From an uncultured Solirubrobacterales bacterium (GTDB lineage Bacteria; Actinomycetota; Thermoleophilia; Solirubrobacterales; Solirubrobacteraceae): a stretch of DNA of 64,000 nucleotides. The position numbers and the translations under genes were made by a program. The stretch lies in assembly GCA_963772075.1 (NCBI GenBank), contig CAVYWG010000014.1, positions 14,950 through 78,949 on the forward strand, written 5' to 3'. The notes under the pieces are model-generated. The model searched no databases, was not told the DNA's origin, and saw only the letters and a program-made list of their open reading frames with translations. Numbering within the stretch: position 1 is the stretch's first letter; each line of letters begins with the position of its first letter. Shown piece after piece: positions 1 through 64,000 of the stretch.

Positions 1-1
1 C

Positions 2-322
2 GTCGATCTTGACGCGGAGGTTGCGTCGATCTTGCGCTCGCACGCCGCCGAGGCGCACGTCAGCGAGGGCGAGATCGTTGATCGTGCTATCCGCGCGTAT
101 GACCTGCGCTCGCTGGTAGCCCGCATCCGCTCGCGCAGCGATCTGCCTGGCCCTCACCGGGCCGTGTGCCGTGATCCCCGCGACGACTATCTCATCGCGC
201 TCGCTGAGGCCAGTGGAGCTGAGGCGATCATCAGCGGGGACCTCGACCTGCTTGCCATTGATCCAGCTCGGATCGCCGTCGAGGTCGTCACGCCGCGGCA
301 GTTCGCCGACCAGCTGGGCTAG
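2..322 (+). pseudogene. Apparent antitoxin(RHH-like)-PIN toxin fusion remnant, open at window edge
   Basis: Frame open from base 2. The N-part (VDLDAEVASILRSHAAEAHVSEGEIVDRAIRAYDLRSL) looks like a ribbon-helix-helix antitoxin. The C-part (VCRDPRDDYLIALAEASGAEAIISGDLDLL...VVTPRQF) is the typical C-terminal half of a PIN-family toxin, and the PIN N-terminal DTN motif is absent. Confidence 0.6.
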
Positions 323-792
323 TCAGCAGCATTGTACGGCGTTCGCTATGGCATACACCGGGTTTCGGCGGACGCGAGGCCCGGCATGAGTGCGGTCTGG
401 ACCCCCGCAAATCCCCCCACAGAAGCCCCAATCCCCTGTATTCAAGCCAACTCTAACCGTTCGCCCCGATTTTAAAACCCCTGCAAATCGGTCAGGGTGA
501 CGGTGACTGCGACCACCCAGATCATCAGCGCCAGGATCGGCACGAACGCGATCGAAGCGAGCAGCACAATCGCCGCGGCAATGCTGAAGCGCGACAAGCT
601 GACGCCGAAGAGTCCGGCGCGGTGTGCTTGGTCACGCTAGGCTCTCGCCGGCGTGTTGTCGTCGGCCTGCCGGACGATCCGGGGTGGCCGCGATGATGAT
701 CTCGATCGGCATCCGGGTCATCCGCGAGGATGACGGCGGGCTCCTGTTTTTGGGTTGCCCGTACGGCGCTGTTGCGTTACCGTCGAGGCGCA

Positions 793-1677
793 ATGGCGTC
801 TAGTGCGCAACAGCGTCCGGTGCGGCCCGTGCGGTCTGGGGCTGGCGTCTTCGCGTCGTTGCTGGGGCTTGCCGCGCTCGCCTGGCTGTTGACGCGCGAA
901 CGGATGGTCGGCATGGATGCCGGTCCCGGGACCGACCCTGGGGGTGTCGGCTTCTACGTCGTGTCATGGGTCGTGATGATGGGCGCGATGATGTTTCCCT
1001 CGATCGTGCCGATGGCGGTCGCGTTCGGGTCCGTCCAGCGTCGCAGGGAAGGCCGCGGCTCGGTGGGTCACGCCGTCTCCTCGTGGATGTTCCTCGGCGG
1101 ATATCTTCTGACATGGACAGCGTTTGGGCTGCTGGCATACGGCCTCTACGTGGGCGTGCGCTCGCTCTCGATCCCGGCGCTGTCGTGGCATCGCGGCGGG
1201 CCCTATCTCGCGGGCGGAGTGCTGCTCGTGGCCGCGATGTATCAGCTCACGCCGACAAAGAATGCCTGCCTGCGACGTTGCCGTTCGCCGCTTGACTTCG
1301 TGCTCGCCCATTGGCGTGACGGGCCCGTGGGAGCGCTGCGGCTGGGTGTCGTGCACGGAGCGTGGTGCGTCGGCTGCTGCTGGGGGTTGATGGCCGCGCT
1401 GTTCGCTCTCGGGGTGATGAGCCTGACGTGGATGCTCGCGATTGCCGGCTTGATCGCAATCGAGAAGCTGCTCCCCTTCAGGGAGCTCGCCAATCGCTTG
1501 GTGGCCGTTACGCTCCTCGCGCTCGCGTTGGGGGTGTCGCTTGTGCCACAGCACGTCCCGGGCCTTACGCTGCCCGACTCCTCGCAAGCCAAAGCGGCAA
1601 TGCACACGATGTCGGGGATGCACCCCGGCGGCGTAGCCATGCCGAGTCGTGGAATGGCGCCGATGAAGGGGAAGTGA
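793..1677 (+). CDS. DUF2182 family predicted metal-binding integral membrane protein
   Basis: Multiple TM helices. Motifs WVVMMGAMMFPS, YQLTPTKNACLRRCRSP and G..CVGCCWGLM are characteristic of DUF2182. Met/His-rich tail. ATG 793 preferred over 730. Confidence 0.9.
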   Translation: MASSAQQRPVRPVRSGAGVFASLLGLAALAWLLTRERMVGMDAGPGTDPGGVGFYVVSWVVMMGAMMFPSIVPMAVAFGSVQRRREGRGSVGHAVSSWMFLGGYLLTWTAFGLLAYGLYVGVRSLSIPALSWHRGGPYLAGGVLLVAAMYQLTPTKNACLRRCRSPLDFVLAHWRDGPVGALRLGVVHGAWCVGCCWGLMAALFALGVMSLTWMLAIAGLIAIEKLLPFRELANRLVAVTLLALALGVSLVPQHVPGLTLPDSSQAKAAMHTMSGMHPGGVAMPSRGMAPMKGK

Positions 1678-1752
1678 AGCCGCTTATGACGAGGTGCGCG
1701 TCTGAGGTATGGTCGGGCCGGGTATAGCTTTCTCAGGGAGAAACGAGACATC

Positions 1753-2284
1753 ATGGGAGTCATGGCCGAACACAGGATCGGGACGCGCGAGGAGTACGAC
1801 GCCGCGCGGGACGATCTGCTGAGGGAGGAGAAGGAGCTGACGCGGCGCAGCGACGAGCTGGCCAGGAAGAGGCGCGAGCTGCCATGGGTTCCGGTCGAGC
1901 ATGAGTACAGCTTCGAGACCGAGGACGGCACGAAGACCCTCGCCGATCTCTTCGACGGCCGCTCCCAACTGCTCGTCTATCGCTTCGTGTTCGGGCCGCC
2001 CTACGAGGTTGGCTGCCCGGTCTGCTCTTCGATCGCGGATACGCTCGATCCGCAGGTAGTTCACCTGAAGGCCCGGGACTCCACGTTGCTGCTCGCCTCC
2101 CGCGCGCCGTCCGGGTCTGAGCGTGTATGCGCTCTCGGACGGGATCGTCTACCGGACCTACGTGAGCACCCGCCGCGGACTGGAGCCCGCGATGGCCTAC
2201 TACGGCCTGCTGGACCGGACGCCGAAGGGTCGCGACGAGAGCGCTTCGGAGCCGTTGTGGATCCGCCGACACGACGAGTACTAG
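1753..2284 (+). pseudogene. DUF899 (thioredoxin-like) family protein with internal deletion and frameshift
   Basis: The N-half (HRIGTREEY...RRELPWV..EY.F...LADLFDGRSQL...CPVCS...LASRAP) is followed at ~2110 by a jump into another frame encoding the family C-terminus (PGLSVYALSDGIVYRTYVSTRRGLEPAMAYYGLLDRTPKGRDE...WIRRHDEY*, stop 2282-2284). The central part present in the neighbouring paralogue is missing. Confidence 0.8.
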
Positions 2285-2308
2285 AACAAATAGATAAGGG
2301 GGAACAAA

Positions 2309-3067
2309 ATGGCTGAGCACACGATCGGAACGCGGGAGGAATGGCAGGCGGCCCGGGACGAGCTCTCGAAGCTCGAGGCCGAGCAGGCAGACCGAAACAA
2401 GAAGATCAAGGAGAAGCGACGGGCGTTGCCCTGGGTCCGGGTGGAGAAGGAATACGAGTTCGACACCGAGGACGGGAAGAAGACGCTGGCTGAGCTCTTC
2501 GACGGCCGCTCCCAGCTCCTCGCCTACAACATCATGTTCGGCCCCGACTATGCCAAGGGCGCGTGTCCCGGGTGCACGTCCCTCGGTGACGGCCTCGACG
2601 GGTCGCTCGTCCACCTGAGCCACCGCGACGTGACCCTGCTGTGCTTCTCGCGGGCGCCGATCGAGCGGCTCACGGCCTACAAGGAGCGGATGGGCTGGGT
2701 GTTTCCCTATGTGTCGACCTACAACACCGAGTTCCCGTTCGACTTCGGGCTCGCGCTGAGCGAGGAGCAGGCGCAGCAGATCCCCGAGATCAAGGAGATG
2801 GTCGAGGATCCGCCCGATTGGCTGGTGGAGTGGTCGCACCAGATCGGCGGCGAGCTGAAGGACGGGCTGCGCGAGGCCCCCGCCTGGATCGCCTTCGCGC
2901 GCGAGAACGGGACCGTCTACCACACCTACACGGTGCGGGCGCCCGATCCGTTCGTCGCGCCCTACTTCAACTTTCTGCTCGACCGCACACCCAAGCCTCA
3001 GCCCGAGGAGCCTCGCAGCCTCCGCAAGGACGAATATCCGGACGCCATCGTCACCCGCCCCGGCTAG
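2309..3067 (+). CDS. DUF899 family protein (thioredoxin-like)
   Basis: GTREEW, LPWVRVEKEYEFDTEDG, LFDGRSQL, CPGCT, SRAPIERL.AYKERMGW, LLDRTPK motifs; RBS-like GGGGGA upstream. Confidence 0.92.
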   Translation: MAEHTIGTREEWQAARDELSKLEAEQADRNKKIKEKRRALPWVRVEKEYEFDTEDGKKTLAELFDGRSQLLAYNIMFGPDYAKGACPGCTSLGDGLDGSLVHLSHRDVTLLCFSRAPIERLTAYKERMGWVFPYVSTYNTEFPFDFGLALSEEQAQQIPEIKEMVEDPPDWLVEWSHQIGGELKDGLREAPAWIAFARENGTVYHTYTVRAPDPFVAPYFNFLLDRTPKPQPEEPRSLRKDEYPDAIVTRPG

Positions 3068-3544
3068 ACGGGCGGGTCGGTCGAGGGAGAGCCGTAGCGC
3101 TCGCGCAGCCAGGCCTCCGCCTCTGAGATCAGATAGCGGCTCATGCCGCCAGTGGATATACGAGGGAGGCCGAGTGGCTGCTGGTGCTCGATCCAGCGTG
3201 GCGTCACGCTCAGGTGGTTGGCAGGCTGTCGCTTGGTCACCCAGGGCTCGGGCGGTTTCGCCGCTATTTCATACGACAGGCGGTTTGTGCTTGGGCGCGC
3301 CGATTCGTGCGAGGAACTCCATCAGTTTCTGGTCCTGCAGGGTGATGCGTGGCAGCGCCTCGTAGTGGTGGGAGATGAATTCCGCTTCAGCGTTATTGGT
3401 GAGCCTGCTGTAGAAGTAGCATGCATTCTCCGTACTGCGCGGTGAGGCTTGCAGCCGTAGGAATAGGCCGGCAGCGAGGTACCGGTTGACCGCCGACGCG
3501 CCCCCGGCAAGCCAGATGTCTTGCCCTGGACGGCAAACGGGTGA

Positions 3545-3976
3545 TCAAGACGGTGGACGCCAACCTCTGGCGAGGGTCGTTTGACCCACCTCGATGATGT
3601 AGCCGTCGGGGTCGCGGATGTAGCAGCGGATCTCGGTCTCGTGTTGCTTGGGCGGCGTCAGGAATTGGGCGCCCCGCGCGCTCCACTCGGTGTACACCGC
3701 TTGGATGTCCGCAACCCGGATGTTGAGGAAGCTGCTTACCCGATCTGGGTCGGGCTGGCGCTCGAGTGTGACGGTCGGCTTGTCGTCGGTAGGCCCTCCT
3801 CCGACGTTGATGATGATCCAGCTGTTGGCGAGCGCGACGTACGTCACCTCGTCACCCGCCTCGCCGGAGATGACCGTCTTGCCGCCAAGTACGTCGGTGT
3901 AGAAGCGGCGGCAACGCTCGACATCGTCGGAAACGATGAAGTGCGCCACGACCATCTGCTCGTCGATCTCGCTCAT
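3545..3976 (-). CDS. VOC (glyoxalase/bleomycin-resistance) family protein
   Basis: HFIVSDDVERCRRFYTDVLG ... CYIRDPDGYIIEVGQ. Confidence 0.9.
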   Translation of the reverse strand: MSEIDEQMVVAHFIVSDDVERCRRFYTDVLGGKTVISGEAGDEVTYVALANSWIIINVGGGPTDDKPTVTLERQPDPDRVSSFLNIRVADIQAVYTEWSARGAQFLTPPKQHETEIRCYIRDPDGYIIEVGQTTLARGWRPPS

Positions 3977-4016
3977 GATGACCTCCGTCGTTGGAATTGA
4001 CTCAATAGCCGCGCCA

Positions 4017-4778
4017 TCAGTGTCCGGCGCTCTGGCCGCCGTCGATATGCAAGATCTCGCCGGTCACGAAAGGTGCCGACTCCAGATAAAGGACTCCACC
4101 GACCACATCCTCGATCTCGCCCACCCGGCCGATGGGGTGTAGCGCGTCCATCCCCGCATAGGAGCTCACGTTGTGACTCGGCGTTTTGATCACGCCCAAA
4201 GAGACGGCATTTACCCGTAGACCACGGGAGGCATACTCAATCGCAAGCGATTTGGTGACTGCAGCCAGGCCCCCCTTGGTCAGGGCGGGCAGAGCGGCGG
4301 GTCTGCTGCTGTCAGCCTGCTCGGCGAGCGTCGTCGAAACATTGACCACGTGCCCACAGCCCTGGTCGAGCATGTGTTTGATTGTGCGCGTCGTGATCTG
4401 AAAGAAGCCCGCGAGGTTGACGGCGACGAGAGCGTCGAAGTCATCAAGGGTGTAGTCCGTGAAGGGCTTGCCGATGTAGATCCCGGCGTTGTTGATCAGG
4501 GTGTCGATCCGGCCGAAGCACTCGATCGCCGCGCCCACGATGCGCTGTGCGGCATCAGGGTCGGCGATGTCGCCCTCGACGGCAACGATGCCAGAGTCCT
4601 CTGACGGCCCGATCGATCGAGCAGTCACGATCACGGCATACCCGCGCTCACGGTATGCCTTCGTGAGGCCCGCGCCGATCCCCTGCGAGGCGCCGGTAAT
4701 GATCGCGACCTTCCCGTTGCTGGGCTCGGGCGGAGAGTTCATTCGACGAGGTGGGTCTCTCATGGTCATGCTGCTCAT
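4017..4778 (-). CDS. SDR family NAD(P)-dependent oxidoreductase
   Basis: TGASQGIG Rossmann motif, NNAG, RVNAVSLG, GEILHIDGG. Catalytic Tyr position reads ALTK instead of YxxxK. Start could be 4778, 4763 or 4742. Confidence 0.88.
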   Translation of the reverse strand: MSSMTMRDPPRRMNSPPEPSNGKVAIITGASQGIGAGLTKAYRERGYAVIVTARSIGPSEDSGIVAVEGDIADPDAAQRIVGAAIECFGRIDTLINNAGIYIGKPFTDYTLDDFDALVAVNLAGFFQITTRTIKHMLDQGCGHVVNVSTTLAEQADSSRPAALPALTKGGLAAVTKSLAIEYASRGLRVNAVSLGVIKTPSHNVSSYAGMDALHPIGRVGEIEDVVGGVLYLESAPFVTGEILHIDGGQSAGH

Positions 4779-4956
4779 GTTGGCACCTGCAGGCCGGTTT
4801 CGGCTTCTGGCATCGCTCCAGGGTCATGCGGGTTCCTGGGTTGCCGTCACGGGTTCGCTTTTCAGCGTTGCCGGACTCGCCGCGCGCCGAGTGGGAGGGC
4901 TTGACTTCCGCTCGGATGAGAGGAAAGTGTGTGCGCAACCAACGGATGGAGGCGAC

Positions 4957-5064
4957 ATGAGCAGTCTCGAGGTGGGTAGCGAGAGCGCATTCTTGGCCTT
5001 CAGCGATCCAGATGGGAATGGCTGGCTGCTCCAGGAGATCACCACGCGGCTGCCGGGTCGCTGA
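4957..5064 (+). pseudogene. Collapsed VOC-family gene (N-terminal codons joined to C-terminus)
   Basis: GGAGG RBS + ATG 4957, then MSSLEVGSE-SAFLAFSDPDGNGWLLQEITTRLPGR*. FSDPDGNGWLLQE is a VOC C-terminal motif, and 35 aa is far too short for the fold. Confidence 0.65.
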
Positions 5065-5076
5065 GAGGAGAGACCG

Positions 5077-6447
5077 ATGGCCACGACATATGACGTGATT
5101 GTGCTCGGCGGCGGCTCGCCGGGCGAGCACTGTGCGAGCGCGCTGGCGGAGGGCGGTCTGCGGGTGGCGGTCGTGGAGCGTGAGCTCGTGGGAGGGGAGT
5201 GCTCCTACTGGGCTTGCATTCCCTCGAAGACGCTGCTGCGGCCGGGCGAGGCGGTCAATGGGGCGCGCGAGGCCGCCGCGACCGCGGAAGTGGATGTCGA
5301 GGCGGCGCTTGCCTGGCGTGACTGCATGGTCTCCGACTACTCCGACGCCGGCCAGGAGCGCTTCCTTGCCGATCACGGCATCGAGCTGCTGCGCGGCAGC
5401 GGGCGGCTCGCGGGCCCTGGGGTCGTAGAGGTCGACGGTGTGCGCCACACCACGGAGCACGTGGTTCTCGCGAACGGTGCCGATCCGGTCGTGCCGCCCG
5501 TGCCTGGCTTGCGCGAGCTCGACGGCGTTTGGACCAACCGCGAGGTGACGTCTATGAAGGCCATTCCGCGCCGTCTGCTGATCCTCGGTGGCGGGCCGGT
5601 AGGCGTGGAGATGGCGCAGGCCGTTAGGCGCCTTGGCGGCGAGGTGACCGTGATCGACATGGCCGAGCACGTGCTCGGGCGGGAGCCGGCGCCGCTCGGC
5701 GAGGCGCTCGGCGAGGTTCTGCGCAGTGAGGGCATCGAGCTCGTCCTGTCCGCCAACGCGAGCGCCGCACGACGCGAGGGCGAGGAGTACGTCGTCGAGA
5801 TCGACGACGGACGCGAGTTGCGCGGCGAGAAGCTGCTTGTCGCCACCGGCCGGCGTCCGCGGGTGCTCGGGCTCGGTCTGGAGACCGTCGGCGTCGAGGC
5901 CGACCCGCATGGAATTCCAGTCGACGCACACCTGCAGGCGGCGGCGAACGTGTGGGCGATTGGCGACGTGAACGGCCAGTGGCCGCTTACCCATGTCGGC
6001 AAGTACGAGGGCGAGGTGGTCGCCGCGAACATCCTCGGCGAGCCGCGACAGGCCAACTACGAGGCTGTTCCCCGGGTCGTCTACACCGACCCGCAAGCCG
6101 CGGCGGTGGGCGCCTCCGCCGGACGCTTCAGCGCCATGGTGCTGCTGTCGGAGGTGTCGAAGACCGCGACCTACACGCGCGAGTACGCCGCCAGCAATGG
6201 CTTCCTGACGTTACTCAGCGATGGCGAGCGGCTGACGGGCGCCTACGCGCTCGGCCCCGAGGCGGGCGAGTGGCTGCAGCAGGCGACGCTCGCGATTCGC
6301 GCTCACATCCCGCTCGACGTCCTCACCGACACGATCCAGCCATTCCCGACGTTCTCAGAGATCTACGTCGCCGCGCTGAAGACGCTCCGCGGGGAGATCG
6401 CGGCAACGTCCAAGACCGTCGGCGCGGGACCACCGATGGCGAGCTGA
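5077..6447 (+). CDS. Class I pyridine nucleotide-disulfide oxidoreductase (dihydrolipoamide dehydrogenase-like)
   Basis: GGGSPG FAD motif, [13 protein letters not shown] redox Cxxxx[12 protein letters not shown](P) motif, WAIGDV. C-terminal QPFPTFSE lacks the canonical His of HPT. Confidence 0.9.
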
Positions 6448-6470
6448 CGGACTCGCTGCCGAACTGTTAT

Positions 6471-6935
6471 TCACTCGGGCTCCCCGGCGGCCGTACTCGA
6501 TAGCCACTGAGGCGGGGTCCAGTCCCCTTCGGGGTCCGTGGTTTGCCCCACCTCGATCAGATGACCGTCGGGATCGCGGATGTAGCAACGGATCTCGTAC
6601 TGGTGCTGCTTCGGCGGCGTCAGGAATTGAGCACCACGGGCGCTCCATTCGGCGTACACGGCCTCGATGTCCTTGACCCGGATATTGAGGAAGCTGCTCA
6701 CCGGGTCGAGGTCGCGTGGCGTCTCCAGAGTGACCGCGGGCTTGTCGTCGGTCGGGCCTCCGCCCCGATTGATGACGATCCAGCTGTTGGCGAGCGCGAC
6801 GTTGGTCGGTTCTCCGGAGCGTTCCAACGTGCCGCCGAGCACGTCGGTGTAAAAGCGCCGAGAACGCTCAACGTCGTCCGAGACGATGAAGTGGGTCAGC
6901 ATAATTCCCTCTGTGGGCGGTCCTGCTTCGGTCAT
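6471..6935 (-). CDS. VOC family protein (paralogue of 3545-3976)
   Basis: HFIVSDDVERSRRFYTDVLG ... CYIRDPDGHLIEVGQ; long near-identical stretches with the first copy; GGAGGTGG RBS before ATG 6935. Confidence 0.9.
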   Translation of the reverse strand: MTEAGPPTEGIMLTHFIVSDDVERSRRFYTDVLGGTLERSGEPTNVALANSWIVINRGGGPTDDKPAVTLETPRDLDPVSSFLNIRVKDIEAVYAEWSARGAQFLTPPKQHQYEIRCYIRDPDGHLIEVGQTTDPEGDWTPPQWLSSTAAGEPE

Positions 6936-7149
6936 CTGCCACCTCCACTTGTTGGGACTCATACCCCTCGCGGGTTGCAGCCGATATTGTGATGATCGGA
7001 GACTCTACCTCATTTTATGGTAGAGCTATAGGCCACCGCACTGCGGGCAGGGCACGCCGGATGGCGCTGGCTGGACACCGGGGTATGCTGGCCAATGCCC
7101 TGCCCGCTGCCTGGTGGTCGAAGGGCGACGATCGGGCAAGTGGTGCAGG

Positions 7150-7812
7150 CTAGATCATCTCGGCTTCTTCTTCGAGTTTGATAGTAACAGTGGCTGACGT
7201 GCCAGACTGCACGAAGCCTTCGCCACCGAAGTTGGATTCGAGCGTGAATCTCTCGATTTCTTTTTTCGTGTTTTCGAATTCGGTCGGGATCTGTTTGCCT
7301 TCTTTCTGTTCCGCAGAGAGCGTGAATTCGCTTTTGAGGTGTTCTTCCTGTGCGCTACCGATAGGAATCAGGAAGCCGCCCTTCACTTTTAGCTCGAGCG
7401 AGGAGCAGTGAATGATGACTTCTTTTAGTAAGAAGCTCGAGAGGACATGGTCGCCTTTGTCCGGTATTAACCACGAGATTTCCGTGGGTCCTAAGTCGAT
7501 CTGCGATTCTTTTCCTTCCCCGGTATGACAGGTCTGCCCGTCCGATTCACACCCGCTAAGCGTGAGGCTGGCTTCGGCGCCTTTTGTGCCGATGACTTTC
7601 CCTGAGCCCGACCCTTCTTTGCACGTGATTTTCAAGCCCGTGACAGTTTCGGATACCGATGCGCCAATTTTCACCGTAGCACCCGTTTTTATAAGGGCTT
7701 TGCCTTCTTTGTTGACGAGTTCCCCTTTTTTGATGGCAAATGCATTTGACGTCGTAAGTACGCCGAAGCAAAGCACCATGAGCATTGTAAAGACGAGCCT
7801 GATGTGTAGCAT
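7150..7812 (-). CDS. Secreted hypothetical protein, beta-rich, paired Cys, lower GC
   Basis: Signal peptide (MLHIRLVFTMLMVLCFGVLTTSNAFA), Lys/Glu/Thr-rich mature part with four Cys, AGGAG RBS, visibly more A/T-rich than the flanks. Confidence 0.75.
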   Translation of the reverse strand: MLHIRLVFTMLMVLCFGVLTTSNAFAIKKGELVNKEGKALIKTGATVKIGASVSETVTGLKITCKEGSGSGKVIGTKGAEASLTLSGCESDGQTCHTGEGKESQIDLGPTEISWLIPDKGDHVLSSFLLKEVIIHCSSLELKVKGGFLIPIGSAQEEHLKSEFTLSAEQKEGKQIPTEFENTKKEIERFTLESNFGGEGFVQSGTSATVTIKLEEEAEMI

Positions 7813-8137
7813 TATGTATCGCTCCTTTGTGTCGCGTGTTGGTTGTAATCCGTCGCCGTGCTGTGATGACCGAGGGTGTCGGTGCGAGATTTCTTATACA
7901 GCGTACGGATGTGCGAGTCTGCCGTAATGTATTCCGGCAGACGTTGCCTGACTGGCTGTCGGAATGGGCCGTAAATGACGCTATTCTGCGACATGTGATG
8001 GCTGGTCTGGTCGCAGATCATCGTTTCTGACTCCAGCTGGGACCTCTCTATGAAGAAGTGCTGGGCGTAATGAGGTGGCGTCCGCCTCCCGGTGGAGACC
8101 GAGGGAGCGTGTCCGGATCGTCGTGGAACTTTGAGAG

Positions 8138-8348
8138 CGCCCTGGCCTAACCCCCTGAGTTCGGTCCGGCCCTTGTGAGAGTTTCTCGCGCCCGCGATGT
8201 CGGGCGAGAAGGAACTCCACGATGAAGCGACGCAGGCACACGCCGGAGCAGATCATCCGCAAGCTGCGGGAGGCTGAGCGGTTGCTCGGGGAGGGCAAGA
8301 TGATCCCGGAGGTCGCCAAGACCCTGAGGTAAGCGAGCAGACCTTCGT
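8138..8348 (+). mobile_element. IS3-family insertion sequence remnant (left end + truncated orfA)
   Basis: ATG 8222: MKRRRHTPEQIIRKLREAERLLGEGKMIPEVAKTL, frameshift, then (E)VSEQTF - a typical IS3 OrfA HTH start. Probable left end CGCCCTGGCCTAACCCCCTGAG upstream. No orfB/DDE domain or right end. Confidence 0.8.
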
Positions 8349-8425
8349 AGTCGGTGCTCGCTTGCGACCTGAGGGCCGAGCGCTTGCTATGGTCGTCGCG
8401 TCCAGCCGAAGGAGACGTCCGTTAC

Positions 8426-9298
8426 ATGGGATCAGTTCGCCATCGCCGCCGCTCTTCGCCGAGCCCCGACCGCCGGGCCTCGGAGGACGGTCTGGTCCCG
8501 CTGATCGGTCGTTTCCTGCCCGTGCCGGTCGCGGCGAAGGTCCCGGAGGTCATCTTCCTCTTCTGGGTGGTGAAGATCCTGACAACCGCCGGCGGAGAGG
8601 CCACGTCGGATTACCTGAAGACGTACGGCAACTTCGGGGGCGGCGGTCTTGAGGTGCTCGTGATCGTTGTGGGGCTCCTGCTGCAGTTCGGCACTCGTCG
8701 CTATCGAGCGTTTGCTTACTGGTCCTTGGCCTTTGCGATCGCGATCACGGGGACCGGCGTCTCGGATTTCCTGCATCTCGATGTCCACATCCCCTATGCG
8801 GGGACGACCCTGCTGTGGGCGGCGGTTCTGGTCACGATCTTCTGGATTTGGCAGCGCAGCGAGGGTACGCTGTCGATCCACAGCATCTCCACGCAGCGAC
8901 GTGAGGCCTACTACTGGGCGACGGTGTTCGCGACCTTTGCGCTCGGGACCGCGCTTGGAGACTTCACCGCGATCTCGCTTCACCTCGGCTACCTGGACTC
9001 GGGCATCCTGTTCACGGTCATCATCCTGATTCCCGCTGTGGCGCATTGGCGGCTCGGCTTGGACGGTGTCGCCGCGTTCTGGATGTCCTACGTCGTCACG
9101 CGTCCGCTCGGAGCGTCCTTCGCCGACTACATCAGCAAGCCCAAGAACATCGGCGGGCTCAACTTCGGCGACGGTCCCACAGCGATCGTGTTCGCGCTCG
9201 CCGTGTTCGTTCTGGTCTCTTACCTCGCGATCGCCCGCCCGGACATCCAGAAGCTCGAAGTCCCCGCGAGGCAGATGGTCGGCACGCCGGCCGCCTGA
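8426..9298 (+). CDS. COG4705 family membrane protein (DUF347 repeats)
   Basis: KVPEVIFLFWVVKILTTAGGEATSDYL, REAYYWATVFATFALGTALGD and FWMSYVVTRPLGASFAD motifs; GAAGGAG RBS. Confidence 0.88.
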   Translation: MGSVRHRRRSSPSPDRRASEDGLVPLIGRFLPVPVAAKVPEVIFLFWVVKILTTAGGEATSDYLKTYGNFGGGGLEVLVIVVGLLLQFGTRRYRAFAYWSLAFAIAITGTGVSDFLHLDVHIPYAGTTLLWAAVLVTIFWIWQRSEGTLSIHSISTQRREAYYWATVFATFALGTALGDFTAISLHLGYLDSGILFTVIILIPAVAHWRLGLDGVAAFWMSYVVTRPLGASFADYISKPKNIGGLNFGDGPTAIVFALAVFVLVSYLAIARPDIQKLEVPARQMVGTPAA

Positions 9299-9474
9299 TG
9301 CGCCAGCGGCGGCATCGCCGGTGTCCTGTGCATAAATCTCGCGCACAGGGGCCACACCAGGGCTTCCCTAACCAAATGAGACACAGTCTCGTTCTCGTTT
9401 CAGTCAGACCTCCAAGCATGTGCGCAACACGGCGGCGGGGCTGATCGCAGGCAAATCTTGCGTACAATGTAGGC

Positions 9475-9726
9475 ATGCATAGAATCCAGTACACGATACG
9501 CCGCGTATCACCTGCCCTCGATGCCGAGCTTCGCCGAGAGGCGAGCGAGACCGGCCAGACCCTCAACGCCGTGGTGGTGCAGACGCTCGAGAACGCGAAG
9601 CTGCCCTCCACAGCCAGCGAACACGACGACCTCGACTGGTTCATTGGGCGCTTGCCGGTAGATGCCGGCGACGAAGCCGGCTCGCAAGCATGGCTCGACG
9701 CACTTCCGGTCGAGCCCGCCGCGTGA
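9475..9726 (+). CDS. Antitoxin (RHH/FitA-like) of VapBC pair
   Basis: Small protein (IQYTIRRVSPALDAELRREA...LNAVVVQTLE) with acidic tail. Stop overlaps toxin start (GTGA). TACAAT -10-like element just upstream. Confidence 0.75.
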   Translation: MHRIQYTIRRVSPALDAELRREASETGQTLNAVVVQTLENAKLPSTASEHDDLDWFIGRLPVDAGDEAGSQAWLDALPVEPAA

Positions 9727-10130
9727 AGCTCGCACTCGACACGAACGCTTACAAGGCCCTCGGCGAAGGCAACCAGCAACTAGCCGAGGAAGCACGCGCG
9801 GCCGAGTCCGTCGGTCTACCGATGATCGTGCTCGGAGAGCTTTGGTTCGGCTTCATGAACGGGACCAAGCTACGGCAGAACGCCGCCACGCTCGAACGCT
9901 TCCTTACAACACCTCGTGTTCGTGTGCTCGAGCTCGACCGCCTGACAACTCGCGTCTTCGGCGAGATCGCAACCCTCCTCCGGCAAGCAGGCATTGCGAT
10001 ACAGCAAAACGATATCTGGATCGCGGCGCTGTGCAAACAACACGGATTCGCTCTCGCAACCCGAGATCGTGGCTTCCAACATGTCCTCGGGCTCGAGGTG
10101 ATCGAGTTCACGGTGCACGTGCCAGGCTAG
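9723..10130 (+). CDS. vapC: PIN-domain toxin, VapC family
   Basis: LDTNAY, VLGEL, NDIWIAA, LATRDRGF - the conserved acidic PIN residues. Confidence 0.92.
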   Translation: MKLALDTNAYKALGEGNQQLAEEARAAESVGLPMIVLGELWFGFMNGTKLRQNAATLERFLTTPRVRVLELDRLTTRVFGEIATLLRQAGIAIQQNDIWIAALCKQHGFALATRDRGFQHVLGLEVIEFTVHVPG

Positions 10131-10187
10131 ATCGAGATCGAGACCTACATCACCGACCTCTACGGGGCCCGGCGTGAGGCGGGGCGT

Positions 10188-11423
10188 TCACACGGTCCGC
10201 AGCGCTTCGGTGGGCGACAGCCGCGCGGCGCGCAGCGCGGGCACCAGCCCGGCGACGGCGCCGATCAACAGCGCGGCCCCGAACCCGCCGGCCCACGCGA
10301 CGGTGGGGATGACGATCGTCCAGCCCTTGGTAGTGGCGTAGATCGCGGTCGCGAGCGCCCCGGTGGCGATGCCGACGGCCCCGCCGCCGAGCGCGAGCAG
10401 GATCGCCTCGGAAAGGAACTGGGTGCGGATCTGCCCGCGGGTCGCGCCGAGCGCGCGGCGCAGCCCAATCTCCGAGCGGCGTTCGAGCACGGAGATGACC
10501 ATGATGTTCGCCACGCCGACCGCGCCGACCAGCAGCGCCACGGCGCCGAGCCCGAGGAATAGGCCGTTGAAGGCGCCCTCGGCGTCGGCGCGCGCCGTGA
10601 GCGTGGCGGAGGGCTGGCTGACGTTGACTTCGTTGGGGGCTTCCGGATCGGCGGTGGCCGCCAGCACCGACTGGACGGCTGCGACCTGGCTGTCCAGGGC
10701 GCGCACGTAGACGGTGTTGGGGTGTCCGTTGAAGTGCAGGTAGCGTTCGGCGGCCTTGAAGCCGACGAGCACCGCGCTTTCGATTTCGGGCGTGAGCACC
10801 GATTCGCCGAGAATGCCGGCGAGGTAGAACCACTGATTGGCGACCCAGATCCGCTCGCCGGGATAGATGCGATCGATGCCCAGCCGCCCGGCGGCGGCCG
10901 AGCCGAGCACCGCGACCGGCTCCCGGGCGGTGGCGGCATTCAGGTAGCGGCCCTGCGCCACCTGGACGCCCAGGGTGTGCAGCAGGCCGAGGCTCGCCGC
11001 TTGGACGCTAAGCGCGTTGGTTTCGACGGCCGGGATCAGCGGCGTGCGGTACACCTTGCCTTCGACCGCTCCGATCTCCGCGACGTTTTCGACGGGGTAG
11101 ATGCGGGCGATCATCGCAGGGGCCACGAGCGGCAGCTCGGCGGTCTTGCCGGCGAAGCTCTGGCCGTTGGTGACCGTCAGCAGATTCGTCCCGAGTCTGT
11201 CGATCTCTTCGAGCAGCCCCGCCTGACTCGAGGCGGACAGGCCGAGTACCGCCACGATCGCGGCGACCCCGATCGCGATCCCGAGCGCGGAGAGCCCGGC
11301 GCGCAGTCGTCGCGTGCGCAGCCCCACGCTCGCCACGCGCGCGAGGTCGGAGGCCCGCAGCCTCCGCGGGACGAGGGCCGCGGCGCCGGCCTGTTCGCGG
11401 GTTGGGTCGGCGACGGCGCTCAC
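10188..11423 (-). CDS. ABC transporter permease, MacB/FtsX-like
   Basis: RAGLSALGIAIGVAAIVAV, periplasmic MacB core, VGVANIMVISVLERRSEIGLRRALGA, PALRAARLSPTEALR. Confidence 0.93.
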   Translation of the reverse strand: MSAVADPTREQAGAAALVPRRLRASDLARVASVGLRTRRLRAGLSALGIAIGVAAIVAVLGLSASSQAGLLEEIDRLGTNLLTVTNGQSFAGKTAELPLVAPAMIARIYPVENVAEIGAVEGKVYRTPLIPAVETNALSVQAASLGLLHTLGVQVAQGRYLNAATAREPVAVLGSAAAGRLGIDRIYPGERIWVANQWFYLAGILGESVLTPEIESAVLVGFKAAERYLHFNGHPNTVYVRALDSQVAAVQSVLAATADPEAPNEVNVSQPSATLTARADAEGAFNGLFLGLGAVALLVGAVGVANIMVISVLERRSEIGLRRALGATRGQIRTQFLSEAILLALGGGAVGIATGALATAIYATTKGWTIVIPTVAWAGGFGAALLIGAVAGLVPALRAARLSPTEALRTV

Positions 11424-11430
11424 CGCGCCC

Positions 11431-12729
11431 TCACTGCGACTGGCCGGGAGCTTCGTTGACGAGCGCGAACGCAGCCGGTCTGGCCGGCTTGGCGCTGGCC
11501 TTGACGATGTAGCCGCCCGGCTGGTGGCTGGCGGTGAAGGCGGGGGCCACGGCGATCCCGCAAGCGTTGGTCTTGACCTTGACGGTGTGGGGGTGAGAGA
11601 CGCGATGGTGGGGGCCGCGAGCGTGGACCGTAAAGCGTCCGCTCGCGCCGGCGAAGGGGGCGGAGAATGTGACGAGCGCTCCCGGGACGGGGTTTTTCTG
11701 CGCGTTGGTGACGGTGACGGCGAGCCGGATCAGGAACGCGCTACCCGCCGGTGTTGACTGCGTGGAGCCCACGCCGGGGGTGATCTTGGCGGGCTTGCCG
11801 GCGAGGTTTGAGAGCGAGAAGCTGACCGGTGTGACAGTGGGCGCCCCGGCTTTGCCGGCGCTTTCACTCCCGCTACCGCCGCCGCTTGATACGGAGGCGG
11901 TGGCGGTGAACGAACCGGCGGCGGTATTCGCTGTGAACGTCGGGGAGCTTGCCTGGCCGCTCGCGCCGGTGGTGGCGGTGGCCTGGGTGTTGCCGGCCTG
12001 GGCGCCGCCGTCGGCGAAGCTGGCGCTGGCGGCGGCGCTTGTGCCGCAGACGCCCGCTGTGGCGGAGCCCAACGCGAACGTGACGGTGGCGCCGGCGACC
12101 GGATTGCCATCCGCGTCCAGAATCTTGACCCGCAGCGGCTTGGGGTAGCGGCTCATGACGCTCGCCGATCTACTCTTCAGCGGGATCGCGACGATTCTCG
12201 CCGGGATGCCGGCGGCTGTGTTGGTCAAAGAGAACGAGACAGAGCCGTACTGCGAGCTGGCGGTGAGGGTATAGCTGCCGGCGGTGCCGTTGGCGGTCAA
12301 TGTCGGCGCGGCGACGGTGCCGGAGGCGTCGGCACCGACGGTGGCGGCGTTGGAGTTGCTGGTGGAGAAGCGCCCGCCGGCGCCCGTGGCGGGTGCGCTG
12401 AAGGTGACCGGGATGCCAGCGGCGCCGGTGACGGGACAGCCGTCGCTGTTGGTGAGCGCGACCTGTAGTCCGCTCGCAAAGGCGGCGTCGAGCGTGGTGG
12501 TCTGCGGTGTGCCCGCGACGAGCGTGAGCTGGTTGGGAGGGTTGGGCGCGGGGCAGCTAGCCGTCGAGGTGCTTTCGCCGGGCGAGCCGCCGTTCCCGCC
12601 CTTTTCGCCCAAGGCCAGGGCCGAAGCGCCGGTGATCGCGCTTACCCAGGCACCGAGGCCGGCGAAGAGCAGGAGCGCGAGCACCGCGGCGAGGCGCCGG
12701 ATTGATCGGCCGGAACGTCGTGCGCTCAT
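11431..12729 (-). CDS. Secreted protein with about three bacterial Ig-like (invasin/Big_1-type) domains
   Basis: Signal/TM N-terminus; three related segments (LQVALTNSDGCPV..VTFSAP, LRVKILDADGNPVAGATVTF, LAVTVTNAQKNPVPGALVTFSAP); Thr/Ala/Gly-rich. Confidence 0.75.
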   Translation of the reverse strand: MSARRSGRSIRRLAAVLALLLFAGLGAWVSAITGASALALGEKGGNGGSPGESTSTASCPAPNPPNQLTLVAGTPQTTTLDAAFASGLQVALTNSDGCPVTGAAGIPVTFSAPATGAGGRFSTSNSNAATVGADASGTVAAPTLTANGTAGSYTLTASSQYGSVSFSLTNTAAGIPARIVAIPLKSRSASVMSRYPKPLRVKILDADGNPVAGATVTFALGSATAGVCGTSAAASASFADGGAQAGNTQATATTGASGQASSPTFTANTAAGSFTATASVSSGGGSGSESAGKAGAPTVTPVSFSLSNLAGKPAKITPGVGSTQSTPAGSAFLIRLAVTVTNAQKNPVPGALVTFSAPFAGASGRFTVHARGPHHRVSHPHTVKVKTNACGIAVAPAFTASHQPGGYIVKASAKPARPAAFALVNEAPGQSQ

Positions 12730-13466
12730 CGGCTGAGCGCCCCCTGCGTGGCCATGTCGGCGACGATCTGCCCGTCGAGCATGTGCACCTGTCGTGGTAG
12801 GCGGGCGGCGAGGTCGTGGTCGTGGGTGATCACGAGGATCGTGGCGCCATCGTCGTTCAGCTCCTGCAGGAGCGTGAGGATCGCTTCGCCGGATGCGCTG
12901 TCGAGGTTGCCGGTGGGCTCGTCGGCAAGCACGATCGCAGGGCGGCCAACCAGCGCGCGTGCGATCGCGACGCGTTGGCGCTCGCCGCCGGAGAGCTTGC
13001 TCGGACGGAAGTGGGCGCGGTCGGCGAGCCCCACTCGGGCGAGCGTTTGGGCCGCCCGCTCGCGGCGCTCGGCGACGGGGACGCCGGCGTAGAGCAGTCC
13101 TTCGGCGACGTTCTCGATGGCGGTGGAGTGCTCGGCGAGGAAGAACTGCTGAAAGACGAATCCGATGCGCGTGGCGCGCAGCGTGGCGAGCTCACGATCG
13201 GCGAGCCCCGCGGCGTCGAGGCCGGTGATCGACACGACGCCCGAGCTGGGGCGCTCAAGCGTACCCATCACGTGCAGCAGCGTCGTCTTTCCCGAGCCCG
13301 AGGGCCCCACGATCGCCACGAGCTCGCCCTCCGCCACCGCGAAGCTCACTTCCCGCAGCGCGTACACCGGCGGCTCGGCGCCGTAGACCTTGGTGACGGC
13401 TTGGAGTGCGAGCACCGGCTGCCGCTCCTCACCGACCTCGCTGAGGGAGATCTGTGGGTGGGTCAT
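12726..13466 (-). CDS. ABC transporter ATP-binding protein (MacB/LolD-like)
   Basis: GPSGSGKT Walker A, LSGGERQRVAIARAL, ADEPTGNLD, H-loop ITHD. Confidence 0.95.
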   Translation of the reverse strand: MTHPQISLSEVGEERQPVLALQAVTKVYGAEPPVYALREVSFAVAEGELVAIVGPSGSGKTTLLHVMGTLERPSSGVVSITGLDAAGLADRELATLRATRIGFVFQQFFLAEHSTAIENVAEGLLYAGVPVAERRERAAQTLARVGLADRAHFRPSKLSGGERQRVAIARALVGRPAIVLADEPTGNLDSASGEAILTLLQELNDDGATILVITHDHDLAARLPRQVHMLDGQIVADMATQGALSR

Positions 13467-13563
13467 TGGAGATCGTCCGCGTGAGTCGGTGCAGTCGGCC
13501 GCGCGTTGTGGGGGCGGGGCCTCTGTGCCCCGCCACGGCGCAGGCCGCGTGATTGGGAGGCGC

Positions 13564-15063
13564 TCATGTCGCCGGCACCACCACGCGCTGGCCGGCGGAC
13601 AGCCCCTGGCCGCTCACCTGCACGACGCCTTCGGCGTCGTCGAACAGGCCGACGGTGACGGCCGCGAGACGGTGCACGTGGCCTTCGGCGACCTCCACCG
13701 CGTAGCCGCCGCCCGCGAGCGCGAGCAGCGCGGCGACGGGCACCGCCAGCACGTTTTCGACGCGTTCGGTGGTGATCTCGACGTTCACGGGTGCCTGGTC
13801 GAGGTGGCCCGTCGCCGCGGGGTTGGTGGGGGTGGCGTCGACTTCGACCGTGGGGGCGCTTTCTTCTTCACCGGCATGGCCTCCCGAGGACGGCGAGGTG
13901 GCGACGCTGGAGACGTAGGTGATCCGGCCCGGCGTGGTCTGGTTGTCCGGGAGTGTGATCGTGACCGCGTCGCCGACCTTGACACTGGCCTGCTCGGCCG
14001 CGTCGAGCGCGAGCTTGACCTGCCGGGCGGTCGAGGTGATGGCGAGCACTGGCCCGGGCATGACCGTCGCGCCGACCGTCGGTGTGACGCTCGTGACGCG
14101 CACTGGCCCGGGGTAGAACACGACCGACCCCAGCAACTGTTCGCCGGTGACCGACGCGCCGTGCGCGGACTGCAGCGCGCGGATGGCGGCGGCGGTCGCG
14201 GCGGTGAATTCGTCACCGGCGAGCCCCTGCCCGTAGCCGAGCGCGTCGAGGTTGGCGTTCAGCTCGGCCACGTCCGACCCCGGTGACATCCCCGTGAGGA
14301 ACGCCCGCGTCGGCGCCACCGAGCCGTACAGCAGCAGCACTGGCTGGCCGTTGATTTCATACAGGCTCTGCCCGCGCGTGACGATCTGTCCGACCGACGG
14401 CAGCGCCGTGAACGTCGAGCTCTGACCGTAGAGCGCGGCCGAGGAGCGAGCGGTGGACAGGTTGGCCTGCGCGCTCGCGAGCTGTTTTTCAGCCGAGGAG
14501 ACCTGGGAGCGGTCGGCGGTGAGCTTCATCGCGGCAGCCGTGGAGCTTTGCTCGGCGCTCGAGACCGCCTGCACGTCACTCGAACACGAGCTCCCGCCAG
14601 CACTCGGCGAGTCGGCTTCGCCTCCGGGCGAGGAGCCCGCGGAGCTCGCTTCCGCCGCGCCCTCGCCCGCGCAGTCGACCTGCTCCTTGGCGCGGGCCGC
14701 CGCCAGCGTCGCCTGGTGGCCAGCGAGCGCCTGCGCGTCCGTCGCCAGCGTCGCGTTGGCGCTCGCCAGCATCGTTTCGGCGCTCGTGACCTGCTGGTCG
14801 GCCTGCTGGACAGCGGACGGCGAGGTCCCAGACGGCACGCGGATGCTCGAGGAGCCCGCGTACCCGAGCGTGCCGCTCACCTGCGTCTGCTGCGAGAGCG
14901 ACTGCCGTTTCACACTCGCCAGCGAGATCGCGCTGGCGTTATCGGCGGCACCCGCGGTGGATTGCACCGGGCCAGCGAAAGGGTCCGTGGCGATCACCAC
15001 CACCACGGCCACCACCAGCGCCAGCCCGACGATCGCGGGCGTCCTGCGACGGGCGTCACTCAT
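13564..15063 (-). CDS. Membrane-fusion (MacA-like) adaptor with peptidoglycan-binding domain
   Basis: N-terminal TM, coiled-coil, GQSLYEING.P..LLYG, GSDVAELNANL.ALGY...TAAAIRALQ (PG-binding 1), VLAVPVAALLA..GGGYAV, V.VGLF...VQVSG. Confidence 0.88.
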   Translation of the reverse strand: MSDARRRTPAIVGLALVVAVVVVIATDPFAGPVQSTAGAADNASAISLASVKRQSLSQQTQVSGTLGYAGSSSIRVPSGTSPSAVQQADQQVTSAETMLASANATLATDAQALAGHQATLAAARAKEQVDCAGEGAAEASSAGSSPGGEADSPSAGGSSCSSDVQAVSSAEQSSTAAAMKLTADRSQVSSAEKQLASAQANLSTARSSAALYGQSSTFTALPSVGQIVTRGQSLYEINGQPVLLLYGSVAPTRAFLTGMSPGSDVAELNANLDALGYGQGLAGDEFTAATAAAIRALQSAHGASVTGEQLLGSVVFYPGPVRVTSVTPTVGATVMPGPVLAITSTARQVKLALDAAEQASVKVGDAVTITLPDNQTTPGRITYVSSVATSPSSGGHAGEEESAPTVEVDATPTNPAATGHLDQAPVNVEITTERVENVLAVPVAALLALAGGGYAVEVAEGHVHRLAAVTVGLFDDAEGVVQVSGQGLSAGQRVVVPAT

Positions 15064-15087
15064 CGATGACGCTTATACGACACCGAT

Positions 15088-15105
15088 GGTTTCGTGAAGG
15101 TTTCG
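15088..15105 (-). promoter_or_regulatory. OmpR-type tandem box CGAAACC-N4-CGAAACC upstream of export operon
   Basis: GGTTTCG at 15088 and 15099 (11-bp period). TATAAG -10-like hexamer downstream on the minus strand, before ATG 15063. Confidence 0.6.
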
Positions 15106-15129
15106 CCGACCTCACGAACGCCCTGCCGC

Positions 15130-15801
15130 TCACGGGACCGCAACCACGTTACCCCCGGATTCGCCGCCGGAGCCGCTAGGACCGCCCTTGGGTCCCGGCC
15201 CGGGCGGGCCCGGACCGCCCTTGCCGCCGGGCGCGATCGACTGGCAGGCCTTCTGTGCGGCCCTGAACCGCGGCGATTCCGGGTCGATCCCAGTCGCGCC
15301 GCCTGCCTTCAGCTTCATTCTGATGGCCCCGTGTGAGAAGGTTGGATCGGGGAAGTTGGGGACTCCGTGGGTGCGCATACACTGAGAGAACTTCAGGGCG
15401 CTTTCCTGCGCCTTGGCTTGTTGCGCCGGGCTGGGAGTACCTCCTTCGGGCAAAAGCTTTCCGCAGACCTTCTGCGCCGCCTGGAACTGCGCCGAGCCCG
15501 GGTTGATCCCGGTCGCGTGCCCATTGTGGTTGCTGCTGTGGATGAGCAGGTGGCCTTCGGTTGGTTCGGGGAATTCAGGCACTCCGTGGGTGCGCATGCA
15601 CTGTGAGTAGGCGACCATCTTCCGCTGGATGCTCGCGCCGCTTTCCCGAGAGGATGAGCCACCGCTGGTCGTGGCCGCGTCGCTGGGCGTGCCGGCGAGG
15701 TGCGCCACACCCGGGCTCGGGGAAGAGCCACCGCAGCCGGCGAGCGCCAGCGCCACGCTCGCGAGCACGACGACGCCGAGGCTGAGGTTGGTTCTTGTCA
15801 T
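15130..15801 (-). CDS. Lipoprotein with duplicated C-M-R-x-HGV-P-x-FP(D/E)P repeat
   Basis: Lipobox LALAGC; two repeats (YSQCMRTHGVPEFPEP..AAQKVC / FSQCMRTHGVPNFPDP..AAQKAC); Gly/Pro tail. Confidence 0.85.
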   Translation of the reverse strand: MTRTNLSLGVVVLASVALALAGCGGSSPSPGVAHLAGTPSDAATTSGGSSSRESGASIQRKMVAYSQCMRTHGVPEFPEPTEGHLLIHSSNHNGHATGINPGSAQFQAAQKVCGKLLPEGGTPSPAQQAKAQESALKFSQCMRTHGVPNFPDPTFSHGAIRMKLKAGGATGIDPESPRFRAAQKACQSIAPGGKGGPGPPGPGPKGGPSGSGGESGGNVVAVP

Positions 15802-15823
15802 GCCGCCATCATGTGGGACGCAC

Positions 15824-15862
15824 CTGAGAATTGGCTGAGAGCAAACGAGGAACTTCCTGAGA
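15824..15862 (-). promoter_or_regulatory. MprA-box-like TCTCAG-N5-TCTCAG repeats
   Basis: CTGAGA at 15824, 15835 and 15857 (11 and 22 bp apart), inside a 22-bp tandem repeat immediately upstream of the lipoprotein start. Confidence 0.6.
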
Positions 15863-15878
15863 GCAAAGGAGGAATTTC

Positions 15879-17567
15879 CTAAACAGGGCTGGAAGCGGCG
15901 GCGGGAGCACGTCGCCCGGAGGCGGCGAGCTCGGCGGCGGTCATCTGCAGCGGGGGTAGCTCGAGCGTCAACTTCGCGCCGCCACTGGGATCGTTGGCCG
16001 CATGCACCGCTCCACCGTGAGCCTCGGCCGTCTGCCTGACGATCGCCAGCCCGAGCCCCGACCCGGGTCGAGCCCGGGCGCCGGGCGCGCGGTAGAAGCG
16101 GTCGAACACCCGGGGCAGGTCCTCCGCGGCGATCCCCGGGCCGTGGTCGCGGACCTCCAGGACACCGCCGTGGACACGCACCTCGATTGAATCGCCCGCC
16201 CGCCCGTTGGGGATGTTCCATTCACACGCGTTGTCGAGCAGATTGGCGATTGCGCGATCCAGGCGTGCGGGGGCGGCGCGCACCAGACACGGCTCGGCGT
16301 CGAGCAAGAAGCGGCATCCCGGCGCGTGCAGGCGGGCGCGCTCGATCGCCCCGGCGGCGGCCAGATCGAGGCGCACGTCCTCCACCTCGAGCTCCTCGAC
16401 ATCGGTCTTGGACAGATCGACCAGATCGCCCACCAGCACCGTCAGCTCCCGCAGCTGCGCCTGCGCGGCGGCCAGAATGCGAGCGCGTTCGTGGGCGGAG
16501 AGTTCACCGCCCATCGCCAGCGCGTCGAGGTTGGCCTGCACGCTCGTCAACGGCGTGCGCAGCTCATGCGAGGCGTCGGAGACGAGCTGGCGCTGCGCGA
16601 GGCGAGAGCGCTCGAGCGCGGCCAACATCGTATTGAAGCTCCCAGCCAGCCGCCCGAGCTCGTCCTCTTCGCCGGCCGGGATGCGGTGGCCGAGATCCTG
16701 GGTGCGCGCCACGCGCTCGGCGGCGCCCGTCAAGCGCCGTACGGGCACCAGCGCCGCCCGCGAGACGAGCAGTCCGAGCGCGGCCGCAAGCGCGATCCCG
16801 CCCAAGCACACGAGCGCCAGCACCAGCTTCAGGTGCATGAGCGTGTTGTCCACGTCGGTCAGTGGCAGCGCCACTTGCCACACCCCTCCTTCGGGCGCAC
16901 GCTCGGTGAGGATCCGCACACGCGTGCCGCCGACGGTCGCGTCGCTGAAGAAAGCGCTGCGTCGGCCTGCGGCCACTGCGTGGGTGGCGGCGGTGACCGG
17001 AAGCGGGGATCCCGTGCCTTCGGAGCGCAGAACCTGCCCGTTGGACTGGAACAGCTGGACGACCCCCGTGGCGCTGCCGAGCCTTGGGGCGGGCAACACG
17101 AGCTTGACGAGCTTGTTGAAATAACTCGCCCGCATGTGCACGCCCAGCGATAGCGCCTTCGCGGCAGCGCCGCTCGGCGCGAACGCGGCATTGTCTTCGA
17201 TCGAGACCGTTTCCCCATGGAGACTCCCACCACCGCTTTTTTGGCCGAGACCTTCCCCGCCGCCGCGCGCCGATCCCCGCCCGCCGGAGTGGGTCGTTCC
17301 CGCCGCTTGCCCGCCGAGGGCGATTCTCGGCAATCCCGCCGGTGGCCACTTGCGTTCCTTCTTCAACCTGGCAACGGCGGCGGGGGAGATGGTGGCGGAG
17401 CGGATCTGAACGGCTTGCGGCCCGGGAGTGAGCTTCTGGCGCAGGCTCGCATCGATCTGACCGCGCAGCTCGTTGCCGGTCACGACGTACACCACGACCG
17501 ACGCGATCACGATCGCCGCGGCCACCGCGCCCGCGGCCAGCAGCACCATGCGCCGACGGAAGCTCAT
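15879..17567 (-). CDS. HAMP-domain sensor histidine kinase (MprB-like)
   Basis: Two TMs, HAMP, H-box [11 protein letters not shown]-box [24 protein letters not shown]. Confidence 0.93.
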
Positions 17568-18244
17568 CGCGGCGAGGACCTCAACGAGTATCCGACTCCG
17601 CGGACGGTGTGCACCAGGCGCGGCTCTCCGCCCGCCTCGGTCTTGCGGCGCAGATAGCCGACATAGACCTCGAGCGAGTTCGAGGCCGGGCCGAAGTCAT
17701 AGCCCCACACGCACTCGAAGATCCTTGTCCGTGGGAGTACCTGGCGAGGGTGGCGCATGAGTAGTTCCAATAGCAAGAACTCGGTGCGAGTCAGCGCGAG
17801 CGGGCGCCCTGCCCGGTGCGCTTCGTGCGCGAGCGGATCGAGCTCCAGGTCCTCGAAGCGCAGGGTCTCCTCGTTGCCCTCCCACCCCGTGCGTCGCAGC
17901 AGTGCCCGCAGTCTGGCCACCAACTCCTCGCTCGCGAACGGCTTGACCAGGTAGTCGTCGGCGCCGGCCTCCAGGCCGGCCACCCGCTCTGAGACCTCGG
18001 CCCGCGCGGTCAACATCAGCACGGGCGTGCGATCGCCGCTCGCGCGCATCCGCCGGCAGACCTCCAGGCCATCGATCCCCGGCATCAGCACGTCGAGGAT
18101 CACCGCATCGGGCCGGTCCAGCGTCAGCGTGCGAATCGCCTCGCTGCCGTCGGCCGCCGTCGCCACCCCAAATCCGTTGAGATCCAGCACGAGCTCCAGC
18201 GCCTCGCGAACGGAGGGATCGTCATCAACGACCAGCAGACGCAC
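17564..18244 (-). CDS. OmpR-family response regulator (MprA-like)
   Basis: [51 protein letters not shown]. Confidence 0.95.
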
Positions 18245-18349
18245 GAGCCGATGCTGACAGGCGAACCTGAAAGCAAGCTGAGGAGCGCCACCTCCCCGAT
18301 CCCGGGTGGAGCAAAAACTGAGTGGGAGGAGAGATCCGCGGACCCGGGG

Positions 18350-19026
18350 TCACGGTGCTGCTTCGCGCGAGGAGCCGGAGCCGCCGTGCACGCCGCCGGG
18401 GATCAGCGATTCGCAGGCATGCACCGCCGCCTTGAACGCTGGGGAGCTCTCGTTCAGGTCCTGGTGGTCTATGTGTACGCCGCCGCCCGAGAACGTCGGG
18501 TCGGGGAAGCTCGGCACGCCATGGGAGCGTATGCACGCCGCCGCCTTCAGGTACTGCGCCTGTTCCCGCGGGCTGATCTGGTGGTTGGGGCCCGAGCCCG
18601 GACCACCGCCCGGCAGCAGCTTGCCGCAGGCTTGCTGAGCCGACTTGAAATGAGGATTGCTCGAGATCGACGGATTGATCCCAATCGCCACCTTCACTTC
18701 GTTGCCGTTGGTCGAGACTTTTGGGTCGGGGAAGTTGGGAACCCCGTGTGCGCGCACACACGCCGAGTACGCCACCGCCTGGCTCCCGGGCGATGCTGAC
18801 TCACCCGACCCGCCGCCCGACCCGGCTGCCGTCGAGCTGGTCGCTGATGTCTTGGACGCGTGCGACCCTAGGCTCGCCACGCCCCGGCCGGAGAGTTGCC
18901 CCCGCAGCCCGCCACGAGCACGCCGAGGGCGGTGAGCGCGATGAGGGCCGCGATCAGAGGAGCCGCTCCCAATCCTTGGACGGTCGCCATGCTCCGGTTA
19001 CCGCGGTGTCGGGTGTGGCCTTGCAT
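18350..19026 (-). pseudogene. Second Cys-repeat lipoprotein, frameshifted just after the lipobox
   Basis: AAAGGAG RBS + ATG 19026, lipobox LVAGC, then a frame change at ~18885 into VASLG...YSACVRAHGVPNFPDP...AAACIRSHGVPSFPDP...HAC. Could be a sequencing indel. Confidence 0.75.
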
Positions 19027-19214
19027 GTTGTCTCCTTTGCAGCTCGGGAAGGTCGTGCTTCGGACTGCTTCTAGGAGATCGCCGGTTTCGGGAACGTATC
19101 GCCACTCGGGCCGTCGGCGCTCGCGAGGGGCCGCCTGCGCTCGCGAGGGGCCGCCTGCTCGCGTGGAGCCGCCGGCGATCGCCCGGTCGCCGGCGCTCAC
19201 TCCAGGCCGCCGGC

Positions 19215-19231
19215 GAAACCGTGCTGAAACC
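19215..19231 (+). promoter_or_regulatory. GAAACC-N5-GAAACC tandem box upstream of response regulator
   Basis: GAAACC at 19215 and 19226. Confidence 0.5.
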
Positions 19232-19297
19232 GCAGGGAAGTAGCCTGGGGCGCACGCCGGATCCGCAACGAAGCCCGGCCGTGGAAGAGGAGTGACC

Positions 19298-19951
19298 ATG
19301 CGGGTGCTCGTGATCGAGGACGATGGGGAGATGGCGGAGGCGATCGCGTTCGGTTTGCGCCAGACGGGCATGGCCGTCGATATCGCGCTCGACGGCCCGG
19401 CCGGCTTCGCGCGCGCCATGGTCAACGACTACGACGTGATCGTGCTCGACCGCGATCTGCCGGGCATGCACGGCGATCAGCTGTGCGCAAAGCTCGTGGA
19501 CAGCGAATGTCGCAGTCGGGTGTTGATGCTGACCGCGGCGGCGAGCATCGAGGATCTGGTGGGTGGGCTGGGACTAGGCGCCGACGACTACCTGCCCAAG
19601 CCGTTTGACTTCCCTGTGCTGGTTGCACGGATCGGCGCGTTGACGCGCCGTGCTCAGCCCGCGATCCCGCCGATGCTGCGCCACGCGGACCTGGTGCTGG
19701 ACTCCTCGCAGCACCGCGTCTTTCGAGCCGGCCGGCAGCTGGAGCTCGCACCGAAGGAGTTCGGCGTGCTGGAGCTGCTGCTCGCCTCGCGGGGGCGCAG
19801 CGTCTCGGCTGAGGAGCTGCTGGCGCGGGTGTGGGATGAGGCCGCCGACCCGTTCACCAACGCGGTGAAGATCACCGTCAGCCGCCTGCGTGCGAAGCTC
19901 GGTGACCCCCCGATCATCGAGACGGTCGCCAAGTCCGGCTACCGGATCTGA
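19298..19951 (+). CDS. OmpR-family response regulator (CutR-like)
   Basis: VLVIEDD, VLDRDLPG, GADDYLPKPF, FTNAVKITVSRLRAKLG, ETVAKSGY. Confidence 0.95.
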   Translation: MRVLVIEDDGEMAEAIAFGLRQTGMAVDIALDGPAGFARAMVNDYDVIVLDRDLPGMHGDQLCAKLVDSECRSRVLMLTAAASIEDLVGGLGLGADDYLPKPFDFPVLVARIGALTRRAQPAIPPMLRHADLVLDSSQHRVFRAGRQLELAPKEFGVLELLLASRGRSVSAEELLARVWDEAADPFTNAVKITVSRLRAKLGDPPIIETVAKSGYRI

Positions 19952-21237
19952 TGATCGCCGTGCAGCCCGGCCGACGATCATCTGCGCCGGCGCGGCGTTT
20001 GCGCCTTCCGCGGCGCACCATTCGCCTCCGCCTGGCGTTGCTGTACGGCGGTGTGTTCTTCATCTCGGGCGCTGTGCTGCTGGCGCTCACCTACGTCGGC
20101 GTCGCGCGCACCCACGGCACCTACTCGCAGGCCGTTGGAGTGCCTCTGATCCACTCCGGCTCCGCCGCCGTGCCGTCCCCCAATCAGCTCGCGATCCCCC
20201 ACATTCCACACGGATCGCATTTGCAGCGCGTCACCGTTTCGGTTGTCGACCCCAATCAGCGCAACGTGGACCTGCGCGTGCTTGCGGTTGTGTCGGTGAT
20301 CGCGCTCGCGCTGATGGCGGCCGTTTCGATGGGGCTCGGGTGGCTGCTCGCCGGACGGGTGCTGCGCCCGTTGCGCACGATCACAACCGCTGCCCGTGAC
20401 ATTTCGGCCACCGACCTGCATCGCCGGCTCGCGCTGGACGGGCCCGACGACGAGTTCAAGGAGCTCGGGGCCACCTTCGACGGGCTGCTCGAACGGCTCG
20501 ACGCGTCCTTCCAATCCCAGCGCCAGTTCGTCGCCAACGCCTCCCACGAGCTGCGCACACCGCTCGCCCGGCTCAAGACGCTGGCCCAGGTCGCGCTCGC
20601 GGATCCCCGGGCCGACGTCGCGTCTCTGCGCGCGGCGCACGAACGCGTGCTCGCCTCCGAGCAGCAGCTGGAGGAGTTGATCGAGGCGCTGCTGAGCCTC
20701 GCGGTGAGCGAGCGGGGGCTCGACCGTCGCGAGCCGCTCGATCTGAGCGCAATCGCCCGCGACGTGCTCGCCGGCCGGGACGCTGAGATCGAGCGCCGCG
20801 GCCTGCGGCTGCAGGTCAAGCTCGACCCCGCCCGTGTCGAGGGCGACCCGCCGCTGATCGAGCGCTTGGTGGCGAACCTCTTGGATAACGCGATCGGCCA
20901 CAACACAACCGGGGGGCTAGTCGAGGTCACGACCGCGACTAGCCCGGATGGTGTCGTGCTGTCGGTGGTCAACGATGGCCCGGTCATATCGCCACAAGAG
21001 CTGGAGCGGCTTCCACGGCCCTTCCAGCGATTCGGGGTGGACCGCACCGACCGCGGCGACGGACACGGCCTCGGGCTGTCGATTGTCCACGCCATCGCCC
21101 GTGCCCACGACGCTACCCTCGCTGTCCGGGCCCAAGTTGGCGGAGGCCTAGAGGTCGAGGTGAGCTTCCCGGTCCCGGCTGACCTTTCGATCAGTGGTTG
21201 TGCAGCGGGAACGCGCACGCGGCCGCCGCCCGCGTGA
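19951..21237 (+). CDS. HAMP-domain sensor histidine kinase (CutS-like)
   Basis: [34 protein letters not shown]; start overlaps the regulator stop. Confidence 0.93.
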   Translation: MIAVQPGRRSSAPARRLRLPRRTIRLRLALLYGGVFFISGAVLLALTYVGVARTHGTYSQAVGVPLIHSGSAAVPSPNQLAIPHIPHGSHLQRVTVSVVDPNQRNVDLRVLAVVSVIALALMAAVSMGLGWLLAGRVLRPLRTITTAARDISATDLHRRLALDGPDDEFKELGATFDGLLERLDASFQSQRQFVANASHELRTPLARLKTLAQVALADPRADVASLRAAHERVLASEQQLEELIEALLSLAVSERGLDRREPLDLSAIARDVLAGRDAEIERRGLRLQVKLDPARVEGDPPLIERLVANLLDNAIGHNTTGGLVEVTTATSPDGVVLSVVNDGPVISPQELERLPRPFQRFGVDRTDRGDGHGLGLSIVHAIARAHDATLAVRAQVGGGLEVEVSFPVPADLSISGCAAGTRTRPPPA

Positions 21238-21814
21238 ATACCGGCGACTGCTGGTTGATCGTGCTCGGGAACAGGAGGATCACCCCTTCGATGTCGCTGA
21301 TCACGGCGATGCCGGAGGCGAACGGGTTGGGCGGGGCCGAGGTCCGAGGGTCGGGGAAGTCGTAGACGCCGTGCTGGCGCATGCATCGCGCAATGTTCAG
21401 AAACCTGGCCAGCGTCTGCGGGGAAGGCGGAGGCCCCGAGCCGGGGCCGGGAGGCAGGAACTGCCGACACTTCGCTCGCGCTGCGCTGACCGCGGGCGAT
21501 CGGGGATCAATTCCAGCACGCAGAGGAAAACCGCCGCTGGCGTTCGGGTCTGGGAAGTTGGGCACGCCGTTGGAGCGCATGCACTTGGCGAAGGCGATCA
21601 TCGCCTGCTGGAGCTTCGCGGGGCTTTCAGGCGACGAACTGCTGCCTTCGGAGCTCGCCGACGAGGCGCCTTTGCCCGTGGACAGATGCGCGATGGTAGG
21701 GCTGGGGGAGCTGCTCCCGCATCCCGCCACCAGCACCCCGCCCAGGAGTGCCGCGACGCTGAGCAGGCGCGCTCGCGGCGGGGTGAGCCGCTTGGTGTGA
21801 ATGCCGTATGCCAT
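21191..21814 (-). CDS. Third Cys-repeat lipoprotein
   Basis: Lipobox LVAGC; FAKCMRSNGVPNFPDP..AKC and ARCMRQHGVYDFPDP..AAC; AAGGAG RBS; 3' end overlaps the convergent kinase. Confidence 0.85.
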   Translation of the reverse strand: MAYGIHTKRLTPPRARLLSVAALLGGVLVAGCGSSSPSPTIAHLSTGKGASSASSEGSSSSPESPAKLQQAMIAFAKCMRSNGVPNFPDPNASGGFPLRAGIDPRSPAVSAARAKCRQFLPPGPGSGPPPSPQTLARFLNIARCMRQHGVYDFPDPRTSAPPNPFASGIAVISDIEGVILLFPSTINQQSPVFTRAAAACAFPLHNH

Positions 21815-21877
21815 CTGTCTCCTTCGAGCTCTCCATCGGGTTGCGCCCTCGTTCAAGATCGGTTGTACGCGGTGGGC

Positions 21878-21952
21878 TGTTTCGTCCCTGTTTCGCACCG
21901 CGAGGCAGGCAACGGCCCTGTCGGACGGAGCCGGCGAAACAGCGCCGAAACA
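21878..21952. promoter_or_regulatory. Two divergent CGAAACA-N4-CGAAACA boxes
   Basis: TGTTTCG at 21878 and 21889 (faces the lipoprotein); CGAAACA at 21935 and 21946 (faces the regulator). Confidence 0.6.
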
Positions 21953-21985
21953 GTGCGACGCTACCTTCACGACGAGGAGCTGCAG

Positions 21986-22648
21986 ATGCGGGTACTTGTG
22001 ATCGAGGACGACGAGGAGCTGGCCGCAACGGTCGCCGCCGGCCTGCGCCACGCGCGGATGGCGGTCGACGTGGCGCTCGACGGCGGGGCCGGGTTGACGC
22101 GCGCGCTGGTCAACGACTACGACGTGATCGTGCTCGACCGCGACCTTCCCGGCATCCACGGCGATGAGGTGTGCGCCAAGCTGGTCGCAGCCGGCGGGCG
22201 CAGCCGGGTGCTAATGCTGACCGGCGCGGCGGAGAATGAGGACCTCGTCGACGGGTTGGGGCTCGGCGCGGACGACTACCTGGCTAAGCCGTTCGACTTT
22301 CCCGTGCTGGTCGCGCGCATCGGCGCACTTGCTCGCCGGGCGCAGCCGAGCATCCCGCCGGTGCTGGAGCACGGCGATGTCGTGCTCGATACGGCCAAGC
22401 GCCGCGCGCGGCGCGCGGGCCGTGAGCTGGAACTGACGCCCAAGGAGTTCGGGGCGCTGGAGCTGCTGCTCGCCGCCCAGGGCCGGGTCATCGCGGCCGA
22501 GGAGCTGCTCGAACGCGTATGGGATGAGAACGCCGACCCGTTCACAGGCGCGGTGCGGATCACCATGAGCCGGCTGCGCGCGAAGCTCGGCGAGCCCCCC
22601 GTGATCGAGACCGTCGCGAAGGCCGGATACCGCATCGGAGGTGGGTGA
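21986..22648 (+). CDS. OmpR-family response regulator (paralogue of 19298-19951)
   Basis: Same motifs with shared identical DNA stretches (GGTCAACGACTACGACGTGATCGTGCTCGACCGCGA); GAGGAG RBS before ATG 21986. Confidence 0.95.
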   Translation: MRVLVIEDDEELAATVAAGLRHARMAVDVALDGGAGLTRALVNDYDVIVLDRDLPGIHGDEVCAKLVAAGGRSRVLMLTGAAENEDLVDGLGLGADDYLAKPFDFPVLVARIGALARRAQPSIPPVLEHGDVVLDTAKRRARRAGRELELTPKEFGALELLLAAQGRVIAAEELLERVWDENADPFTGAVRITMSRLRAKLGEPPVIETVAKAGYRIGGG

Positions 22649-22706
22649 TGGGCTTCGTGCACCGCCGGCTCCTACCACCGAACGGTCTTCACGTTTGGGG
22701 TCAAAC

Positions 22707-24197
22707 GTGAAGACCTCACCAAGTTGGCTGCGACTGCCTCGCCGCACCGCCCGGCTGCGGCTGACCGCTCTCTACGGCGGCCTCTTCCTCCTCTCCGGCG
22801 TCGCGCTGGTCGCCATCACCTATGGCCTTTTCGAGCGGGCGACCGAATACAAAACGCCGCACTTGCCGAAGGTTCCTCACACCTCTGCCATCCAGCATCT
22901 CCGCTTTCCCTACCTGCCTGCACCGAGCCAATTTTCGGCTCAGTCTGGAAAGGCTGCGCCGGTGGGTCAATCCGTCGTCATCAAGCATCCGCGTCAGTTG
23001 ACACAGGCTCAGCGGGAGCTGGGACAGGCTCAGTACGAGCTGACACAGGCTCGACCTCGGCTGGTGGTGGGTGTGCCGAATCTGCTGGGACGGGTACAGC
23101 ATCAGATAACACAGGCTCAGCATCAGCTGGCGCAGGACCAGCGTCAGCTGACAGACGCGGTGCACCAGCTGGCACAAGTGGGGCCCGTGCAAGCCGCGCA
23201 GCGCGCTACCGACTCCCACCAGCTGCTGGTCAACTCGGGGATCGCGCTGGCGATCGTGGCCGTGCTCGCTCTCCTCGCCGGCTGGGTGGTCGCCGGCAGG
23301 ATGCTGCGCCCGATCCGCACCATCACCCGCACGGCGCGGCGGATCTCCTCCACCAGCCTGCACGAGCGGTTGGCCCTCGACGGCCCGCAGGACGAGCTCA
23401 AGGAGCTCGGAGACACCCTCGATGACCTGTTCGGGCGCCTCGACGCCGCGTTCGAAGCGCAACGCCAATTCGTCGCCAACGCCTCGCACGAGCTGCGCGC
23501 GCCGCTGACCCGCCAGCGAGCGCTGATCCAGGTCGCGCTAGCCGACCCCGAGGCGGACTTCAGCTCGCTGCGCGCAGCCCATGAGCGCGTGCTCGCCTCA
23601 GAGCAGCACCTCGAGCAGATGATCGATGGTCTGCTGGCGCTCACGCGCGGTCAGGCAGGGTTGGAGCGCCGCGAGCACCTGGATCTCGCCGACATCGCCG
23701 CCAAGGTCATACACGCGCGCGAGCCAGAGGCCGCAGGCGGCAACCTCGACGTTCGCGTAACGCTCGCGCCGGCGCCGGCGGAGGGCGATCCACGGCTGGT
23801 CGAGCGCCTGATCGCCAACCTCCTCGACAACGCCATCCGCCACAACGTCCCCCGGGGACACGTCGAGATCACGACTGGCACCCATCACCAGCGGGCATTC
23901 CTGGCGGTCGCCAACAGCGGTCCCACGATTCCCACCGAGGAGCTGCCGCGCCTGTTGCAACCGTTCCAACGCCTACACGGAACCCGTACCAACCACACGA
24001 GCGGCAACGGGCTCGGCCTGGCGATCGTCGACGCGATCGCCGCCGCCCATCGCGCCACGCTCACAGCCCAACCGCGCCCAGGCGGCGGGCTGGCCGTCGA
24101 AGTCACCTTCCCATCCATATCTATCGATGCGAACAGCAATGCGATCGCACACGGGCCGGCGGTGAAGGCCTCCAGGGGCGCTCGGACAAGCGCGTAA
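22707..24197 (+). CDS. Sensor histidine kinase with Gln-rich heptad-repeat extracytoplasmic region
   Basis: TM1, QLTQAQ-type heptads, TM2, HAMP, FVANASHELRAPL, NLLDNA, GNGLGLAIV. Start could be 22641 or 22707. Confidence 0.9.
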   Translation: MKTSPSWLRLPRRTARLRLTALYGGLFLLSGVALVAITYGLFERATEYKTPHLPKVPHTSAIQHLRFPYLPAPSQFSAQSGKAAPVGQSVVIKHPRQLTQAQRELGQAQYELTQARPRLVVGVPNLLGRVQHQITQAQHQLAQDQRQLTDAVHQLAQVGPVQAAQRATDSHQLLVNSGIALAIVAVLALLAGWVVAGRMLRPIRTITRTARRISSTSLHERLALDGPQDELKELGDTLDDLFGRLDAAFEAQRQFVANASHELRAPLTRQRALIQVALADPEADFSSLRAAHERVLASEQHLEQMIDGLLALTRGQAGLERREHLDLADIAAKVIHAREPEAAGGNLDVRVTLAPAPAEGDPRLVERLIANLLDNAIRHNVPRGHVEITTGTHHQRAFLAVANSGPTIPTEELPRLLQPFQRLHGTRTNHTSGNGLGLAIVDAIAAAHRATLTAQPRPGGGLAVEVTFPSISIDANSNAIAHGPAVKASRGARTSA

Positions 24198-24210
24198 AGT
24201 TGCGTTTGTG

Positions 24211-24355
24211 GGCCCCCCGGCACATGTGCCGGGGGGCCGGACCGTACATGTACGGTCCGGACGCAGGGCCGCATGCGGCCCTGCGCGGCGCGCGCATGCG
24301 CGCGCCGTACGACGACGCACATGTGCGTCGTCGCGCTCGGCACATGTGCCGAGCG
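24211..24355. repeat. Array of six abutting perfect palindromes, each centred on CATG
   Basis: 24211-24238 (28 bp), 24237-24260 (24), 24262-24285 (24), 24286-24307 (22), 24310-24333 (24), 24334-24355 (22). Checked base by base. Confidence 0.95.
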
Positions 24356-24476
24356 GCAAAGAACTGCTAGGGTTGCCACATCAGGTTGGGCGCTCGCCCA
24401 ACATCGCAGTGCCAGCGCTCGTAGCCTTGCTTAAAGCATCTCCGCGTTCGCAGCACTAACAACGCAGGAGGAAGCA

Positions 24477-24680
24477 ATGGCTAGTGGAACCGTCAAGTGG
24501 TTTAGCGACGACAAGGGATTCGGGTTCATCACGCCCGACGACCAGTCCAAGGACCTGTTCGTCCATCACACCGCGATCGTCGGTGAGGGCTATCGCTCGC
24601 TCGCCGAGGGCGCGAAGGTCACATACGAGGCGGAGGCTGGCGAGAAAGGCCCCAAGGCCGTCAACGTCCAAGCCTCCTAG
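24477..24680 (+). CDS. cspA: Cold-shock protein
   Basis: [32 protein letters not shown]1/RNP2 motifs; AGGAGG RBS at 24466. Confidence 0.97.
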
Positions 24681-24687
24681 GCCCTTT

Positions 24688-24719
24688 CGCGTCTGTCCGC
24701 CGCGAGGTGGACAGACGCG
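24688..24719 (+). terminator. Stem-loop after cspA
   Basis: CGCGTCTGTCC / GGACAGACGCG 11-bp stem; weak U-tract. Confidence 0.6.
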
Positions 24720-24737
24720 GGCCTGTTTGGAGATGCC

Positions 24738-25673
24738 GTGTCGCAGCACCCTGCCGGCGACGACACCGTTGTCATCGAGCACGAGGCAGTCGATCGCCTC
24801 GCCAATATCGTCGTAACGGTCGTCCCGGTGGCCCTCCTGGGCCTCGCGATTTGGTTGGCGTGGGGCGGCGCTCTGCATTGGCAGGACCTCGTCGTGCTCG
24901 CGATCACCTACATCGTCACCGGCGTGGGGATAACCGTCGGCTTTCACCGCCTGTTCACGCACCGCAGCTTCAAGACCAGTCGCCTGCTGCGCGCGCTGTT
25001 TGCCGTGTCCGGCTCCGCGGCGGTCGAGGGGCCGGTGATCGAGTGGGTATCGACCCATCGCAAGCACCACCGCTTCAGCGACGTCGCCGGCGATCCTCAC
25101 AGTCCCCATACCGATCACGGTGCCGGTTGGCGAGGGGCGCTCAGGGGTCTCTACCACGCCCACGTCGGCTGGATGTTCCGCGGCGTCGATCGCGCGAGCG
25201 CCGAGCGCTACGCCAAGGACCTACTCGCCGACCCCGTGATCCGCGCGGTCGATCGCACCTTCCCGCTGTGGGTGGTGCTCGGGCTCGCGTTCCCGTTCGG
25301 GCTTGGAGTCGCGCTGACCGGGTCGCTGGTCGGCGGCTTGACCGGCATGCTGTGGGGCGGAGCCGTTCGGATCCTGTTCTTGCACCACGCGACCTTCTCG
25401 ATCAACTCTCTGTGTCACTTCTTCGGGCGCCGGCGCTTCTCCACCGGCGATGAGTCGCGCAACCTCGCCTGGCTCGCCCTCCCGACCTTTGGCGAGGCCT
25501 GGCACAACAACCACCACGCCTTCCCCACCTCCGCTCACCACGGTCTCACTCGTTGGCAGCTGGATCCCGGCGGCTGGCTGATCGACGGCCTCGAGCGGGT
25601 CGGGCTCGCGTGGGATGTCGTGCGCATCTCCGCGGGCGCCCAGCGGGCAAAGGTTGCCTGCGGGCCACGCTGA
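24738..25673 (+). CDS. Acyl-CoA (delta-9-like) fatty acid desaturase
   Basis: Three His boxes (GFHRLFTH, HRKHH, WHNNHH); TM segments. Confidence 0.93.
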   Translation: MSQHPAGDDTVVIEHEAVDRLANIVVTVVPVALLGLAIWLAWGGALHWQDLVVLAITYIVTGVGITVGFHRLFTHRSFKTSRLLRALFAVSGSAAVEGPVIEWVSTHRKHHRFSDVAGDPHSPHTDHGAGWRGALRGLYHAHVGWMFRGVDRASAERYAKDLLADPVIRAVDRTFPLWVVLGLAFPFGLGVALTGSLVGGLTGMLWGGAVRILFLHHATFSINSLCHFFGRRRFSTGDESRNLAWLALPTFGEAWHNNHHAFPTSAHHGLTRWQLDPGGWLIDGLERVGLAWDVVRISAGAQRAKVACGPR

Positions 25674-25765
25674 GCACCAGCTCGTGCCAAAGCGCGCCGG
25701 TGTCGCCTTGGGGCCGGTCGCGGCGTGCGGACGGAGCGGCTCGAGCCATCGGGCCGGCTACGGGC

Positions 25766-27112
25766 TCACAGGGTGTTGAAGCATCCGTACACGATGTACA
25801 GCGGGTTCGTGACGCTGTGCCTGTGAGCTGCGAGCATCGTGGGGCCGCCGATGAACGCGGGCGGGGACTGGGCCTTGTAGCAGCCGTTGTACTCCAGGCT
25901 CACGTCATACTCGACCGCGGTCTGCTGGAAGGGGACCGAGTGCGCTTGGGGTAGGTACACGTAGAGCGTGCAGTTCCAGTCCCCCGGCCCCACGGCCTTG
26001 GCCGCCCGGCGGTTGCAGTTGGGCAGGATGTCGAGCTTTGCCCCAGCGGGCACCCGCCGCCCGATCAGTTGCTGCTGCAGCAGGGTGAGGTTGTTGAACT
26101 CTTCTCCGATCGCCGCGCTGAGGCGGTTGGCGGTGTCACCCGTGGGGCCGACGTTGGCGAGCAGGGCGAGCACGGCGAGCAGGGCGGTGGCGATCGCCAC
26201 GATCCGGACGGGAGTCCGCCAGTCCGGGGTGCGGTTCACCGTGCTCGCGAGGAAGTCGCGGCGTTTGAGGATCCTCCAGCTGGCCGTGACGCAGGCAGCG
26301 ATCCAGGCGACGCTCACGAGGCTCGATATCGCCAGCGGGCCATAGAACGGGTGGGTGGTGAAGAGGCCGTGCCAGCCATCGAAGGCCGCGCCGATCAGGA
26401 GCAGGTGGACGCCCACACCCTTGCCGATCAGATCCAGCAGCTGGGTGAGCAGCGCGACGAGCAGCGGGCCGAGCACGCCGATGATCCCGTTGCGCGTGGC
26501 GACCGAAAACAGGATCGCGACGCTCGTGTACGCGAGTACTCCCAGCAGGCACAGCAGCCAGCTGAGCGCTGTCAGGCCGAGCAGCCGGCCCGGCGAGGTC
26601 AGGACGCCGCTGAGATCGACGAGCGAGTGCGCCCCCACCACCAGCACGCCGGCGAGCACGCTCGAGACGGCGAGCGTCAGCGTGAGCGCGACCGCGAGGG
26701 CTGCGGCGGCGAGGAGCTTGCCCGCGTAAAGATCGCTGCGGGGACAGGAGCGGGTCAGGATCGTCTTCCAGGTCCCATGCCGGTCCTCGGATGCGAACAG
26801 ATCTCCCCCGAGCAGGCCGGCGATCAGCGGGAACCCCCACGTCCCCGCGAACCCGAGGATCACGAGCGAGATCGCGAACCCGGAAGAGTGCACCCACGCC
26901 CCGAACAGCGCATCCGAGGGCGTCCCGCTCTGCGCCTTCAGCACGGCAGCGAAAGCGAACGGTCCGGCGATACAGATCACTCCCAGCAGGCGGCTGGTGA
27001 GCTGGGCGCCCAACTTCTGCAGCTCGGCCCGGAAGGCGTTCCAGATCGGCTCCTCGCCGCCGAGCGGCCGCGAGGAGCGATCGACCGCGGCGCCGGGAGC
27101 GATCGTGCTCAT
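25766..27112 (-). CDS. ABC-2 type permease with C-terminal extracytoplasmic Cys-containing domain
   Basis: FASEDRHGTWKTILTR motif, several TMs, then a soluble domain with three Cys (PNC, WNC, NGC). Confidence 0.8.
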   Translation of the reverse strand: MSTIAPGAAVDRSSRPLGGEEPIWNAFRAELQKLGAQLTSRLLGVICIAGPFAFAAVLKAQSGTPSDALFGAWVHSSGFAISLVILGFAGTWGFPLIAGLLGGDLFASEDRHGTWKTILTRSCPRSDLYAGKLLAAAALAVALTLTLAVSSVLAGVLVVGAHSLVDLSGVLTSPGRLLGLTALSWLLCLLGVLAYTSVAILFSVATRNGIIGVLGPLLVALLTQLLDLIGKGVGVHLLLIGAAFDGWHGLFTTHPFYGPLAISSLVSVAWIAACVTASWRILKRRDFLASTVNRTPDWRTPVRIVAIATALLAVLALLANVGPTGDTANRLSAAIGEEFNNLTLLQQQLIGRRVPAGAKLDILPNCNRRAAKAVGPGDWNCTLYVYLPQAHSVPFQQTAVEYDVSLEYNGCYKAQSPPAFIGGPTMLAAHRHSVTNPLYIVYGCFNTL

Positions 27113-27164
27113 TGGGCATCCTTGGGTTGCCTCGGCCGCCGCCGGGTGAGCGCCGATCGCATGC

Positions 27165-28133
27165 TCATCGACCCGCCCCCGCCAGCACCGTCTCGGCGAG
27201 TTCCACGGGCTCCAGCTGCTCGAGTGGGGCGCCGTCGGAGGTCAGGGCGAAGAACATCGCCTCCAGCGGGCTCACGAGCAGATCGAGGCGGCGGATCGCC
27301 ACACGCGCGTCCCCGAGCGCGAGCACGAACGCGTCCAGGCAGCCCTCGTGCACCGCCAGCGCAAGCTCTCCTCGGCTCGAGCGCTCGGCCCGCACACCGA
27401 GCTGATCCGCGGCGATCCGTAGCGCCTGCTCGTCATCGCTGGTCGCCAGCGCGTACGCGGACGCCGGCGCCTGGGCGGCGAGCTCCGTCGCCGAGCCGTC
27501 CCACACGACCTGCCCCTCGCGCAGGACGGTGTAGGCGTCGCACACCCGCTCGAGCTCGCCGATCTGGTGGCTGGAGAGCAGCACCGCGACCCCCTCGCCG
27601 GCCAGCTCGCGCACGAGCGCCGCTACGGTCCGCGTCCCGGCCGGGTCCAGGCCGCTGGTCGGCTCGTCGAGCAGCAGCAGCAGCGGTGAACGCAGCAGCG
27701 CGGCCGCCAGCCCTAGGCGCTGGCGCATCCCGGTCGAGTAGCCCGCCACGCGGTCCTCGCCGCGGCGCTCTAGGCCCACCCGTGCCAGTGCGCGCTCGAC
27801 CGCGGTGGCGCTCGGGCCGGCGTCGAGCCTTGCCAGCAGGCCGAGGTTCGCGCGCCCGGACAGGTATGGGTAGAAGGCCGGCTCCTCCACGAACCCGCCC
27901 ACCTCCTTCAGGGCGCCGCCGCCGAGCCCGTCGAACGGGCGCCCCAGCAGCTCTACCGAGCCGGCGTCCGGATGGATCAGCCCGAACAGCATTCGCAGCA
28001 GTGTCGTCTTGCCCGCGCCGTTGGGACCCAGCAGGCCTCGCACCTGCCCCGGCGCAACCGCCAGGTCGACACCGTCAACGGCCGTTCTCGCCCCGTAGCG
28101 CTTGCTCAATCCGGTTGCTCGGACGGCGTCCAC
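27165..28133 (-). CDS. ABC transporter ATP-binding protein
   Basis: GPNGAGKTT, YSTGMRQRLG, LDEPTSGLD, SSHQ. Confidence 0.95.
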   Translation of the reverse strand: MDAVRATGLSKRYGARTAVDGVDLAVAPGQVRGLLGPNGAGKTTLLRMLFGLIHPDAGSVELLGRPFDGLGGGALKEVGGFVEEPAFYPYLSGRANLGLLARLDAGPSATAVERALARVGLERRGEDRVAGYSTGMRQRLGLAAALLRSPLLLLLDEPTSGLDPAGTRTVAALVRELAGEGVAVLLSSHQIGELERVCDAYTVLREGQVVWDGSATELAAQAPASAYALATSDDEQALRIAADQLGVRAERSSRGELALAVHEGCLDAFVLALGDARVAIRRLDLLVSPLEAMFFALTSDGAPLEQLEPVELAETVLAGAGR

Positions 28134-28358
28134 GGCGCCAATCTACCCCGCCCCCGCCCTGGCATTCGTGAAACGCCTGTGAACGTGAGGTGAAAATCGG
28201 TGCCATCTGTGGGTGAATTGTGAATAAATCGTGAGCGTGGTTTACACCGCCCGGTAACAAGGGCAACTTAACGCGTAGCTAATCTGCCCGCACTTGACGT
28301 ATGAGTTTCACCTTGTTGTCGCGCGTTGCGACGTAACGTCTATTCGGAGGTGGTGACT

Positions 28359-31262
28359 GTGGCTGGCTCGGTTCCGATCCGCACTACTGGTACTCGCCGG
28401 AACTCCCGGCGCAGGCGTCTGGGCGCGGTGGCTGCCCTGGTGGCTTTCGTGGCCGTTGTGGGCGTGGCCTCCGCCGCGTTCGGCGGCGTCAACCCGTTCG
28501 CCAGCGAGGAAGTTGGCCAGGTCTACCACGGCGCCACGTTGCTGCCGACGAATCAGTGGATCTCGCCGATCGGCAACCGGATCGAAGACCCGAACGGCCG
28601 GATCGTCTCGAGCACACTCAGCCCGGACGGGCAGTACATGGCGGCGCTGACCTGGAACGAGTTCACGGGCTACCTCACGATCTTCAACCTGAAGACGGGG
28701 AAGATCGTGCAGGAAGAAGGCGCCTATCCCAATACCCTCGATCCCGCGGCCGGCGAACCCGGCGAAGAGGTCGGGGCCGACGGGCCGCTGTACTCGCCGG
28801 ACGGAAAAACGTTGTGGGTCCCGCAGACGGGCGACATCGCCAAGTTCACAGTCGATCCGGAAACCGGCATGGTCTCGGAAAAGGTGATCGTCAAGCTGCC
28901 CTCGGCCGCGAACGGTCCGGCACCGGAATACAGCACCGAAGCGAAACACCCCGGCGAAGCTCTAGCCTCGGGCATGGCGCTCTCACCCGACGCCAGCAAG
29001 CTTTACGTAGCCCTCAACGGTTCCAACACGCTCGGCGTGATCAACACCGCGACCAACGAAGTCGAAAAGGAAATCCCTGTCGGCAACGCGCCGCGCCAGG
29101 TGGTGCTCGACGGCAACACCGCCTACGTCTCCAATGAGGGCGGCCGTCCCGCGCGGCCGGGCGACACCACCAACCTATCCGACGGGACGCCGATCGTCTC
29201 CAGTCCCGTCACGGGCGCAGCCACGACCGGCACGGTGTCAGTCGTCAACCTGACGACGGGTACGCAGGAACAGGAAATCCCCGTGGGGCTGCAGCCGACC
29301 GCGCTCTATCGGAGCGGAGGAGCACTGTTCGTCGCCAACTCCAACGACGACAGCATCTCGGTGATCGACACCGCAACCAACGCGGTCGCGCAGACGACGA
29401 GCACCAACCCGCTTCCGGGCGCCGACGTGGGGAGCTACGCCAACGCGATCACAATGCCCGACCCCAACCACGTGCTTGTGAGCATCGGCCGCGACAACGC
29501 GATCGCCGTCTACAAGTACACGGGCCTCACAAGCTGGAGGCACGGGGGCTTCAATGGATGGCGCGGGCGCCCGACGCAACCGCTCCAGTACAAGGGTCTG
29601 CTGCCGACCGACTGGTATCCGGTCGGAGTGCAGCCCGACCCGGCGCTCGGGAGTGGGGAGATCGTCGTCACCAACGACCGGGGCATCGGCGACCGCGGCC
29701 CGCAGGCGAAGATCTGCAAGGGCACGGAAACCTCTCCGGCTCCGGAATGCGTGAAGGGTTACAACACCTACGACGACACCGGCACGGTGACGACGTTCAA
29801 GCTGCCGGCCGAAGGTGAATTGGCGCAGTACACCAAAACCGTGTTCACCGACAACGACTGGAACAACGTCCCCGCGATCAACGGCGGTGCGGGCGACACC
29901 GTGCCGAATGTGATCCCGCGGAGGAGCGGGGGGCACTCGCCGATCAAGCACATATTCGTGGTCGTCAAAGAGAACCGCACCTACGATCAGGTGTTCGGCG
30001 ACCTGGGCGAGGGCAACGGCGCCCCCGAACTGGCGCAGTTCGGACAGAAGATCACCCCCAACGCGCACGCGCTCGCCAAGCGCTTCGGCGACCTGGATAA
30101 CTTCTACGACGAGGGGACGTTGTCGGCGGACGGGCACAACTGGATCGTGCAGGCCGAGGCCAACGACTATGTCGAAAAGGAGTTCGGAGCGTTCTACCGC
30201 TCCTATCCCGCCGAAGGCGGCGACGCGCTCGCCTACCAGCGCGACGGGTTCCTCTGGAACGCCGCCGAGCGGGCGGGGCAGAACGTCAAGGACTTCGGCG
30301 AGTACAACCGCTACATCACCGGGCCTCCCGGCGCCACCGGCGGCGACTGGAAGGAATGGTACGAAGACTCGCAGATCCTCGAAGGAAAGCAGAGCGGGCC
30401 GCTGCCGATCCCGACCGGCGAATACAAGACCAGCTCCGACATCCCGTCGCTGAACGAAATCACCGACCCCGCCTACCCAAGGTTCGACCTCGAAATTCCC
30501 GACCAGTACCGCTACGACATCTGGAAGGCCGAATTCGAACACGAGGAAGGTGCCAACGCGGTTCCCAGCCTGACACTGATCTGGCTGCCCGACGACCACA
30601 CCGGCGGTGCACCGGACCCCGTGGCCCAGGTGGCCGACAACGACCTCGCGTTCGGGCGGATCGTGGAAACGATCTCCCACAGCAAGGTGTGGAAGGACTC
30701 GGCGATCTTCGGCGTCGAGGACGACACGCAGAACGGCGTCGACCACGTCGACGGGCACCGCGCCCCGGCGTTTGTGATCAGCCCGTACGCGAAGGGTGGG
30801 GTACAGGACGAATACTCAACGCAACTCAACATGGTGCGCACGGTCGAGCAGATCCTGGGGATCCAGCCGATGAACCAGGAGGACTACGCCGCCGAACCGA
30901 TGTACGGGGCGTTCACGGAAGCCCCGAACTTCGAACCGTACACCGCCGCGCCCAACGAAATCCCGCTGACACTCGGCGTCGCAGGCTTCGCCGCGACCGC
31001 GGCGGCGAAGACGGGTGGGCCTACCGAGGGCGCGGTGCCGGCCTCGATGCAGGGCGTGTACAAAGCCTGGACGAGCTGGAGGGGGCATCAGTCCTTCCTT
31101 GGCCGGGACGCCGTACCGGACACAGCCAAGCCGGTGCTGCTCAACCGGTTCGACTGGTACTCCGCGCACGACTGGAAGGTGGCCTACCCGGGCGACCCGA
31201 AGATCTACCTGCCCGACGAAGTGCCCGGCAGGAACCTACCGGCCGCGCTCCTCGGCGGCTGA
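28359..31262 (+). CDS. Secreted YncE/YVTN beta-propeller + alkaline-phosphatase-superfamily phosphoesterase
   Basis: Signal peptide, YVTN-like repeats (LYVALNGSNTLGVINT, AYVSNEG, LFVANSNDDSISVID), KHIFVVVKENRTYDQVFGDL, DGHNW, PDDHT, DHVDGHR. Confidence 0.9.
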   Translation: MAGSVPIRTTGTRRNSRRRRLGAVAALVAFVAVVGVASAAFGGVNPFASEEVGQVYHGATLLPTNQWISPIGNRIEDPNGRIVSSTLSPDGQYMAALTWNEFTGYLTIFNLKTGKIVQEEGAYPNTLDPAAGEPGEEVGADGPLYSPDGKTLWVPQTGDIAKFTVDPETGMVSEKVIVKLPSAANGPAPEYSTEAKHPGEALASGMALSPDASKLYVALNGSNTLGVINTATNEVEKEIPVGNAPRQVVLDGNTAYVSNEGGRPARPGDTTNLSDGTPIVSSPVTGAATTGTVSVVNLTTGTQEQEIPVGLQPTALYRSGGALFVANSNDDSISVIDTATNAVAQTTSTNPLPGADVGSYANAITMPDPNHVLVSIGRDNAIAVYKYTGLTSWRHGGFNGWRGRPTQPLQYKGLLPTDWYPVGVQPDPALGSGEIVVTNDRGIGDRGPQAKICKGTETSPAPECVKGYNTYDDTGTVTTFKLPAEGELAQYTKTVFTDNDWNNVPAINGGAGDTVPNVIPRRSGGHSPIKHIFVVVKENRTYDQVFGDLGEGNGAPELAQFGQKITPNAHALAKRFGDLDNFYDEGTLSADGHNWIVQAEANDYVEKEFGAFYRSYPAEGGDALAYQRDGFLWNAAERAGQNVKDFGEYNRYITGPPGATGGDWKEWYEDSQILEGKQSGPLPIPTGEYKTSSDIPSLNEITDPAYPRFDLEIPDQYRYDIWKAEFEHEEGANAVPSLTLIWLPDDHTGGAPDPVAQVADNDLAFGRIVETISHSKVWKDSAIFGVEDDTQNGVDHVDGHRAPAFVISPYAKGGVQDEYSTQLNMVRTVEQILGIQPMNQEDYAAEPMYGAFTEAPNFEPYTAAPNEIPLTLGVAGFAATAAAKTGGPTEGAVPASMQGVYKAWTSWRGHQSFLGRDAVPDTAKPVLLNRFDWYSAHDWKVAYPGDPKIYLPDEVPGRNLPAALLGG

Positions 31263-31279
31263 GAGGGGTTCGCGTCAAC

Positions 31280-31317
31280 CTGAGACCGGCCGCGCCAGCG
31301 GGCGCGGCCGGTCTCAG
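31280..31317. terminator. GC-rich stem-loop
   Basis: CTGAGACCGGCCGCGCC-AGCG-GGCGCGGCCGGTCTCAG, 17-bp perfect stem just after the phosphoesterase stop. Confidence 0.75.
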
Positions 31318-31417
31318 TGGCGCCCGTGCGGTTGTCCCCCGCGACCGAGTTGTTTCTGCGTTCCCTTGAGCGGGGCCGCTGGGTCCAAGCGGCATGGGTT
31401 AGCATCCAAAGGGAACC

Positions 31418-32201
31418 GTGCTACGCAACGTCGCGCTATGGCTCAGACCGGCAGGGTGGCCGCCGCTGCCCGATGCGGTGCGCCGGCGGACGTGCCTGCT
31501 GGCGTGGGCTGCGATCCTCGCACAGGTGGTGTTCGTCGGCGGGTGGGTGCTCGCCGGTGCTCTCGAACCCCATTACTCGCCGGTTCGCCAGGCCATCAGC
31601 GAACTCGGCCGCGTCGGCGCGACGAACCCCTGGATCTTCACGATTTTCCTCGCTATCCTGGGGGTTGGGCTTCGTCGCGCTCGCGGTCGCGATCGTACCG
31701 GCACTGCGCACGCGGCCGTGGCCGCTGGCGATGCCGTTGTGCTTCGTGCTCGCCGGCGTGTGCGCGATTCTCGTCGGGCAACTGCAAATGGACTGCTCAC
31801 CGATCTTGAGCGCTGTGTGCAAGTCACGCGAAGTCGCGGGCGAGCTCTCCTGGCATCACTACGCGCACGAGTGGTTGACCATCGGCATCTTCGCATCGCT
31901 GCTGCTGACGGGTTTCGCGTTTGCCCGTTCGGCGTGGCCGAGCCGGCTCGCGCGACTGGTGTTGGGCGGCGCGCTCGTGCTCACGGGCGTGTTCATCGTC
32001 ACGTGGTTGCTCAACGACTCGTTCGCTGGCTACTTTGGACTCGAAGAGCGTCTGTGGGCGTTTGTCGCCCAGCTCTGGGCGCTGGTTTGCGCGACGGTGC
32101 TGATCCTCGAGGCGACGCTCCGGCCGGAGGTCCTGCAGGCACACGAGGCGGCCTTGCGGCGTAGTGCTTTGGGCGAGCACGTCGCCGTCGCCTCGTCGTA
32201 G
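31418..32201 (+). pseudogene. DUF998-like membrane protein with frameshift
   Basis: YSPVRQAISELG motif in one frame. A frame change at ~31665 (G-run) leads to the remaining TMs with HHYAH and GLEERL. May be a sequencing error. Confidence 0.7.
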
Positions 32202-32281
32202 TCTGCACCGTTCTGGCCGGGTAGGACCATGATCGGGTAAGACTTCGATCGGGTAAAAGACCGTGGAGATGAGGTGATGCC

Positions 32282-32399
32282 ATGACTACGCATTCGGTGG
32301 GAACACGTGAGCAGTGGAAGGCAACTGCTCGACCAGGTGCCAAAGGGCCGCGGCGATGAGTACAGCATGCGCCGCCGCGACGAATACGACAGCCAGTGA
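32282..32399 (+). pseudogene. Collapsed DUF899 gene (only first ~14 and last ~24 codons)
   Basis: GAGGTG RBS + MTTHSVGTREQWKA, joined out of frame to LLDQVPKGRGDEYSMRRRDEYDSQ*. Both ends match the two DUF899 genes at 1.7-3.1 kb. Confidence 0.75.
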
Positions 32400-32405
32400 A
32401 AAACC

Positions 32406-33791
32406 CTAGAACAGGTCGGCCGCGTTCAACAGGAGCACGTCCTCGCTTGCGGCGCGTCGCTGCAGCGAGGGGGTGAAGCCGCGTCGCGCAAAGATCGCAA
32501 GTCGGGCGTTCGCCGTGCGGCCTTCGGCTGCGTCTCGGCTTGCGAGCAGGGCGTCGAGCGCGTCCTCGCCCACTGCTCGCCGCGACCACTTGCACGACCC
32601 GAACAGCGTGTACTGACGCCGGTCTGCGCATGCGATGTCGATCTCGTGGCGCCCGTCGCGCGACCACCACGATCCGATCGCGTTCGCCGTGCGGGCCTCC
32701 TCGATCTGTGAGTAGCGCGCGAGCCAGTGGCGGCAAACGTCCTCGAAGGCGCGGCCGACGTAGGTGTCGAGGTCGGCTGCGACCTGGTCCCACACGGCAT
32801 CGATCGCCTCGCCCCGGTCCAGTCGGCTGCGGTTGGGGGCGACGCGGCGAAACCAGAACCGGAAGAAGGGGTCGTCGATCTGCCAAAAGCCCCGTCGGCG
32901 ACGAGCGTTGGGCGACACCGGAGTTCGCTCCCGCACATAGCCGAGTGCCGCGAGTCGCTCCAGCACGGTGGCGACGTTGGAGCTCGGCAATTCGAGTAGG
33001 CTGCCGATGTCGGCGTTGCGGGTGCGCCCGGAGGCGATCGCGGCGAGCACGCCGAAGTAGCGTTTCGGGTCGCGAACACCACGCTCCTCCCTCACCAGGG
33101 TCAGCGGCTCTTCGTACAGGGGCGCTCCCTTGCGCAGGATCGCCTCGCATACGACCGACCTCAGCGGGCGTTGACCGGCCCAGAGCTGGTATTGGGGCGT
33201 TCCGCCGATCACCGCATAACGCTCCACCAACTCCTGTGGGGAGCTGCTCGCCGGCGCGAACTCGCGCGCGTCGCGGTAGTCAAGTGGGTCGATTGCCGGG
33301 CGGAAGGTCGCACGGCCGTGTAGCGGCGCGTCACGCGAGAGGAGTCCCTCCATAAAGCTCAGCGCACTGCCGGACAGCACCAGGCAGATCGGCGCCCCGC
33401 TCGCGTCCCAGCCGTCCCAGTGGCGCTGAACGATCGAAGGAAGCGCCGGCTCTGACAGGCATGCGTACTGGAACTCGTCGATCACCACCACCAGCGGCCG
33501 CACGGCGGCCTGCGTGCCGAGAAACTCAAAGGCGGCGTCCCAGGAACCGAAGCTCAGCGGCGGGGTTCCGGGAAGCAACCGAGCAAGCTCCGCCGCGAAG
33601 GCGGCTAGCTGCACTGCGCGTGGCTGCTCGTCTGCCTGATAGCTCACCACTCCCTCGCCTGCGAACGCATGCGCAAGCAGGAACGTCTTGCCGACGCGTC
33701 GCCGACCTCGCAACACAACCAGGCTAGGTGCCGATTCGCGCTGCTCCAGTAGGAGAGCCATCTCCTGCTGGCGATCCACGAGTACTCGCAT
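32406..33791 (-). CDS. Archaeal-type P-loop ATPase with DUF234 / PD-(D/E)XK-like C-terminal domain
   Basis: GRRRVGKT Walker A, VVIDEFQY Walker B, LSGS, GGTPQY, DPFFRFWF, FEDVC, WW..EIDI..GSCKW. Confidence 0.9.
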   Translation of the reverse strand: MRVLVDRQQEMALLLEQRESAPSLVVLRGRRRVGKTFLLAHAFAGEGVVSYQADEQPRAVQLAAFAAELARLLPGTPPLSFGSWDAAFEFLGTQAAVRPLVVVIDEFQYACLSEPALPSIVQRHWDGWDASGAPICLVLSGSALSFMEGLLSRDAPLHGRATFRPAIDPLDYRDAREFAPASSSPQELVERYAVIGGTPQYQLWAGQRPLRSVVCEAILRKGAPLYEEPLTLVREERGVRDPKRYFGVLAAIASGRTRNADIGSLLELPSSNVATVLERLAALGYVRERTPVSPNARRRRGFWQIDDPFFRFWFRRVAPNRSRLDRGEAIDAVWDQVAADLDTYVGRAFEDVCRHWLARYSQIEEARTANAIGSWWSRDGRHEIDIACADRRQYTLFGSCKWSRRAVGEDALDALLASRDAAEGRTANARLAIFARRGFTPSLQRRAASEDVLLLNAADLF

Positions 33792-33905
33792 CGATCGAAG
33801 ATGCTACTACATAAAGTAGTATTCTATGAAGTACTATTCGATGAAGGTGTGCCTTGCCCTCCGTGATAAGCAGGACTCCCGGGCCTACGCCCGTCGAAAA
33901 ACGCC

Positions 33906-34448
33906 ATGCACACCCTGAAGATCGCTATCGCCATCGTCTGGATTGTCTTCTGGGTCTACTGGCTGGCGTCCGCGTTTGGCGTCAAGGAAGGCAGAGCTGA
34001 CCGGCGCCGGGTCCCGTTGAATGGCGTGAGCGCCCTGGCGGTCATCGTGCTCCTGCGCGTCTTCCGCGGGGGGAGCCTGGCGGTCGACAGCCCGGTGCTG
34101 GAGGCGATCGGGGCCGTCGTGTTCGTGTCGGGGCTCGCGCTGGCGATCTGGGCTCGCATCCAGCTCGGGCGTAACTGGGGTATGCCAATGACCCAGAAGG
34201 CCGAGCCCGAGCTCGTCACCTCCGGCCCCTACCGGTGGGTCCGCCACCCGATCTACACGGGGCTCCTGGTGGGGTTGCTCGGCACGGCGCTCGCCACCAA
34301 CCTGATCGGGTTGATCATCGTCGCGGTACTGGGCGGGTACTTCTACTACAGCGCCTCGGTGGAGGAAAAGAACCTGATTGCAACGTTCCCCGCGGCATAT
34401 CCCGCGTACCGCAGTAGCACGAAGATGCTCATTCCCTTCGTCCTCTGA
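33906..34448 (+). CDS. Isoprenylcysteine carboxyl methyltransferase / PEMT family membrane protein
   Basis: LGRNWG..LVTSGPYRWVRHPIYTG, EEKNL..FP.AY..YR. Confidence 0.9.
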   Translation: MHTLKIAIAIVWIVFWVYWLASAFGVKEGRADRRRVPLNGVSALAVIVLLRVFRGGSLAVDSPVLEAIGAVVFVSGLALAIWARIQLGRNWGMPMTQKAEPELVTSGPYRWVRHPIYTGLLVGLLGTALATNLIGLIIVAVLGGYFYYSASVEEKNLIATFPAAYPAYRSSTKMLIPFVL

Positions 34449-34645
34449 ACATCGAGCCCGATCGCCCATAGCGCTTCGCGACGATCGGTCACATGCGGGA
34501 AATCCCCGATCGCGACCGCGGGCTTTGGCTGATGCCGGGAGGTGGAGCGCAGGGAAGAATCTGCGAGCGTGCGTGAGTAGTCTCTGCACCCGAGGCCGCC
34601 CAACGGCCACGCAAGGCCCATACAAGCGCTGACTGGAGATCACAT

Positions 34646-35158
34646 ATGAGTGATAGACCCGTTTTCATCTACGCCGCAACCTATGCCGACCCCGCCGGAG
34701 CCGAGGCGGATTACGACGCCCTCGTCGAGCTGCACGCGGCGAAGCTGGTGGGCAGCTATGACGTGGCCTTGGTGACCAAGGACGCCGAGGGCAAGGTGCA
34801 TGTCAAAAAGCATGAGAAGCCGACCCAGCACGGAGCTTGGGGAGGGATCGCCGTCGGCGCCGTGGTGGGAGTTGTGGCTGCGCCCGCGATCATCCCCGCG
34901 GCACTGGTTGGCGGCGTCATCGGCGGGCTCGGCGGGCACTTCAAAAAGGGCATCTCGCGAGGCGACGCCAAGGAGCTCGGCGACCTCATCGAAGCGGGCC
35001 AGGCGACGCTGCTGGTGATCGGCGAGTCGCGCATCGAAGAGCAGCTCGACAAGCTGCTGACGCGCGCCGAAAAGTCGATCGAGAAGGAAGTCGACGTCGA
35101 ACGCGAGGAGCTCAAGCGCGAGCTCGACAAGGCTGAGAAGGAGAGCGCCGCGGCGTAG
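34646..35158 (+). CDS. DUF1269-like membrane-associated protein
   Basis: YDVALVTKDAEGKV, Gly-zipper GAWGGIAVGAVVG..GGVIGGLGG. Confidence 0.75.
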   Translation: MSDRPVFIYAATYADPAGAEADYDALVELHAAKLVGSYDVALVTKDAEGKVHVKKHEKPTQHGAWGGIAVGAVVGVVAAPAIIPAALVGGVIGGLGGHFKKGISRGDAKELGDLIEAGQATLLVIGESRIEEQLDKLLTRAEKSIEKEVDVEREELKRELDKAEKESAAA

Positions 35159-35269
35159 CGGCTGCTCGGCTTCCACACGCTCTGCCGCCGGCGCTGCGTC
35201 GAGGACTGCGAAGGAGAGGGGCGACCCCGGTCGCCGCCCCGGGGGGCGATCATCGGATGCGTGCCGCGG

Positions 35270-36298
35270 CTAGCGCCGTCGCGCTGCGGGCCCGAGGGCC
35301 GGGCTGATCCAGCCGCCGTCGGCGGGGTTGATGTTGGTGCCGGGAGCGACGATCTCGTCGATCCGGTCGAGGACATCGGCGGAGAGCGTGAGGTCGGCGG
35401 CGGGGAGCTGGCCCTCGAGCTGCTCCATCGTCCGCGGGCCGATGATCGCCGCCGTGACCGTCGGATGGTTGATCACGAACGCGATCGCCATCTCGACCAG
35501 CGGCATCCCCGCCTCCTCGGCGAGCTGCGCGAGCGCCTCGGCCGCGTCTAGCTTACGCTGGTTGGCGGGTAGCGACAGGTCGTAGCGGGCGGTGAGTCGC
35601 TTGCGGGCAGGCGAGGTCGGCGCCAGGTCATCCGCGTCCTTGCGCCATTTACCCGACAGCCAGCCGCCCGACAGTGGGCTCCACGGGATCACGCCCATCC
35701 CGTAGCGCTGGCAGGTGGGCAGCACGTCGGCCTCGATCCCGCGGGCGAGCATCGAGTAGGGCGGCTGCTCGCACACATAGCGCTGCAGCCCCCGATCGTG
35801 CGCCATCCACTGCGCCTCGACGATCGCCGACGGCGGGAACACCGAGGAGCCGACGTAGCGGACCTTTCCCTGCCGAATCAGGTCGGTGAGCGCGCCGAGC
35901 GTCTCCTCGAGGTCGACGCCGGGCTCGTAGCGGTGGATCTGGTAGAGGTCGATCCAGTCGGTTCCGAGCCGCCGCAGCGAGTCCTCGACCTCGCGGATCA
36001 GCCAGCGGCGCGAAACGCCGCGGCGATTTGGATCATCGCCCATCGCGCCCCACGCCTTGGTGGCGAGCACGACATCCTCGCGCCTGCCGCCCGCCAGCGC
36101 CTTGCCGACGATCGTCTCGGACTCGCCGTTGGAGTAGACGTCGGCGGTGTCGATGAAGTTGATGCCGGCGTCGAGCGCGCGGTGGATGATGCGGATGCTG
36201 TCGTCGTGGTCCGCGTTGCCCCAGACGCCGAACATCATCGCGCCGAGGCACAACTTGCTGACTGATACGCCAGTGCGGCCAAGTGGTCGATGCTCCAT
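35270..36298 (-). CDS. Aldo/keto reductase
   Basis: LCLGAMMFG, GINFIDTADVY, LATK, SLRRLGTDWIDLYQIH, PWSPL.GG.LSGK. Confidence 0.95.
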   Translation of the reverse strand: MEHRPLGRTGVSVSKLCLGAMMFGVWGNADHDDSIRIIHRALDAGINFIDTADVYSNGESETIVGKALAGGRREDVVLATKAWGAMGDDPNRRGVSRRWLIREVEDSLRRLGTDWIDLYQIHRYEPGVDLEETLGALTDLIRQGKVRYVGSSVFPPSAIVEAQWMAHDRGLQRYVCEQPPYSMLARGIEADVLPTCQRYGMGVIPWSPLSGGWLSGKWRKDADDLAPTSPARKRLTARYDLSLPANQRKLDAAEALAQLAEEAGMPLVEMAIAFVINHPTVTAAIIGPRTMEQLEGQLPAADLTLSADVLDRIDEIVAPGTNINPADGGWISPALGPAARRR

Positions 36299-36558
36299 GT
36301 CTGCTCCTGGTCCGAGCGCCGGCGCTGGTGCACCGGGGCTCTTGCATGTGGTCGGTCGTGTCGGAATTGGGCCGCACCGGTAGGCGATCCGTGCTCCGCG
36401 GGTGGGTCGGGTTGCGGCCTAACGAAAGCACATGACGGGTCGCTCCCGAACCAGCTCGCAGATCACCCGGCTAGGCTTTAGTGCGACATGCCGTCGTGTA
36501 CCCATCTCGAACGCGTTCGAATCAACCGGCCGCCCCAGGCCCGCGAGCAGGGACTCGA

Positions 36559-38142
36559 ATGGCCGGGCCTGTAAGTCGAGTTCTCTCGAGCTCGCAGCTT
36601 GCGATGCTCGCCGACCACGGCGAGGAGCTGACCGCCGAGGTTGGCCAGACGCTGTTCGAGGTTGGCGACGAGAGCTATCCGTTCGTCGCAATCGTCGAGG
36701 GCGAGGTCATGGTGACGGACGCCACGGGGCAGGAGATCGTCCGTCACGGCGCCTCGGGCTTCGTGGGGGAGATGAACCTCCTCTCCGGGCAAACCGTCTT
36801 TCTCACAGCGGTCGTCACCGAGCCGATGCGCTACATCGCGGTCGATCGCGAAGTGCTCAGGCAGCTGCTGTTCGAGGACGGCGCGCTCTCGGACCTGCTG
36901 CTCAGTGCCTTCGTGGAGCGTCGTGAGCTGCTGCAGCAGCAGCAGGGGATCGGATTCGAGATCATCGGCCCCCGCGAGTCCCCGCAGACGCGGAGGCTGC
37001 TCGACTTCGCCCGGCGCCAGCGGCTTCCCCACTCCTGGGTGGACCCCACAACGAGCGCGCCGGCCGGTGACGCGATCGATACGCCGGGCTCGGCCGAGAT
37101 GCCCGTGGTGCGCATGCCGGGAGGCGCGCTGCTGCGCAACCCCAGCAACGGCGAGCTCTCGCGGGCGCTGGGGATCGGGCGCGAGCTCGCGCCACGCGAA
37201 GACGTGGACCTGCTGATCGTCGGTGGCGGCCCCGCCGGCCTTGGCGCCGCGGTATACGGAGCCTCTGAGGGGCTCGACACGCTCGTGGTGGAGGGCACCG
37301 TCATCGGTGGCCAGGCCGGCACCTCGCGCAGGATCGAGAACTATCTCGGCTTTCCAGCCGGGATCAGCGGTACCGAACTGACCAGCCGCGCGATCACACA
37401 GGCGCGCAAGTTCGGCGCTCGTGTGGCCACGCCCTACCGTGCGAGCAAGCTCCAACCGGGTGCCGAGCGGCACGTCGTCGAGCTCGATGAGGGCAATGAG
37501 GTCACCGCGCGAGCGGTGCTGCTCGCGACTGGCGCCGAATACAGGCGCCTGCCCGTGGAGGGTCTCGATCGCTACGAGGGACTCAGCGTCTTCTATGCCG
37601 CCGGTCCGCTGGAGGGGCAGATCTGCGCGGGACGGCGCGTTGGAGTAGTCGGTGGCGGCAACTCGGCCGGACAGGCCGCCGTGTGGCTGGCGCGGGGCGG
37701 TGCGCTGGTCACCCTCATGCACCGGCGCCGCGCCTTGAGCGAGACGATGTCGCAGTATTTGATCGACGAGCTCGAACGCTACGGGGTCGCGGTGCGCGAT
37801 CGCGCCGAGATCGGCGAGCTGCATGGCGAGGAGGGACAACTCGATGCAGTCACGTTCACCGGCGGCGAGAAGCTGCCGTTCTCGTTCCTGTTTTTCTTCC
37901 TGGGCGCCGAGCCCTGCACCGATTGGCTCGGCGACGTCGTCGCAAGGGATTCCCACGGCTTCGTCCTCACCGGTCCCGACGCCGCGGCGAAGGGCCTGAT
38001 GGAGACCAGCGTACCCGGCGTCTACGCGGCCGGCGACGTGCGCGCCGGCTCGATCAAGCGCTGCGCAACGGCGGTCGCGGAGGGCGCCACCGTGGTGCGT
38101 TTTGTGCACGAGCGCTTGGCGGCGGCCATCGCGCCCCGCTGA
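36559..38142 (+). CDS. cNMP-binding-domain thioredoxin-reductase-like FAD oxidoreductase
   Basis: N-terminal cNMP fold (GQTLFEVGD..FVGEMNLL), GGGPAGL..A.YGASEGL, SRRIENYLGFP, GGGNSAGQAA, GVYAAGDVR. No CxxC seen. Confidence 0.9.
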   Translation: MAGPVSRVLSSSQLAMLADHGEELTAEVGQTLFEVGDESYPFVAIVEGEVMVTDATGQEIVRHGASGFVGEMNLLSGQTVFLTAVVTEPMRYIAVDREVLRQLLFEDGALSDLLLSAFVERRELLQQQQGIGFEIIGPRESPQTRRLLDFARRQRLPHSWVDPTTSAPAGDAIDTPGSAEMPVVRMPGGALLRNPSNGELSRALGIGRELAPREDVDLLIVGGGPAGLGAAVYGASEGLDTLVVEGTVIGGQAGTSRRIENYLGFPAGISGTELTSRAITQARKFGARVATPYRASKLQPGAERHVVELDEGNEVTARAVLLATGAEYRRLPVEGLDRYEGLSVFYAAGPLEGQICAGRRVGVVGGGNSAGQAAVWLARGGALVTLMHRRRALSETMSQYLIDELERYGVAVRDRAEIGELHGEEGQLDAVTFTGGEKLPFSFLFFFLGAEPCTDWLGDVVARDSHGFVLTGPDAAAKGLMETSVPGVYAAGDVRAGSIKRCATAVAEGATVVRFVHERLAAAIAPR

Positions 38143-38888
38143 TGACTGCCGTTGCCCAAGACGGCGCTCGCACGATCGTGCAGGCCCGGGATCTGAGCCG
38201 TCGCTATGGCGAGGGCGAGGCGGCCGTCGACGCGCTGGCCGGGGTCACGGTGGACTTCCCCACGGGGCGCTTCGCGGCGATTATGGGACCCTCGGGGTCG
38301 GGCAAGTCGACGCTGATGCATCTGCTGGCCGGCCTCGATCGCCCGACCGCGGGCACGGTTAGCGTCGGCGGCGTGGAGCTGACCGAGCTGGACGACCGCG
38401 CGCTCACGCAGCTGCGCCGCGATCGCATCGGCTTCATCTTCCAGACGTTCAACCTGCTGCCGGTGCTGAGCGCGGAGGAGAACATTCTGCTGCCGCTGTC
38501 GATCGCCGGACGCGCGGTGGACCGCGAGTGGTTCGATCGGCTGGTGGACACCGTGGGCATCCGCGATCGGCTCACCCACCGCCCCGCGGAGCTCTCCGGC
38601 GGCCAGCAGCAGCGTGTGGCGGTGGCCCGCGCGCTGATCTCGCGCCCCGCGGTCGTGTTCGCCGACGAGCCCTCCGGCAACCTCGACTCCAAAGCCTCCG
38701 GCGATGTGCTGCGGCTGCTGCGCCACGCCGTCGACGACTTTGGCCAGACGGTCGTGATGGTCACCCACGACGCGCACGCGGCGTCGTTCGCCGACCGGCT
38801 GCTGGTGCTGGCCGACGGCAGGATTGTGCACGACGGGGAGGCGACGAGCGCCGAGCAGGCGCTGGATCTGATGAAGGCCGTGGGCTGA
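38142..38888 (+). CDS. ABC transporter ATP-binding protein
   Basis: GPSGSGKS, LSGGQQQRVAVARAL, ADEPSGNLD, VTHD. TGATG overlap with the upstream gene. Confidence 0.95.
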   Translation: MTAVAQDGARTIVQARDLSRRYGEGEAAVDALAGVTVDFPTGRFAAIMGPSGSGKSTLMHLLAGLDRPTAGTVSVGGVELTELDDRALTQLRRDRIGFIFQTFNLLPVLSAEENILLPLSIAGRAVDREWFDRLVDTVGIRDRLTHRPAELSGGQQQRVAVARALISRPAVVFADEPSGNLDSKASGDVLRLLRHAVDDFGQTVVMVTHDAHAASFADRLLVLADGRIVHDGEATSAEQALDLMKAVG

Positions 38889-38979
38889 TGGTCAGGTACG
38901 GTGCCGGGTCGATCCTCCGGGGCCACCGCGCGGGGATGACCCGGGGCCGCCACGGATTGGCACGCCGAGGTCGCGGCTG

Positions 38980-41574
38980 ATGCTCAAGCTGGTGCTGCGC
39001 GGCTTCGTGCAGCGCAAGCTGCGCGTGCTGTTGACGGCGATCGCGATCGCGCTCGGCGTGGCGCTGATGGCCGGCACTTACATCCTTACCGACACGATCA
39101 ACCGTGCCTTCGCGGAAGTGTTCTCCACCGCCTACGCCAACAAGGCGGTGGTCATCACCGAAAAGGAAACGCTCGGCGGCTCGGAAGTCTCCGTGCTCAA
39201 CCCGGCGACGCTCGCCCGTGTGCGCGCCGTGCCCGGCGTGGCGGCGGCCGCGGGCGCTATCTCAAGCCGTGCCGCGCTGCTCACAACAAGTGGCAAACGG
39301 CTCACCGGCGGCGGTGCGCCGTCGATCGTCGATGCCCTGCAGCCGCCGCGCTTCGAGGCCTTCACCGCGACGCAGGGCCATCTCCCGCGCGCTGCCGACG
39401 AGGTCGCGATCGACCAGGCGAGCGCCGCGCGCAACCATCTGCGGCTCGGCCAGCAGATCGTGATCGCGGGCCGCCTGCCCGCCCGGCGCTACACGGTCGC
39501 GGGCATCACGAAGTTCGCCGGCAGCGAATCGTTTGGTGGCACGACCGTCGCGCTCCTGATCCCTGGCCAGGCGCAGTACGTAGCGGGCGAACCGGGCGTC
39601 TACGACAGCATCAACGTTGCCGCCCGATCCGCCCTCGCGCCCACCGAACTGGCCGCCCGCATTCGCGCCGCCGTGCCGAGGACGCTGAAGGTGCGCACCG
39701 GCGCCGAAGAAGCGGCCAACCAAACCGCCAACCTCGAAGAAGAGCTTGGCTTCCTGCGCACCTTCCTGCTGATCTTCGCCTACGTCGCGTTGATCGTGGG
39801 GGCGTTCATCATCTTCAACACCATCTCGATCACCGTCGCCCAGCGCACCCGCGAGTTCGGTCTGCTGCGCACGCTCGGCGCTTCGCGCGGGCAGATCATG
39901 CGCGCGGTCGTCGAGGAAGGTCTGCTGCTCGGCGTGGTGGGGGCTGTGATCGGGCTGTGCGGCGGGATTGCCCTCGCTCCAGCGCTCGACGGGCTGTTCA
40001 AGGCGTTCGGCGCCGACCTGCCCGACAACGGCACCGTGCTGGAGGCGCGCACGGTGATCGTCTCACTCGGCGTGGGCATCGTCGTCACGGTGCTCGCGGG
40101 CTTCTTCCCGGCGCTGCGCGCCACGCGCGTGCCACCGATCGCGGCGATGCGCGAGGGGGTGCAGATCCCGCCCCGGCCGCTGCCTACCCGGCGAGCGCTG
40201 ATACTCCGCTTCGCGCTGTACCTCGTTGTCGTGGTGGCGTTGCGTATCGTCGTCGGCGGCGGCATCGCGCTGCTGGTCCTGGTGGTGCTCGCCGTGCGCG
40301 CCTGGCGTCTGTGGGCACGGCTGCGCCGGCCCGGCGAGCGCCCGACCCGCCACCACCGCGTCGTGCCCGCGCTCGCCGGCGCGATCGGCTGGCTGGTGAG
40401 CTGGCGCGGGATCACCGCCCGCCTCGCGCGCGAGAACTCGATCCGCCAGCCCGGGCGCACGCTCGTCACTGCGCTCGCGCTGACCGTCGGGCTGGGGCTG
40501 GTCGCCTTCATCTCGGTGCTCGCCGCGGGCACCAACGCTACGATCGACCGCGCCGTCAACCGCTCCTTCGCGGGCAACCTGATCGTGCAAAACACGCAAG
40601 GCCAGGGGGGCGTCCCAGCGGCGGTGGCACCGGCGCTCAGGGCCGTCCACGGCGTGGGTACGGTCACCGCAATCGCCTTCACGAAGGGCCGGGTGCGCGA
40701 CCTCTCCCAGCCGGGCGCGCCGGTGATCGACGAAGAAAGTCGCCTCACCGCGATCGAACCCGTATCGTTCGGGAGGATGTACAAGATTGAATGGGAACAC
40801 GGCTCGGCGGCGACACTCGCCGCACTCGGGCGGACGGGCACGATCGTCAGCGAGAAGTTCGCGAGCGCCCACCACCTGCGCGTGGGGCAGCGCCTGTCGG
40901 TGCTGACGCCCTCGCGGCACCGGGTGACGTTGACGATCGCGGGCGTGGTGAAAGAAGAAGTGATTGGCCTGCTCTCCAACCTCACGATCTCGCGTTCGCT
41001 GGCGCGCGCGGCGTTCGGGCAGCGCGAAGACGGGGTGAACTTCGTCGCCTACGCCCCCGGCGCGGACGGCGCCGCGGTGAACGGCGCGATCGACACGTTG
41101 CTGCGCCGCAGCTTCCCGCAGACCCACGCGCAGACCGCGGCGCAGTACACCAGTGAACAGAACAGCAAAGTCAACAAGTTCCTGCTGCTCGTCTACGTGC
41201 TGCTCGCGCTGTCGGTGGTCGTGTCACTGTTTGGCATCGTCAACACGCTCGTGCTCTCGATCTACGAGCGCACCCACGAGCTGGGGATGATGCGCGCAAT
41301 CGGCACCTCCCGTCGCCAGATCCGCCAGATGATTCGCTACGAGTCGCTGATCACCGCGATGATCGGCGGCGTCCTCGGGTTGGTGATCGGCGTGGTGGGG
41401 GCGATCCTCGTCACCACCTTCGTGCTGTCGGGCTCGGGCTACGTGCTCTCGATCCCGCTCGGCACGCTGATCCTGCTGCTGATCGCCGCCGCGCTCGCCG
41501 GCCTGCTCGCCGCCCAGGCTCCCGCGCGCCGCGCCGCGCGCCTGGACATCCTCGGTGCGTTGGCCAGCGAATGA
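38980..41574 (+). CDS. ABC transporter permease, double FtsX-like domain
   Basis: AIALGVALMAGTYILTDT, IFNTISITVAQRTREFGLLR.LGA, GIVNTLVLSIYERTHELGMMRAIG. Confidence 0.93.
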   Translation: MLKLVLRGFVQRKLRVLLTAIAIALGVALMAGTYILTDTINRAFAEVFSTAYANKAVVITEKETLGGSEVSVLNPATLARVRAVPGVAAAAGAISSRAALLTTSGKRLTGGGAPSIVDALQPPRFEAFTATQGHLPRAADEVAIDQASAARNHLRLGQQIVIAGRLPARRYTVAGITKFAGSESFGGTTVALLIPGQAQYVAGEPGVYDSINVAARSALAPTELAARIRAAVPRTLKVRTGAEEAANQTANLEEELGFLRTFLLIFAYVALIVGAFIIFNTISITVAQRTREFGLLRTLGASRGQIMRAVVEEGLLLGVVGAVIGLCGGIALAPALDGLFKAFGADLPDNGTVLEARTVIVSLGVGIVVTVLAGFFPALRATRVPPIAAMREGVQIPPRPLPTRRALILRFALYLVVVVALRIVVGGGIALLVLVVLAVRAWRLWARLRRPGERPTRHHRVVPALAGAIGWLVSWRGITARLARENSIRQPGRTLVTALALTVGLGLVAFISVLAAGTNATIDRAVNRSFAGNLIVQNTQGQGGVPAAVAPALRAVHGVGTVTAIAFTKGRVRDLSQPGAPVIDEESRLTAIEPVSFGRMYKIEWEHGSAATLAALGRTGTIVSEKFASAHHLRVGQRLSVLTPSRHRVTLTIAGVVKEEVIGLLSNLTISRSLARAAFGQREDGVNFVAYAPGADGAAVNGAIDTLLRRSFPQTHAQTAAQYTSEQNSKVNKFLLLVYVLLALSVVVSLFGIVNTLVLSIYERTHELGMMRAIGTSRRQIRQMIRYESLITAMIGGVLGLVIGVVGAILVTTFVLSGSGYVLSIPLGTLILLLIAAALAGLLAAQAPARRAARLDILGALASE

Positions 41575-41608
41575 GTCGCGCCACCAGCGTGGTGAGCCGG
41601 ACCATGCG

Positions 41609-44600
41609 TCAGGCGAATGCCGCCAGCGCCGCGGGCGCGACTACCGGAGTCAGTTCGGCGCAGTGCACCGTCACCAGCAGCGGACGCATGAAGTGCGCTC
41701 CTCCGCAAAGGTGGCGGATGTCAGCCGTGTCGCCGGTGAGGGCGATGGCCGAGGGCAGGGTGCGATCGACGACGTTGGCCTCGGTGGGGGCAGCCCAGTA
41801 AGCCGGAGCGAGGGCGCGGAGGTCGGTGCTGACGATCGCCGCGAGGAATTCAGAGGCCGTTTGAGTGGGGGTGTCGCCTCCAGGGCGATCGGCGACATGG
41901 GGGTCGCCCGCGGTCGAGGCGCCGAGCGGTGTATCGGTGTCGGTGGCCAGCCCGCGGAGGAGTGTCTCGAGGTCGGCGGCGGGGTGCGCCAGCCCCGCAA
42001 CATCGTGAATCGCGACAAGCCGGCCATCGAGATCGAACAGCGGTGCGCCGCGGGCGGGGTGGCCGCCGTCGCACACCACAGCGAACTGCCCTCCGGTGCG
42101 CATCATCACGCCCCAGTTGATCGCCGGGCTTCCCCTGCCAGTGCCGAGGGCGACGATCGCCATGCCGTGGTGGGGCTCAGCGACCGCGGGCGGCTCGATG
42201 TCGGCGAATGCCTCCTCGATGTCGGCGGCGAATTCCAACAGCGCCAGCCCGGTGCCAGCTGGCAGCTTGATCGTTGCGCCTTTTGCGGAGCGCCGGCCGC
42301 GTACGGCCGCCGCGCAGGTGAGCACGATCTGCGACGTCAGCACGACGCCCACCGCGCCGTCGGGCCCAACCGGCAGTACCCGGTGCGCGTACGCCGTCGC
42401 GACCGCGCCCACCTCGGGCGACGGGGCGATCCACGTCGTGGTCGGCTCCAGTGGTCGCAGCCGGCCGTCGGCGTCCACTACCGACGGGGCCAGCTCGTCC
42501 AGTCGGGCGTTGTCGATCGCCTCCAGGAGATCGCCGGCCACCGGGTTTTCATGCAGCCGACGGCCATCGCCGCGCGTGACCGTGTCCTGTAGTGCTCTGA
42601 TAAGCGAATCCAGGTCTCCGGACACCGCGGTGACTGGATCCGGCAGCAGCTCCGGCTTGCTGTCAATGGCCGCGGCATACTCGATCTTCGCCAGTTTCTC
42701 CACGACGTGTGTAGATGCTCCACAGCCACCCCGACCGGAACGCGTGTGCGCGCGCTCGGCCTCCGATCTGCTCAAGGACGCGGCGGTCGGGCTTCGCGAT
42801 CGCGACGGCGAACGCCGCCGGCAGCGTGTCGGTGTCGAGCGCCGGGCCGAGCTCGAGCCCGTCGAGCGGCTCGCCCACCCACGGTCGATGCACGAGCTCG
42901 GAAAGAATTGCGATCCACGTGTCGAGCTCCCCGAGGCGTCGCTGCAGGCGCACGAGGTCGCCCTGTGCCTGCGCCAGCCGCAGCGCGCGGTTGAGGTTGC
43001 GCAGTTCGCGCGCCGCGCGCCGATCGTCGGCGATTCGGGGACGCGCGAGCACACGGCGCGTAACACTCGCCGCGGTTGCCAGCCACAGCAGCGCGATCAG
43101 AGCGCAAGCCACCAGCGCGGCCGGCAGTGGGAGCAGCACACCTGCGGCGACGATTGCCGCAAACGCCGCCGCTGTGCCCAGCGCCACTCCTCGCAACAGC
43201 GTTGCGACAGGGCCACGAGCTCGGCGCCCGAGCAGGAGCAGCAGCCACCGCCGCTTGTGCGGTGCCGGCGCCGCGGGCGGATCGTCGATCGGCTCCGGCG
43301 CCACGTCCTGCAGCGTCTCCACCAGCGTTTGCATGTCCGTCACCGCGCCGGCCACACGCTCGCGAATCTGCTGGAGCAGGGGCATCTCGGTCTCCTCCAG
43401 CGTCGTGTCGGCTGCCCGGGGATCGCTTGCAACACGCGACGGATCGCAGTCACGTATCGGCGCCCCCCGTGTTTGAGCGCCGACCCGTCGAGATAGTCCG
43501 GCAGCCTGGAGCCGTCGACGATGCCCAGCGTGAGCAAGCGCAGATCTCTCCATGTGGCGCTCACGGCGCCATCCTCGATCGTGAGCGGTCCCGCTTTCTC
43601 CACTCGCGCTCGCAGCCGATCGAGCCCGCGCTCCTCCTCCGGCGCCTGGCCCCAATGCAGGATGTGGATGTTGCTGCTAGTGCCCGCCAGCCGCTGGATG
43701 TAATCGACCACCTGGTCATAGATGGCTGCCGTGGCTTCCTCCAACAGCTCTACTGGCTGCTGGGCGGCCCACGCGAGGAAGCGGTCGCGGAGCTCACGCA
43801 GCGCCTCCAGCAGGGTTAGCTGCCGTGGCGGGTCCTCGCGGACCGGCTCGAACGGTCGGCGGTGCAGCGTCGTGCTGTGGTGGTCCATGAACCCATCGGT
43901 GAGCCACGCGATCACCCGCTCGGGGTCCTCCGGTTGCTCGAATTGCTCGGGGTCCGGCTGCGGCCAGCCATCCCGTGCTGTGAACGCGGCCTCGGCCACA
44001 TGGTCGGCGATGTGGCCGAGCTCCACCACGCGCGAGAAGCAGCGCACCACCCGCACGCCGACCGCGAGCGTGCCGGTGCGCTCACCCTGCAGGTATGCGG
44101 TCGGGTCCGCGCGGTTGTCATCCCGCACGACCCACAGGGCCGCGATCGTCGCGGCGGCGTGGGCTGCGTGGCTCACGAAACGCTCCGCGTCGCCCTGCAG
44201 CCGATTGGGCAGGTCCGACCGCGCGCGGTCCTCCGGCGCGACCAGCAGCCCGCTCCATCTTGCCCGGAACATCCACGGCGGGATGGAGGTGGCCGCCGAA
44301 GCCGGTATCACCGCCATCGTGCACGTCAGCGGTGTGGCCTCATCGAAGGCGAGCACTCCCTCGTTGGCGCTCGCCAGAAACGCTGCCACCGCCTCCGGGA
44401 ACGCCTCGGTGACGCTCTCGCCGTCCGCCACCGGGCAGCAGGCGAGGAATCGCGTCGCGCTCCGTTCGACGTGCGCGATGGCAGCGTCGAGCGCGAGCTC
44501 ATCCACCGCGCCGCCGACGATCCGGCGCACCGTGTCGGTGGCCGGGTGGCTTGCCATCCACACGCAGCACGGCTCCAGCAGCCCCACCTCCGACCACTGC

Positions 44601-44659
44601 TGGAGCCTGCGCGCCATGCCCGCCGCCGGCTCGGTGTCGGGGAGCAGCAGGACGTTCAT
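41609..44659 (-). pseudogene. Large membrane-associated hypothetical protein of the tubulin-like operon (about 1000 aa; two frameshifts; degenerate trypsin-like domain)
   Basis: ATG 44659 overlaps the upstream stop (ATGA). High-GC3 reading continues across frame changes at ~43448 and ~42708. Two TMs at ~43050-43200. C-terminal region has VGVVLTSQIVLTCAAAV and GAPLFDLDGRLVAI. Confidence 0.7.
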
Positions 44660-47600
44660 TGCTGTCCGTTGCGGCTCGCGTCGTCCTTGGCGATTGTGGA
44701 TCGCAGACCGGCGATCGCTTCCAGCACCAGCTCGCCGATCTCCCACCACGACTGCGTCGTGAGCACGTTCTCGCGCGTCAGCGCGTGCCCCTCCAGGCGC
44801 GTCCGCCAGCGCTTCTCGATCGCCGACAGCTCTTTGAGCAGCTTTTCCTGGCGCTCCCCGGAGGTGCCCTCCGCGACTTGTGCCGGCTCGCCACCGGCAC
44901 CATTGGCCGAGCTCGGCGCCTGCCCGGATTCGATCCATGTGTCCAGCGTGGTCGCGTCTCCCAGGTCGAGGATCCGCATGTATGCGTCGAGCTCCTCCCA
45001 TTCTCGGCACGCGTAGCGCATCAGCGCGAGCGGCAGCGACTCCAGTACGGGCCCGAGCAGCTCTTCCATGTCCCTCGGCGTGTCCTCGCCGAGGAGGTAC
45101 TCGGGGAAGCAGCAGAGGCCTGCTTGGCGTCCGAACCGACAGCGCGCGGGTGCCGCCGACGGCGTCGGACAGGGTCAGCTGCCCGAGCAGCCGTGCGGCG
45201 AGCCAACCCTTCACGAAGCGCAACTGGCGCTCCGGCGAGAGCGGCACGAACTGCGGCAGCGGACAGGTGCGTCGGTAGGCCGAGAACCGGCCGCGCATCC
45301 CCTCGTCGATGCGCGCATCCCAATCGCGCTGGATTGGCACGAACAGGCCATCGAGCACCACGGGGTGCATCGGCTGGGCGGTGAAGCCGCTGACCTCGAT
45401 CGTGTGGGCGGCGGAGGTCGGGTCGAACAGCTCGGCGACGGCCCCATCCGGGATGCCGGCGGTAAGCAGCGACTGCTCCATGCGCCTGCGCACACGGTGG
45501 CCCTCGGGGATCGGAAGCGTGCTGACGAACAGCTTCGGCGGCTCGGGCGCGGTGCCGTACACACGCATGTGGACCGCCGGGTTGATCCTCGTCAACGGCT
45601 CGGCGCAGCGCAGCGCCCGGTCGAGCGCGTCCGCGAGCTGTTCGGGCCGGTCGGGTGCGCCGGTGATCCACTCGGCGATCGGAAGCCGCAGGCGATCGCT
45701 CAGCGCGCCGGGTCGCTGCTGCGTCCATTCCTGCGCCCGCGCGAGCAGCGTCTCCGCCTCGAGGACGGTGAATGCGAACGCGGCCGTGACGGTGATCCCC
45801 TGGCCGGCACGCCACTTCTGTGGACACGTGATCAGCGTCTGCGAGGCGCTCTCGCGCGAGCGCCATGTGCCGGTCAGGAGCTCTGCCACCGCGACGCTCA
45901 CCGCCTCCCCGACGCCATCTGCGCCGAGCGTCTGCTCGAGCAGTTCATCGACGAGGCCCGGAATCGTGTCGAGTGGCTCGAGCGGACGCTCATTGGGCGT
46001 CGGCAGCAGGCGCGGCGGCAGCGCGCCGGTCGACCAGCTCGCAACCAGCTCGCGGTGATATCTGAGCTCACTCGCGGCCAGCTCCTCCTTCGCCTTGCCG
46101 ACCGTGTGCAGCAGTGGCGTGAGCACCGCGCCGTCCACTTCCTGCAGTAGGTCCGCGGCGAGCTGGTGGTCCTCGGCGTCGAAGCGTAGGAACAGCGCCT
46201 GACAGCCGGCGTCGATCGTCACTTCGAGGACGTGATCGCGGTTGTGGATGAGCCTGTCCGTCGCTATCGAAGCGAGCTCTCGGTGCGCGCTTGCCTCGCG
46301 GTCGTCGGCCTTGGTCACGAGCTGCTCTGTGCGGATGCGACGCAGCTCGCCGGCACGCTCCTTCGCGTGCACGCGCGCGGCCTCGAGCAAGCCAACGGTC
46401 ACGGGGATCCCGTAGCGCGCGACGCTCTGCGCGGTGGCGTTGCGCAGCGTGCCCACGATCGCTTCGCTCCAATTCTGCGCCGCGTTGGCGCGCCCCGCGT
46501 CCTCGATCTGCCGTCGGACTTCGGAGATCTCTTGCTCGATCCTGACCAGCCAGTGGTCGGGGCGGTCCCGCCGGTCGCCTTGCCTGATCTCCCCCTGGAT
46601 CTTCCTGGCGTGCTCTTTGATCTCGCCGCGCAGAAGCTCGCGGTTGCGCAGGCTTCCCAACACTGCCTCATCGCTCAGCCCGGCGGCCTGGATGAACCAG
46701 TCGGTCCGCTCTTCGACGAGCCGGTCGATTGTGGTGTCCTCGCGCTCGCCGGCAACGGCGAGACGGGAGTGCCCGCGCTGCAGCGTCTTGAGCGCCTCCC
46801 GCGCGAGCCGCTCGGAGGCGTACTCCTCGATCACCGCCCCACCGAGGGAGATGTTTGCGTATCCGAGCGAGGAGGCCTGGCGGCTGGTGGCCGTGGGGTC
46901 GACGATGCGGAAGCCCGAGGTGACGGTCGCGCCGCTGCGATTGGTGTCCAGGTGCGCGCGCAGCCCGTTGGAGACCTGCTCGTCCAGCATCATCCGTGCG
47001 ATCGCCTTCGCGGTGGCCTTGATCGTCAGGTGCTGGTGCTCGAAGGCGATCTCGCCGTTGGCGCTGCCGACGAAGAAGTTCGTCGCCGCCGCACGGCGGT
47101 TGGCAATCAGCGTTGAGCCCCCCGTCCGCAGTAGGTCGGTGAGCGCAGTCGGCGCCGGTCCGGTGGCCTCATAGCCGCTCATCATCGTCGAGGTCGTGTA
47201 GAGGGCGTTCGCGCTCACGCCGTCGCGCTCCATCGGCGTGAGGTCGGCGAACACGTCTGGCGTGAAAAGGATCGTTACCAGCTCGTGACGCAGCCACTCG
47301 GATCCCGTCGTGGCCCTGCCGAGCAGCAGCTCGACGACCGGCTGAACGAGTCCGGCGCCGGAGCCGCCGCAGAGCGAGGAGATCACGAACACCCTCGCGC
47401 CCGGCCTGCCGGGAGGGATGACGTTGAGCCGGCGGGAGAGGGCAGTTAGCTGGTCGACTGCCTCCTGGCTTTGCAGCGCGGTGATCTCACGCTGGATCGC
47501 GTCGCCGATGTTCCCGAGCTCCGCGAGCCCGACGACATGGCCGACCTGGGGTCGCTGTCCCGCTCCCAGGAAGGGGGGTGGCAGCTCGACGTCGGGGTCG

Positions 47601-47905
47601 GGCAGGCAGCCGACGAGTCCCGGCAGCGCTTTCGTGTTTTCGGCGAGTTTTTCGAAATAGGTCGGGTATTCGTATGGGTTCCTCGCCAAGCCCACGCGCG
47701 TGCCGGTGTCGCCGAGGCTCCGCGGGACGTCGCCGGTCACGACGTCGGAGTCCTGGGCGATGTCCAGACAGAGCCAGCGCCACCCAGCCGGAATGCCGCT
47801 CGTCCAGCCAAGGCCGCGGAGGTCGCGCTCAAGATACAGGTTGAGATAGCGAACCAACGTCTCGGCGGAGCCGCCGAGGCCGATCACAAGGGTGCGGTTT
47901 AGCAC
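44656..47905 (-). pseudogene. Tubulin/FtsZ-like GTPase-domain protein (Tubulin_2-like), about 1080 aa, one frameshift
   Basis: N-terminal TLVIGLGGS, WLCLDI, GAGQRP.VG and ISSLCGGSGAG tubulin-like signature loop. A frame change at ~45108 leads to the natural C-terminus (FPEYLLGED..MEELLGPVLESLPLAL...GQQ*). Confidence 0.8.
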
Positions 47906-47930
47906 GGTCGTCCTCCGTCGTGGGTAGGGG

Positions 47931-50226
47931 TCAGAGGTCGTTCCAGTCGAGCGATTCGGGTTTGGGGGGCTGCTTGTCGCGGTCGGGGGCCCGGTCGTGG
48001 TTGTCTGCCCGCGCCGGGTGCTCGTCGCCGGGTTCGCCCTCGAAATCGCCCCACTCGCGGGAGCGCAGCGCGTCGCGGGCGGCCGCGAGCAGCCTGGCGC
48101 CGTGGTCGAGCTCCTCCCGCTCGTTGCTGATCAGCAACAACCGGCCGTGCACATCGCCGCTGTCGTCGATCTCGTGGACGGCGAGCAGCCATGTCCCGGA
48201 GAGCTCCAGCGGCACCTCGCAGATCCGGTGCGCGCCGCGGTGCGGCAGCTCCCCCTGGAGTCCGCCGCCGACGAGCTGTGCGAGGCCCGCGGTCGCCTCG
48301 CCATGTGGTGAAGTGAACAGGTGTGGCAGATCCGTGCGGGCACGCAGCGTGAAGCCCTCGTACTCGATCCGGCGGGTGCCCGTGTCGTTGCCGTTGCGGG
48401 TGAGCGGCTGGAAATCGCGGCGGTGCGGAGTGCCCGGATCGGGTGCCAGCGTGACCGTGGCCTGTGGCACGACACGGGCGTCGCATGCGAGTACGCGCAG
48501 CTGCTCGGGCGGGGGGAAGCGCGCACGCACGACTCGCCTCCTGTACTCGATCAAGCCCGCCAGCGCCGCGATCGTCACAAGTCCCCCGCCGATGCCGATG
48601 AGCCACCAGGCAGCCGGGGTTCCGAGCGCCACGGGCCCGCTCAGCGCCAGCACCGTGGACACGGGTTCGATTGGCGCGCCGTAGCCGGAGAAGCCAACTT
48701 CGAGCGCGAGGTCCAGGCGGCCCCCGGGGGCATCCCGTGTGACCGGAACGCTGACGATGAAGGTCCCGTCGCCCACCTCCCGAGCACCAACGGGGTGAGA
48801 CGCGCCCGCGGCACCCACAAGCCGTGCATGCAACCGGGCCGCGCGCGTCAAGCGGCTCGCCTTGACGACCGCGCCGGTGGGGTCGACGAGCTCGACCCCG
48901 ACCTGCGTAGTCGCGCCGCGCACGAGCACCGGCCGGCTGGTGAGGCGGGGGCTGAGGTCGGACTTCAGCAGCAGCGTATACGCCGGGGCCGGCTCGCTTT
49001 CGCCCGCGGGGCTGAAGAACGCAAAGCGCCATCGCCCGCTCCAGCGGTGGCTGGTGCGCTCGAAGTTCGCGTGCATCTCCAACGAGCGCTGCGCGATCCA
49101 GCGCTCGACGATCGCGGTGCCGGCCGTCGTGAGGCGCAGCGGACCGCTCGGCGTGATCGTCGTCGTGGCGCCGGTGGGGTCGGTCAACGCGAGCGCCAGG
49201 CCGGGCAGCGGCGCGCTTGCATCCAGCTCAAAGCCGCTCAGCCCGCGTTCGACGAGAAACGTGCGACTGTCCTCGACGCAGGGCGCGCCGGGGCAGACCG
49301 GCAGCCCGCGTTCCGGTTGTTGCCCGTCCAGCAGGTTGCTGAACACGAGGAACAGGTCGAGGCTGTTGCGCACTTCCACGAAATCGCCGGTGGCGGGCGA
49401 AAGTTGCGATCCGCATGTGCGACCGCCGGCCGCCCCCGTGGTGAGCGCGTGGAGGAAGACGCGATCGGATGCGGGAAACCCCGACGAGGACGACAGCGCG
49501 ACCGTGAACATCAGGATGCCGTCCCCGGCGATCTGGTCCATTAGCCCCCCGGGCTGGCAGAGTGCCTGGCGACCGAACGCTTCTGCGCGGGCGGCTCCGC
49601 CGGGAGCGTCCAGCCGCGCGCCCGGAGCGTAGGGCACGGTCGTGGGCAGCGAGGTCGGCGGCAGCCGCTCGGTGAGCTCATAGCGCCCGTCGGTGACGAA
49701 CAGCACTATCTTGCAGGGTGTCGGCAGGCCGGCCGCGACGATCGCGGCGCTGCGTGCGTTCGAGTGCGTCCTGTGCGGCGGTGAGCGCGAGCACGTAATC
49801 GGTGTCGCGGCCGTGATCGCGATGCGCATAGGCGGCGACGCTGCCCAGCAGCGCGTCCAGCGTGCCGCCGTCGAGCGCTTGCCACTGCGAGGCGGCGGCC
49901 GCCGCTGAGGGTTCGACCGTGCCGGCGAAGCTGCTGAGCAGCACTTCGATATGCGTCGGCCGCTCGGTTTCGCTGCTTTCGGTCAGCCGCTCGAGGCCGA
50001 TCAGCGCTGCGCTGATGCCGTCGACGCGGCGGCCTTCGGGGTCGGTGTAGGCGATGCTGCCCGAGCGGTCGATGTCCGCCACGACGAGCAGCTGGTCGGA
50101 GTGGCGCAGGCAGGCCGTGAGCGTGTGGGCGGCGCCGGGGGGCTCGCTGCCGCTGGCCGGCGCCGCAGTGGCCAGCGCCGCCAACAGGCCCACGATGGCC
50201 AGGGCGAAGCGCGTGCGGGCGCTCAC
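47931..50226 (-). pseudogene. Membrane-anchored secreted vWA-domain protein, one frameshift
   Basis: Signal peptide; MIDAS DIDRSGS...TDY...(frame change ~49760)...KIVLFVTDG; Cys-containing beta-rich ectodomain; TM PAAWWLIGIGGGLVTIAALAGLIEYRRR; cytoplasmic tail ending LDWNDL. Confidence 0.8.
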
Positions 50227-50465
50227 AGCGTGCTCCAGTCATCGAGGGCGATGTCGCGCTGCGCCGCCGCGGTCGCGGACTCCTCGGTGCGCAGCCACAC
50301 GAGCACCCACCCAACCGGTCCGAGCAGTATGCCCAGCGCCAGGCCGCTGATCGCCGAGTAGCCGCGCCTCTGCGAGAGCAACGCGCCGACGCCGCCGAAC
50401 ACGAGCGTCCACGGGATCACAAACAGCGCGCCGATGTCCAACGAGGCGTGCAGTGCGGTCGTCAT
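50223..50465 (-). CDS. Small two-TM membrane protein
   Basis: GGGAGG RBS, ATGA overlap with the upstream gene, GTGA-type overlap with the vWA gene; GYSAISGLALGILLGPVGWVLV. Confidence 0.7.
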   Translation of the reverse strand: MTTALHASLDIGALFVIPWTLVFGGVGALLSQRRGYSAISGLALGILLGPVGWVLVWLRTEESATAAAQRDIALDDWSTL

Positions 50466-51365
50466 CGCTCGCCTCCCGCGCCGTACAGCAACGTTGCCGC
50501 GGCCGCCGTGACCAGGAGCCCTGTAGCGAACACCAGCCACGTGGCCGGCGTCGGGTGTGCGTGCGCGACGTGCGCCGCCGGCGAGCGTCCCGGCGGCCAC
50601 GATCGTGAGTGCGGCGGCGGCGTTTACGAGCCACCCGGCGGCGGCGGCGACCAACGCCCCGAGCTCCGGCAAGCCTCGCAATGCGAGCCCGGCGCCGGCG
50701 ACTATCAGCCACATTGCCGCCAACGCCACGGGGGCGACCCCCGGGAGGCTGTTGCCGCCGATCACCAGCGTCGTGCCGAGCGGTGTTCCTTCCAGCCACG
50801 GCTGCTGGCGCAGTTGCAAGAGCGCGGGGAGCGCGAGCGCAAGCACGACCAGTGCGCCGGCCGTCGGGCGGCCCCGCTCGCGCAGCGCGGCGATCCTCGC
50901 CAGCAGGCTCGCGCGGGCCGGCTCGCTGGCGGCGACGATCGTGCCGAGCGCCGCCCCGAGGGCCAGCCACGCGCCTGGTCCGACTTCGGCGCCGAGCGCC
51001 AGGCGATGCCCGTGCAGCGTGAGCCGGTCACTCGGAAGCACGGACGCCGCGGCGAGCGAGATCGCGATCAGGAGCGCGGCCCCGAATGCGGCCGCCACAC
51101 CCGCGAACGCTGCTACCTCGAGGCCGCGTGTCTGCCCGGCCAGCGCGAGCAGCGCCCCACCAGCGATCGCCCCGCTCGCAAAGCCGATCGCGGTAAGCGC
51201 TATGGGCGCGGCGATCAGGGTGCTGGAGGCGTCGCTGTTTCCGACCTCAACCGAAGTCCAGGTCAGCAGTGTGCTGGCTGCCAGCAGCACTGCGCAGCCA
51301 AGCGTCGTCAGGCAGGCCGCCGACTGGCGCCGATGCTGCCGTAGCTCCCCGTTCCCCACCTTCAT
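50462..51365 (-). pseudogene. Multi-pass membrane protein, frameshift near 3' end
   Basis: About eight hydrophobic segments. At ~50580 the alternative frame gives a final TM (PATWLVFATGLLVTAAAATLLY) and a stop overlapping the next ATG. Confidence 0.65.
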
Positions 51366-51393
51366 AGAGGCACGTATACACGCGCGGTGAAAC

Positions 51394-51447
51394 CCCGCCG
51401 TCACGGCGGGCCGTCAGCCGGCCGTCAGCGTCCGTCAGCCATCGTCC
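51394..51447. promoter_or_regulatory. CCGTCA direct-repeat array in divergent intergenic region
   Basis: CCGTCA at 51398, 51411, 51422, 51432, degenerate TCGTCC at 51442; 8-bp inverted repeat CCCGCCGT-C-ACGGCGGG at 51394-51410. Confidence 0.6.
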
Positions 51448-51478
51448 GGATTTCAGTAGGCTTCGGGAGTTGCGAGTG

Positions 51479-53836
51479 ATGACACAAATCAGAGTTTTAG
51501 GGGAGTGGAGCGTCGTCTGCAACGGCAAGGCCGTCGCGACTGGCCCCAACCAGAGAGCCGTCCTGCACGCGCTCGTGATGAGTCGCGGCGACATCGACCG
51601 CGGTGACCTCAAGGAGGTCCTCCCGAACCGCCCGATGGAGTGGGAGAAAGGGCAGAAGGCGATTCGCAATGCGCTCACCTACTTGCGAAAAGAACTCAAA
51701 CTCGATATTTCCGAAAACGCGAATCCGGTGACGATGGGACCCACCCAGGCCCATGCCAGCATCGACCTGTGGGACTTCTTCGCCCACGTTGAGAGCGAGG
51801 ATTACGCGGCTGCCCGGGCGTTGATCGCCAAGGGGCAGGAACCGCGGCTGCTGGAGACAGATGCCGAACACAACGAGCTTTGGGCAACGACGCTCGAGGA
51901 GTTCGCTGAGGCCAAGCGGAAGGTTTCGGCGGCGTTCGAGTTGAGCTCTGGGCGCCGCCGCTCGATGCTCGACACGCGCGAGCGGCTGCTGAAGCGCAGC
52001 CTCGTGCCCGGCGTCGGCCGGCAGGTCCCGATCAGCGCCGTCCGTGAGCGACTCGAGCCACTCACATTCCCGTGGCGCTGGCTGCGGCCGGAGGCTGGGC
52101 CCGGCGGGAGGCCACTGCCCGGGCGCCTGGCTGAGCTGTTGGCCGCAAGCGACGCTCCGCCGCAACAGCTGATCGTCGTCGGACCGCCGGGGGCGGGCAA
52201 GACGCTCACGGCGATCTTGACGTTCCTGCAGCTCACCGATCGGCTGGAGGGCTCCAATCCGATGCATGGCATGCGTCCGGTGCTCTACGTCGATGCCCAC
52301 ACCGAAGGTGCCCAACGCGACTTCGCCACCGACACCTGGTTCGAGCGCCGTCTGCACGAGATGGACGCCGTCGGTCACGGCCAGCCGGTCGTGATCATGC
52401 CCCACGCGGACGCGTTTCTCTCGCGTGACCAGGAGAAACTCGGGAGGATCCTCAACTGGCGGGTGTTTCGCGATCACGACATCCTGCTGTGCTGCGGCGA
52501 GCAGTTCTACTCAAAGGGTTTGCGCTACGAGGAGTACGGAACGCACGTGATGCAGCTTGAGCCATGGAGTCGCGAGCTGCAGCGTGCCTTCGCGCTCGCG
52601 GTTTTCAACCAAAAGACATGCAGAGCCTTCGAGCGCTGGCGCGACGCGGACGAGACCGGCACACGCGCGAAGCTATGCATGGTGCCTCTGCATCTCGCCC
52701 ATGTCCTGCCGCTGGTCGACGCCAACCGACAGGCGCTCAACAGGATCTCAACTCGCTGGCACCTGTTTGACCAGGTTGCCCGTATGCGTTTGGGCGTTGC
52801 TGGTCATAGCGGCACCGAGGAGGAGTTATTCTGGGAGCTGGCCGCACTTGCCCACCGCTTCTACACGGCCGGTACGCCTGCCGACACCCCGATCGGCTTC
52901 AACCTCGAGGATCTGCGTCAGTACCTGAGAGCCCGCTCGCGCAGGTCCGTTAGGGCGCGGGTCGAGACGATCGTGAATCACACGCTGCTCGTGAACCCAC
53001 AGCCCGGCAGCGACGAGTTGCGCTTCGAGGAGCCATCCTGGGGCTGGTTCTTCCTCGCGCGACACCTCGTCCACACACTTACCTACAGTCCGCAGGAGGC
53101 TCTCAGGGCATTCTCGAAGTTCCTCTCGGCCGATGTCATGGAACTGTGCGAAGAAATCCTGCGGGATGCGCTGGTCCATCACCACGAGCCGATCCTGGAC
53201 GCGCTGCGCTTCGCGCTGTGGGAGGACACCGCGACTGACCTCTCGCCCAGTCGCCGCACGATTGCGCGCGAACAGATCGGCTACCTGCTCGGGGCGATTG
53301 GTGACGGCGGGGTACGCGCGGAGCTGGCGGCGTTGATGGACAGCGACGCCGGCACGTGGGAGCCGGATCCCCTGGTGCGTCGTGGCATCGCCTTCGGCTT
53401 GGCCAATGGCGGCGCCGCGGAGTTTGCCGATCGCTACGTGCAGGTGCTGCGCGACGAGCGCGCACGGGGGGAGGCACACGAGCGCAGCGTCAACATCGGC
53501 TTCTTTTTGAGCTTCCGTGGCGACCAGCCATACGATCACGAGCGGCCCGGCGAGATCGGCGTGCGGCCCGAACCGGTCCGCACCGTCGCCGATCTGGTGC
53601 GCGGGCTCGAGGAGGACAGGCACTGTGGGTCGTGGCGGATCAAGCTCTTCACGCTCGTCGACCTGGCACAACATCCGGCGATCGAGCCGGAGTGCTATGA
53701 GCGTGCGATCGCGCCCTATCGCGAGCGTCTGAACACGATCCTCCAGCGGTTGGAAGCCGATTCGCAGCGAAGCGAGTGGGTCGAGCTCGCCGAATTGCGC
53801 GAGCAGCTCGACGATCAGGGCGCCGTGGCGGCTTAA
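51479..53836 (+). CDS. wHTH/SARP-like N-terminus + STAND(NACHT-like) P-loop NTPase + helical C-terminus
   Basis: IRVLGEWSV..GPNQRAVLHALVM..LPN..AIRNALTYLRKEL resembles the OmpR/SARP wHTH; SIDLWDF resembles the BTAD start; Walker A IVVGPPGAGKT; C+xPL.L motif; LRFEEPSWGWFFLAR; HEAT-like helices. Confidence 0.7.
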   Translation: MTQIRVLGEWSVVCNGKAVATGPNQRAVLHALVMSRGDIDRGDLKEVLPNRPMEWEKGQKAIRNALTYLRKELKLDISENANPVTMGPTQAHASIDLWDFFAHVESEDYAAARALIAKGQEPRLLETDAEHNELWATTLEEFAEAKRKVSAAFELSSGRRRSMLDTRERLLKRSLVPGVGRQVPISAVRERLEPLTFPWRWLRPEAGPGGRPLPGRLAELLAASDAPPQQLIVVGPPGAGKTLTAILTFLQLTDRLEGSNPMHGMRPVLYVDAHTEGAQRDFATDTWFERRLHEMDAVGHGQPVVIMPHADAFLSRDQEKLGRILNWRVFRDHDILLCCGEQFYSKGLRYEEYGTHVMQLEPWSRELQRAFALAVFNQKTCRAFERWRDADETGTRAKLCMVPLHLAHVLPLVDANRQALNRISTRWHLFDQVARMRLGVAGHSGTEEELFWELAALAHRFYTAGTPADTPIGFNLEDLRQYLRARSRRSVRARVETIVNHTLLVNPQPGSDELRFEEPSWGWFFLARHLVHTLTYSPQEALRAFSKFLSADVMELCEEILRDALVHHHEPILDALRFALWEDTATDLSPSRRTIAREQIGYLLGAIGDGGVRAELAALMDSDAGTWEPDPLVRRGIAFGLANGGAAEFADRYVQVLRDERARGEAHERSVNIGFFLSFRGDQPYDHERPGEIGVRPEPVRTVADLVRGLEEDRHCGSWRIKLFTLVDLAQHPAIEPECYERAIAPYRERLNTILQRLEADSQRSEWVELAELREQLDDQGAVAA

Positions 53837-53909
53837 GTAGACCCAGCGAGGCGGGCTCAGCAGCCACTCAAATCCCTCGCCCAAACGGGCATCCACGCCG
53901 GCGGGTGGG

Positions 53910-56066
53910 CTACGGCACCTTCGCCACCGCACCGATCGGCGCGCACAGGCTGGACGCGTCGATGAAGAACTGCCGCGCTAGCGCAGCGATCATACGCGCG
54001 AGCTCCTCGTGCTCCTCGGGTCGCCACCCCTCCAGCAGGTCGCGCAGGCGCTGTTCACCGGTCGCGGTCAGGCGCGCGAGCGTTGCGTGGCCGTCGTCGG
54101 TAAGCGCCTCGGATGTGGCAGCGTCTGCCGTGAACGCGGTGGCGTCGGGAGCACCGTCTGTGAGCGCGTCGGCGTGGGGAGCGCCGTCCCTGAGCGCCTC
54201 GGCTGAGTGGTTACCCCGTATCGGCGCCTGGGCTATGGGAGCGCCGTCCGCGGACGGCCCGATCAGACTCTTGCGCGCCAGCTCCTCGTGCGCAGCGGTG
54301 AGCGTGTCGAGGGGGATGTCGTACCGCGCGGCGAGCGTGGCCAGCGGAGGATGGCTCTCGCTGAGCCGCGCCAGCAGCCAGCACGCCGCCGGGGAGAGGT
54401 CCACGCCGGCGCGGGCCGCGACGCGCACCACGATCTCCCGCGCCCCCTCGCGGCGGTCGAGGCGCCCGAGCTTGTTGACGATCTCCGCCAGCGAGTCGCT
54501 CTCGCGTGGCGTGGCGTAGGTGTCGCCGAGGTCGCCGGTGGCGACCGTTTCGCGCAGCCGCAACTCGCGGATGAACCATGTCAGTACGAACCCCACCGCG
54601 GCGAAGCCGGCGGCGGCGAGGAACACGTCGTTCAGCGAACCGGTGAACGCGTGCAGGTAGCCGGCGTGCAGAGACGGCGGCAGGTGCGCGATCTGCGCTG
54701 GGTTGACCTCACCGCTGGTGGTGGTGTGCGCTGCCGCGCCGGGGGGCAGCGCGCTGCGCAGCTCTTCGCGCAGGCGGTTGGCGAAGATCGCCCCGAGCGT
54801 GGCCGTGCCGAGCGAGCCGCCGATCGAGCGAAACAGCGTCGCGCCCGAGGTCGCCACGCCGAGGTCGGCGTACTCCACCGCGTTCTGCACGGCGAGCACC
54901 AGCACCTGCATCACCATCCCGAGCCCCAACCCCACCACGAACATGAACACGAAGATCACCCCGCGACTACTCGTCGAGTTCATCGTCGAGAGCAGGTACA
55001 GGCCCAGCGTCATCACCGCGGTGCCGGCGATCGGGAAGGCCTTGTAGCGGCCGGTGCGCGTGATCACCTGCCCGGAGGCGATCGAGGTGATCAGCAGGCC
55101 GCCCATCAGCGGTACCAGTTGCAGCCCCGAGCCGGTGGGGGAGGCGCCCTTGACGACCTGCAGGAACAGCGGCAGGTAGGTCACTGCCCCGAATAGCCCA
55201 AACCCGACGACAAAGCCGACGGCGCTGGTCACCGCGAACACCCGGTTGCTCAGCAGTCGTGGCGGTAGGATCGGCTCGCGCGCGTGGCGCTCCCACACCA
55301 GGAACGCCGCCAGCGCCACCACCCCACCGGCCCACAGGCCGACGATCACCGAGGAGCCCCACGCGTAGGAGGTGCCGCCGAGCGAGGCCGCCAGCACGAT
55401 CGCGCTCAACCCCGCCGCGAGCAGCGCGGTGCCGAAGTAGTCGATCGTGTGGTGCACACGCTCGGAGGCGGCCGGCAGCGTCGCGGCCAGCACGAACAGG
55501 GCGGCCACGCCGAGCGGCAGGTTGACGTAGAAGATCCAGCGCCAGCTGAGGTTGGTCGTCAGGAACCCGCCGAGCAGCGGCCCGGCGACGCTCGCGAGGC
55601 CAAACACGGCGCCGAACAGGCCCGTGTAGCGGCCCCGTTCGCGGGGCGGCACGACGTCCCCGATCGCCGCCTGTGCGCTGACCATCAGGCCCCCGCCGCC
55701 GAGGCCCTGCAGCGCGCGGAAGGCGATCAGCTCATCGAGGCTGCGGCTCTGCCCGCACAGCGCCGAGCCGGCGAGGAACACGAGCAGCGCGCTCTGCAGC
55801 ACGATCTTGCGTCCGTACAGGTCCCCGAGCTTGCCGTACAGCGGCGTGACTACCGTCTGCGCGAGCAGGTAGGCGGTCACCACCCACGAGATGTGGTTAA
55901 GCCCACCGAGATCCCCAACGATCGTCGGCAGCGCGGTGGCGACGATCGTCTGGTCGAGCGCCGCGAGGAACATCACCAGCAGCAGCCCGGCGAACACCAG
56001 GCGCAGGTTGACTCGCTCGCCTCGCTCCGTCGCGGGTGGGATCGGAGGGGATGCGACTGTGCTCAC
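53910..56066 (-). CDS. DHA2/MDR family MFS transporter with MarR-like C-terminal extension
   Basis: FLAALDQTIVATALP, GKLGDLYGRK, RALQGLGGGG, 14-TM pattern; C-terminal GVDLSPAACWLLARL...LTDDG. Confidence 0.92.
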   Translation of the reverse strand: MSTVASPPIPPATERGERVNLRLVFAGLLLVMFLAALDQTIVATALPTIVGDLGGLNHISWVVTAYLLAQTVVTPLYGKLGDLYGRKIVLQSALLVFLAGSALCGQSRSLDELIAFRALQGLGGGGLMVSAQAAIGDVVPPRERGRYTGLFGAVFGLASVAGPLLGGFLTTNLSWRWIFYVNLPLGVAALFVLAATLPAASERVHHTIDYFGTALLAAGLSAIVLAASLGGTSYAWGSSVIVGLWAGGVVALAAFLVWERHAREPILPPRLLSNRVFAVTSAVGFVVGFGLFGAVTYLPLFLQVVKGASPTGSGLQLVPLMGGLLITSIASGQVITRTGRYKAFPIAGTAVMTLGLYLLSTMNSTSSRGVIFVFMFVVGLGLGMVMQVLVLAVQNAVEYADLGVATSGATLFRSIGGSLGTATLGAIFANRLREELRSALPPGAAAHTTTSGEVNPAQIAHLPPSLHAGYLHAFTGSLNDVFLAAAGFAAVGFVLTWFIRELRLRETVATGDLGDTYATPRESDSLAEIVNKLGRLDRREGAREIVVRVAARAGVDLSPAACWLLARLSESHPPLATLAARYDIPLDTLTAAHEELARKSLIGPSADGAPIAQAPIRGNHSAEALRDGAPHADALTDGAPDATAFTADAATSEALTDDGHATLARLTATGEQRLRDLLEGWRPEEHEELARMIAALARQFFIDASSLCAPIGAVAKVP
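54091..54250 (-). repeat. 30-bp (10-aa) degenerate tandem repeat in MFS tail
   Basis: About five copies, e.g. GCACCGTCTGTGAGCGCGTCGGCGTGGGGA and GCGCCGTCCCTGAGCGCCTCGGCTGAGTGG, encoding DGAP...(E/D)AL(T/R). Confidence 0.75.
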
Positions 56067-56269
56067 TCAGTCTCCTCGCAGAGCCGGATGAACTTACACT
56101 ACCGGCAACGCACCCACGAGCGAGATGCACGATGGGCGTAACCCGGTGGGCCTGCAGATTCCGAACTTCACCTACGCGGGGTCGCGGACGGTTAGCCGGT
56201 GCGGCCTGCGGGATGCACGCTGGCGCGGCGCTCGGCTGACCGGCCGAAGGGATTCGTTAGAGTCCCACC

Positions 56270-57277
56270 GTGACGTCCAACCACGCCAACGCAGACTCCC
56301 ACGGCCGCTCGTGGGAGCCTCCGCGGCCCGTGGGAGTGCCCACCATCCCGCCGAAGTTCGACGAGTGGCAGATCGAGCTCCACGGACGTCGCGTGATGTA
56401 CAGAGTGGCGGGCAGCGGGCCACCGGTGGTGTTGATCCATGGGATGCTCAACTCCTCAAGCCACTGGCGCTCGGTGGCGCTGAACCTAGCCGGCGACTAC
56501 ACAGTGATCGCCCCCGACCTGATCGGGCACGGCGACTCCGCGGCGCCCCGTGGCGACTACTCGCTGGGGGCGCACGCCTCCAGCATCCGCGATCTGCTGG
56601 CGGCGATCGGAATCGACCGCGCGAGCATCGTCGGACACTCGCTCGGCGGGGGTGTGGCGATGCAGTTCTTCTACCAGTTCCCCCAGCGCACCGAGCGGCT
56701 CGTGCTGATCTCCTCCGGCGGTCTCGGCCACGAAGTCAGCCCGTTGCTGCGCACCGCCGCGCTGCCGGGCGTCTCCGCGCTGCTGTCGCTCACCATCCAC
56801 CAGCGCCTGCTCGGTGGGCTGACCGACGCAGGGCGCCACCTGCGCGAGCGCAAGGTGCGCCCCGGCGTGCACATGCAAGCACTGGCTCGTGCGTTACGCC
56901 CGTTGGAGAACGCCGACGCGCGCCAGGCGTTCTTGCAAACGCTCCGTGCGGTGATCGACGTACACGGCCAACGGGTGAGCGCGACGGATCGCCTTTATCT
57001 GCTGGAGTCGATGCCCACGTTGATCGTGTGGGGCGAGCGCGACAACACGATCCCGTTGTCACACGGACGCCGTGCGCACGAAGCGATCCCCAACTGCCGC
57101 TTCCACACGCTGCCGAGTGCGGCCCACTTTCCGCATCTGGAAGATCCAGAGGGGCTCTCCGAGGTGCTGGCTGAGTTCATCGGGAGTACACGCCCCGGGG
57201 TCATCGACGACGCCGACTGGGGCGCGGTGCTCTCCAGGCGCTCGCCACCCCGACGCGTCGGCGAGGCCGCGGCGTAG
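56270..57277 (+). CDS. Alpha/beta-fold hydrolase
   Basis: VLIHG, APDLIGHGDS, VGHSLGGG nucleophile elbow, WGERD, HFPH. Confidence 0.93.
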   Translation: MTSNHANADSHGRSWEPPRPVGVPTIPPKFDEWQIELHGRRVMYRVAGSGPPVVLIHGMLNSSSHWRSVALNLAGDYTVIAPDLIGHGDSAAPRGDYSLGAHASSIRDLLAAIGIDRASIVGHSLGGGVAMQFFYQFPQRTERLVLISSGGLGHEVSPLLRTAALPGVSALLSLTIHQRLLGGLTDAGRHLRERKVRPGVHMQALARALRPLENADARQAFLQTLRAVIDVHGQRVSATDRLYLLESMPTLIVWGERDNTIPLSHGRRAHEAIPNCRFHTLPSAAHFPHLEDPEGLSEVLAEFIGSTRPGVIDDADWGAVLSRRSPPRRVGEAAA

Positions 57278-57407
57278 GGTTCACCTCACAATAGATGCCG
57301 GATCAGGGTATCCCGTTCGGCCGATCTTGGGACGTGGGCTCAAAGGCGGGCGACCGCGCCCGGGCGCCCACCTGTCAGGCGCGCGCGCAGACCATAATCC
57401 GCCGGTG

Positions 57408-59306
57408 ATGGCGCGCGAGCGAGAAGCCGCGGTTGACCCCGGCCGTACCGCCTGGGCCCGCAACTTGGCGGCGCCCGTAAGGGACTTCCTGGGCACCGAA
57501 ACCGGCAGCGCGATCGTGCTGGCGGCGATGACGGTGCTCGCCTTGGCGTGGGCCAACTCGCCCTGGTGGCACGCCTACGACTCGCTGTGGCACACCACGC
57601 TCTCGATCACGATCGGCGCCAGCGGGATCTCGACCGATCTGCGCCACTGGGTCAACGAGGGGCTGATGACGTTCTTCTTTCTCGTCGTCGGGCTGGAGGC
57701 CAAGCGCGAGCTCGACCTCGGCGAGCTGCGCGAGCGTCGTCGCGTGGCGATTCCCCTGTTCTCCGCGCTCGGCGGGATGGTGGTTCCCGTGGCGATCTAC
57801 CTGGCCCTCAACGCTGGTGGCCCGGGCGCGCACGGCTGGGGGGCGGCGATGTCGACGGACACTGCGTTTGCGCTGGGCGCCCTGGCGCTACTCACCCCGC
57901 GTGCGGCAACACGACTGCGCGTGTTCCTGCTGACGTTGGCGGTGGTCGATGACCTCGGCGCGCTGTTGGTGATCGCGATTGTCTACACCACCCACGTCTC
58001 GATCCTCGCGCTGGCGGTCGCGGTCGTGCTGCTCGGCGGCTTGCTCCTGCTCGCGCGCGCGCCGCGGTGGCTGCGCCCGGTGTCGATCGCGCTCGCGGTC
58101 GGCCTGTGGGTCGCGATGTTCGAGTCGGGCATCGACCCGGTGATCTCCGGGCTGGTGGTCGGGCTCGCCACCAGCGCCTACCCGCCCGCGCGCGAGGACC
58201 TGGAGCGCGCCACGATGCTGACGCGCTCGTTTCGCGAGCAGCCCACCCCGGAGCTGGCGCGCTCCGCACAGGAGGGTGTGGCGTCGGCGATCTCGCCCAA
58301 CGAGCGGCTGCAGTACACCCTGCACCCGTGGACGAGCTACGTGATCGTGCCGCTGTTCGCGCTCGCCAACGCCGGTGTTCATCTGACGAGCGGATTGCTC
58401 GAACAGGCACTCAGCTCGCCGATCACGCTGGGGATCCTCCTCGCCTACGTCGCCGGCAAGCCGCTGGGCATCGCCGGGGCCTCGTGGCTGGTGTCCAGAC
58501 CGGCGCTGCGCGGGCCGCGCTCGCCGCTCAGCCCGCCGCTGCTGGCGGCCGGTGGCGCGTTCGCGGGAATCGGCTTCACGGTGTCGCTGTTGATCGCGAG
58601 CCTCGCCTTCACCGGCGTGCGGCTCGACGAGGCCAAGCTGGGCGCGCTCGGCTCGGTCGTGCTGGCGCCGCTGGTTGGCTGGACGGTGCTACGTATCGTG
58701 CGGCGCCTACCGGAGCGGGTGAGGGCGCGACAGCTCGCGGGCACCGCCGCGGACATCCTCGACCTCGCCGAGGACGTCGACCCCGAGCGCGACCACATCC
58801 GCGGCCCGACCGACGCGCTGGTCACGCTGGTCGAGTACGGCGACTTCGAGTGTCCCTACTGCGGCCAGGCGGAGGGAGTGATCCGCGAGCTGCTGGCGTC
58901 CTTCGAGGACGAGGTGCGCTACGTGTGGCGCCACCTGCCGCTCAACGACGTGCACCCGTACGCGCAGATGGCGGCCGAGGCCTCGGAGGCGGCCGCCGCC
59001 CAGGGCAGCTTCTGGGAGATGTACGACACGCTGCTGCGCCACCAGGGCGAACTGCGCTCGATGCAGCTCGCCACGTACGCGCAGGAGCTCGAGCTGGACG
59101 CCGAGCGACTGCTGGAGGAGGTGCGCCGCCGCGAGTACGCGTCGCGGATCAACGAAGACGTGGCTAGCGCCGACGAAAGCGGTGTCTCCGGCACGCCCAC
59201 CTTCTTCATCAACGGGCGCCGCCACTACGGCGCCTATGACATCGAAGCGCTCACCGACGCCGTGCGCGCGGCGCGTCGGCGAGCGCGGGTACTGGCCGGG
59301 GTGTGA
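57408..59306 (+). CDS. nhaA: Na+/H+ antiporter NhaA fused to thioredoxin/DsbA-like domain
   Basis: WVNEGLMTFFFLVVGLEAKRE, GWGAAMSTDTAF, LAVVDD, GKPLGI, GIGFTVSL; C-terminal EYGDFECPYC...GVSGTPTFFING. CATAAT -10-like hexamer at ~57393. Confidence 0.93.
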   Translation: MAREREAAVDPGRTAWARNLAAPVRDFLGTETGSAIVLAAMTVLALAWANSPWWHAYDSLWHTTLSITIGASGISTDLRHWVNEGLMTFFFLVVGLEAKRELDLGELRERRRVAIPLFSALGGMVVPVAIYLALNAGGPGAHGWGAAMSTDTAFALGALALLTPRAATRLRVFLLTLAVVDDLGALLVIAIVYTTHVSILALAVAVVLLGGLLLLARAPRWLRPVSIALAVGLWVAMFESGIDPVISGLVVGLATSAYPPAREDLERATMLTRSFREQPTPELARSAQEGVASAISPNERLQYTLHPWTSYVIVPLFALANAGVHLTSGLLEQALSSPITLGILLAYVAGKPLGIAGASWLVSRPALRGPRSPLSPPLLAAGGAFAGIGFTVSLLIASLAFTGVRLDEAKLGALGSVVLAPLVGWTVLRIVRRLPERVRARQLAGTAADILDLAEDVDPERDHIRGPTDALVTLVEYGDFECPYCGQAEGVIRELLASFEDEVRYVWRHLPLNDVHPYAQMAAEASEAAAAQGSFWEMYDTLLRHQGELRSMQLATYAQELELDAERLLEEVRRREYASRINEDVASADESGVSGTPTFFINGRRHYGAYDIEALTDAVRAARRRARVLAGV

Positions 59307-59311
59307 GGGGC

Positions 59312-61444
59312 TTACGGATCGAGCGTGGCCGGGGCGGTCTCTTGCGGCCCGATGCGGTCGTGAAGGCGTCGCAGTGGTCGTGGCGCCCACCAGTTCCACT
59401 TGCCCATCAACGCCATCAGGGAGGGCACCAACAGCGCCCTGACGATGCTCGCGTCGACCGCGACCGCCAGCGCCGCACCGAGGCCGAGCTGTTTGGTGAA
59501 GAATAGGGCTGAGGTGGTCAGGGCGCCGATCGCTACGCAGAAGAGCAGCGCGGCCACCGTGACGATCCGGCCGGTGCGCTCGATGCCGAGCGCGATCGCC
59601 TCGCGGTCGGGCAAGCCGTGGTCGTGGGCCTCCTTGATACGAGCGAGCACAAACACCTCGTAGTCGGTGGCCAGTGCGAAGGCGATCACGAGCATCAGCA
59701 CCAGATTCGACTCTTCGAGCCCGCCGATTGGCGTGAACCCGAGGAGACCGGAGAGGTGACCGTTCTGGAAGATCAGCACCTGTAGTCCGACGGCGACGCT
59801 CACGCTCAGCATGTTCATCACAAGCGCCTTGATCGGGATCGTCACCGAGCCGGTCATCACGAACAGGAAGCCCGCGGTGAGTGGCAGCAGGATCAACAGC
59901 ACGAGCGGGATACGCGAGGCGATCGCTGACTTCTGGTCGGCGAAGAACGCGCTCGCGCCGCCCACCAGCGCGGCGTAGGGGTGTGCGAGCGTGCGCAGTC
60001 TGGCGAGCAGCTGCTGCTGGGCAGACGAGTAGGGAGTGCCGTGGGGCAGCAGCACGACATCCCAGGTGCCACGACCAAGGTACGCCGGGGCTGAGACGCT
60101 CCCCAGCCGTCCCGCCACGCCGGCCGTAGCCGTCGCGAGACGCTGAGCCGAGGAGCGTGGGCCCTTGAAGACGATTTCGGTTGCTTCGCCGGCGTCGGCC
60201 GAGAAGCTCCGGGCGAGCGCCGTTTCGACCTGACGGCTTTCCGCGTTCGCGGGCAGCAGGTTCGCCCCGGGCGAGGTGAACTGCAGGTGCAGCGCGGGGA
60301 TCGCCGCCGCGAGCAGGACGAGTGCGCTGATCAGCGCGACCGGAGCAGGATGGCGCACCACGCCGTGCGCCAGTCGCCACCAGCCGCCGTCTTCGGTTGC
60401 CCTCGCGGTGCGCGCCGCCCGGCGCTTGAGCCACGCTGGGGAGAGCGCGTCGATGCGCGGCCCCAGGACGATCAGCACGGCGGGCAGGACGAGCAGCGTC
60501 ACCGCGCCGCCGCACAACACGACGAGCGCTCCGCCGATCCCCATCGATGAGAGGAAGCGGGTCGGGAACACCAGCAGGCTCATCATCGCCGTCGCGACCG
60601 TCAGGCAGCTGAACAGCACCGTGCGGCCGACTGTCCGCAGCGTTCGCGCGATCGCCTCGTGCGCGTCGGCGCCTCTCGCGAGCTCCTCGCGGTAGCGATA
60701 GAGCACGAACAGGCTGTAGTCGATCCCCAGGCCAAGGCCCATGCCGCTGACGAGGTTCAGCGCGAACACGGAGATCGGCGTGAACTGGTCGATCAGCCTT
60801 AGCCCCAGAAACGCAAGCACGATCGCAAAGCCGCCGACCAGCAGTGGCAACAGCGCCGCGACCAAACCCCGGAAGAACCAGAACGACAGCAGCAGCAGCA
60901 ATGGGAAGGCCAGCAGCTCGGCGCGCGCGAGGTCGCTGGTGGTGCGGTCGTTGAGTTCCTGGCTGGTGAGTGCGTAGCCGCCGAAGCGCACCGTCGTCCC
61001 TGTCAGTGTGGCGTTCGCGGGCGCCCTGGTCAGAGCAACGCGGACCCGGGCGATCGCGGTGGTGGCGTCGGTCGCTGTGGCATACGCCGCGAACACGATC
61101 GTTTTGTGGCCGTCGCGCGAGAGCAGCGCACGCGCGGGCGCAGCGGCTCCCGCCTCCCCGTAGGCCAGGATGCGCTGCAGCCCGTGCTGGTCTGAGAGCA
61201 GCGCGACGAGCGTCCCTACTGCACCCCGAGCGGCCCTGTCGGTCCTGACGTTGTGGCTGCTCTGCAGCAGCACGGCCACGTTGTAGTACGGGATCTGCCC
61301 GGTGGCGGCTCGAATCGCGGCGTTCGTGCGTTCATATTGGGAGGCGGGGTCCTCGAAATCCTGCGCCGAGCTGCCGAGCATCCCGGTCACGGGCGCGCCC
61401 ACCGCAGCCGCGATCACGAACAGCACACCCGCCCCGGCGAGCAC
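59312..61444 (-). CDS. MMPL family transporter
   Basis: GLGLGIDYSLF..RYREEL, GRTVLFS, FALATDYEVFVLARIKE, TGRIVT.AALL, VRALLVPSLM.LMG.WNWWAP. True start probably slightly upstream. Confidence 0.92.
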   Translation of the reverse strand: MLAGAGVLFVIAAAVGAPVTGMLGSSAQDFEDPASQYERTNAAIRAATGQIPYYNVAVLLQSSHNVRTDRAARGAVGTLVALLSDQHGLQRILAYGEAGAAAPARALLSRDGHKTIVFAAYATATDATTAIARVRVALTRAPANATLTGTTVRFGGYALTSQELNDRTTSDLARAELLAFPLLLLLSFWFFRGLVAALLPLLVGGFAIVLAFLGLRLIDQFTPISVFALNLVSGMGLGLGIDYSLFVLYRYREELARGADAHEAIARTLRTVGRTVLFSCLTVATAMMSLLVFPTRFLSSMGIGGALVVLCGGAVTLLVLPAVLIVLGPRIDALSPAWLKRRAARTARATEDGGWWRLAHGVVRHPAPVALISALVLLAAAIPALHLQFTSPGANLLPANAESRQVETALARSFSADAGEATEIVFKGPRSSAQRLATATAGVAGRLGSVSAPAYLGRGTWDVVLLPHGTPYSSAQQQLLARLRTLAHPYAALVGGASAFFADQKSAIASRIPLVLLILLPLTAGFLFVMTGSVTIPIKALVMNMLSVSVAVGLQVLIFQNGHLSGLLGFTPIGGLEESNLVLMLVIAFALATDYEVFVLARIKEAHDHGLPDREAIALGIERTGRIVTVAALLFCVAIGALTTSALFFTKQLGLGAALAVAVDASIVRALLVPSLMALMGKWNWWAPRPLRRLHDRIGPQETAPATLDP

Positions 61445-61491
61445 GCGCCGCGGGCGGGTTACAGCGAGCTTCGTCAGCCGTCCAATCGCGG

Positions 61492-61575
61492 TTAATCCTC
61501 CACCAGCCGCCGGCGTACCGCCCAGCGGGTTAGCTCATGTCGGCTGGAGAGCTGGAGCTTGCGCATTAGCAGGCC
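61492..61575 (-). pseudogene. C-terminal remnant of NarL/LuxR-family response regulator
   Basis: MRKLQLSSRHELTRWAVRRRLVED* resembles the conserved end of actinobacterial NarL-type HTH regulators; no upstream receiver domain. Confidence 0.6.
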
Positions 61576-61750
61576 GGCGCCGATCGCGATTCTGATGCCG
61601 CCGGGCGGCCGCTGTGCCGGGTGGGAGGACATCGCCGCACATGATCTCAGCCGCGACGCCGGCCGCATCCGGCCAGGCCGGCCGGGCAGCCCGAGCAGCT
61701 CTTCGTCCGCGCCTCCGCGGGGGCAGCGCAGCGCGGTAGAGTCCGCACCA

Positions 61751-62584
61751 ATGACGCTTGTTCTGCTCACGGGAGCCACCCGCGGTATCGGCCGCGCCGC
61801 CGCGATCGAGCTCGCTCGCGACGGTGTCGAGGTCGCGCTCGTGGGTCGCGATCCCGAGCGCGTGGAGGCGCTTGCCCGGGAGGCGCGGGCGACCGGCGGG
61901 GGTGCGCCGGTCCACGAGCACGTCGCCGATCTGATGCTGATGGCCGATGTGCGGGCGCTCGCGGAGGAGGTGCGCGAGCGCTACGAGCACATCGACGTCC
62001 TCGCCAACAACGCCGGGGCGCTGTTTGCTTCGCGCAAGCAGACCTCCGAGGGTTTCGAGCAGACCTTCGCGCTGAACCATCTCGCGCCGTTCCTGCTCAC
62101 CAACCTGTTGCGCGATCGTCTGCAGGGCGGCCGCGTCGTGACCACGGCGTCCGACGCCCACAAGTCGGGGCTCCTGGATTTGGATGACCTGCAGCCCGAG
62201 AAGTCCTACTCCGCGATGCGCGTGTACGGCACCTCGAAGCTCTGCAACATCCTCTTCACCCGCGAGCTCGCCAAGCGCGCGCCGGAGCTACACGCCAACT
62301 GCTTTCACCCCGGTGTTGTACGCACCGGCTTCGGCAAGAACGAAAACGGCATCTGGAGGGTGCTCACCACGCTCGGCGGGCCCTTCTTCCGCTCGCCACA
62401 GCGCGGCGCTCGCTCGCTCGTGTGGCTGTCGACGTCAGCTGAGGCGGCCCCCCTCACTGGCGAGTACGTCCAGGACGAGAAGGTGCTCGCGCCCAGCGCC
62501 CAAGCCCAGGACGAGACGCTCGCCGAGGGTCTGTGGGAGCGTAGCGCCCAGTTGGTGGGCCTGCCTGCCGATACACCTGTCTGA
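61751..62584 (+). CDS. SDR family oxidoreductase (retinol-dehydrogenase-like)
   Basis: TGATRGIG, LANNAG, FALNHLAPFLLT, YGTSK catalytic YxxxK, HPGVVRT. Confidence 0.93.
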   Translation: MTLVLLTGATRGIGRAAAIELARDGVEVALVGRDPERVEALAREARATGGGAPVHEHVADLMLMADVRALAEEVRERYEHIDVLANNAGALFASRKQTSEGFEQTFALNHLAPFLLTNLLRDRLQGGRVVTTASDAHKSGLLDLDDLQPEKSYSAMRVYGTSKLCNILFTRELAKRAPELHANCFHPGVVRTGFGKNENGIWRVLTTLGGPFFRSPQRGARSLVWLSTSAEAAPLTGEYVQDEKVLAPSAQAQDETLAEGLWERSAQLVGLPADTPV

Positions 62585-62645
62585 CGGCGCCGTCGTGGTA
62601 GCGATCGTGATGTCCGCAGTAAGAATTTGGGATCGAGGCTGGTTG

Positions 62646-64000
62646 TTATATGAGCTGTTTCGCCTGCGGCGACGCAGGCGCAGAGCAGCTCTGCAGGAAG
62701 GCCTCGGTAGCCGCAACATCAAGCGGCCGCGCAAACAGGAAGCCCTGCCCGCTGTCGCAGTCCTCCTCGCGCAGCAGTGAGAGCTCCTGCTGCTGCTCGA
62801 TGCCCTCGGCGAAGGTCTCGATCGAGAGCGCCTTGCCGAGCTGCACGAGCGTGTGGATCAGCGTTTCGCCCTCCTTGTTGTGCTTGAGGCCGGAGATGAA
62901 GGAACGGTCGATCTTCAGCGCGTCGACGGGGAAGCGCTGGAGGTGGGCGAGTGAGGAGTAGCCGGTGCCGAAGTCGTCGATCGCGATCCGCACGCCGAGC
63001 CGCTTGATCTCGGTGAGCCGGCGGGCGGTCGCCTCGATGTTGCGCATCAGCGTCGTCTCGGTGATCTCGATCGTCAGCGCCGCGGGGTCCATGCCGCTCT
63101 CTGAAAGCGCGTCTTCGATCTCACCCACCAGCTGATCGGTGTCGAGCTGACGTCCGGAGACGTTGACGGCCATCGTGATCGGATACCCACTCGCCCGCCA
63201 CACGGCGCCCTGGCGGCAGGCCTCCTGCAGCACCCACCGGCCGATCTCCACGATCAGTCCCGTCTCCTCCAGCAGCGGGATGAAATCGTTGGGTTGGACG
63301 ATGCCGCGCACCGGGTGGCTCCAGCGGATCAGGGCCTCCACCCCGTTGGGGCTCATGTCGCTGAGGTCGAGTGTCGGCTGGTAGGCGAGGAAGAACTCCC
63401 CGTTCTCCAGCGCTTCGCGCAGGTCCATCTCGAGCTCCATGCGGTTCTGCACGGAGTCCTGCATGCCGCTCTCGAACACGACGTGGCGGTTCTTGCCGTC
63501 CCACTTGGCGCGGTACATCGCGATGTCCGCGTCGCGCAGGAGCTCCTCGGCCGAGATGTGCTCGCCGATCGCGATGCCGATGCTCGCCGTCACGGTCACG
63601 CGCGTCTCCTGGTCGGCCCCCAGCTTGAACGGCTGCTTGAGCGCGGCGAGCAGGCGCTCGGCGATCAGCTCGGGCCCGGCCTCCAGCGAGAGGTCCTCGG
63701 AGATCACGACGAACTCGTCCCCGCCGAGGCGCCCCAGCGCATCGGACCCGCGGATCACGCCGTCCAGCCGCGCGGCGACCGCCTGCAGGAGCTCGTCGCC
63801 GACGCCGTGGCCGAGGGTGTCGTTGATGGACTTGAAGTTGTCGAGGTCGATGAACAGCGCCGCCGTCGGCGTTTGGCTGCGCCGCGAGCGCACGAGCAGC
63901 TGCTCGACGCGGTCGAGGATCAGCGTCCGGTTGGGCAGGCCGGTCAGCGGGTCGTGCGTGGCCAGGAAGGAGAGCTCCTCCTCGCGCCGCGTGAGCTCTT
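62646..64000 (-). CDS. GGDEF-EAL bifunctional diguanylate cyclase/phosphodiesterase (5' part outside window)
   Basis: HDPLTGLPNR, FIDLDNFKSINDTLGHGVGD, RLGGDEF, GVEALIRW, IDDFGTGYSSL, LKIDRSFI, AEGIE, QGFLFARP. Confidence 0.95.
   Translation of the reverse strand, partial: ELTRREEELSFLATHDPLTGLPNRTLILDRVEQLLVRSRRSQTPTAALFIDLDNFKSINDTLGHGVGDELLQAVAARLDGVIRGSDALGRLGGDEFVVISEDLSLEAGPELIAERLLAALKQPFKLGADQETRVTVTASIGIAIGEHISAEELLRDADIAMYRAKWDGKNRHVVFESGMQDSVQNRMELEMDLREALENGEFFLAYQPTLDLSDMSPNGVEALIRWSHPVRGIVQPNDFIPLLEETGLIVEIGRWVLQEACRQGAVWRASGYPITMAVNVSGRQLDTDQLVGEIEDALSESGMDPAALTIEITETTLMRNIEATARRLTEIKRLGVRIAIDDFGTGYSSLAHLQRFPVDALKIDRSFISGLKHNKEGETLIHTLVQLGKALSIETFAEGIEQQQELSLLREEDCDSGQGFLFARPLDVAATEAFLQSCSAPASPQAKQLI

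Follow-up and report, generated by a model that had tools for sequence, protein, structure and literature searches.

A low-copy interspersed family of CATG-centered palindrome arrays in the Solirubrobacterales

The palindrome array in the window

The window (the whole stretch of DNA analyzed here, 64,000 nucleotides from an uncultured Solirubrobacterales bacterium) carries a sensor histidine kinase gene with HAMP, HisKA, and HATPase_c domains (positions 22641 to 24197, plus strand), whose stop codon lies 13 bp before an array of six abutting, perfect palindromes centered on CATG (24211 to 24355, annotated without strand). Downstream, homology to other cspA loci begins 5 bp past the last palindrome, in the cspA upstream region and 5′ leader (24361 to 24476, plus strand), which are outside the array. 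The cspA gene (24477 to 24680, plus strand) encodes 67 amino acids with a cold-shock domain and forms a two-gene cassette with a fatty-acid desaturase gene (24738 to 25673, plus strand). Orthologs of the histidine kinase have 75 to 87% identity; the same array comes next at locus L255, a glyoxalase gene and then the array at L257, and the array does not come next at L256 and L258. In relatives a glyoxalase gene precedes the array; its absence from the window is why the window array stands between the kinase gene and the cspA promoter.

A palindrome scan reproduced the six back-to-back perfect palindromes described in a first-pass annotation of this DNA. In array order, their lengths are 28, 24, 24, 22, 24, and 22 bp, their center hexamers are ACATGT, ACATGT, GCATGC, GCATGC, ACATGT, and ACATGT, and the center-to-center distances are 24, 25, 23, 25, and 23 bp. 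The first two units overlap by 2 bp, 0 to 2 nt lie between units, and every unit is unlike its neighbor. No perfect palindrome longer than 16 bp was found outside the array in the 64-kb window, and the six palindromes of ≥22 bp compare with a mean of 0.08 and a maximum of 1 in 200 first-order Markov simulations of the window. A generic three-core pattern matched once in the window and not at all in 100 shuffles. Because Tandem Repeats Finder did not report the array, it is no plain tandem repeat. CRISPR arrays resemble it in that short, partly palindromic units recur at a regular pitch, but a CRISPR assignment was rejected: there are no spacers, the units are not alike, and the neighbor genes examined showed no cas context. 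Both exclusions agree with the annotation.

Unit 1 (24211 to 24238; GGCCCCCCGGCACATGTGCCGGGGGGCC) is 28 bp long, of which 24 bp are the family-typical part; its DNA hairpin is predicted at −17.3 kcal/mol, and it is kept as CCCCCCGGCACATGTGCCGGGGGG at loci L002, L019, L060, L115, L117, and L128. Unit 2 (24237 to 24260; CCGGACCGTACATGTACGGTCCGG) has variants beginning CCGGGCCG, CCGACCCG, and CTGTGCCG, all of whose differences are fully compensated. Unit 3 (24262 to 24285; CGCAGGGCCGCATGCGGCCCTGCG), the K unit, has the core CAGGGCCGCATGCGGCCCTG, is the commonest unit across arrays, and is unchanged in eight window-type arrays. Eighteen base pairs of unit 4 (24286 to 24307; CGGCGCGCGCATGCGCGCGCCG) alternate strictly between purine and pyrimidine, and the form found in relatives, CGGGGCGCGCATGCGCGCCCCG, differs by a compensated C/G transversion. 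A compensated transition likewise distinguishes unit 5 (24310 to 24333; CGACGACGCACATGTGCGTCGTCG) from CGACGGCGCACATGTGCGCCGTCG in relatives, where unit 6 (24334 to 24355; CGCTCGGCACATGTGCCGAGCG) reads CGGTCGGCACATGTGCCGACCG or CCGGTCGGCGCATGCGCCGACCGG. Like the array, the units carry no strand. The RNA fold of the array region consists of six hairpins (z = −7.96), and single units fold as DNA at −11.1 to −17.3 kcal/mol each. The complementarity between the flanks (AGTT..TTTG with CAAA..AACT), once thought able to close the whole array, folds into a helix of just 4 bp, and homologous arrays lack it.

Many short-read contigs break off at the array, as might be expected of an assembly or amplification fold-back artifact. 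The probability of such an artifact is nonetheless negligible. A contig from an independent 2017 soil run is identical to the window over 24273 to 24462, and hundreds of homologous arrays, whose units are ordered and evolving and whose differences are compensated, occur in independent assemblies of many samples under differing naming schemes (MFD “contig_” and k141/k127 records). The array is thus not an assembly artifact.

A lineage-specific, low-copy repeat family

Across the family, arrays consist of 2 to 8 abutting units of 24 ± 1 bp, with centers spaced 23 to 26 bp apart (mode, 24). Perfect palindromes account for 514/539 units (95%), and the center is CATG in 597/612 (97.5%). The family consensus is CCGGnCGGCRCATGYGCCGnCCGG, in which position −3 is always a purine and position −4 always a pyrimidine; a conserved 10-bp core, GYRCATGYRC, is flanked by outer arms that are highly variable yet self-complementary. 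What is conserved is therefore the symmetry, the unit length, and the CATG core, with arms unlike from unit to unit, just as the annotation had it for the window. Arms are 12 bp long in 74% of terminal units and likewise in 74% of internal units, and the idea that palindromes grow outward from the core until they meet a neighbor was rejected, since terminal units are no longer than internal ones. Terminal units are relatively conserved, with the CCGGTCGGCGCATGCGCCGACCGG type at one end and the K unit near the other, and middle units vary most. The flanks are oriented as well: GYTGTT, often present and then once per array, lies on the side opposite a C-rich YYCCC, and GTT occurs 0 to 2 nt from one array end in 33 of 78 contexts versus a chance expectation of 2.3% per end. 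Conservation of both the core and the ends points to a putative protein partner.

The 20-mer of unit 3 was found in at least 119 stretches, all of them from metagenome-assembled genomes of Solirubrobacterales, and the array architecture also occurs in soil and peat metagenome contigs. Among the matches listed, genomes hold 1 to 4 unit-3 arrays, which are scattered along complete chromosomes; there is no second array in ∼1 Mb of flanking DNA, and the 64-kb window holds one. A search that did not use unit 3 recovered ∼28 further arrays in GC-rich soil and peat contigs. Exact unit 3 was present in only 4 of these ∼28, and the notion that unit 3 is obligatory was discarded. The arrays lie in at least 78 nonhomologous contexts, with housekeeping genes as neighbors, and all are internal to contigs and chromosomes. 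This position, together with the absence of a match in the plasmid collection, led us to reject Streptomyces-type telomere palindromes. Unit 3 had 0 matches in viral contigs, where the generic pattern gave six chance matches without palindromes, and a BLAST search against plasmid and phage collections returned no match; a phage or plasmid origin was rejected on these grounds. When the window region and 16 array loci were searched against Rfam, nothing but a cspA leader match below threshold and one tRNA came up. Literature searches found no published account of such arrays, in keeping with the annotation, which knew of no described element with this architecture, and the family is apparently undescribed. 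The window array is thus one copy of a lineage-specific, low-copy interspersed repeat family of the Solirubrobacterales (Actinomycetota, Thermoleophilia).

The arrays are inherited at orthologous sites down to ∼75 to 80% flank identity, and their unit number has changed over time through gains and losses. Synteny breaks and indels are frequent at their edges, near-identical window-type arrays occur in rearranged surroundings, and a comparison of L002 with L003 revealed nonhomologous filler and no precise insertion. The rearranged surroundings, the recurrence of the same oriented ends in unrelated contexts, the conservation of terminal over middle units, and the confinement to one lineage would all fit a nonautonomous mobile or selfish element, moved as single-stranded DNA by a hairpin-recognizing enzyme encoded elsewhere (of the HUH/Y1 or IS200/IS605-RAYT kind or similar). 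Such an element would have distinct terminal hairpins and GYTGTT as its cleavage or target motif, and it would now be mostly fixed and vertically inherited. We consider this improbable: no recurrent transposase-like or RAYT-like neighbor was present among 513 flanking ORFs or 108 representatives of the neighbor families (Pfam; 25 commonest families listed), the copy number is low, the arrays are retained at diverged orthologous sites, the viral, plasmid, and phage collections contain none, and neither a clean filled/empty site pair nor a target-site duplication was found. In comparison with MITEs, the array ends are asymmetric (GYTGTT versus YYCCC), with no target-site duplication seen and no clean empty site.

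A role specific to cspA had also been proposed in the annotation, as a thermosensor, a substrate of the cold-shock protein, or a promoter switch. Homologous arrays do lie near cspA in four other contigs, window-type arrays are often within ∼1.5 kb of the cspA-desaturase cassette, and the window array stops 5 bp short of the conserved cspA upstream homology, as would suit a cold or supercoiling sensor dedicated to cspA and the desaturase gene, acting as a cruciform or a methylation switch at the cspA promoter. Against this, the array is upstream of cspA by 5 bp, 130 bp, or 1.3 kb (with other genes between), depending on the contig; an inverted copy lies upstream of the neighboring glyoxalase gene and another copy downstream of the desaturase gene; five contigs with identical CspA have no array; and the same kind of array recurs in the 78 or more unrelated contexts. 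Outside arrays, the observed/expected ratio is 1.00 for CATG, 0.96 for GCATGC, and 0.67 for ACATGT, with no clear avoidance. CATG is thus not depleted in the genome, and the suggested link to restriction or methylation at CATG, a motif contained in RCATGY, an NspI-type site, found no support. GC-rich arms of 12 bp are, moreover, poor at cruciform formation. RNA contigs of cspA begin at 24404, downstream of the window array, which is in none of the cspA-containing RNA contigs and in no RNA run. A match to the cspA thermoregulator family (Rfam RF01766) at 24349 to 24720 overlaps the array by 7 nt and scores 28.5 bits, below the gathering score of 78, and membership was rejected. A cspA-specific sensor is accordingly highly improbable, and the adjacency of the array to cspA is incidental.

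Arm symmetry and the possible roles of the arrays

Between orthologous arrays, 298 compensated two-arm differences were counted versus 9 one-sided ones, and in an RNAalifold consensus of 56 pairs, 20 had compensatory changes and 1 a one-sided change. The 58 compensated changes that were classified comprise 42 transitions and 16 transversions, a ratio that does not separate RNA-level from DNA-level constraint. G:T made up 10 of 29 unit mismatches, which is no excess, G:U pairs are virtually absent, and the two strands are equivalent. We infer that a DNA-level process best accounts for the perfect symmetry. Template switching is an established process by which the arms of inverted repeats are homogenized (PMC7202029, PMC8604942), and in the Ripley model of quasipalindrome mutagenesis described there, one arm is copied onto the other, giving two-arm changes and almost no one-arm mismatches. 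In the palindromic units, intrastrand template switching within the hairpin would either undo a one-arm mutation or transfer it to the other arm, and the arms could drift fast while staying perfectly paired because of this correction. Direct selection probably keeps the unpaired CATG center and its closing pairs constant. Of the annotation's proposal that the array was made by repeated fold-back or template-switch synthesis by a putative enzyme, the copying fits the upkeep of symmetry, and no special enzyme is needed. Template switching differs from the arrays in being a mutational process and not an element; it leaves the CATG core, the fixed unit length, and the persistence of the arrays unexplained.

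The arrays are intergenic, with 43 between tandem genes, 28 between convergent genes, and 9 between divergent genes, and many begin 1 to 20 bp after a stop codon, as the window array does 13 nt after that of the kinase gene. Their orientation has no bias with respect to incoming genes (20 versus 28) or, by local GC skew (26/48), to the replication strand. A consensus scan of 23900 to 24800 found no promoter or terminator and no T/U run after the hairpins, flank profiles are not T-rich, and the arrays lack a conserved promoter or terminator on either side. One metatranscriptome contig of 920 nt, which may be DNA carry-over, crosses a 4-unit array into both flanks.

Our preferred reading, held tentatively, is that the array is a REP/BIME-like, vertically inherited hairpin-cluster element that serves as a 3′-end barrier or insulator on transcripts of either strand and keeps its symmetry by arm-to-arm template switching. 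In single-stranded form, each unit would fold into a 10-bp hairpin capped by CAUG or CATG, and because every unit is a perfect palindrome, transcripts of both strands would give identical rows of highly stable hairpins. Such a row may behave as REP/BIME clusters or hairpin-cluster terminators do, stopping or pausing read-through, and it may block 3′-to-5′ exonucleases. Adjacent transcription units would thereby be insulated from each other, in the window the kinase operon from cspA. Clusters of hairpins up to 80 nt from stop codons have been proposed as intrinsic terminators (PMC8355165). Judged from sequence, the arrays have that layout, with two or more hairpins <15 nt apart and within ∼80 nt of a stop codon, and their positions match both these terminators and the behavior of REP elements (PMC8266576).

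A canonical intrinsic terminator was rejected for want of a U-tract. A pure terminator role is doubtful because mycobacterial RNA polymerase requires a U-tract for intrinsic termination in vitro, and 3′-end protection or insulation is the safer form of the claim; REP elements have roles in mRNA stabilization. Set against the hairpin reading are the lack of a T/U run, the lack of an orientation preference, and the metatranscriptome contig that runs through a 4-unit array. A plain hairpin function also leaves unexplained the presence of CATG in 97.5% of units, the alternation at positions −3 and −4, and the conserved, oriented array ends.

Another proposal of the first-pass annotation was a CsrB-like sponge, that is, a noncoding RNA whose several CAUG-tipped hairpins titrate an RNA-binding protein. 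Constant loops on hairpins of varying number and stem, and the array in the RNA contig noted above, are what such an RNA would show. That contig, however, continues into both flanks and has no end at the array, the window array is missing from the cspA-containing RNA contigs, the near absence of G:U pairs goes with strictly equivalent strands, orientation is random relative to adjacent genes, no conserved promoter or terminator surrounds the arrays, and Rfam gave no match. We do not favor a sponge RNA and regard it as very unlikely. The known sponges CsrB and RsmZ resemble the arrays in their variable hairpin count and identical short loop motif; they differ in that their loops are GGA, their stems are imperfect and include G:U pairs, their promoter and terminator are defined, and only one strand is involved. 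Membership in that class was rejected on the CAUG loops, the lack of any promoter or terminator found, and the lack of an Rfam family.

The conserved core raises a further possibility, that of a protein-binding DNA array in which a dimeric or hairpin/cruciform-binding protein reads GYRCATGYRC every 24 bp and builds a nucleoprotein complex at a few chromosomal sites, for example as a topological barrier or gyrase site, a nucleoid-organizing site, or a recombination site, with the palindromic arms as a template-switching by-product around a palindromic core. The core is conserved far above the needs of pairing (CATG in 597/612 units, the −3 purine and −4 pyrimidine), the pitch is strictly 24 ± 1 bp, arrays are few and scattered along chromosomes, their orientation is independent of transcription, Watson-Crick symmetry without a G:T excess points to DNA, and synteny breaks and indels often adjoin the edges. 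We nevertheless judge this reading unlikely. A protein does not explain the complementarity of 9 to 10 variable bp per arm, terminal units no longer than internal ones speak against simple outward growth from the core, orientation is uncorrelated with local GC skew, and neither a candidate protein nor a linked gene beside the arrays was found. A broader form of the proposal, in which the arrays are structure-coded sites of a putative protein that recognizes, at a 24-bp pitch, either the 10-bp core or the CATG tip of the hairpin, is unlikely as well. Such a protein might be a nuclease or recombinase specific for hairpins, or else a nucleoid or topology factor. If true, the arrays would be a new class of structure-coded genomic site, with information only in the center and the symmetry, and DNA that restores its own symmetry by arm-to-arm copying would offer a natural system in which to measure palindrome self-correction.

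Known systems and significance

Among the systems most like the arrays are the REP/BIME elements of Proteobacteria, which are short, GC-rich, extragenic palindromic units, found mostly at 3′ ends, clustered head to tail in variable number, forming stable mRNA hairpins, specific to lineages, and tied to transcript 3′-end stability, termination, and gyrase binding. The arrays share the extragenic location, mostly downstream of genes. REPs differ in being imperfect palindromes with a conserved 5′ GTAG-type tetranucleotide per unit and alternating orientation in BIMEs, and they are present in tens to hundreds of copies per genome and tied to a RAYT/TnpAREP gene. The array units, in contrast, are perfect palindromes with a conserved center and free arms, they start with CCGG or CGGG, a flank motif occurs only at the array end, and copies are few (1 to 4 unit-3 arrays per genome among the matches listed).

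Hairpin-cluster terminators (PMC8355165) and the “I-shaped” hairpins of Actinobacteria that lack a U-tract are similar in that the hairpins are <15 nt apart, near a stop codon, and without a U-tract. Ordinary terminator hairpins have no sequence family, conserved loop, fixed 24-bp pitch, perfect DNA symmetry, or conserved flanks, and in these respects they differ from the arrays. Integron attC sites, which are recognized as folded single strands and not by sequence, likewise combine variable sequence with conserved symmetry and have GTT at one boundary. They are, however, imperfect palindromes of 57 to 141 bp with R and L boxes, extrahelical bases, gene cassettes between them, and a linked integrase; the arrays are made of 24-bp perfect palindromes without bulges or intervening ORFs, only the end GTT resembles an R′ box, and assignment to attC was rejected.

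On the practical side, short-read assemblies break at the arrays, and gene callers predict spurious ORFs there. If the hairpin-cluster reading holds, the Solirubrobacterales, a soil order that is abundant but hardly studied, have a repeat family that is unusual in three ways: ∼95% of the several hundred units examined are perfect, arm change is almost only two-sided, and the 4-nt center is nearly invariant. The arrays constitute a natural data set on how palindromes are kept in vivo, by selection on the hairpin or by template-switch correction. They also bear on how transcription units are terminated and insulated in high-GC Actinomycetota, without U-tract terminators, and on whether bacteria use chromosomal sites that are coded by structure rather than by sequence.

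Structure and setting of the window array

Positions 24198-24365 were inspected base by base and the window was scanned for perfect palindromes, which recovered the six CATG-centred palindromes listed in the first-pass annotation: unit 1 (24211-24238, 28 bp), unit 2 (24237-24260, 24 bp), unit 3 (24262-24285, 24 bp), unit 4 (24286-24307, 22 bp), unit 5 (24310-24333, 24 bp), and unit 6 (24334-24355, 22 bp). The centre spacings, 24, 25, 23, 25, and 23 bp, were also as annotated, and the centre hexamers from unit 1 to unit 6 are ACATGT, ACATGT, GCATGC, GCATGC, ACATGT, and ACATGT. No perfect palindrome longer than 16 bp was found elsewhere in the 64-kb window (68% G+C). The six palindromes of ≥22 bp compare with a mean of 0.08 (maximum, 1) in dinucleotide-matched simulated sequences, and a generic three-core pattern had 0 matches across 100 shuffles of the window. 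Tandem Repeats Finder did not report the array because its units are too dissimilar. The RNA fold of the array strand consists of six hairpins (z = −7.96), and the DNA fold gives one hairpin per unit (−11.1 to −17.3 kcal/mol). A flanking helix, once proposed to close the whole array, was reduced to 4 bp in the fold and is not conserved in relatives.

Two response-regulator/histidine-kinase pairs lie upstream, and the kinase of the second (22641-24197) has its stop 13 bp 5′ of unit 1. Downstream are cspA (24477-24680), a fatty-acid desaturase gene (24738-25673), and an ABC-2 transporter on the opposite strand. Homologues of the kinase carry the source label Solirubrobacteraceae, and the runs containing the region are soil metagenomes. 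A Gln-rich heptad-like stretch of the kinase (..LTQAQRELGQAQYELTQA..HQITQAQHQLAQDQRQL..), located past its first membrane segment and ahead of HAMP, is encoded by 21-bp tandem repeats (22999-23153). Similarity to other cspA loci starts at ∼24361, 5 bp past unit 6 and ∼115 bp 5′ of the cspA start codon. The only Rfam match at the locus is a sub-threshold cspA-thermoregulator (24349-24720; 28.5 bits versus a gathering score of 78). Soil metatranscriptome contigs span cspA from 24404 to 24732, and the array has no coverage in that metatranscriptome; the last contig stops right after an imperfect hairpin (24688-24719) likely to mark the 3′ end or terminator of cspA.

Contigs of the most similar runs terminate at the window array, as a fold-back product of assembly or amplification might cause. 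Against this, a contig from an independent 2017 soil run is identical across 24273-24462, and another contig, whose kinase is 85% identical, carries the same array 19 bp past the stop codon before terminating inside it. Related arrays also occur in many independent assemblies with differing naming schemes. The window array is genuine DNA, and the probability of an artefact is negligible. Short-read assemblies are prone to breaking at such arrays: at 24177-24356, contigs stop at 24121-24229 and resume at 24341-24356, and the compared contig L255 terminates within its own array (L255:4489-4544). Spurious ORFs are also called on arrays, such as a 63-aa gene at L003:3649-3840 on another contig.

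A family of arrays in Solirubrobacterales

An exact look-up of the CspA protein returned ten places, four with homologous arrays and five without an array. The four arrays share unit order and differ in arm letters, and their distance and orientation to cspA vary. The suggested tie to cspA thus fell away, and a cspA-specific device is highly improbable. Together, cspA and the desaturase gene form a two-gene cassette in several different settings (window 24361-25673; loci L003, L005-L009, and L115); it has moved with respect to a glyoxalase/AraC gene pair when L003 is compared with L007/L008.

The 20-mer of unit 3 (CAGGGCCGCATGCGGCCCTG) occurs in at least 119 stretches of reference genomes (one genome per species), 117 of them labelled Solirubrobacterales or Solirubrobacteraceae; the remaining two share a contig labelled Actinomycetota only. 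Among the matches listed, there are up to four stretches per genome, spread along complete chromosomes. These loci contain 522 perfect palindromes of ≥16 bp with a CATG centre, versus ≤23 for any other centre, arranged as arrays of 2 to 7 units. Searching metagenome contigs for the core alone yielded ∼28 further true arrays of 3 to 8 units, all on contigs of 65 to 74% G+C. Only 4 of these contain an exact unit 3, which is therefore frequent but dispensable and was rejected as an obligatory part of the family. The remaining core-only matches (e.g., L191, L200, L202, L208, L212, L233, and L236) are microsatellites of the (TGCATGC)n, (CATGTR)n, or (CATGYR)n type on lower-GC contigs, unrelated to the 24-bp arrays. 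No comparable arrays were found in viral contigs, plasmids, or phages.

Across the family, centres are spaced by 23 (n = 90), 24 (n = 228), 25 (n = 74), or 26 bp (n = 13). In 74% of units, terminal and internal alike, the arms pair perfectly over 12 bp, so that unit length is intrinsic rather than dictated by neighbouring units. In the unit consensus, CCGGnCGGC-R-CATG-Y-GCCGnCCGG, −3 is invariably a purine and −4 invariably a pyrimidine, with G at −5 in about 90%. The resulting core, GYRCATGYRC, is conserved and strictly alternates purine and pyrimidine; variation is broad at −7 to −12. CATG occupies the centre of 597 units whose outer arms are perfect, and 15 such units have another centre. 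The arrays are directional: G-Y-T-G-T-T precedes one end, GTT lying 0 to 2 nt from an end in 33/78 unrelated contexts versus 2.3% per end expected, and the opposite end runs into C-rich YYCCC, commonly TTCCCCGAA when it follows unit 3. Directly 3′ of the last unit in three loci (L019, L037, and L060) is a three-codon Met-Asn-Trp-stop mini-ORF (GGGAAGAC ATG AAY TGG stop) with a synonymous AAT/AAC change and TAA, TGA, or TAG as the stop; a lower-GC non-coding stretch follows, and the region may be a leader peptide or RNA element. Six array loci (L257:5082-5120, L025, L077, L108, L111, and L116) carry a GATC-rich hairpin, ACCGATC..(loop)..GATCGGCCA, immediately 5′ of a unit's GCATGC centre in place of the left arm; it looks like another repeat family landing in, or recombining with, arrays at the hairpin tip.

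Intergenic arrays lie between tandem (43), convergent (28), or divergent (9) genes. A further 27 were assigned to the interior of stop-to-stop ORFs, which we take to be downstream genes over-extended at the 5′ end. A stop codon often lies 1 to 20 bp before the array start. Element orientation showed no preference relative to incoming transcription (20 versus 28) or local GC skew (26/48). The neighbours are ordinary metabolic or housekeeping genes (enolase, CTP synthase, aldehyde dehydrogenase, methylmalonyl-CoA mutase, and ABC transporters), and no recurrent transposase or nuclease was seen among those examined; a fossil or trans-mobilised element, to which the oriented ends might belong, is given a low probability.

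Maintenance of symmetry and array turnover

Pairing is perfect across the 10 innermost bp of both arms in 514/539 units, and the 29 arm mismatches (10 G:T, 6 A:C, and 13 others) are not dominated by G:T. Compensatory arm changes, a check called for by the first-pass annotation, were abundant: in 52 orthologous array pairs (both flanks homologous), 298 two-arm differences kept pairing versus 9 one-sided ones. Because the pairs are phylogenetically non-independent, these counts exceed the true number of events, and the ratio is the informative part. RNAalifold on eight window-type arrays predicted 56 pairs, 20 with compensatory changes and 1 with a one-sided change. In several orthologous pairs the variable arms diverge at 17 to 25% of positions, versus about 6% in the mostly coding flanks. 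Compensated changes between close unit pairs comprise 42 transitions and 16 transversions, those at −3 and −4 being transitions without exception.

The near absence of G:T, the strand equivalence, and the many transversion-type double changes suggest that, in DNA, one arm serves as the template for the other. Such copying is what intrastrand template switching at quasipalindromes achieves (PMC7202029, PMC8604942), and it would keep up the symmetry. RNA-level selection alone fits poorly because G:U pairs would be tolerated; an RNA sponge displaying the hairpin loops is improbable. Since CATG is unpaired in the hairpin, arm copying cannot preserve it, and its presence at 97.5% implies direct selection or specific recognition.

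Whole units were gained or lost 58 times among the 52 pairs. In a metagenome array (L190:2015-2147), three near-identical units at 42-bp spacing stem from a recent tandem duplication spanning a unit, one route of unit gain. Indels of 0.1 to 2 kb and gene-order changes often begin exactly at an array edge or between units (L019/L037, L060/L087, L003/L007, and L255/L257), in a comparison limited to the surroundings of arrays. A unit is an inverted repeat in itself, so units in common could drive inversions as well as deletions.

At the window locus, the kinase orthologue of L257 precedes glyoxalase and then the array; in L255 a remnant of the glyoxalase end lies between kinase and array, and no array lies within 3 kb of the L256 and L258 orthologues. 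The order in L003 is glyoxalase, array, 130 bp, and cspA, and in L007 and L008 two opposite-strand genes separate array and cspA. These orders imply that the array is an old resident of a repeatedly rearranged glyoxalase/cspA neighbourhood, with breakpoints falling within the array or at its edge. The window has lost the glyoxalase gene and the 130-bp spacer, so that the array now separates the kinase stop codon from the region upstream of cspA. Relative to its relatives, unit 6 has a mirrored G/C change exactly at the new junction, a single case that would fit symmetrisation following deletion.

Possible function and classification

In where they lie and how they are built, the arrays come closest to REP/BIME clusters and hairpin-cluster terminators (PMC8266576, PMC8355165), which serve as working models; the family shares the positional features of both. 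Transcripts from both directions would form a row of very stable hairpins, acting as a 3′-end barrier and insulator between transcription units. We favour this hairpin-barrier reading tentatively, at somewhat under even odds: the arrays have no U-tract and no orientation bias, one RNA contig runs through an array, and conservation of the core and the ends hints that a partner protein is involved. That the arrays are protein-binding sites is a less probable but appreciable alternative. Membership features led to rejection of a CRISPR, an attC array, a canonical terminator, a CsrB-like RNA, and a telomere-type palindrome cluster.

The family departs from REPs in two hallmarks: its units are not imperfect palindromes bearing a GTAG motif each, and its copy number is not high. 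No RAYT gene was found near the arrays at the loci examined. No Rfam family matched the arrays, and a full-text literature search found no description of them. We file the family with the interspersed extragenic palindromic repeats, an already known kind, among which its perfect symmetry, conserved centre, and fixed 24-bp pitch are unusual. In Solirubrobacterales, these are lineage-specific, low-copy, vertically inherited arrays of hairpin-forming units, marked by a conserved centre, free yet always complementary arms, and oriented ends.

Follow-up and report, generated by a model that had tools for sequence, protein, structure and literature searches.

The locus described here raises the question of what is done by an operon that joins a tubulin-like GTPase to a surface vWA protein and membrane partners, and why this operon is arranged head-to-head with the gene of a STAND-type protein. 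The locus is found in the window, by which we mean the whole stretch of DNA that was analysed (64,000 nt). It is a rare, soil-actinobacterial variant of a cluster (FtsZ-like GTPase, surface vWA protein and membrane partner) that was catalogued computationally in 2010. On balance we lean towards the reading that it is a functional member of the FtsZl1-vWA module which was garbled by assembly errors, and that it represents a rare subclade with its own STAND regulator. This regulator would switch on the operon, whose products would form a membrane complex in which the assembly of FtsZl1 reshapes or reinforces the envelope.

Layout of the locus

Five co-directional and mostly overlapping genes (41609–51365, minus strand) are head-to-head with a plus-strand gene that codes for a protein of 788 aa. 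The features are as follows.

41609–44659, minus strand: gene for the C protein, ca. 1016 aa (tblastn in three frames, indel repair, AF2/Foldseek; 1-nt indels at 42709 and 43449)
44656–47905, minus strand: gene for the FtsZl1/Tubulin_2 protein, 1082 aa (Pfam PF13809, alignment, model; 1-nt indel at 45112)
47931–50226, minus strand: gene for a vWA type-I membrane protein, 764 aa after repair (MIDAS alignment, PDB profile, topology; 1-nt indel at 49761)
50223–50465, minus strand: gene for a 2-TM protein, 80 aa (tblastn match to its counterparts in loci L001 and L002, of 82 aa and 91 aa)
50462–51365, minus strand: gene for a polytopic membrane protein, ca. 300 aa with about eight TM segments (tblastn; frame change near 50571–50575)
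51398–51439, minus strand: direct-repeat array
51470–53836, plus strand: gene for the STAND protein, 788 aa, intact (start uncertain: TTG 51470, GTG 51476 or ATG 51479)

All elements described in the initial annotation were found where it had placed them, once single-base frameshifts are allowed for. The translational coupling that it reported is real, with overlaps at 50462–50465 (ATGA), 50223–50226 (GTGA) and 44656–44659 (ATGA). Thus, the start of the 80-aa gene overlaps the stop of the upstream gene, and its own stop overlaps the start of the vWA gene. The tubulin-like gene is preceded by a GGAGG ribosome-binding site. Transporters and redox enzymes are encoded on the flanks in the window, and the outer flanks vary among the five loci of the window clade. 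When all ORFs of the window were searched with PADLOC and NCBIfam models, no match was obtained.

The conserved core and its earlier description

Of 86 loci from across the Actinomycetota, about 80 have the genes for the vWA protein, the tubulin-like protein and the C protein in this order and on the same strand, which bears out the expectation that the genes co-occur. The vWA gene is immediately upstream of the FtsZl1 gene in 79 of the 86 loci, and a homolog of the C protein follows the tubulin-like gene in 85. This three-gene core is present in many actinobacterial genera, including the streamlined genomes (ca. 1.5 Mb) of Nanopelagicaceae. The window clade is only 24–31% identical to relatives that are derived from genomes. 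With this locus, a clean core of three proteins is defined that is strictly conserved and has testable topologies.

Tubulin_2 (PF13809) is the FtsZl1 family (PMC9871819). The core cassette is not new, because it was already listed by Makarova and Koonin (2010; Biol Direct 5:33, PMC2875224). The supplementary table of that study contains Xcel_1380/1379/1378/1377 from Xylanimonas cellulosilytica, and cgR_2628/2627/2626 together with a 933-aa protein from Corynebacterium glutamicum R. Genera related to these hosts occur among the 80 loci. The actinobacterial cassette consists of a small protein, a vWA protein of ca. 900 aa, an FtsZl1 protein of ca. 1100 aa and a hypothetical protein of ca. 1000 aa, which is matched by our locus in sizes and order. 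The FtsZl1-vWA operons given there also resemble it in that the vWA protein has a signal peptide or TM segment and an intact MIDAS, and in having additional membrane partners. Compared with the cassette as presented in the accessible portions of that study, the window clade has three additions: a polytopic protein of ca. 300 aa, a divergent SARP-NACHT-HEAT regulator with a candidate repeat operator, and a degenerate HtrA-like domain in the last protein. The locus had been put forward as a candidate uncharacterized system. This holds insofar as no experimental study was found in the literature, but the arrangement itself had been catalogued in that 2010 study.

Proteins encoded by the operon

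The FtsZl1 protein has an N-terminal tubulin/FtsZ-like GTPase core (ca. aa 1–380), with VIGLGGSA as T1 loop and SSLCGGSGAG as T4 loop. The core is followed by three long helices (about 50 aa each) and by C-terminal alpha/beta domains without known relatives; a TM segment is absent. The match to PF13809 (E-value 2.4e-22, 80.1 bits at a cut-off of 27) covers the complete profile (positions 1–356 of 356). In the family alignment (19 homologs), the T1 and T4 residues G11, G12, S13, S178, G181, G182, S183 and G184 are invariant. An AF2 model was computed for the homolog P0003 (pLDDT 87.8, pTM 0.79). When this model was searched with Foldseek, the best 50 PDB matches were all FtsZ, CetZ or tubulin (probability ca. 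1.0, best E-value 4e-5). The proposed tubulin/FtsZ-like nature of the N-terminal domain is thus backed by the Pfam match and by the predicted model. A search of the family profile against PDB sequences gave no meaningful match, and the isolated C-terminal 450 aa had no Pfam match. No RNA runs covering the tubulin-like gene are listed.

The predicted model shares the fold of FtsZ, CetZ and tubulin over ca. 360–410 aligned columns with a probability of ca. 1.0 (best match CetZ2, 4b45), and the glycine-rich nucleotide-binding loops T1 and T4 are retained. However, sequence identity is only ca. 12–18%, the rmsd is high, and TMt is only 0.35–0.46. In place of FtsZ_C/Tubulin_C, there is a C-terminal extension of ca. 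700 aa (the helical stalk and alpha/beta domains), and the gene neighbors code for membrane partners rather than division proteins. According to Makarova and Koonin (2010; PMC2875224), the T7 loop and the T6-H7/H7 helix, which are required for canonical polymer-activated GTP hydrolysis, are not recognized in FtsZl1. Within the tubulin/FtsZ superfamily, no branch is more divergent than FtsZl1, and 16 years after its computational description, we found no biochemical or genetic work on any FtsZl1 protein in the literature.

The vWA protein combines a signal peptide and an extracytoplasmic vWA domain with beta-rich (Ig-like) domains and a single TM segment (aa 541–559), and ends in a cytoplasmic tail of 205 aa which, taken by itself, has no match in Pfam. 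Its MIDAS is complete (DxSxS...T...D; DIDRSGS in the window), and the residues D42, S44, S46, T128 and D165 are invariant in an alignment of 38 sequences (A2). The profile of the vWA region matches almost solely vWA domains in PDB, among them TRAP (4hql, E-value 4.5e-5), ITIH4 and alpha2delta-1. This is in full agreement with the initial annotation, which had described a secreted, membrane-anchored vWA protein with an intact MIDAS.

The multi-TM protein and the small 2-TM protein are also both present (about eight hydrophobic segments in the former, two TM helices in the 80 aa of the latter). In the window clade, the genes of two small membrane proteins come before those of the core. Homologs of the 80-aa protein are encoded in the window, in L001–L003 and in L086; in L088, the homolog is encoded downstream of the C gene. 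The last 37 aa of the multi-TM protein, up to the stop codon at 50462–50464, are in another frame. The C-terminus in this frame matches L001 and L002, as found by three-frame translation.

In the C protein, a cytoplasmic alpha/beta domain at the N-terminus, which contains a conserved PEDR motif, is followed by a TM two-helix hairpin (ca. aa 485–530), by a coiled coil and, at the C-terminus, by an HtrA-like (S1C) domain without catalytic triad. Its AF2 model (pLDDT 73.7) was built on a shallow alignment, because the homolog profile search had added only one sequence. Foldseek matches HtrA1, DegQ and MucD (probability 1.0, TMt 0.65–0.72, rmsd 3–4 Å), which have a chymotrypsin-like double beta-barrel, and Pfam Trypsin_2 is matched below threshold (E-value ca. 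1e-3). The claimed trypsin-like fold was therefore found in this ca. 1000-aa TM protein, but an active protease was not, since His, Asp and Ser are lost in the clade. Across the window protein and five members of its clade, the aligned residues are Ala, Ser or Thr in place of His, Gly, Arg or Pro in place of Asp, and Arg, Val, Thr, Ala or Pro in place of Ser. In the nearest outgroups (L006 and L088), the domain is a bona fide Trypsin_2 with His, Asp and Ser all in place, and the domain is wholly absent from most of the wider family. This contrast between an intact triad in the nearest outgroups and its loss in the window clade, as judged from the aligned sequences, appears to be new. The locus documents a transition from protease to pseudoprotease inside one system.

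The HtrA-like domain is thus predicted to be neither a protease nor an ectodomain, given the lost triad and given that the hairpin and the flanking positive charges predict a cytoplasmic location. It differs from HtrA/DegP (S1C) proteases in having no PDZ domain and in its predicted cytoplasmic position behind a TM hairpin. A comparator for such a dead domain is found in the anti-sigma factor RsgI9, whose S1C sensor domain is inactive. For the N-terminal part, a profile of 700 aa had no meaningful match in PDB, and the isolated 450 aa had none in Pfam. A second, degenerate tubulin or vWA domain at this place (as in a BtubA/B-like heterodimer) was considered and rejected (hhalign probability below 1%).

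The STAND regulator and the repeat array

At its N-terminus (ca. aa 1–225), the 788-aa protein combines an OmpR/SARP-type winged helix and a helical region resembling BTAD; these are followed by a central NACHT-type P-loop NTPase (Walker A GPPGAGKT; G241, G243, K244 and D314 are invariant) and a C-terminal HEAT-like repeat region. The STAND-like NTPase with a predicted DNA-binding domain that was reported to be head-to-head with the operon (51470–53836, plus strand) is thereby confirmed. The N-terminal profile has weak but consistent matches in PDB to the SARP domain of AfsR (8hvr, E-value 4.8e-4), to EmbR (2fez, E-value 3.3e-3) and to DNA-binding domains of the OmpR family, and the full-length profile has no meaningful match there. 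The 788-aa protein itself is without Pfam match, so that its assignment as STAND/NACHT-HEAT rests on homology to relatives (E-values 1e-30 to 1e-44). Among 1.84 billion representatives, 157 relatives were found. Pfam assigned NACHT to 17, HEAT_2 to 5 and BTAD to 3 of 58 relatives. A metagenome scan with the regulator alignment returned one short and uninformative locus.

AfsR-type large SARPs are similar in several respects. They share the N-terminal OmpR-type wHTH with a BTAD-like region (AfsR and EmbR being the best sequence matches in PDB), a central P-loop STAND module and C-terminal helical repeats, and helically phased direct repeats adjoin the gene. They differ in that the NTPase of the 788-aa protein is NACHT-like instead of NB-ARC and its repeats are HEAT-like instead of TPR, and its presumed target is a membrane/cytoskeletal operon and not an antibiotic cluster.

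Regulator homologs with 51–58% identity are adjacent and divergent in L001, L002, L086 and L087. With the window included, this arrangement is found in five of five loci of the clade, and it appears to be new.

The region between the operon and the regulator gene contains the array of direct repeats. The sequence CCGTCAGC (plus strand) is found at 51411, 51422 and 51432, and a degenerate fourth copy (CCGTCAC) is at 51398–51404. On the strand of the operon, the repeat reads (C)TGACGG with a spacing of 10–13 nt. The triple pattern is found nowhere else in the window and was not produced by any of 100 shuffles; the strict pattern had no match in 1.65 Mb of other loci. A T[GT]ACG[GC] array is found at the same position in L086 and L087, and a looser form in L002 and L001. 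In every case, the motif is oriented towards the operon and is 30–100 nt from its first gene. This conserved array, in which three to four T[GT]ACG[GC] direct repeats follow one another at intervals of about one helical turn in the promoter region common to the operon and the regulator gene, appears to be new. SARP operators are expected to be helically phased direct repeats. We propose from the sequence that the array is a candidate operator of the SARP-type regulator. It may serve only for autoregulation.

Proposed function and alternatives

The topology of the core is as follows. The type-I vWA protein is outside with a cytoplasmic tail, FtsZl1 is soluble and cytoplasmic with a long helical stalk, and the C protein is anchored by a hairpin with two large domains facing the cytoplasm. 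In the functioning module that we favor, the STAND protein would sense a ligand via its HEAT region and oligomerize on ATP. It would then bind to the repeat array and switch on the operon, as AfsR-type SARPs do. The operon products could form a membrane complex, whose vWA ectodomain would bind a metal-dependent ligand of the cell envelope. On the inner face of the membrane, FtsZl1 would be tethered and organized by the vWA tail together with the hairpin protein, and the dead protease domain might act as a binding module. GTP-dependent assembly of FtsZl1 at the membrane would then reshape or reinforce the membrane or the envelope; membrane remodeling is the role proposed for the FtsZl1 cassette by Makarova and Koonin (2010; PMC2875224). 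If so, one clade has placed the module under a dedicated ligand-sensing STAND regulator with a recognizable candidate operator, and the inducing signal would reveal the conditions under which the machine works.

The operon might instead be an inducible anti-phage or abortive-infection system, in which the NACHT-HEAT sensor detects a phage component and the FtsZl1/vWA complex blocks infection or kills the cell. We consider this rather unlikely. Several observations point in this direction. NACHT-HEAT relatives of the regulator carry N-terminal domains that are typical immune-STAND effectors (Trypsin_2 in 17 of 58, protein kinase, PNP_UDP_1 or DUF4062). The Septu genes ptuA (E-value 2.6e-202) and ptuB (E-value 1e-71) come after the regulator gene in L001 and L002, with overlaps of 4 nt; the overlap with ptuA hints at a conflict-system rather than a housekeeping context. 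The locus of a regulator paralog, L090, has ThiF+JAB and SLFN_AlbA_2 genes, and L088 has TPR and CorA-like PADLOC matches downstream of the operon. The window clade is also very rare (ca. 10 proteins among 5.8 billion clusters). Against this, the operon proteins had no match in PADLOC-DB 2.0 (ORFs of the window and intact orthologs from L001). This search works, because the adjacent Septu genes of L001 score strongly. The flanks in the window are not a defense island. Only a handful of 143 flanking proteins from 16 diverse loci match specific defense models, which is a rough count pooled over loci that includes several broad models (ATPase- or helicase-type). The occurrence of the core in many actinobacterial genera, Nanopelagicaceae included, and an evolution of actinobacterial FtsZl1 described as mainly vertical by Makarova and Koonin (2010; PMC2875224) speak against a defense system, as does the lack of FtsZl1 relatives in the viral contigs searched. 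The earlier proposal of trans-envelope sensing for anti-phage use can thus be divided. The topology stands, with vWA outside and the GTPase inside, but the anti-phage part found no support in PADLOC matches of the operon, in viral contigs or in the flanks. An anti-phage function of the operon is neither supported nor excluded.

A related possibility, which we regard as doubtful, is that an immune-type NACHT-HEAT STAND protein has swapped its effector for a SARP domain, and now switches on a trans-envelope, tubulin-based effector (FtsZl1, vWA protein and pseudoprotease anchor) against phage or envelope attack. The NACHT-HEAT module is homologous to that of Avs and bacterial NACHT antiviral STANDs, whose N-terminal effectors are proteases, kinases, nucleosidases or DUF4062. 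Unlike these, the 788-aa protein has a predicted DNA-binding domain at the effector position, and it has no PADLOC match. A bacterial NLR-like pathway with a cytoskeletal-GTPase effector arm would, if this is true, be the first of its kind.

A further explanation is that the 788-aa protein is a mere neighbor which regulates itself or other genes, while the operon is constitutive or controlled from elsewhere. It is true that about 75 of the 86 FtsZl1 loci are without such a regulator, and that the regulator is translationally coupled to the Septu genes in L001 and L002. In addition, L090 codes for a paralog with 43% identity which has a similar repeat array (four copies of GTAAGC upstream of the regulator gene) and is not accompanied by any tubulin operon; it follows that the regulator family is modular and that its link to the operon is specific to the clade. 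However, all five clade loci have the regulator gene next to the operon and divergent from it, despite 44–58% identity and differing outer flanks, and the repeats always face the nearby operon. These observations make the explanation improbable to us.

Integrity of the operon genes

As found in the window, four of the five operon genes are interrupted by 1-nt indels. When intact homologs were used in tblastn, frame changes were located near 49765, 45110, 43450 and 42680; a fifth, near 50571–50575, affects the tail of the multi-TM gene. Two ORFs in the mechanical ORF list (1521 aa and 393 aa) are artefacts of these frameshifts. Near-identical short-read contigs do not have the indels at 42709, 43449, 45112 and 49761. 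The contig used for comparison at 45112 is X1; at 49761, contigs of X1, X2 and X8, which come from two studies or more, are without the indel. The fifth site is not covered by any public contig. Repair restores ORFs of 1016, 1082 and 764 aa, which are the lengths of the homologs. Because four indels are absent from independent short-read contigs, the indels in the operon are probably assembly errors. Apparent pseudogenes in long metagenome contigs can be consensus errors, and independent public reads can expose them.

That the operon is a functionless, decaying relic, pseudogenized by four or five frameshifts, is very unlikely: the frameshifts are present in the window itself, their density is higher in the operon (4–5 in 10 kb, versus 1 in the neighboring 17.6 kb), and the comparison contigs are from closely related but not identical strains (SNPs about every 0.5 kb), but independent assemblies with at least 99% identity have none of the four testable indels, and the difference in density is not significant (Poisson p ca. 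0.1). Accompanying stop codons, deletions or excess substitutions were not found, and GC3 periodicity is fully kept in each shifted frame. The ratio of 4–5 indels to about 20 substitutions is typical of consensus error and not of neutral decay. An unrelated DUF998 gene at 31657 is broken by the same kind of 1-nt indel and is intact in three runs.

Gene order and reading frames

The window has a G+C content of ~70%, and the mechanical ORF list for 41-54 kb (one ORF of 1521 aa whose N-terminus is tubulin-like, one of 393 aa and several fragments that overlap) is misleading because the genes change frame. Coding periodicity (GC3 frame plot) switches frame without gaps across the operon, and the frame changes were placed by tblastn with proteins of intact related loci. 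Once five single-base shifts are allowed, five minus-strand genes cover 41609-51365, exactly the layout proposed in the initial annotation. A GGAGG site lies upstream of the tubulin-like gene. The gene for the 788-aa regulator is intact and stands head-to-head with the operon.

Genes, junctions and frame changes at the locus
41609-44659, minus: gene for the C protein; frame changes near 43450 and near 42680
44656-44659, minus: gene junction ATGA
44656-47905, minus: tubulin-like gene; frame change near 45110
47931-50226, minus: vWA gene; frame change near 49765
50223-50226, minus: gene junction GTGA
50462-50465, minus: gene junction ATGA
from about 50573, minus: tail of the multi-TM gene in another frame; its TGA stop overlaps the small gene's ATG
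51470-53836, plus: gene for the 788-aa STAND regulator

The DNA of the window is also present in soil-metagenome runs of several studies. Logan contigs of these runs were aligned to the window and are near-identical (mostly at least 99%). They differ from it by 1-nt indels at four operon sites, which coincide with four sites independently inferred from protein homology. The contigs do not reach the fifth site (about 50573), so that four of the five sites were compared.

Single-nucleotide indels, contig versus window (X1, X2, X3 and X8 are sequencing runs)
42709: X2
43449: X1 and X2
45112: X1
49761: X1, X2 and X8 (X8 is from a different study)
31657: one base more in the window than in X1, X2 and X3
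about 31403-32197, plus: DUF998 membrane-protein gene, split by the extra base at 31657

Applying the four operon edits yields uninterrupted genes of 1016 (C), 1082 (tubulin-like) and 764 (vWA) codons; the intact homologues have 1003-1018, 1092-1100 and 742-776 aa, respectively. The indel at 31657 is the only further one in the adjoining 17.6 kb, and its removal restores a full-length DUF998 protein (Pfam E 7e-28, whole profile). The contig indels and the DUF998 case argue for scattered 1-nt consensus errors in the source assembly, outside the operon too; in the organism itself, the operon is most probably uninterrupted. A small probability remains for real decay in this strain, since the strains behind the contigs are very close rather than identical and indels are nominally denser in the operon. 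The ratio of indels to substitutions and the intact codon periodicity, however, speak against decay. In some public genome records, too, a vWA, tubulin-like or C gene is spread over two or three neighbouring frames (related loci L032 7170-8581, L064 9193-12218, L083 13429-16120 and L085 7250-8699). Frameshifts in these long GC-rich genes, real or artefactual, are not peculiar to the window.

The conserved core and its previous description

In a scan with one genome per species, the tubulin-like protein has 296 relatives, nearly all of them from Actinomycetota (Microbacteriaceae, Cellulomonadaceae, Georgenia, Kutzneria, Acidimicrobiia and the streamlined Nanopelagicaceae with 1.5-Mb genomes). 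Neighbouring genes were assigned by iterative HMM searches over 86 loci. Wherever the contig allows, a vWA-like gene is directly upstream (79 of 86 loci) and a C-like gene directly downstream (85 of 86) on the same strand. The vWA-tubulin-C unit is thus a conserved core, and the genes do co-occur in other genomes, as the initial annotation had required; in the clade of the window, this extends to the regulator (see below). Genes for the ~300-aa and ~80-aa membrane proteins are confined to this clade and its nearest outgroups, and in about 20 loci a different small multi-TM gene overlaps the vWA start. At 16 loci (e.g., L042 16639-17532, L018 16108-17358), many of them from Microbacteriaceae and Cellulomonadaceae, the C gene is directly followed by a gene for a putative secreted, DUF1524/HNH-like nuclease. 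This product is membrane-anchored and has the motif set DVDRNGCDTRND...VQIDHVV...ANDP.NL; by eye, it looks like a DUF1524/His-Me-finger nuclease.

Tubulin_2 corresponds to the FtsZl1 family of Makarova and Koonin 2010 (PMC2875224, PMC9871819). The passages of that study on FtsZl1 operons describe MIDAS-bearing vWA proteins, often secreted or membrane-bound, together with lineage-specific membrane proteins, and propose a membrane-remodelling machine; filament formation is considered uncertain since T6-H7 elements are not identifiable in FtsZl1 (PMC2875224). The same cassette is found in its supplementary neighbourhood table, as Xcel_1380 (84 aa), Xcel_1379 (vWA, 918 aa), Xcel_1378 (FtsZl1, 1118 aa) and Xcel_1377 (1027 aa), with the cgR_2628-2626 cluster of C. 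glutamicum as a further example (PMC2875224). Full-text searches for experimental work on FtsZl1, on the locus tags above or on a defence system that combines tubulin-like and vWA proteins returned none. In one paper, the signal sequence of NCgl2629 serves for secretion; judged by gene numbering, this gene probably encodes the vWA orthologue of C. glutamicum. The initial annotation's view of an uncharacterised system therefore holds as to experimental work, but the arrangement itself had already been catalogued. The locus is a variant form of this catalogued, functionally uncharacterised FtsZl1-vWA cassette. Three of its features look new: the dedicated SARP-NACHT-HEAT regulator, a conserved putative repeat operator and a dead HtrA-like domain.

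Proteins of the operon

(a) The tubulin-like protein (1082 aa) matches Pfam Tubulin_2 over aa 6-373 (E 2.4e-22). Only 21 related clusters were found in a 5.8-billion-cluster database, and the T1 (GGS) and T4 (S..GGSG) loops are invariant in their alignment. The AlphaFold2 model of a homologue (P0003) is confident (pLDDT 87.8, pTM 0.79), and every one of its best 50 PDB matches is an FtsZ, CetZ or tubulin, aligned over ~360-410 columns. The tubulin/FtsZ fold predicted for the N-terminal domain is thereby borne out. Past residue ~380, the model has three ~50-residue helices followed by alpha/beta domains; Pfam and PDB sequence searches with this region returned no relatives.

(b) In the vWA protein (764 aa), a signal peptide precedes the vWA domain and a beta-rich region; a single TM helix then leads to a cytoplasmic tail of 205 aa. 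Against Pfam alone, the protein gave nothing or sub-threshold matches only. The profile of 38 vWA orthologues matched almost only vWA domains in the PDB (TRAP, ITIH4, alpha2delta-1, MIC2, factor B), and the MIDAS is complete, with D-x-S-x-S, T and D invariant among these orthologues. The two small membrane proteins have about 300 aa with about 8 TM segments and 80 aa with 2 TM segments.

(c) The C protein (1016 aa) has no signal peptide. Its N-terminal alpha/beta domain is conserved, with PEDR and DGS motifs, and is followed by two adjacent TM helices, a coiled coil and a C-terminal domain. Both large domains are predicted to be cytoplasmic, because the TM helix pair is flanked by basic residues on both sides. 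The AF2 model is of moderate quality (pLDDT 73.7), and its C-terminal domain matches the protease domains of HtrA1, DegQ and MucD (prob 1.0, TMt 0.65-0.72). In the nearest outgroups, L006 (a Solirubrobacterales MAG; C protein at 13419-16748) and L088, this domain matches Trypsin_2 strongly (E 1e-24 to 1e-27), and its His-Asp-Ser triad is intact. The window and its five clade relatives have other residues at all three catalytic positions, and the domain is missing from most of the wider C-protein family.

The regulator and the shared promoter region

The 788-aa protein itself has no Pfam match, and an exhaustive HMMER search found 157 relatives in 1.84 billion representatives. Pfam assigns NACHT (17), HEAT_2 (5) and BTAD (3) among 58 of these, and in distant relatives the N-terminus is Trypsin_2 (17), a protein kinase, PNP_UDP_1 or DUF4062. 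Walker A and Walker B residues are invariant. The profile of the first ~225 residues, built from the full-length clade, matches the SARP domain of AfsR and EmbR, followed by OmpR-family DNA-binding domains. Taken together, these domain, motif and profile matches identify a predicted NACHT-HEAT-type STAND NTPase with a SARP-like DNA-binding module in the "effector" position, and the earlier call of a wHTH-STAND NTPase proves correct. The regulator adjoins the operon divergently in 5/5 independent clade loci (window, L001, L002/L003, L086, L087), with 51-58% identity and differing outer flanks; it stands beside a tubulin operon in this clade only.

Three copies of CCGTCAGC (51411, 51422 and 51432) and a fourth, degenerate one (51398) lie between the two transcription units. 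No second triple of this kind exists in the 64 kb, and shuffles produced it 0 times. Each of the four other clade loci carries the same T[GT]ACG[GC] core 3-4 times, spaced by 10-13 nt at the same position and reading toward the operon. In the window, L086 and L087, the strict pattern is confined to that position; 1.65 Mb of other loci contain no match. The degenerate copy is overlapped by a 7-nt inverted repeat (CCCGCCG-TCA-CGGCGGG, 51394-51410), located between the array and the first operon gene.

SARP-type winged helices bind helically phased direct repeats. Since phased repeats are SARP-type targets, we infer that the 788-aa protein may act as a ligand-gated transcription factor at the shared promoter region. 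Locus L090 codes for a regulator paralogue (43% identical) but has no tubulin operon; four GTAAGC repeats are found upstream of the paralogue (9892-9930; region 8193-12346) and face a divergent gene for a 484-aa membrane protein of no known family. We infer a modular regulator family, joined to different cargo operons, and L090 suggests a portable switch for differing cargo.

Envelope function or inducible defence

For the role of the operon, we tentatively rank an envelope or membrane-scaffold function first and inducible defence second. The observations of the initial annotation are confirmed, but its interpretation as trans-envelope sensing for anti-phage or contact-dependent signalling is supported only in part. 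In favour of a conflict context in this particular clade, the NACHT-HEAT module of the regulator is common to proteins with classic immune effectors, and defence-related genes occur at some loci.

Defence-related genes near the regulator or operon
L001 1014-4093, minus: Septu ptuA-ptuB pair directly downstream of the regulator gene, overlapping it by 4 nt
L002 983-4071, minus: Septu pair, likewise with a 4-nt overlap
L090: ThiF plus Prok-JAB and SLFN_AlbA_2 (Schlafen-like) genes nearby
L088 13010-21347: C gene, then a small "sm82-like" 94-aa gene, a 1035-aa TPR protein and a CorA-like protein (PADLOC CorA E 1e-39)

The Septu matches are strong (PtuA E 2.6e-202, with an N-terminal PtuB/HNH-like region; PtuB E 1e-71); the window, L086 and L087 lack the pair. 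At L088, it is the TPR and CorA-like genes after the operon that match in PADLOC. Against defence, PADLOC finds no match for the operon proteins, no relatives were found in viral contigs, and the core is widespread, including in streamlined genomes. Strong defence matches are only scattered among 143 flanking proteins from 16 diverse loci, and the operon in the window is flanked by a MacB-type ABC transporter, an MFS transporter, NhaA-DsbA, MMPL and redox enzymes.

Upstream of the L088 operon, a NACHT protein and a pentapeptide-repeat protein are encoded. The window also codes for a 978-aa secreted protein (28326-31262, plus) with a YNCE-like beta-propeller signal and an N-terminal phosphoesterase (phospholipase C-type) motif, and for an ATPase_2 plus DUF234 protein (32406-33791, minus).
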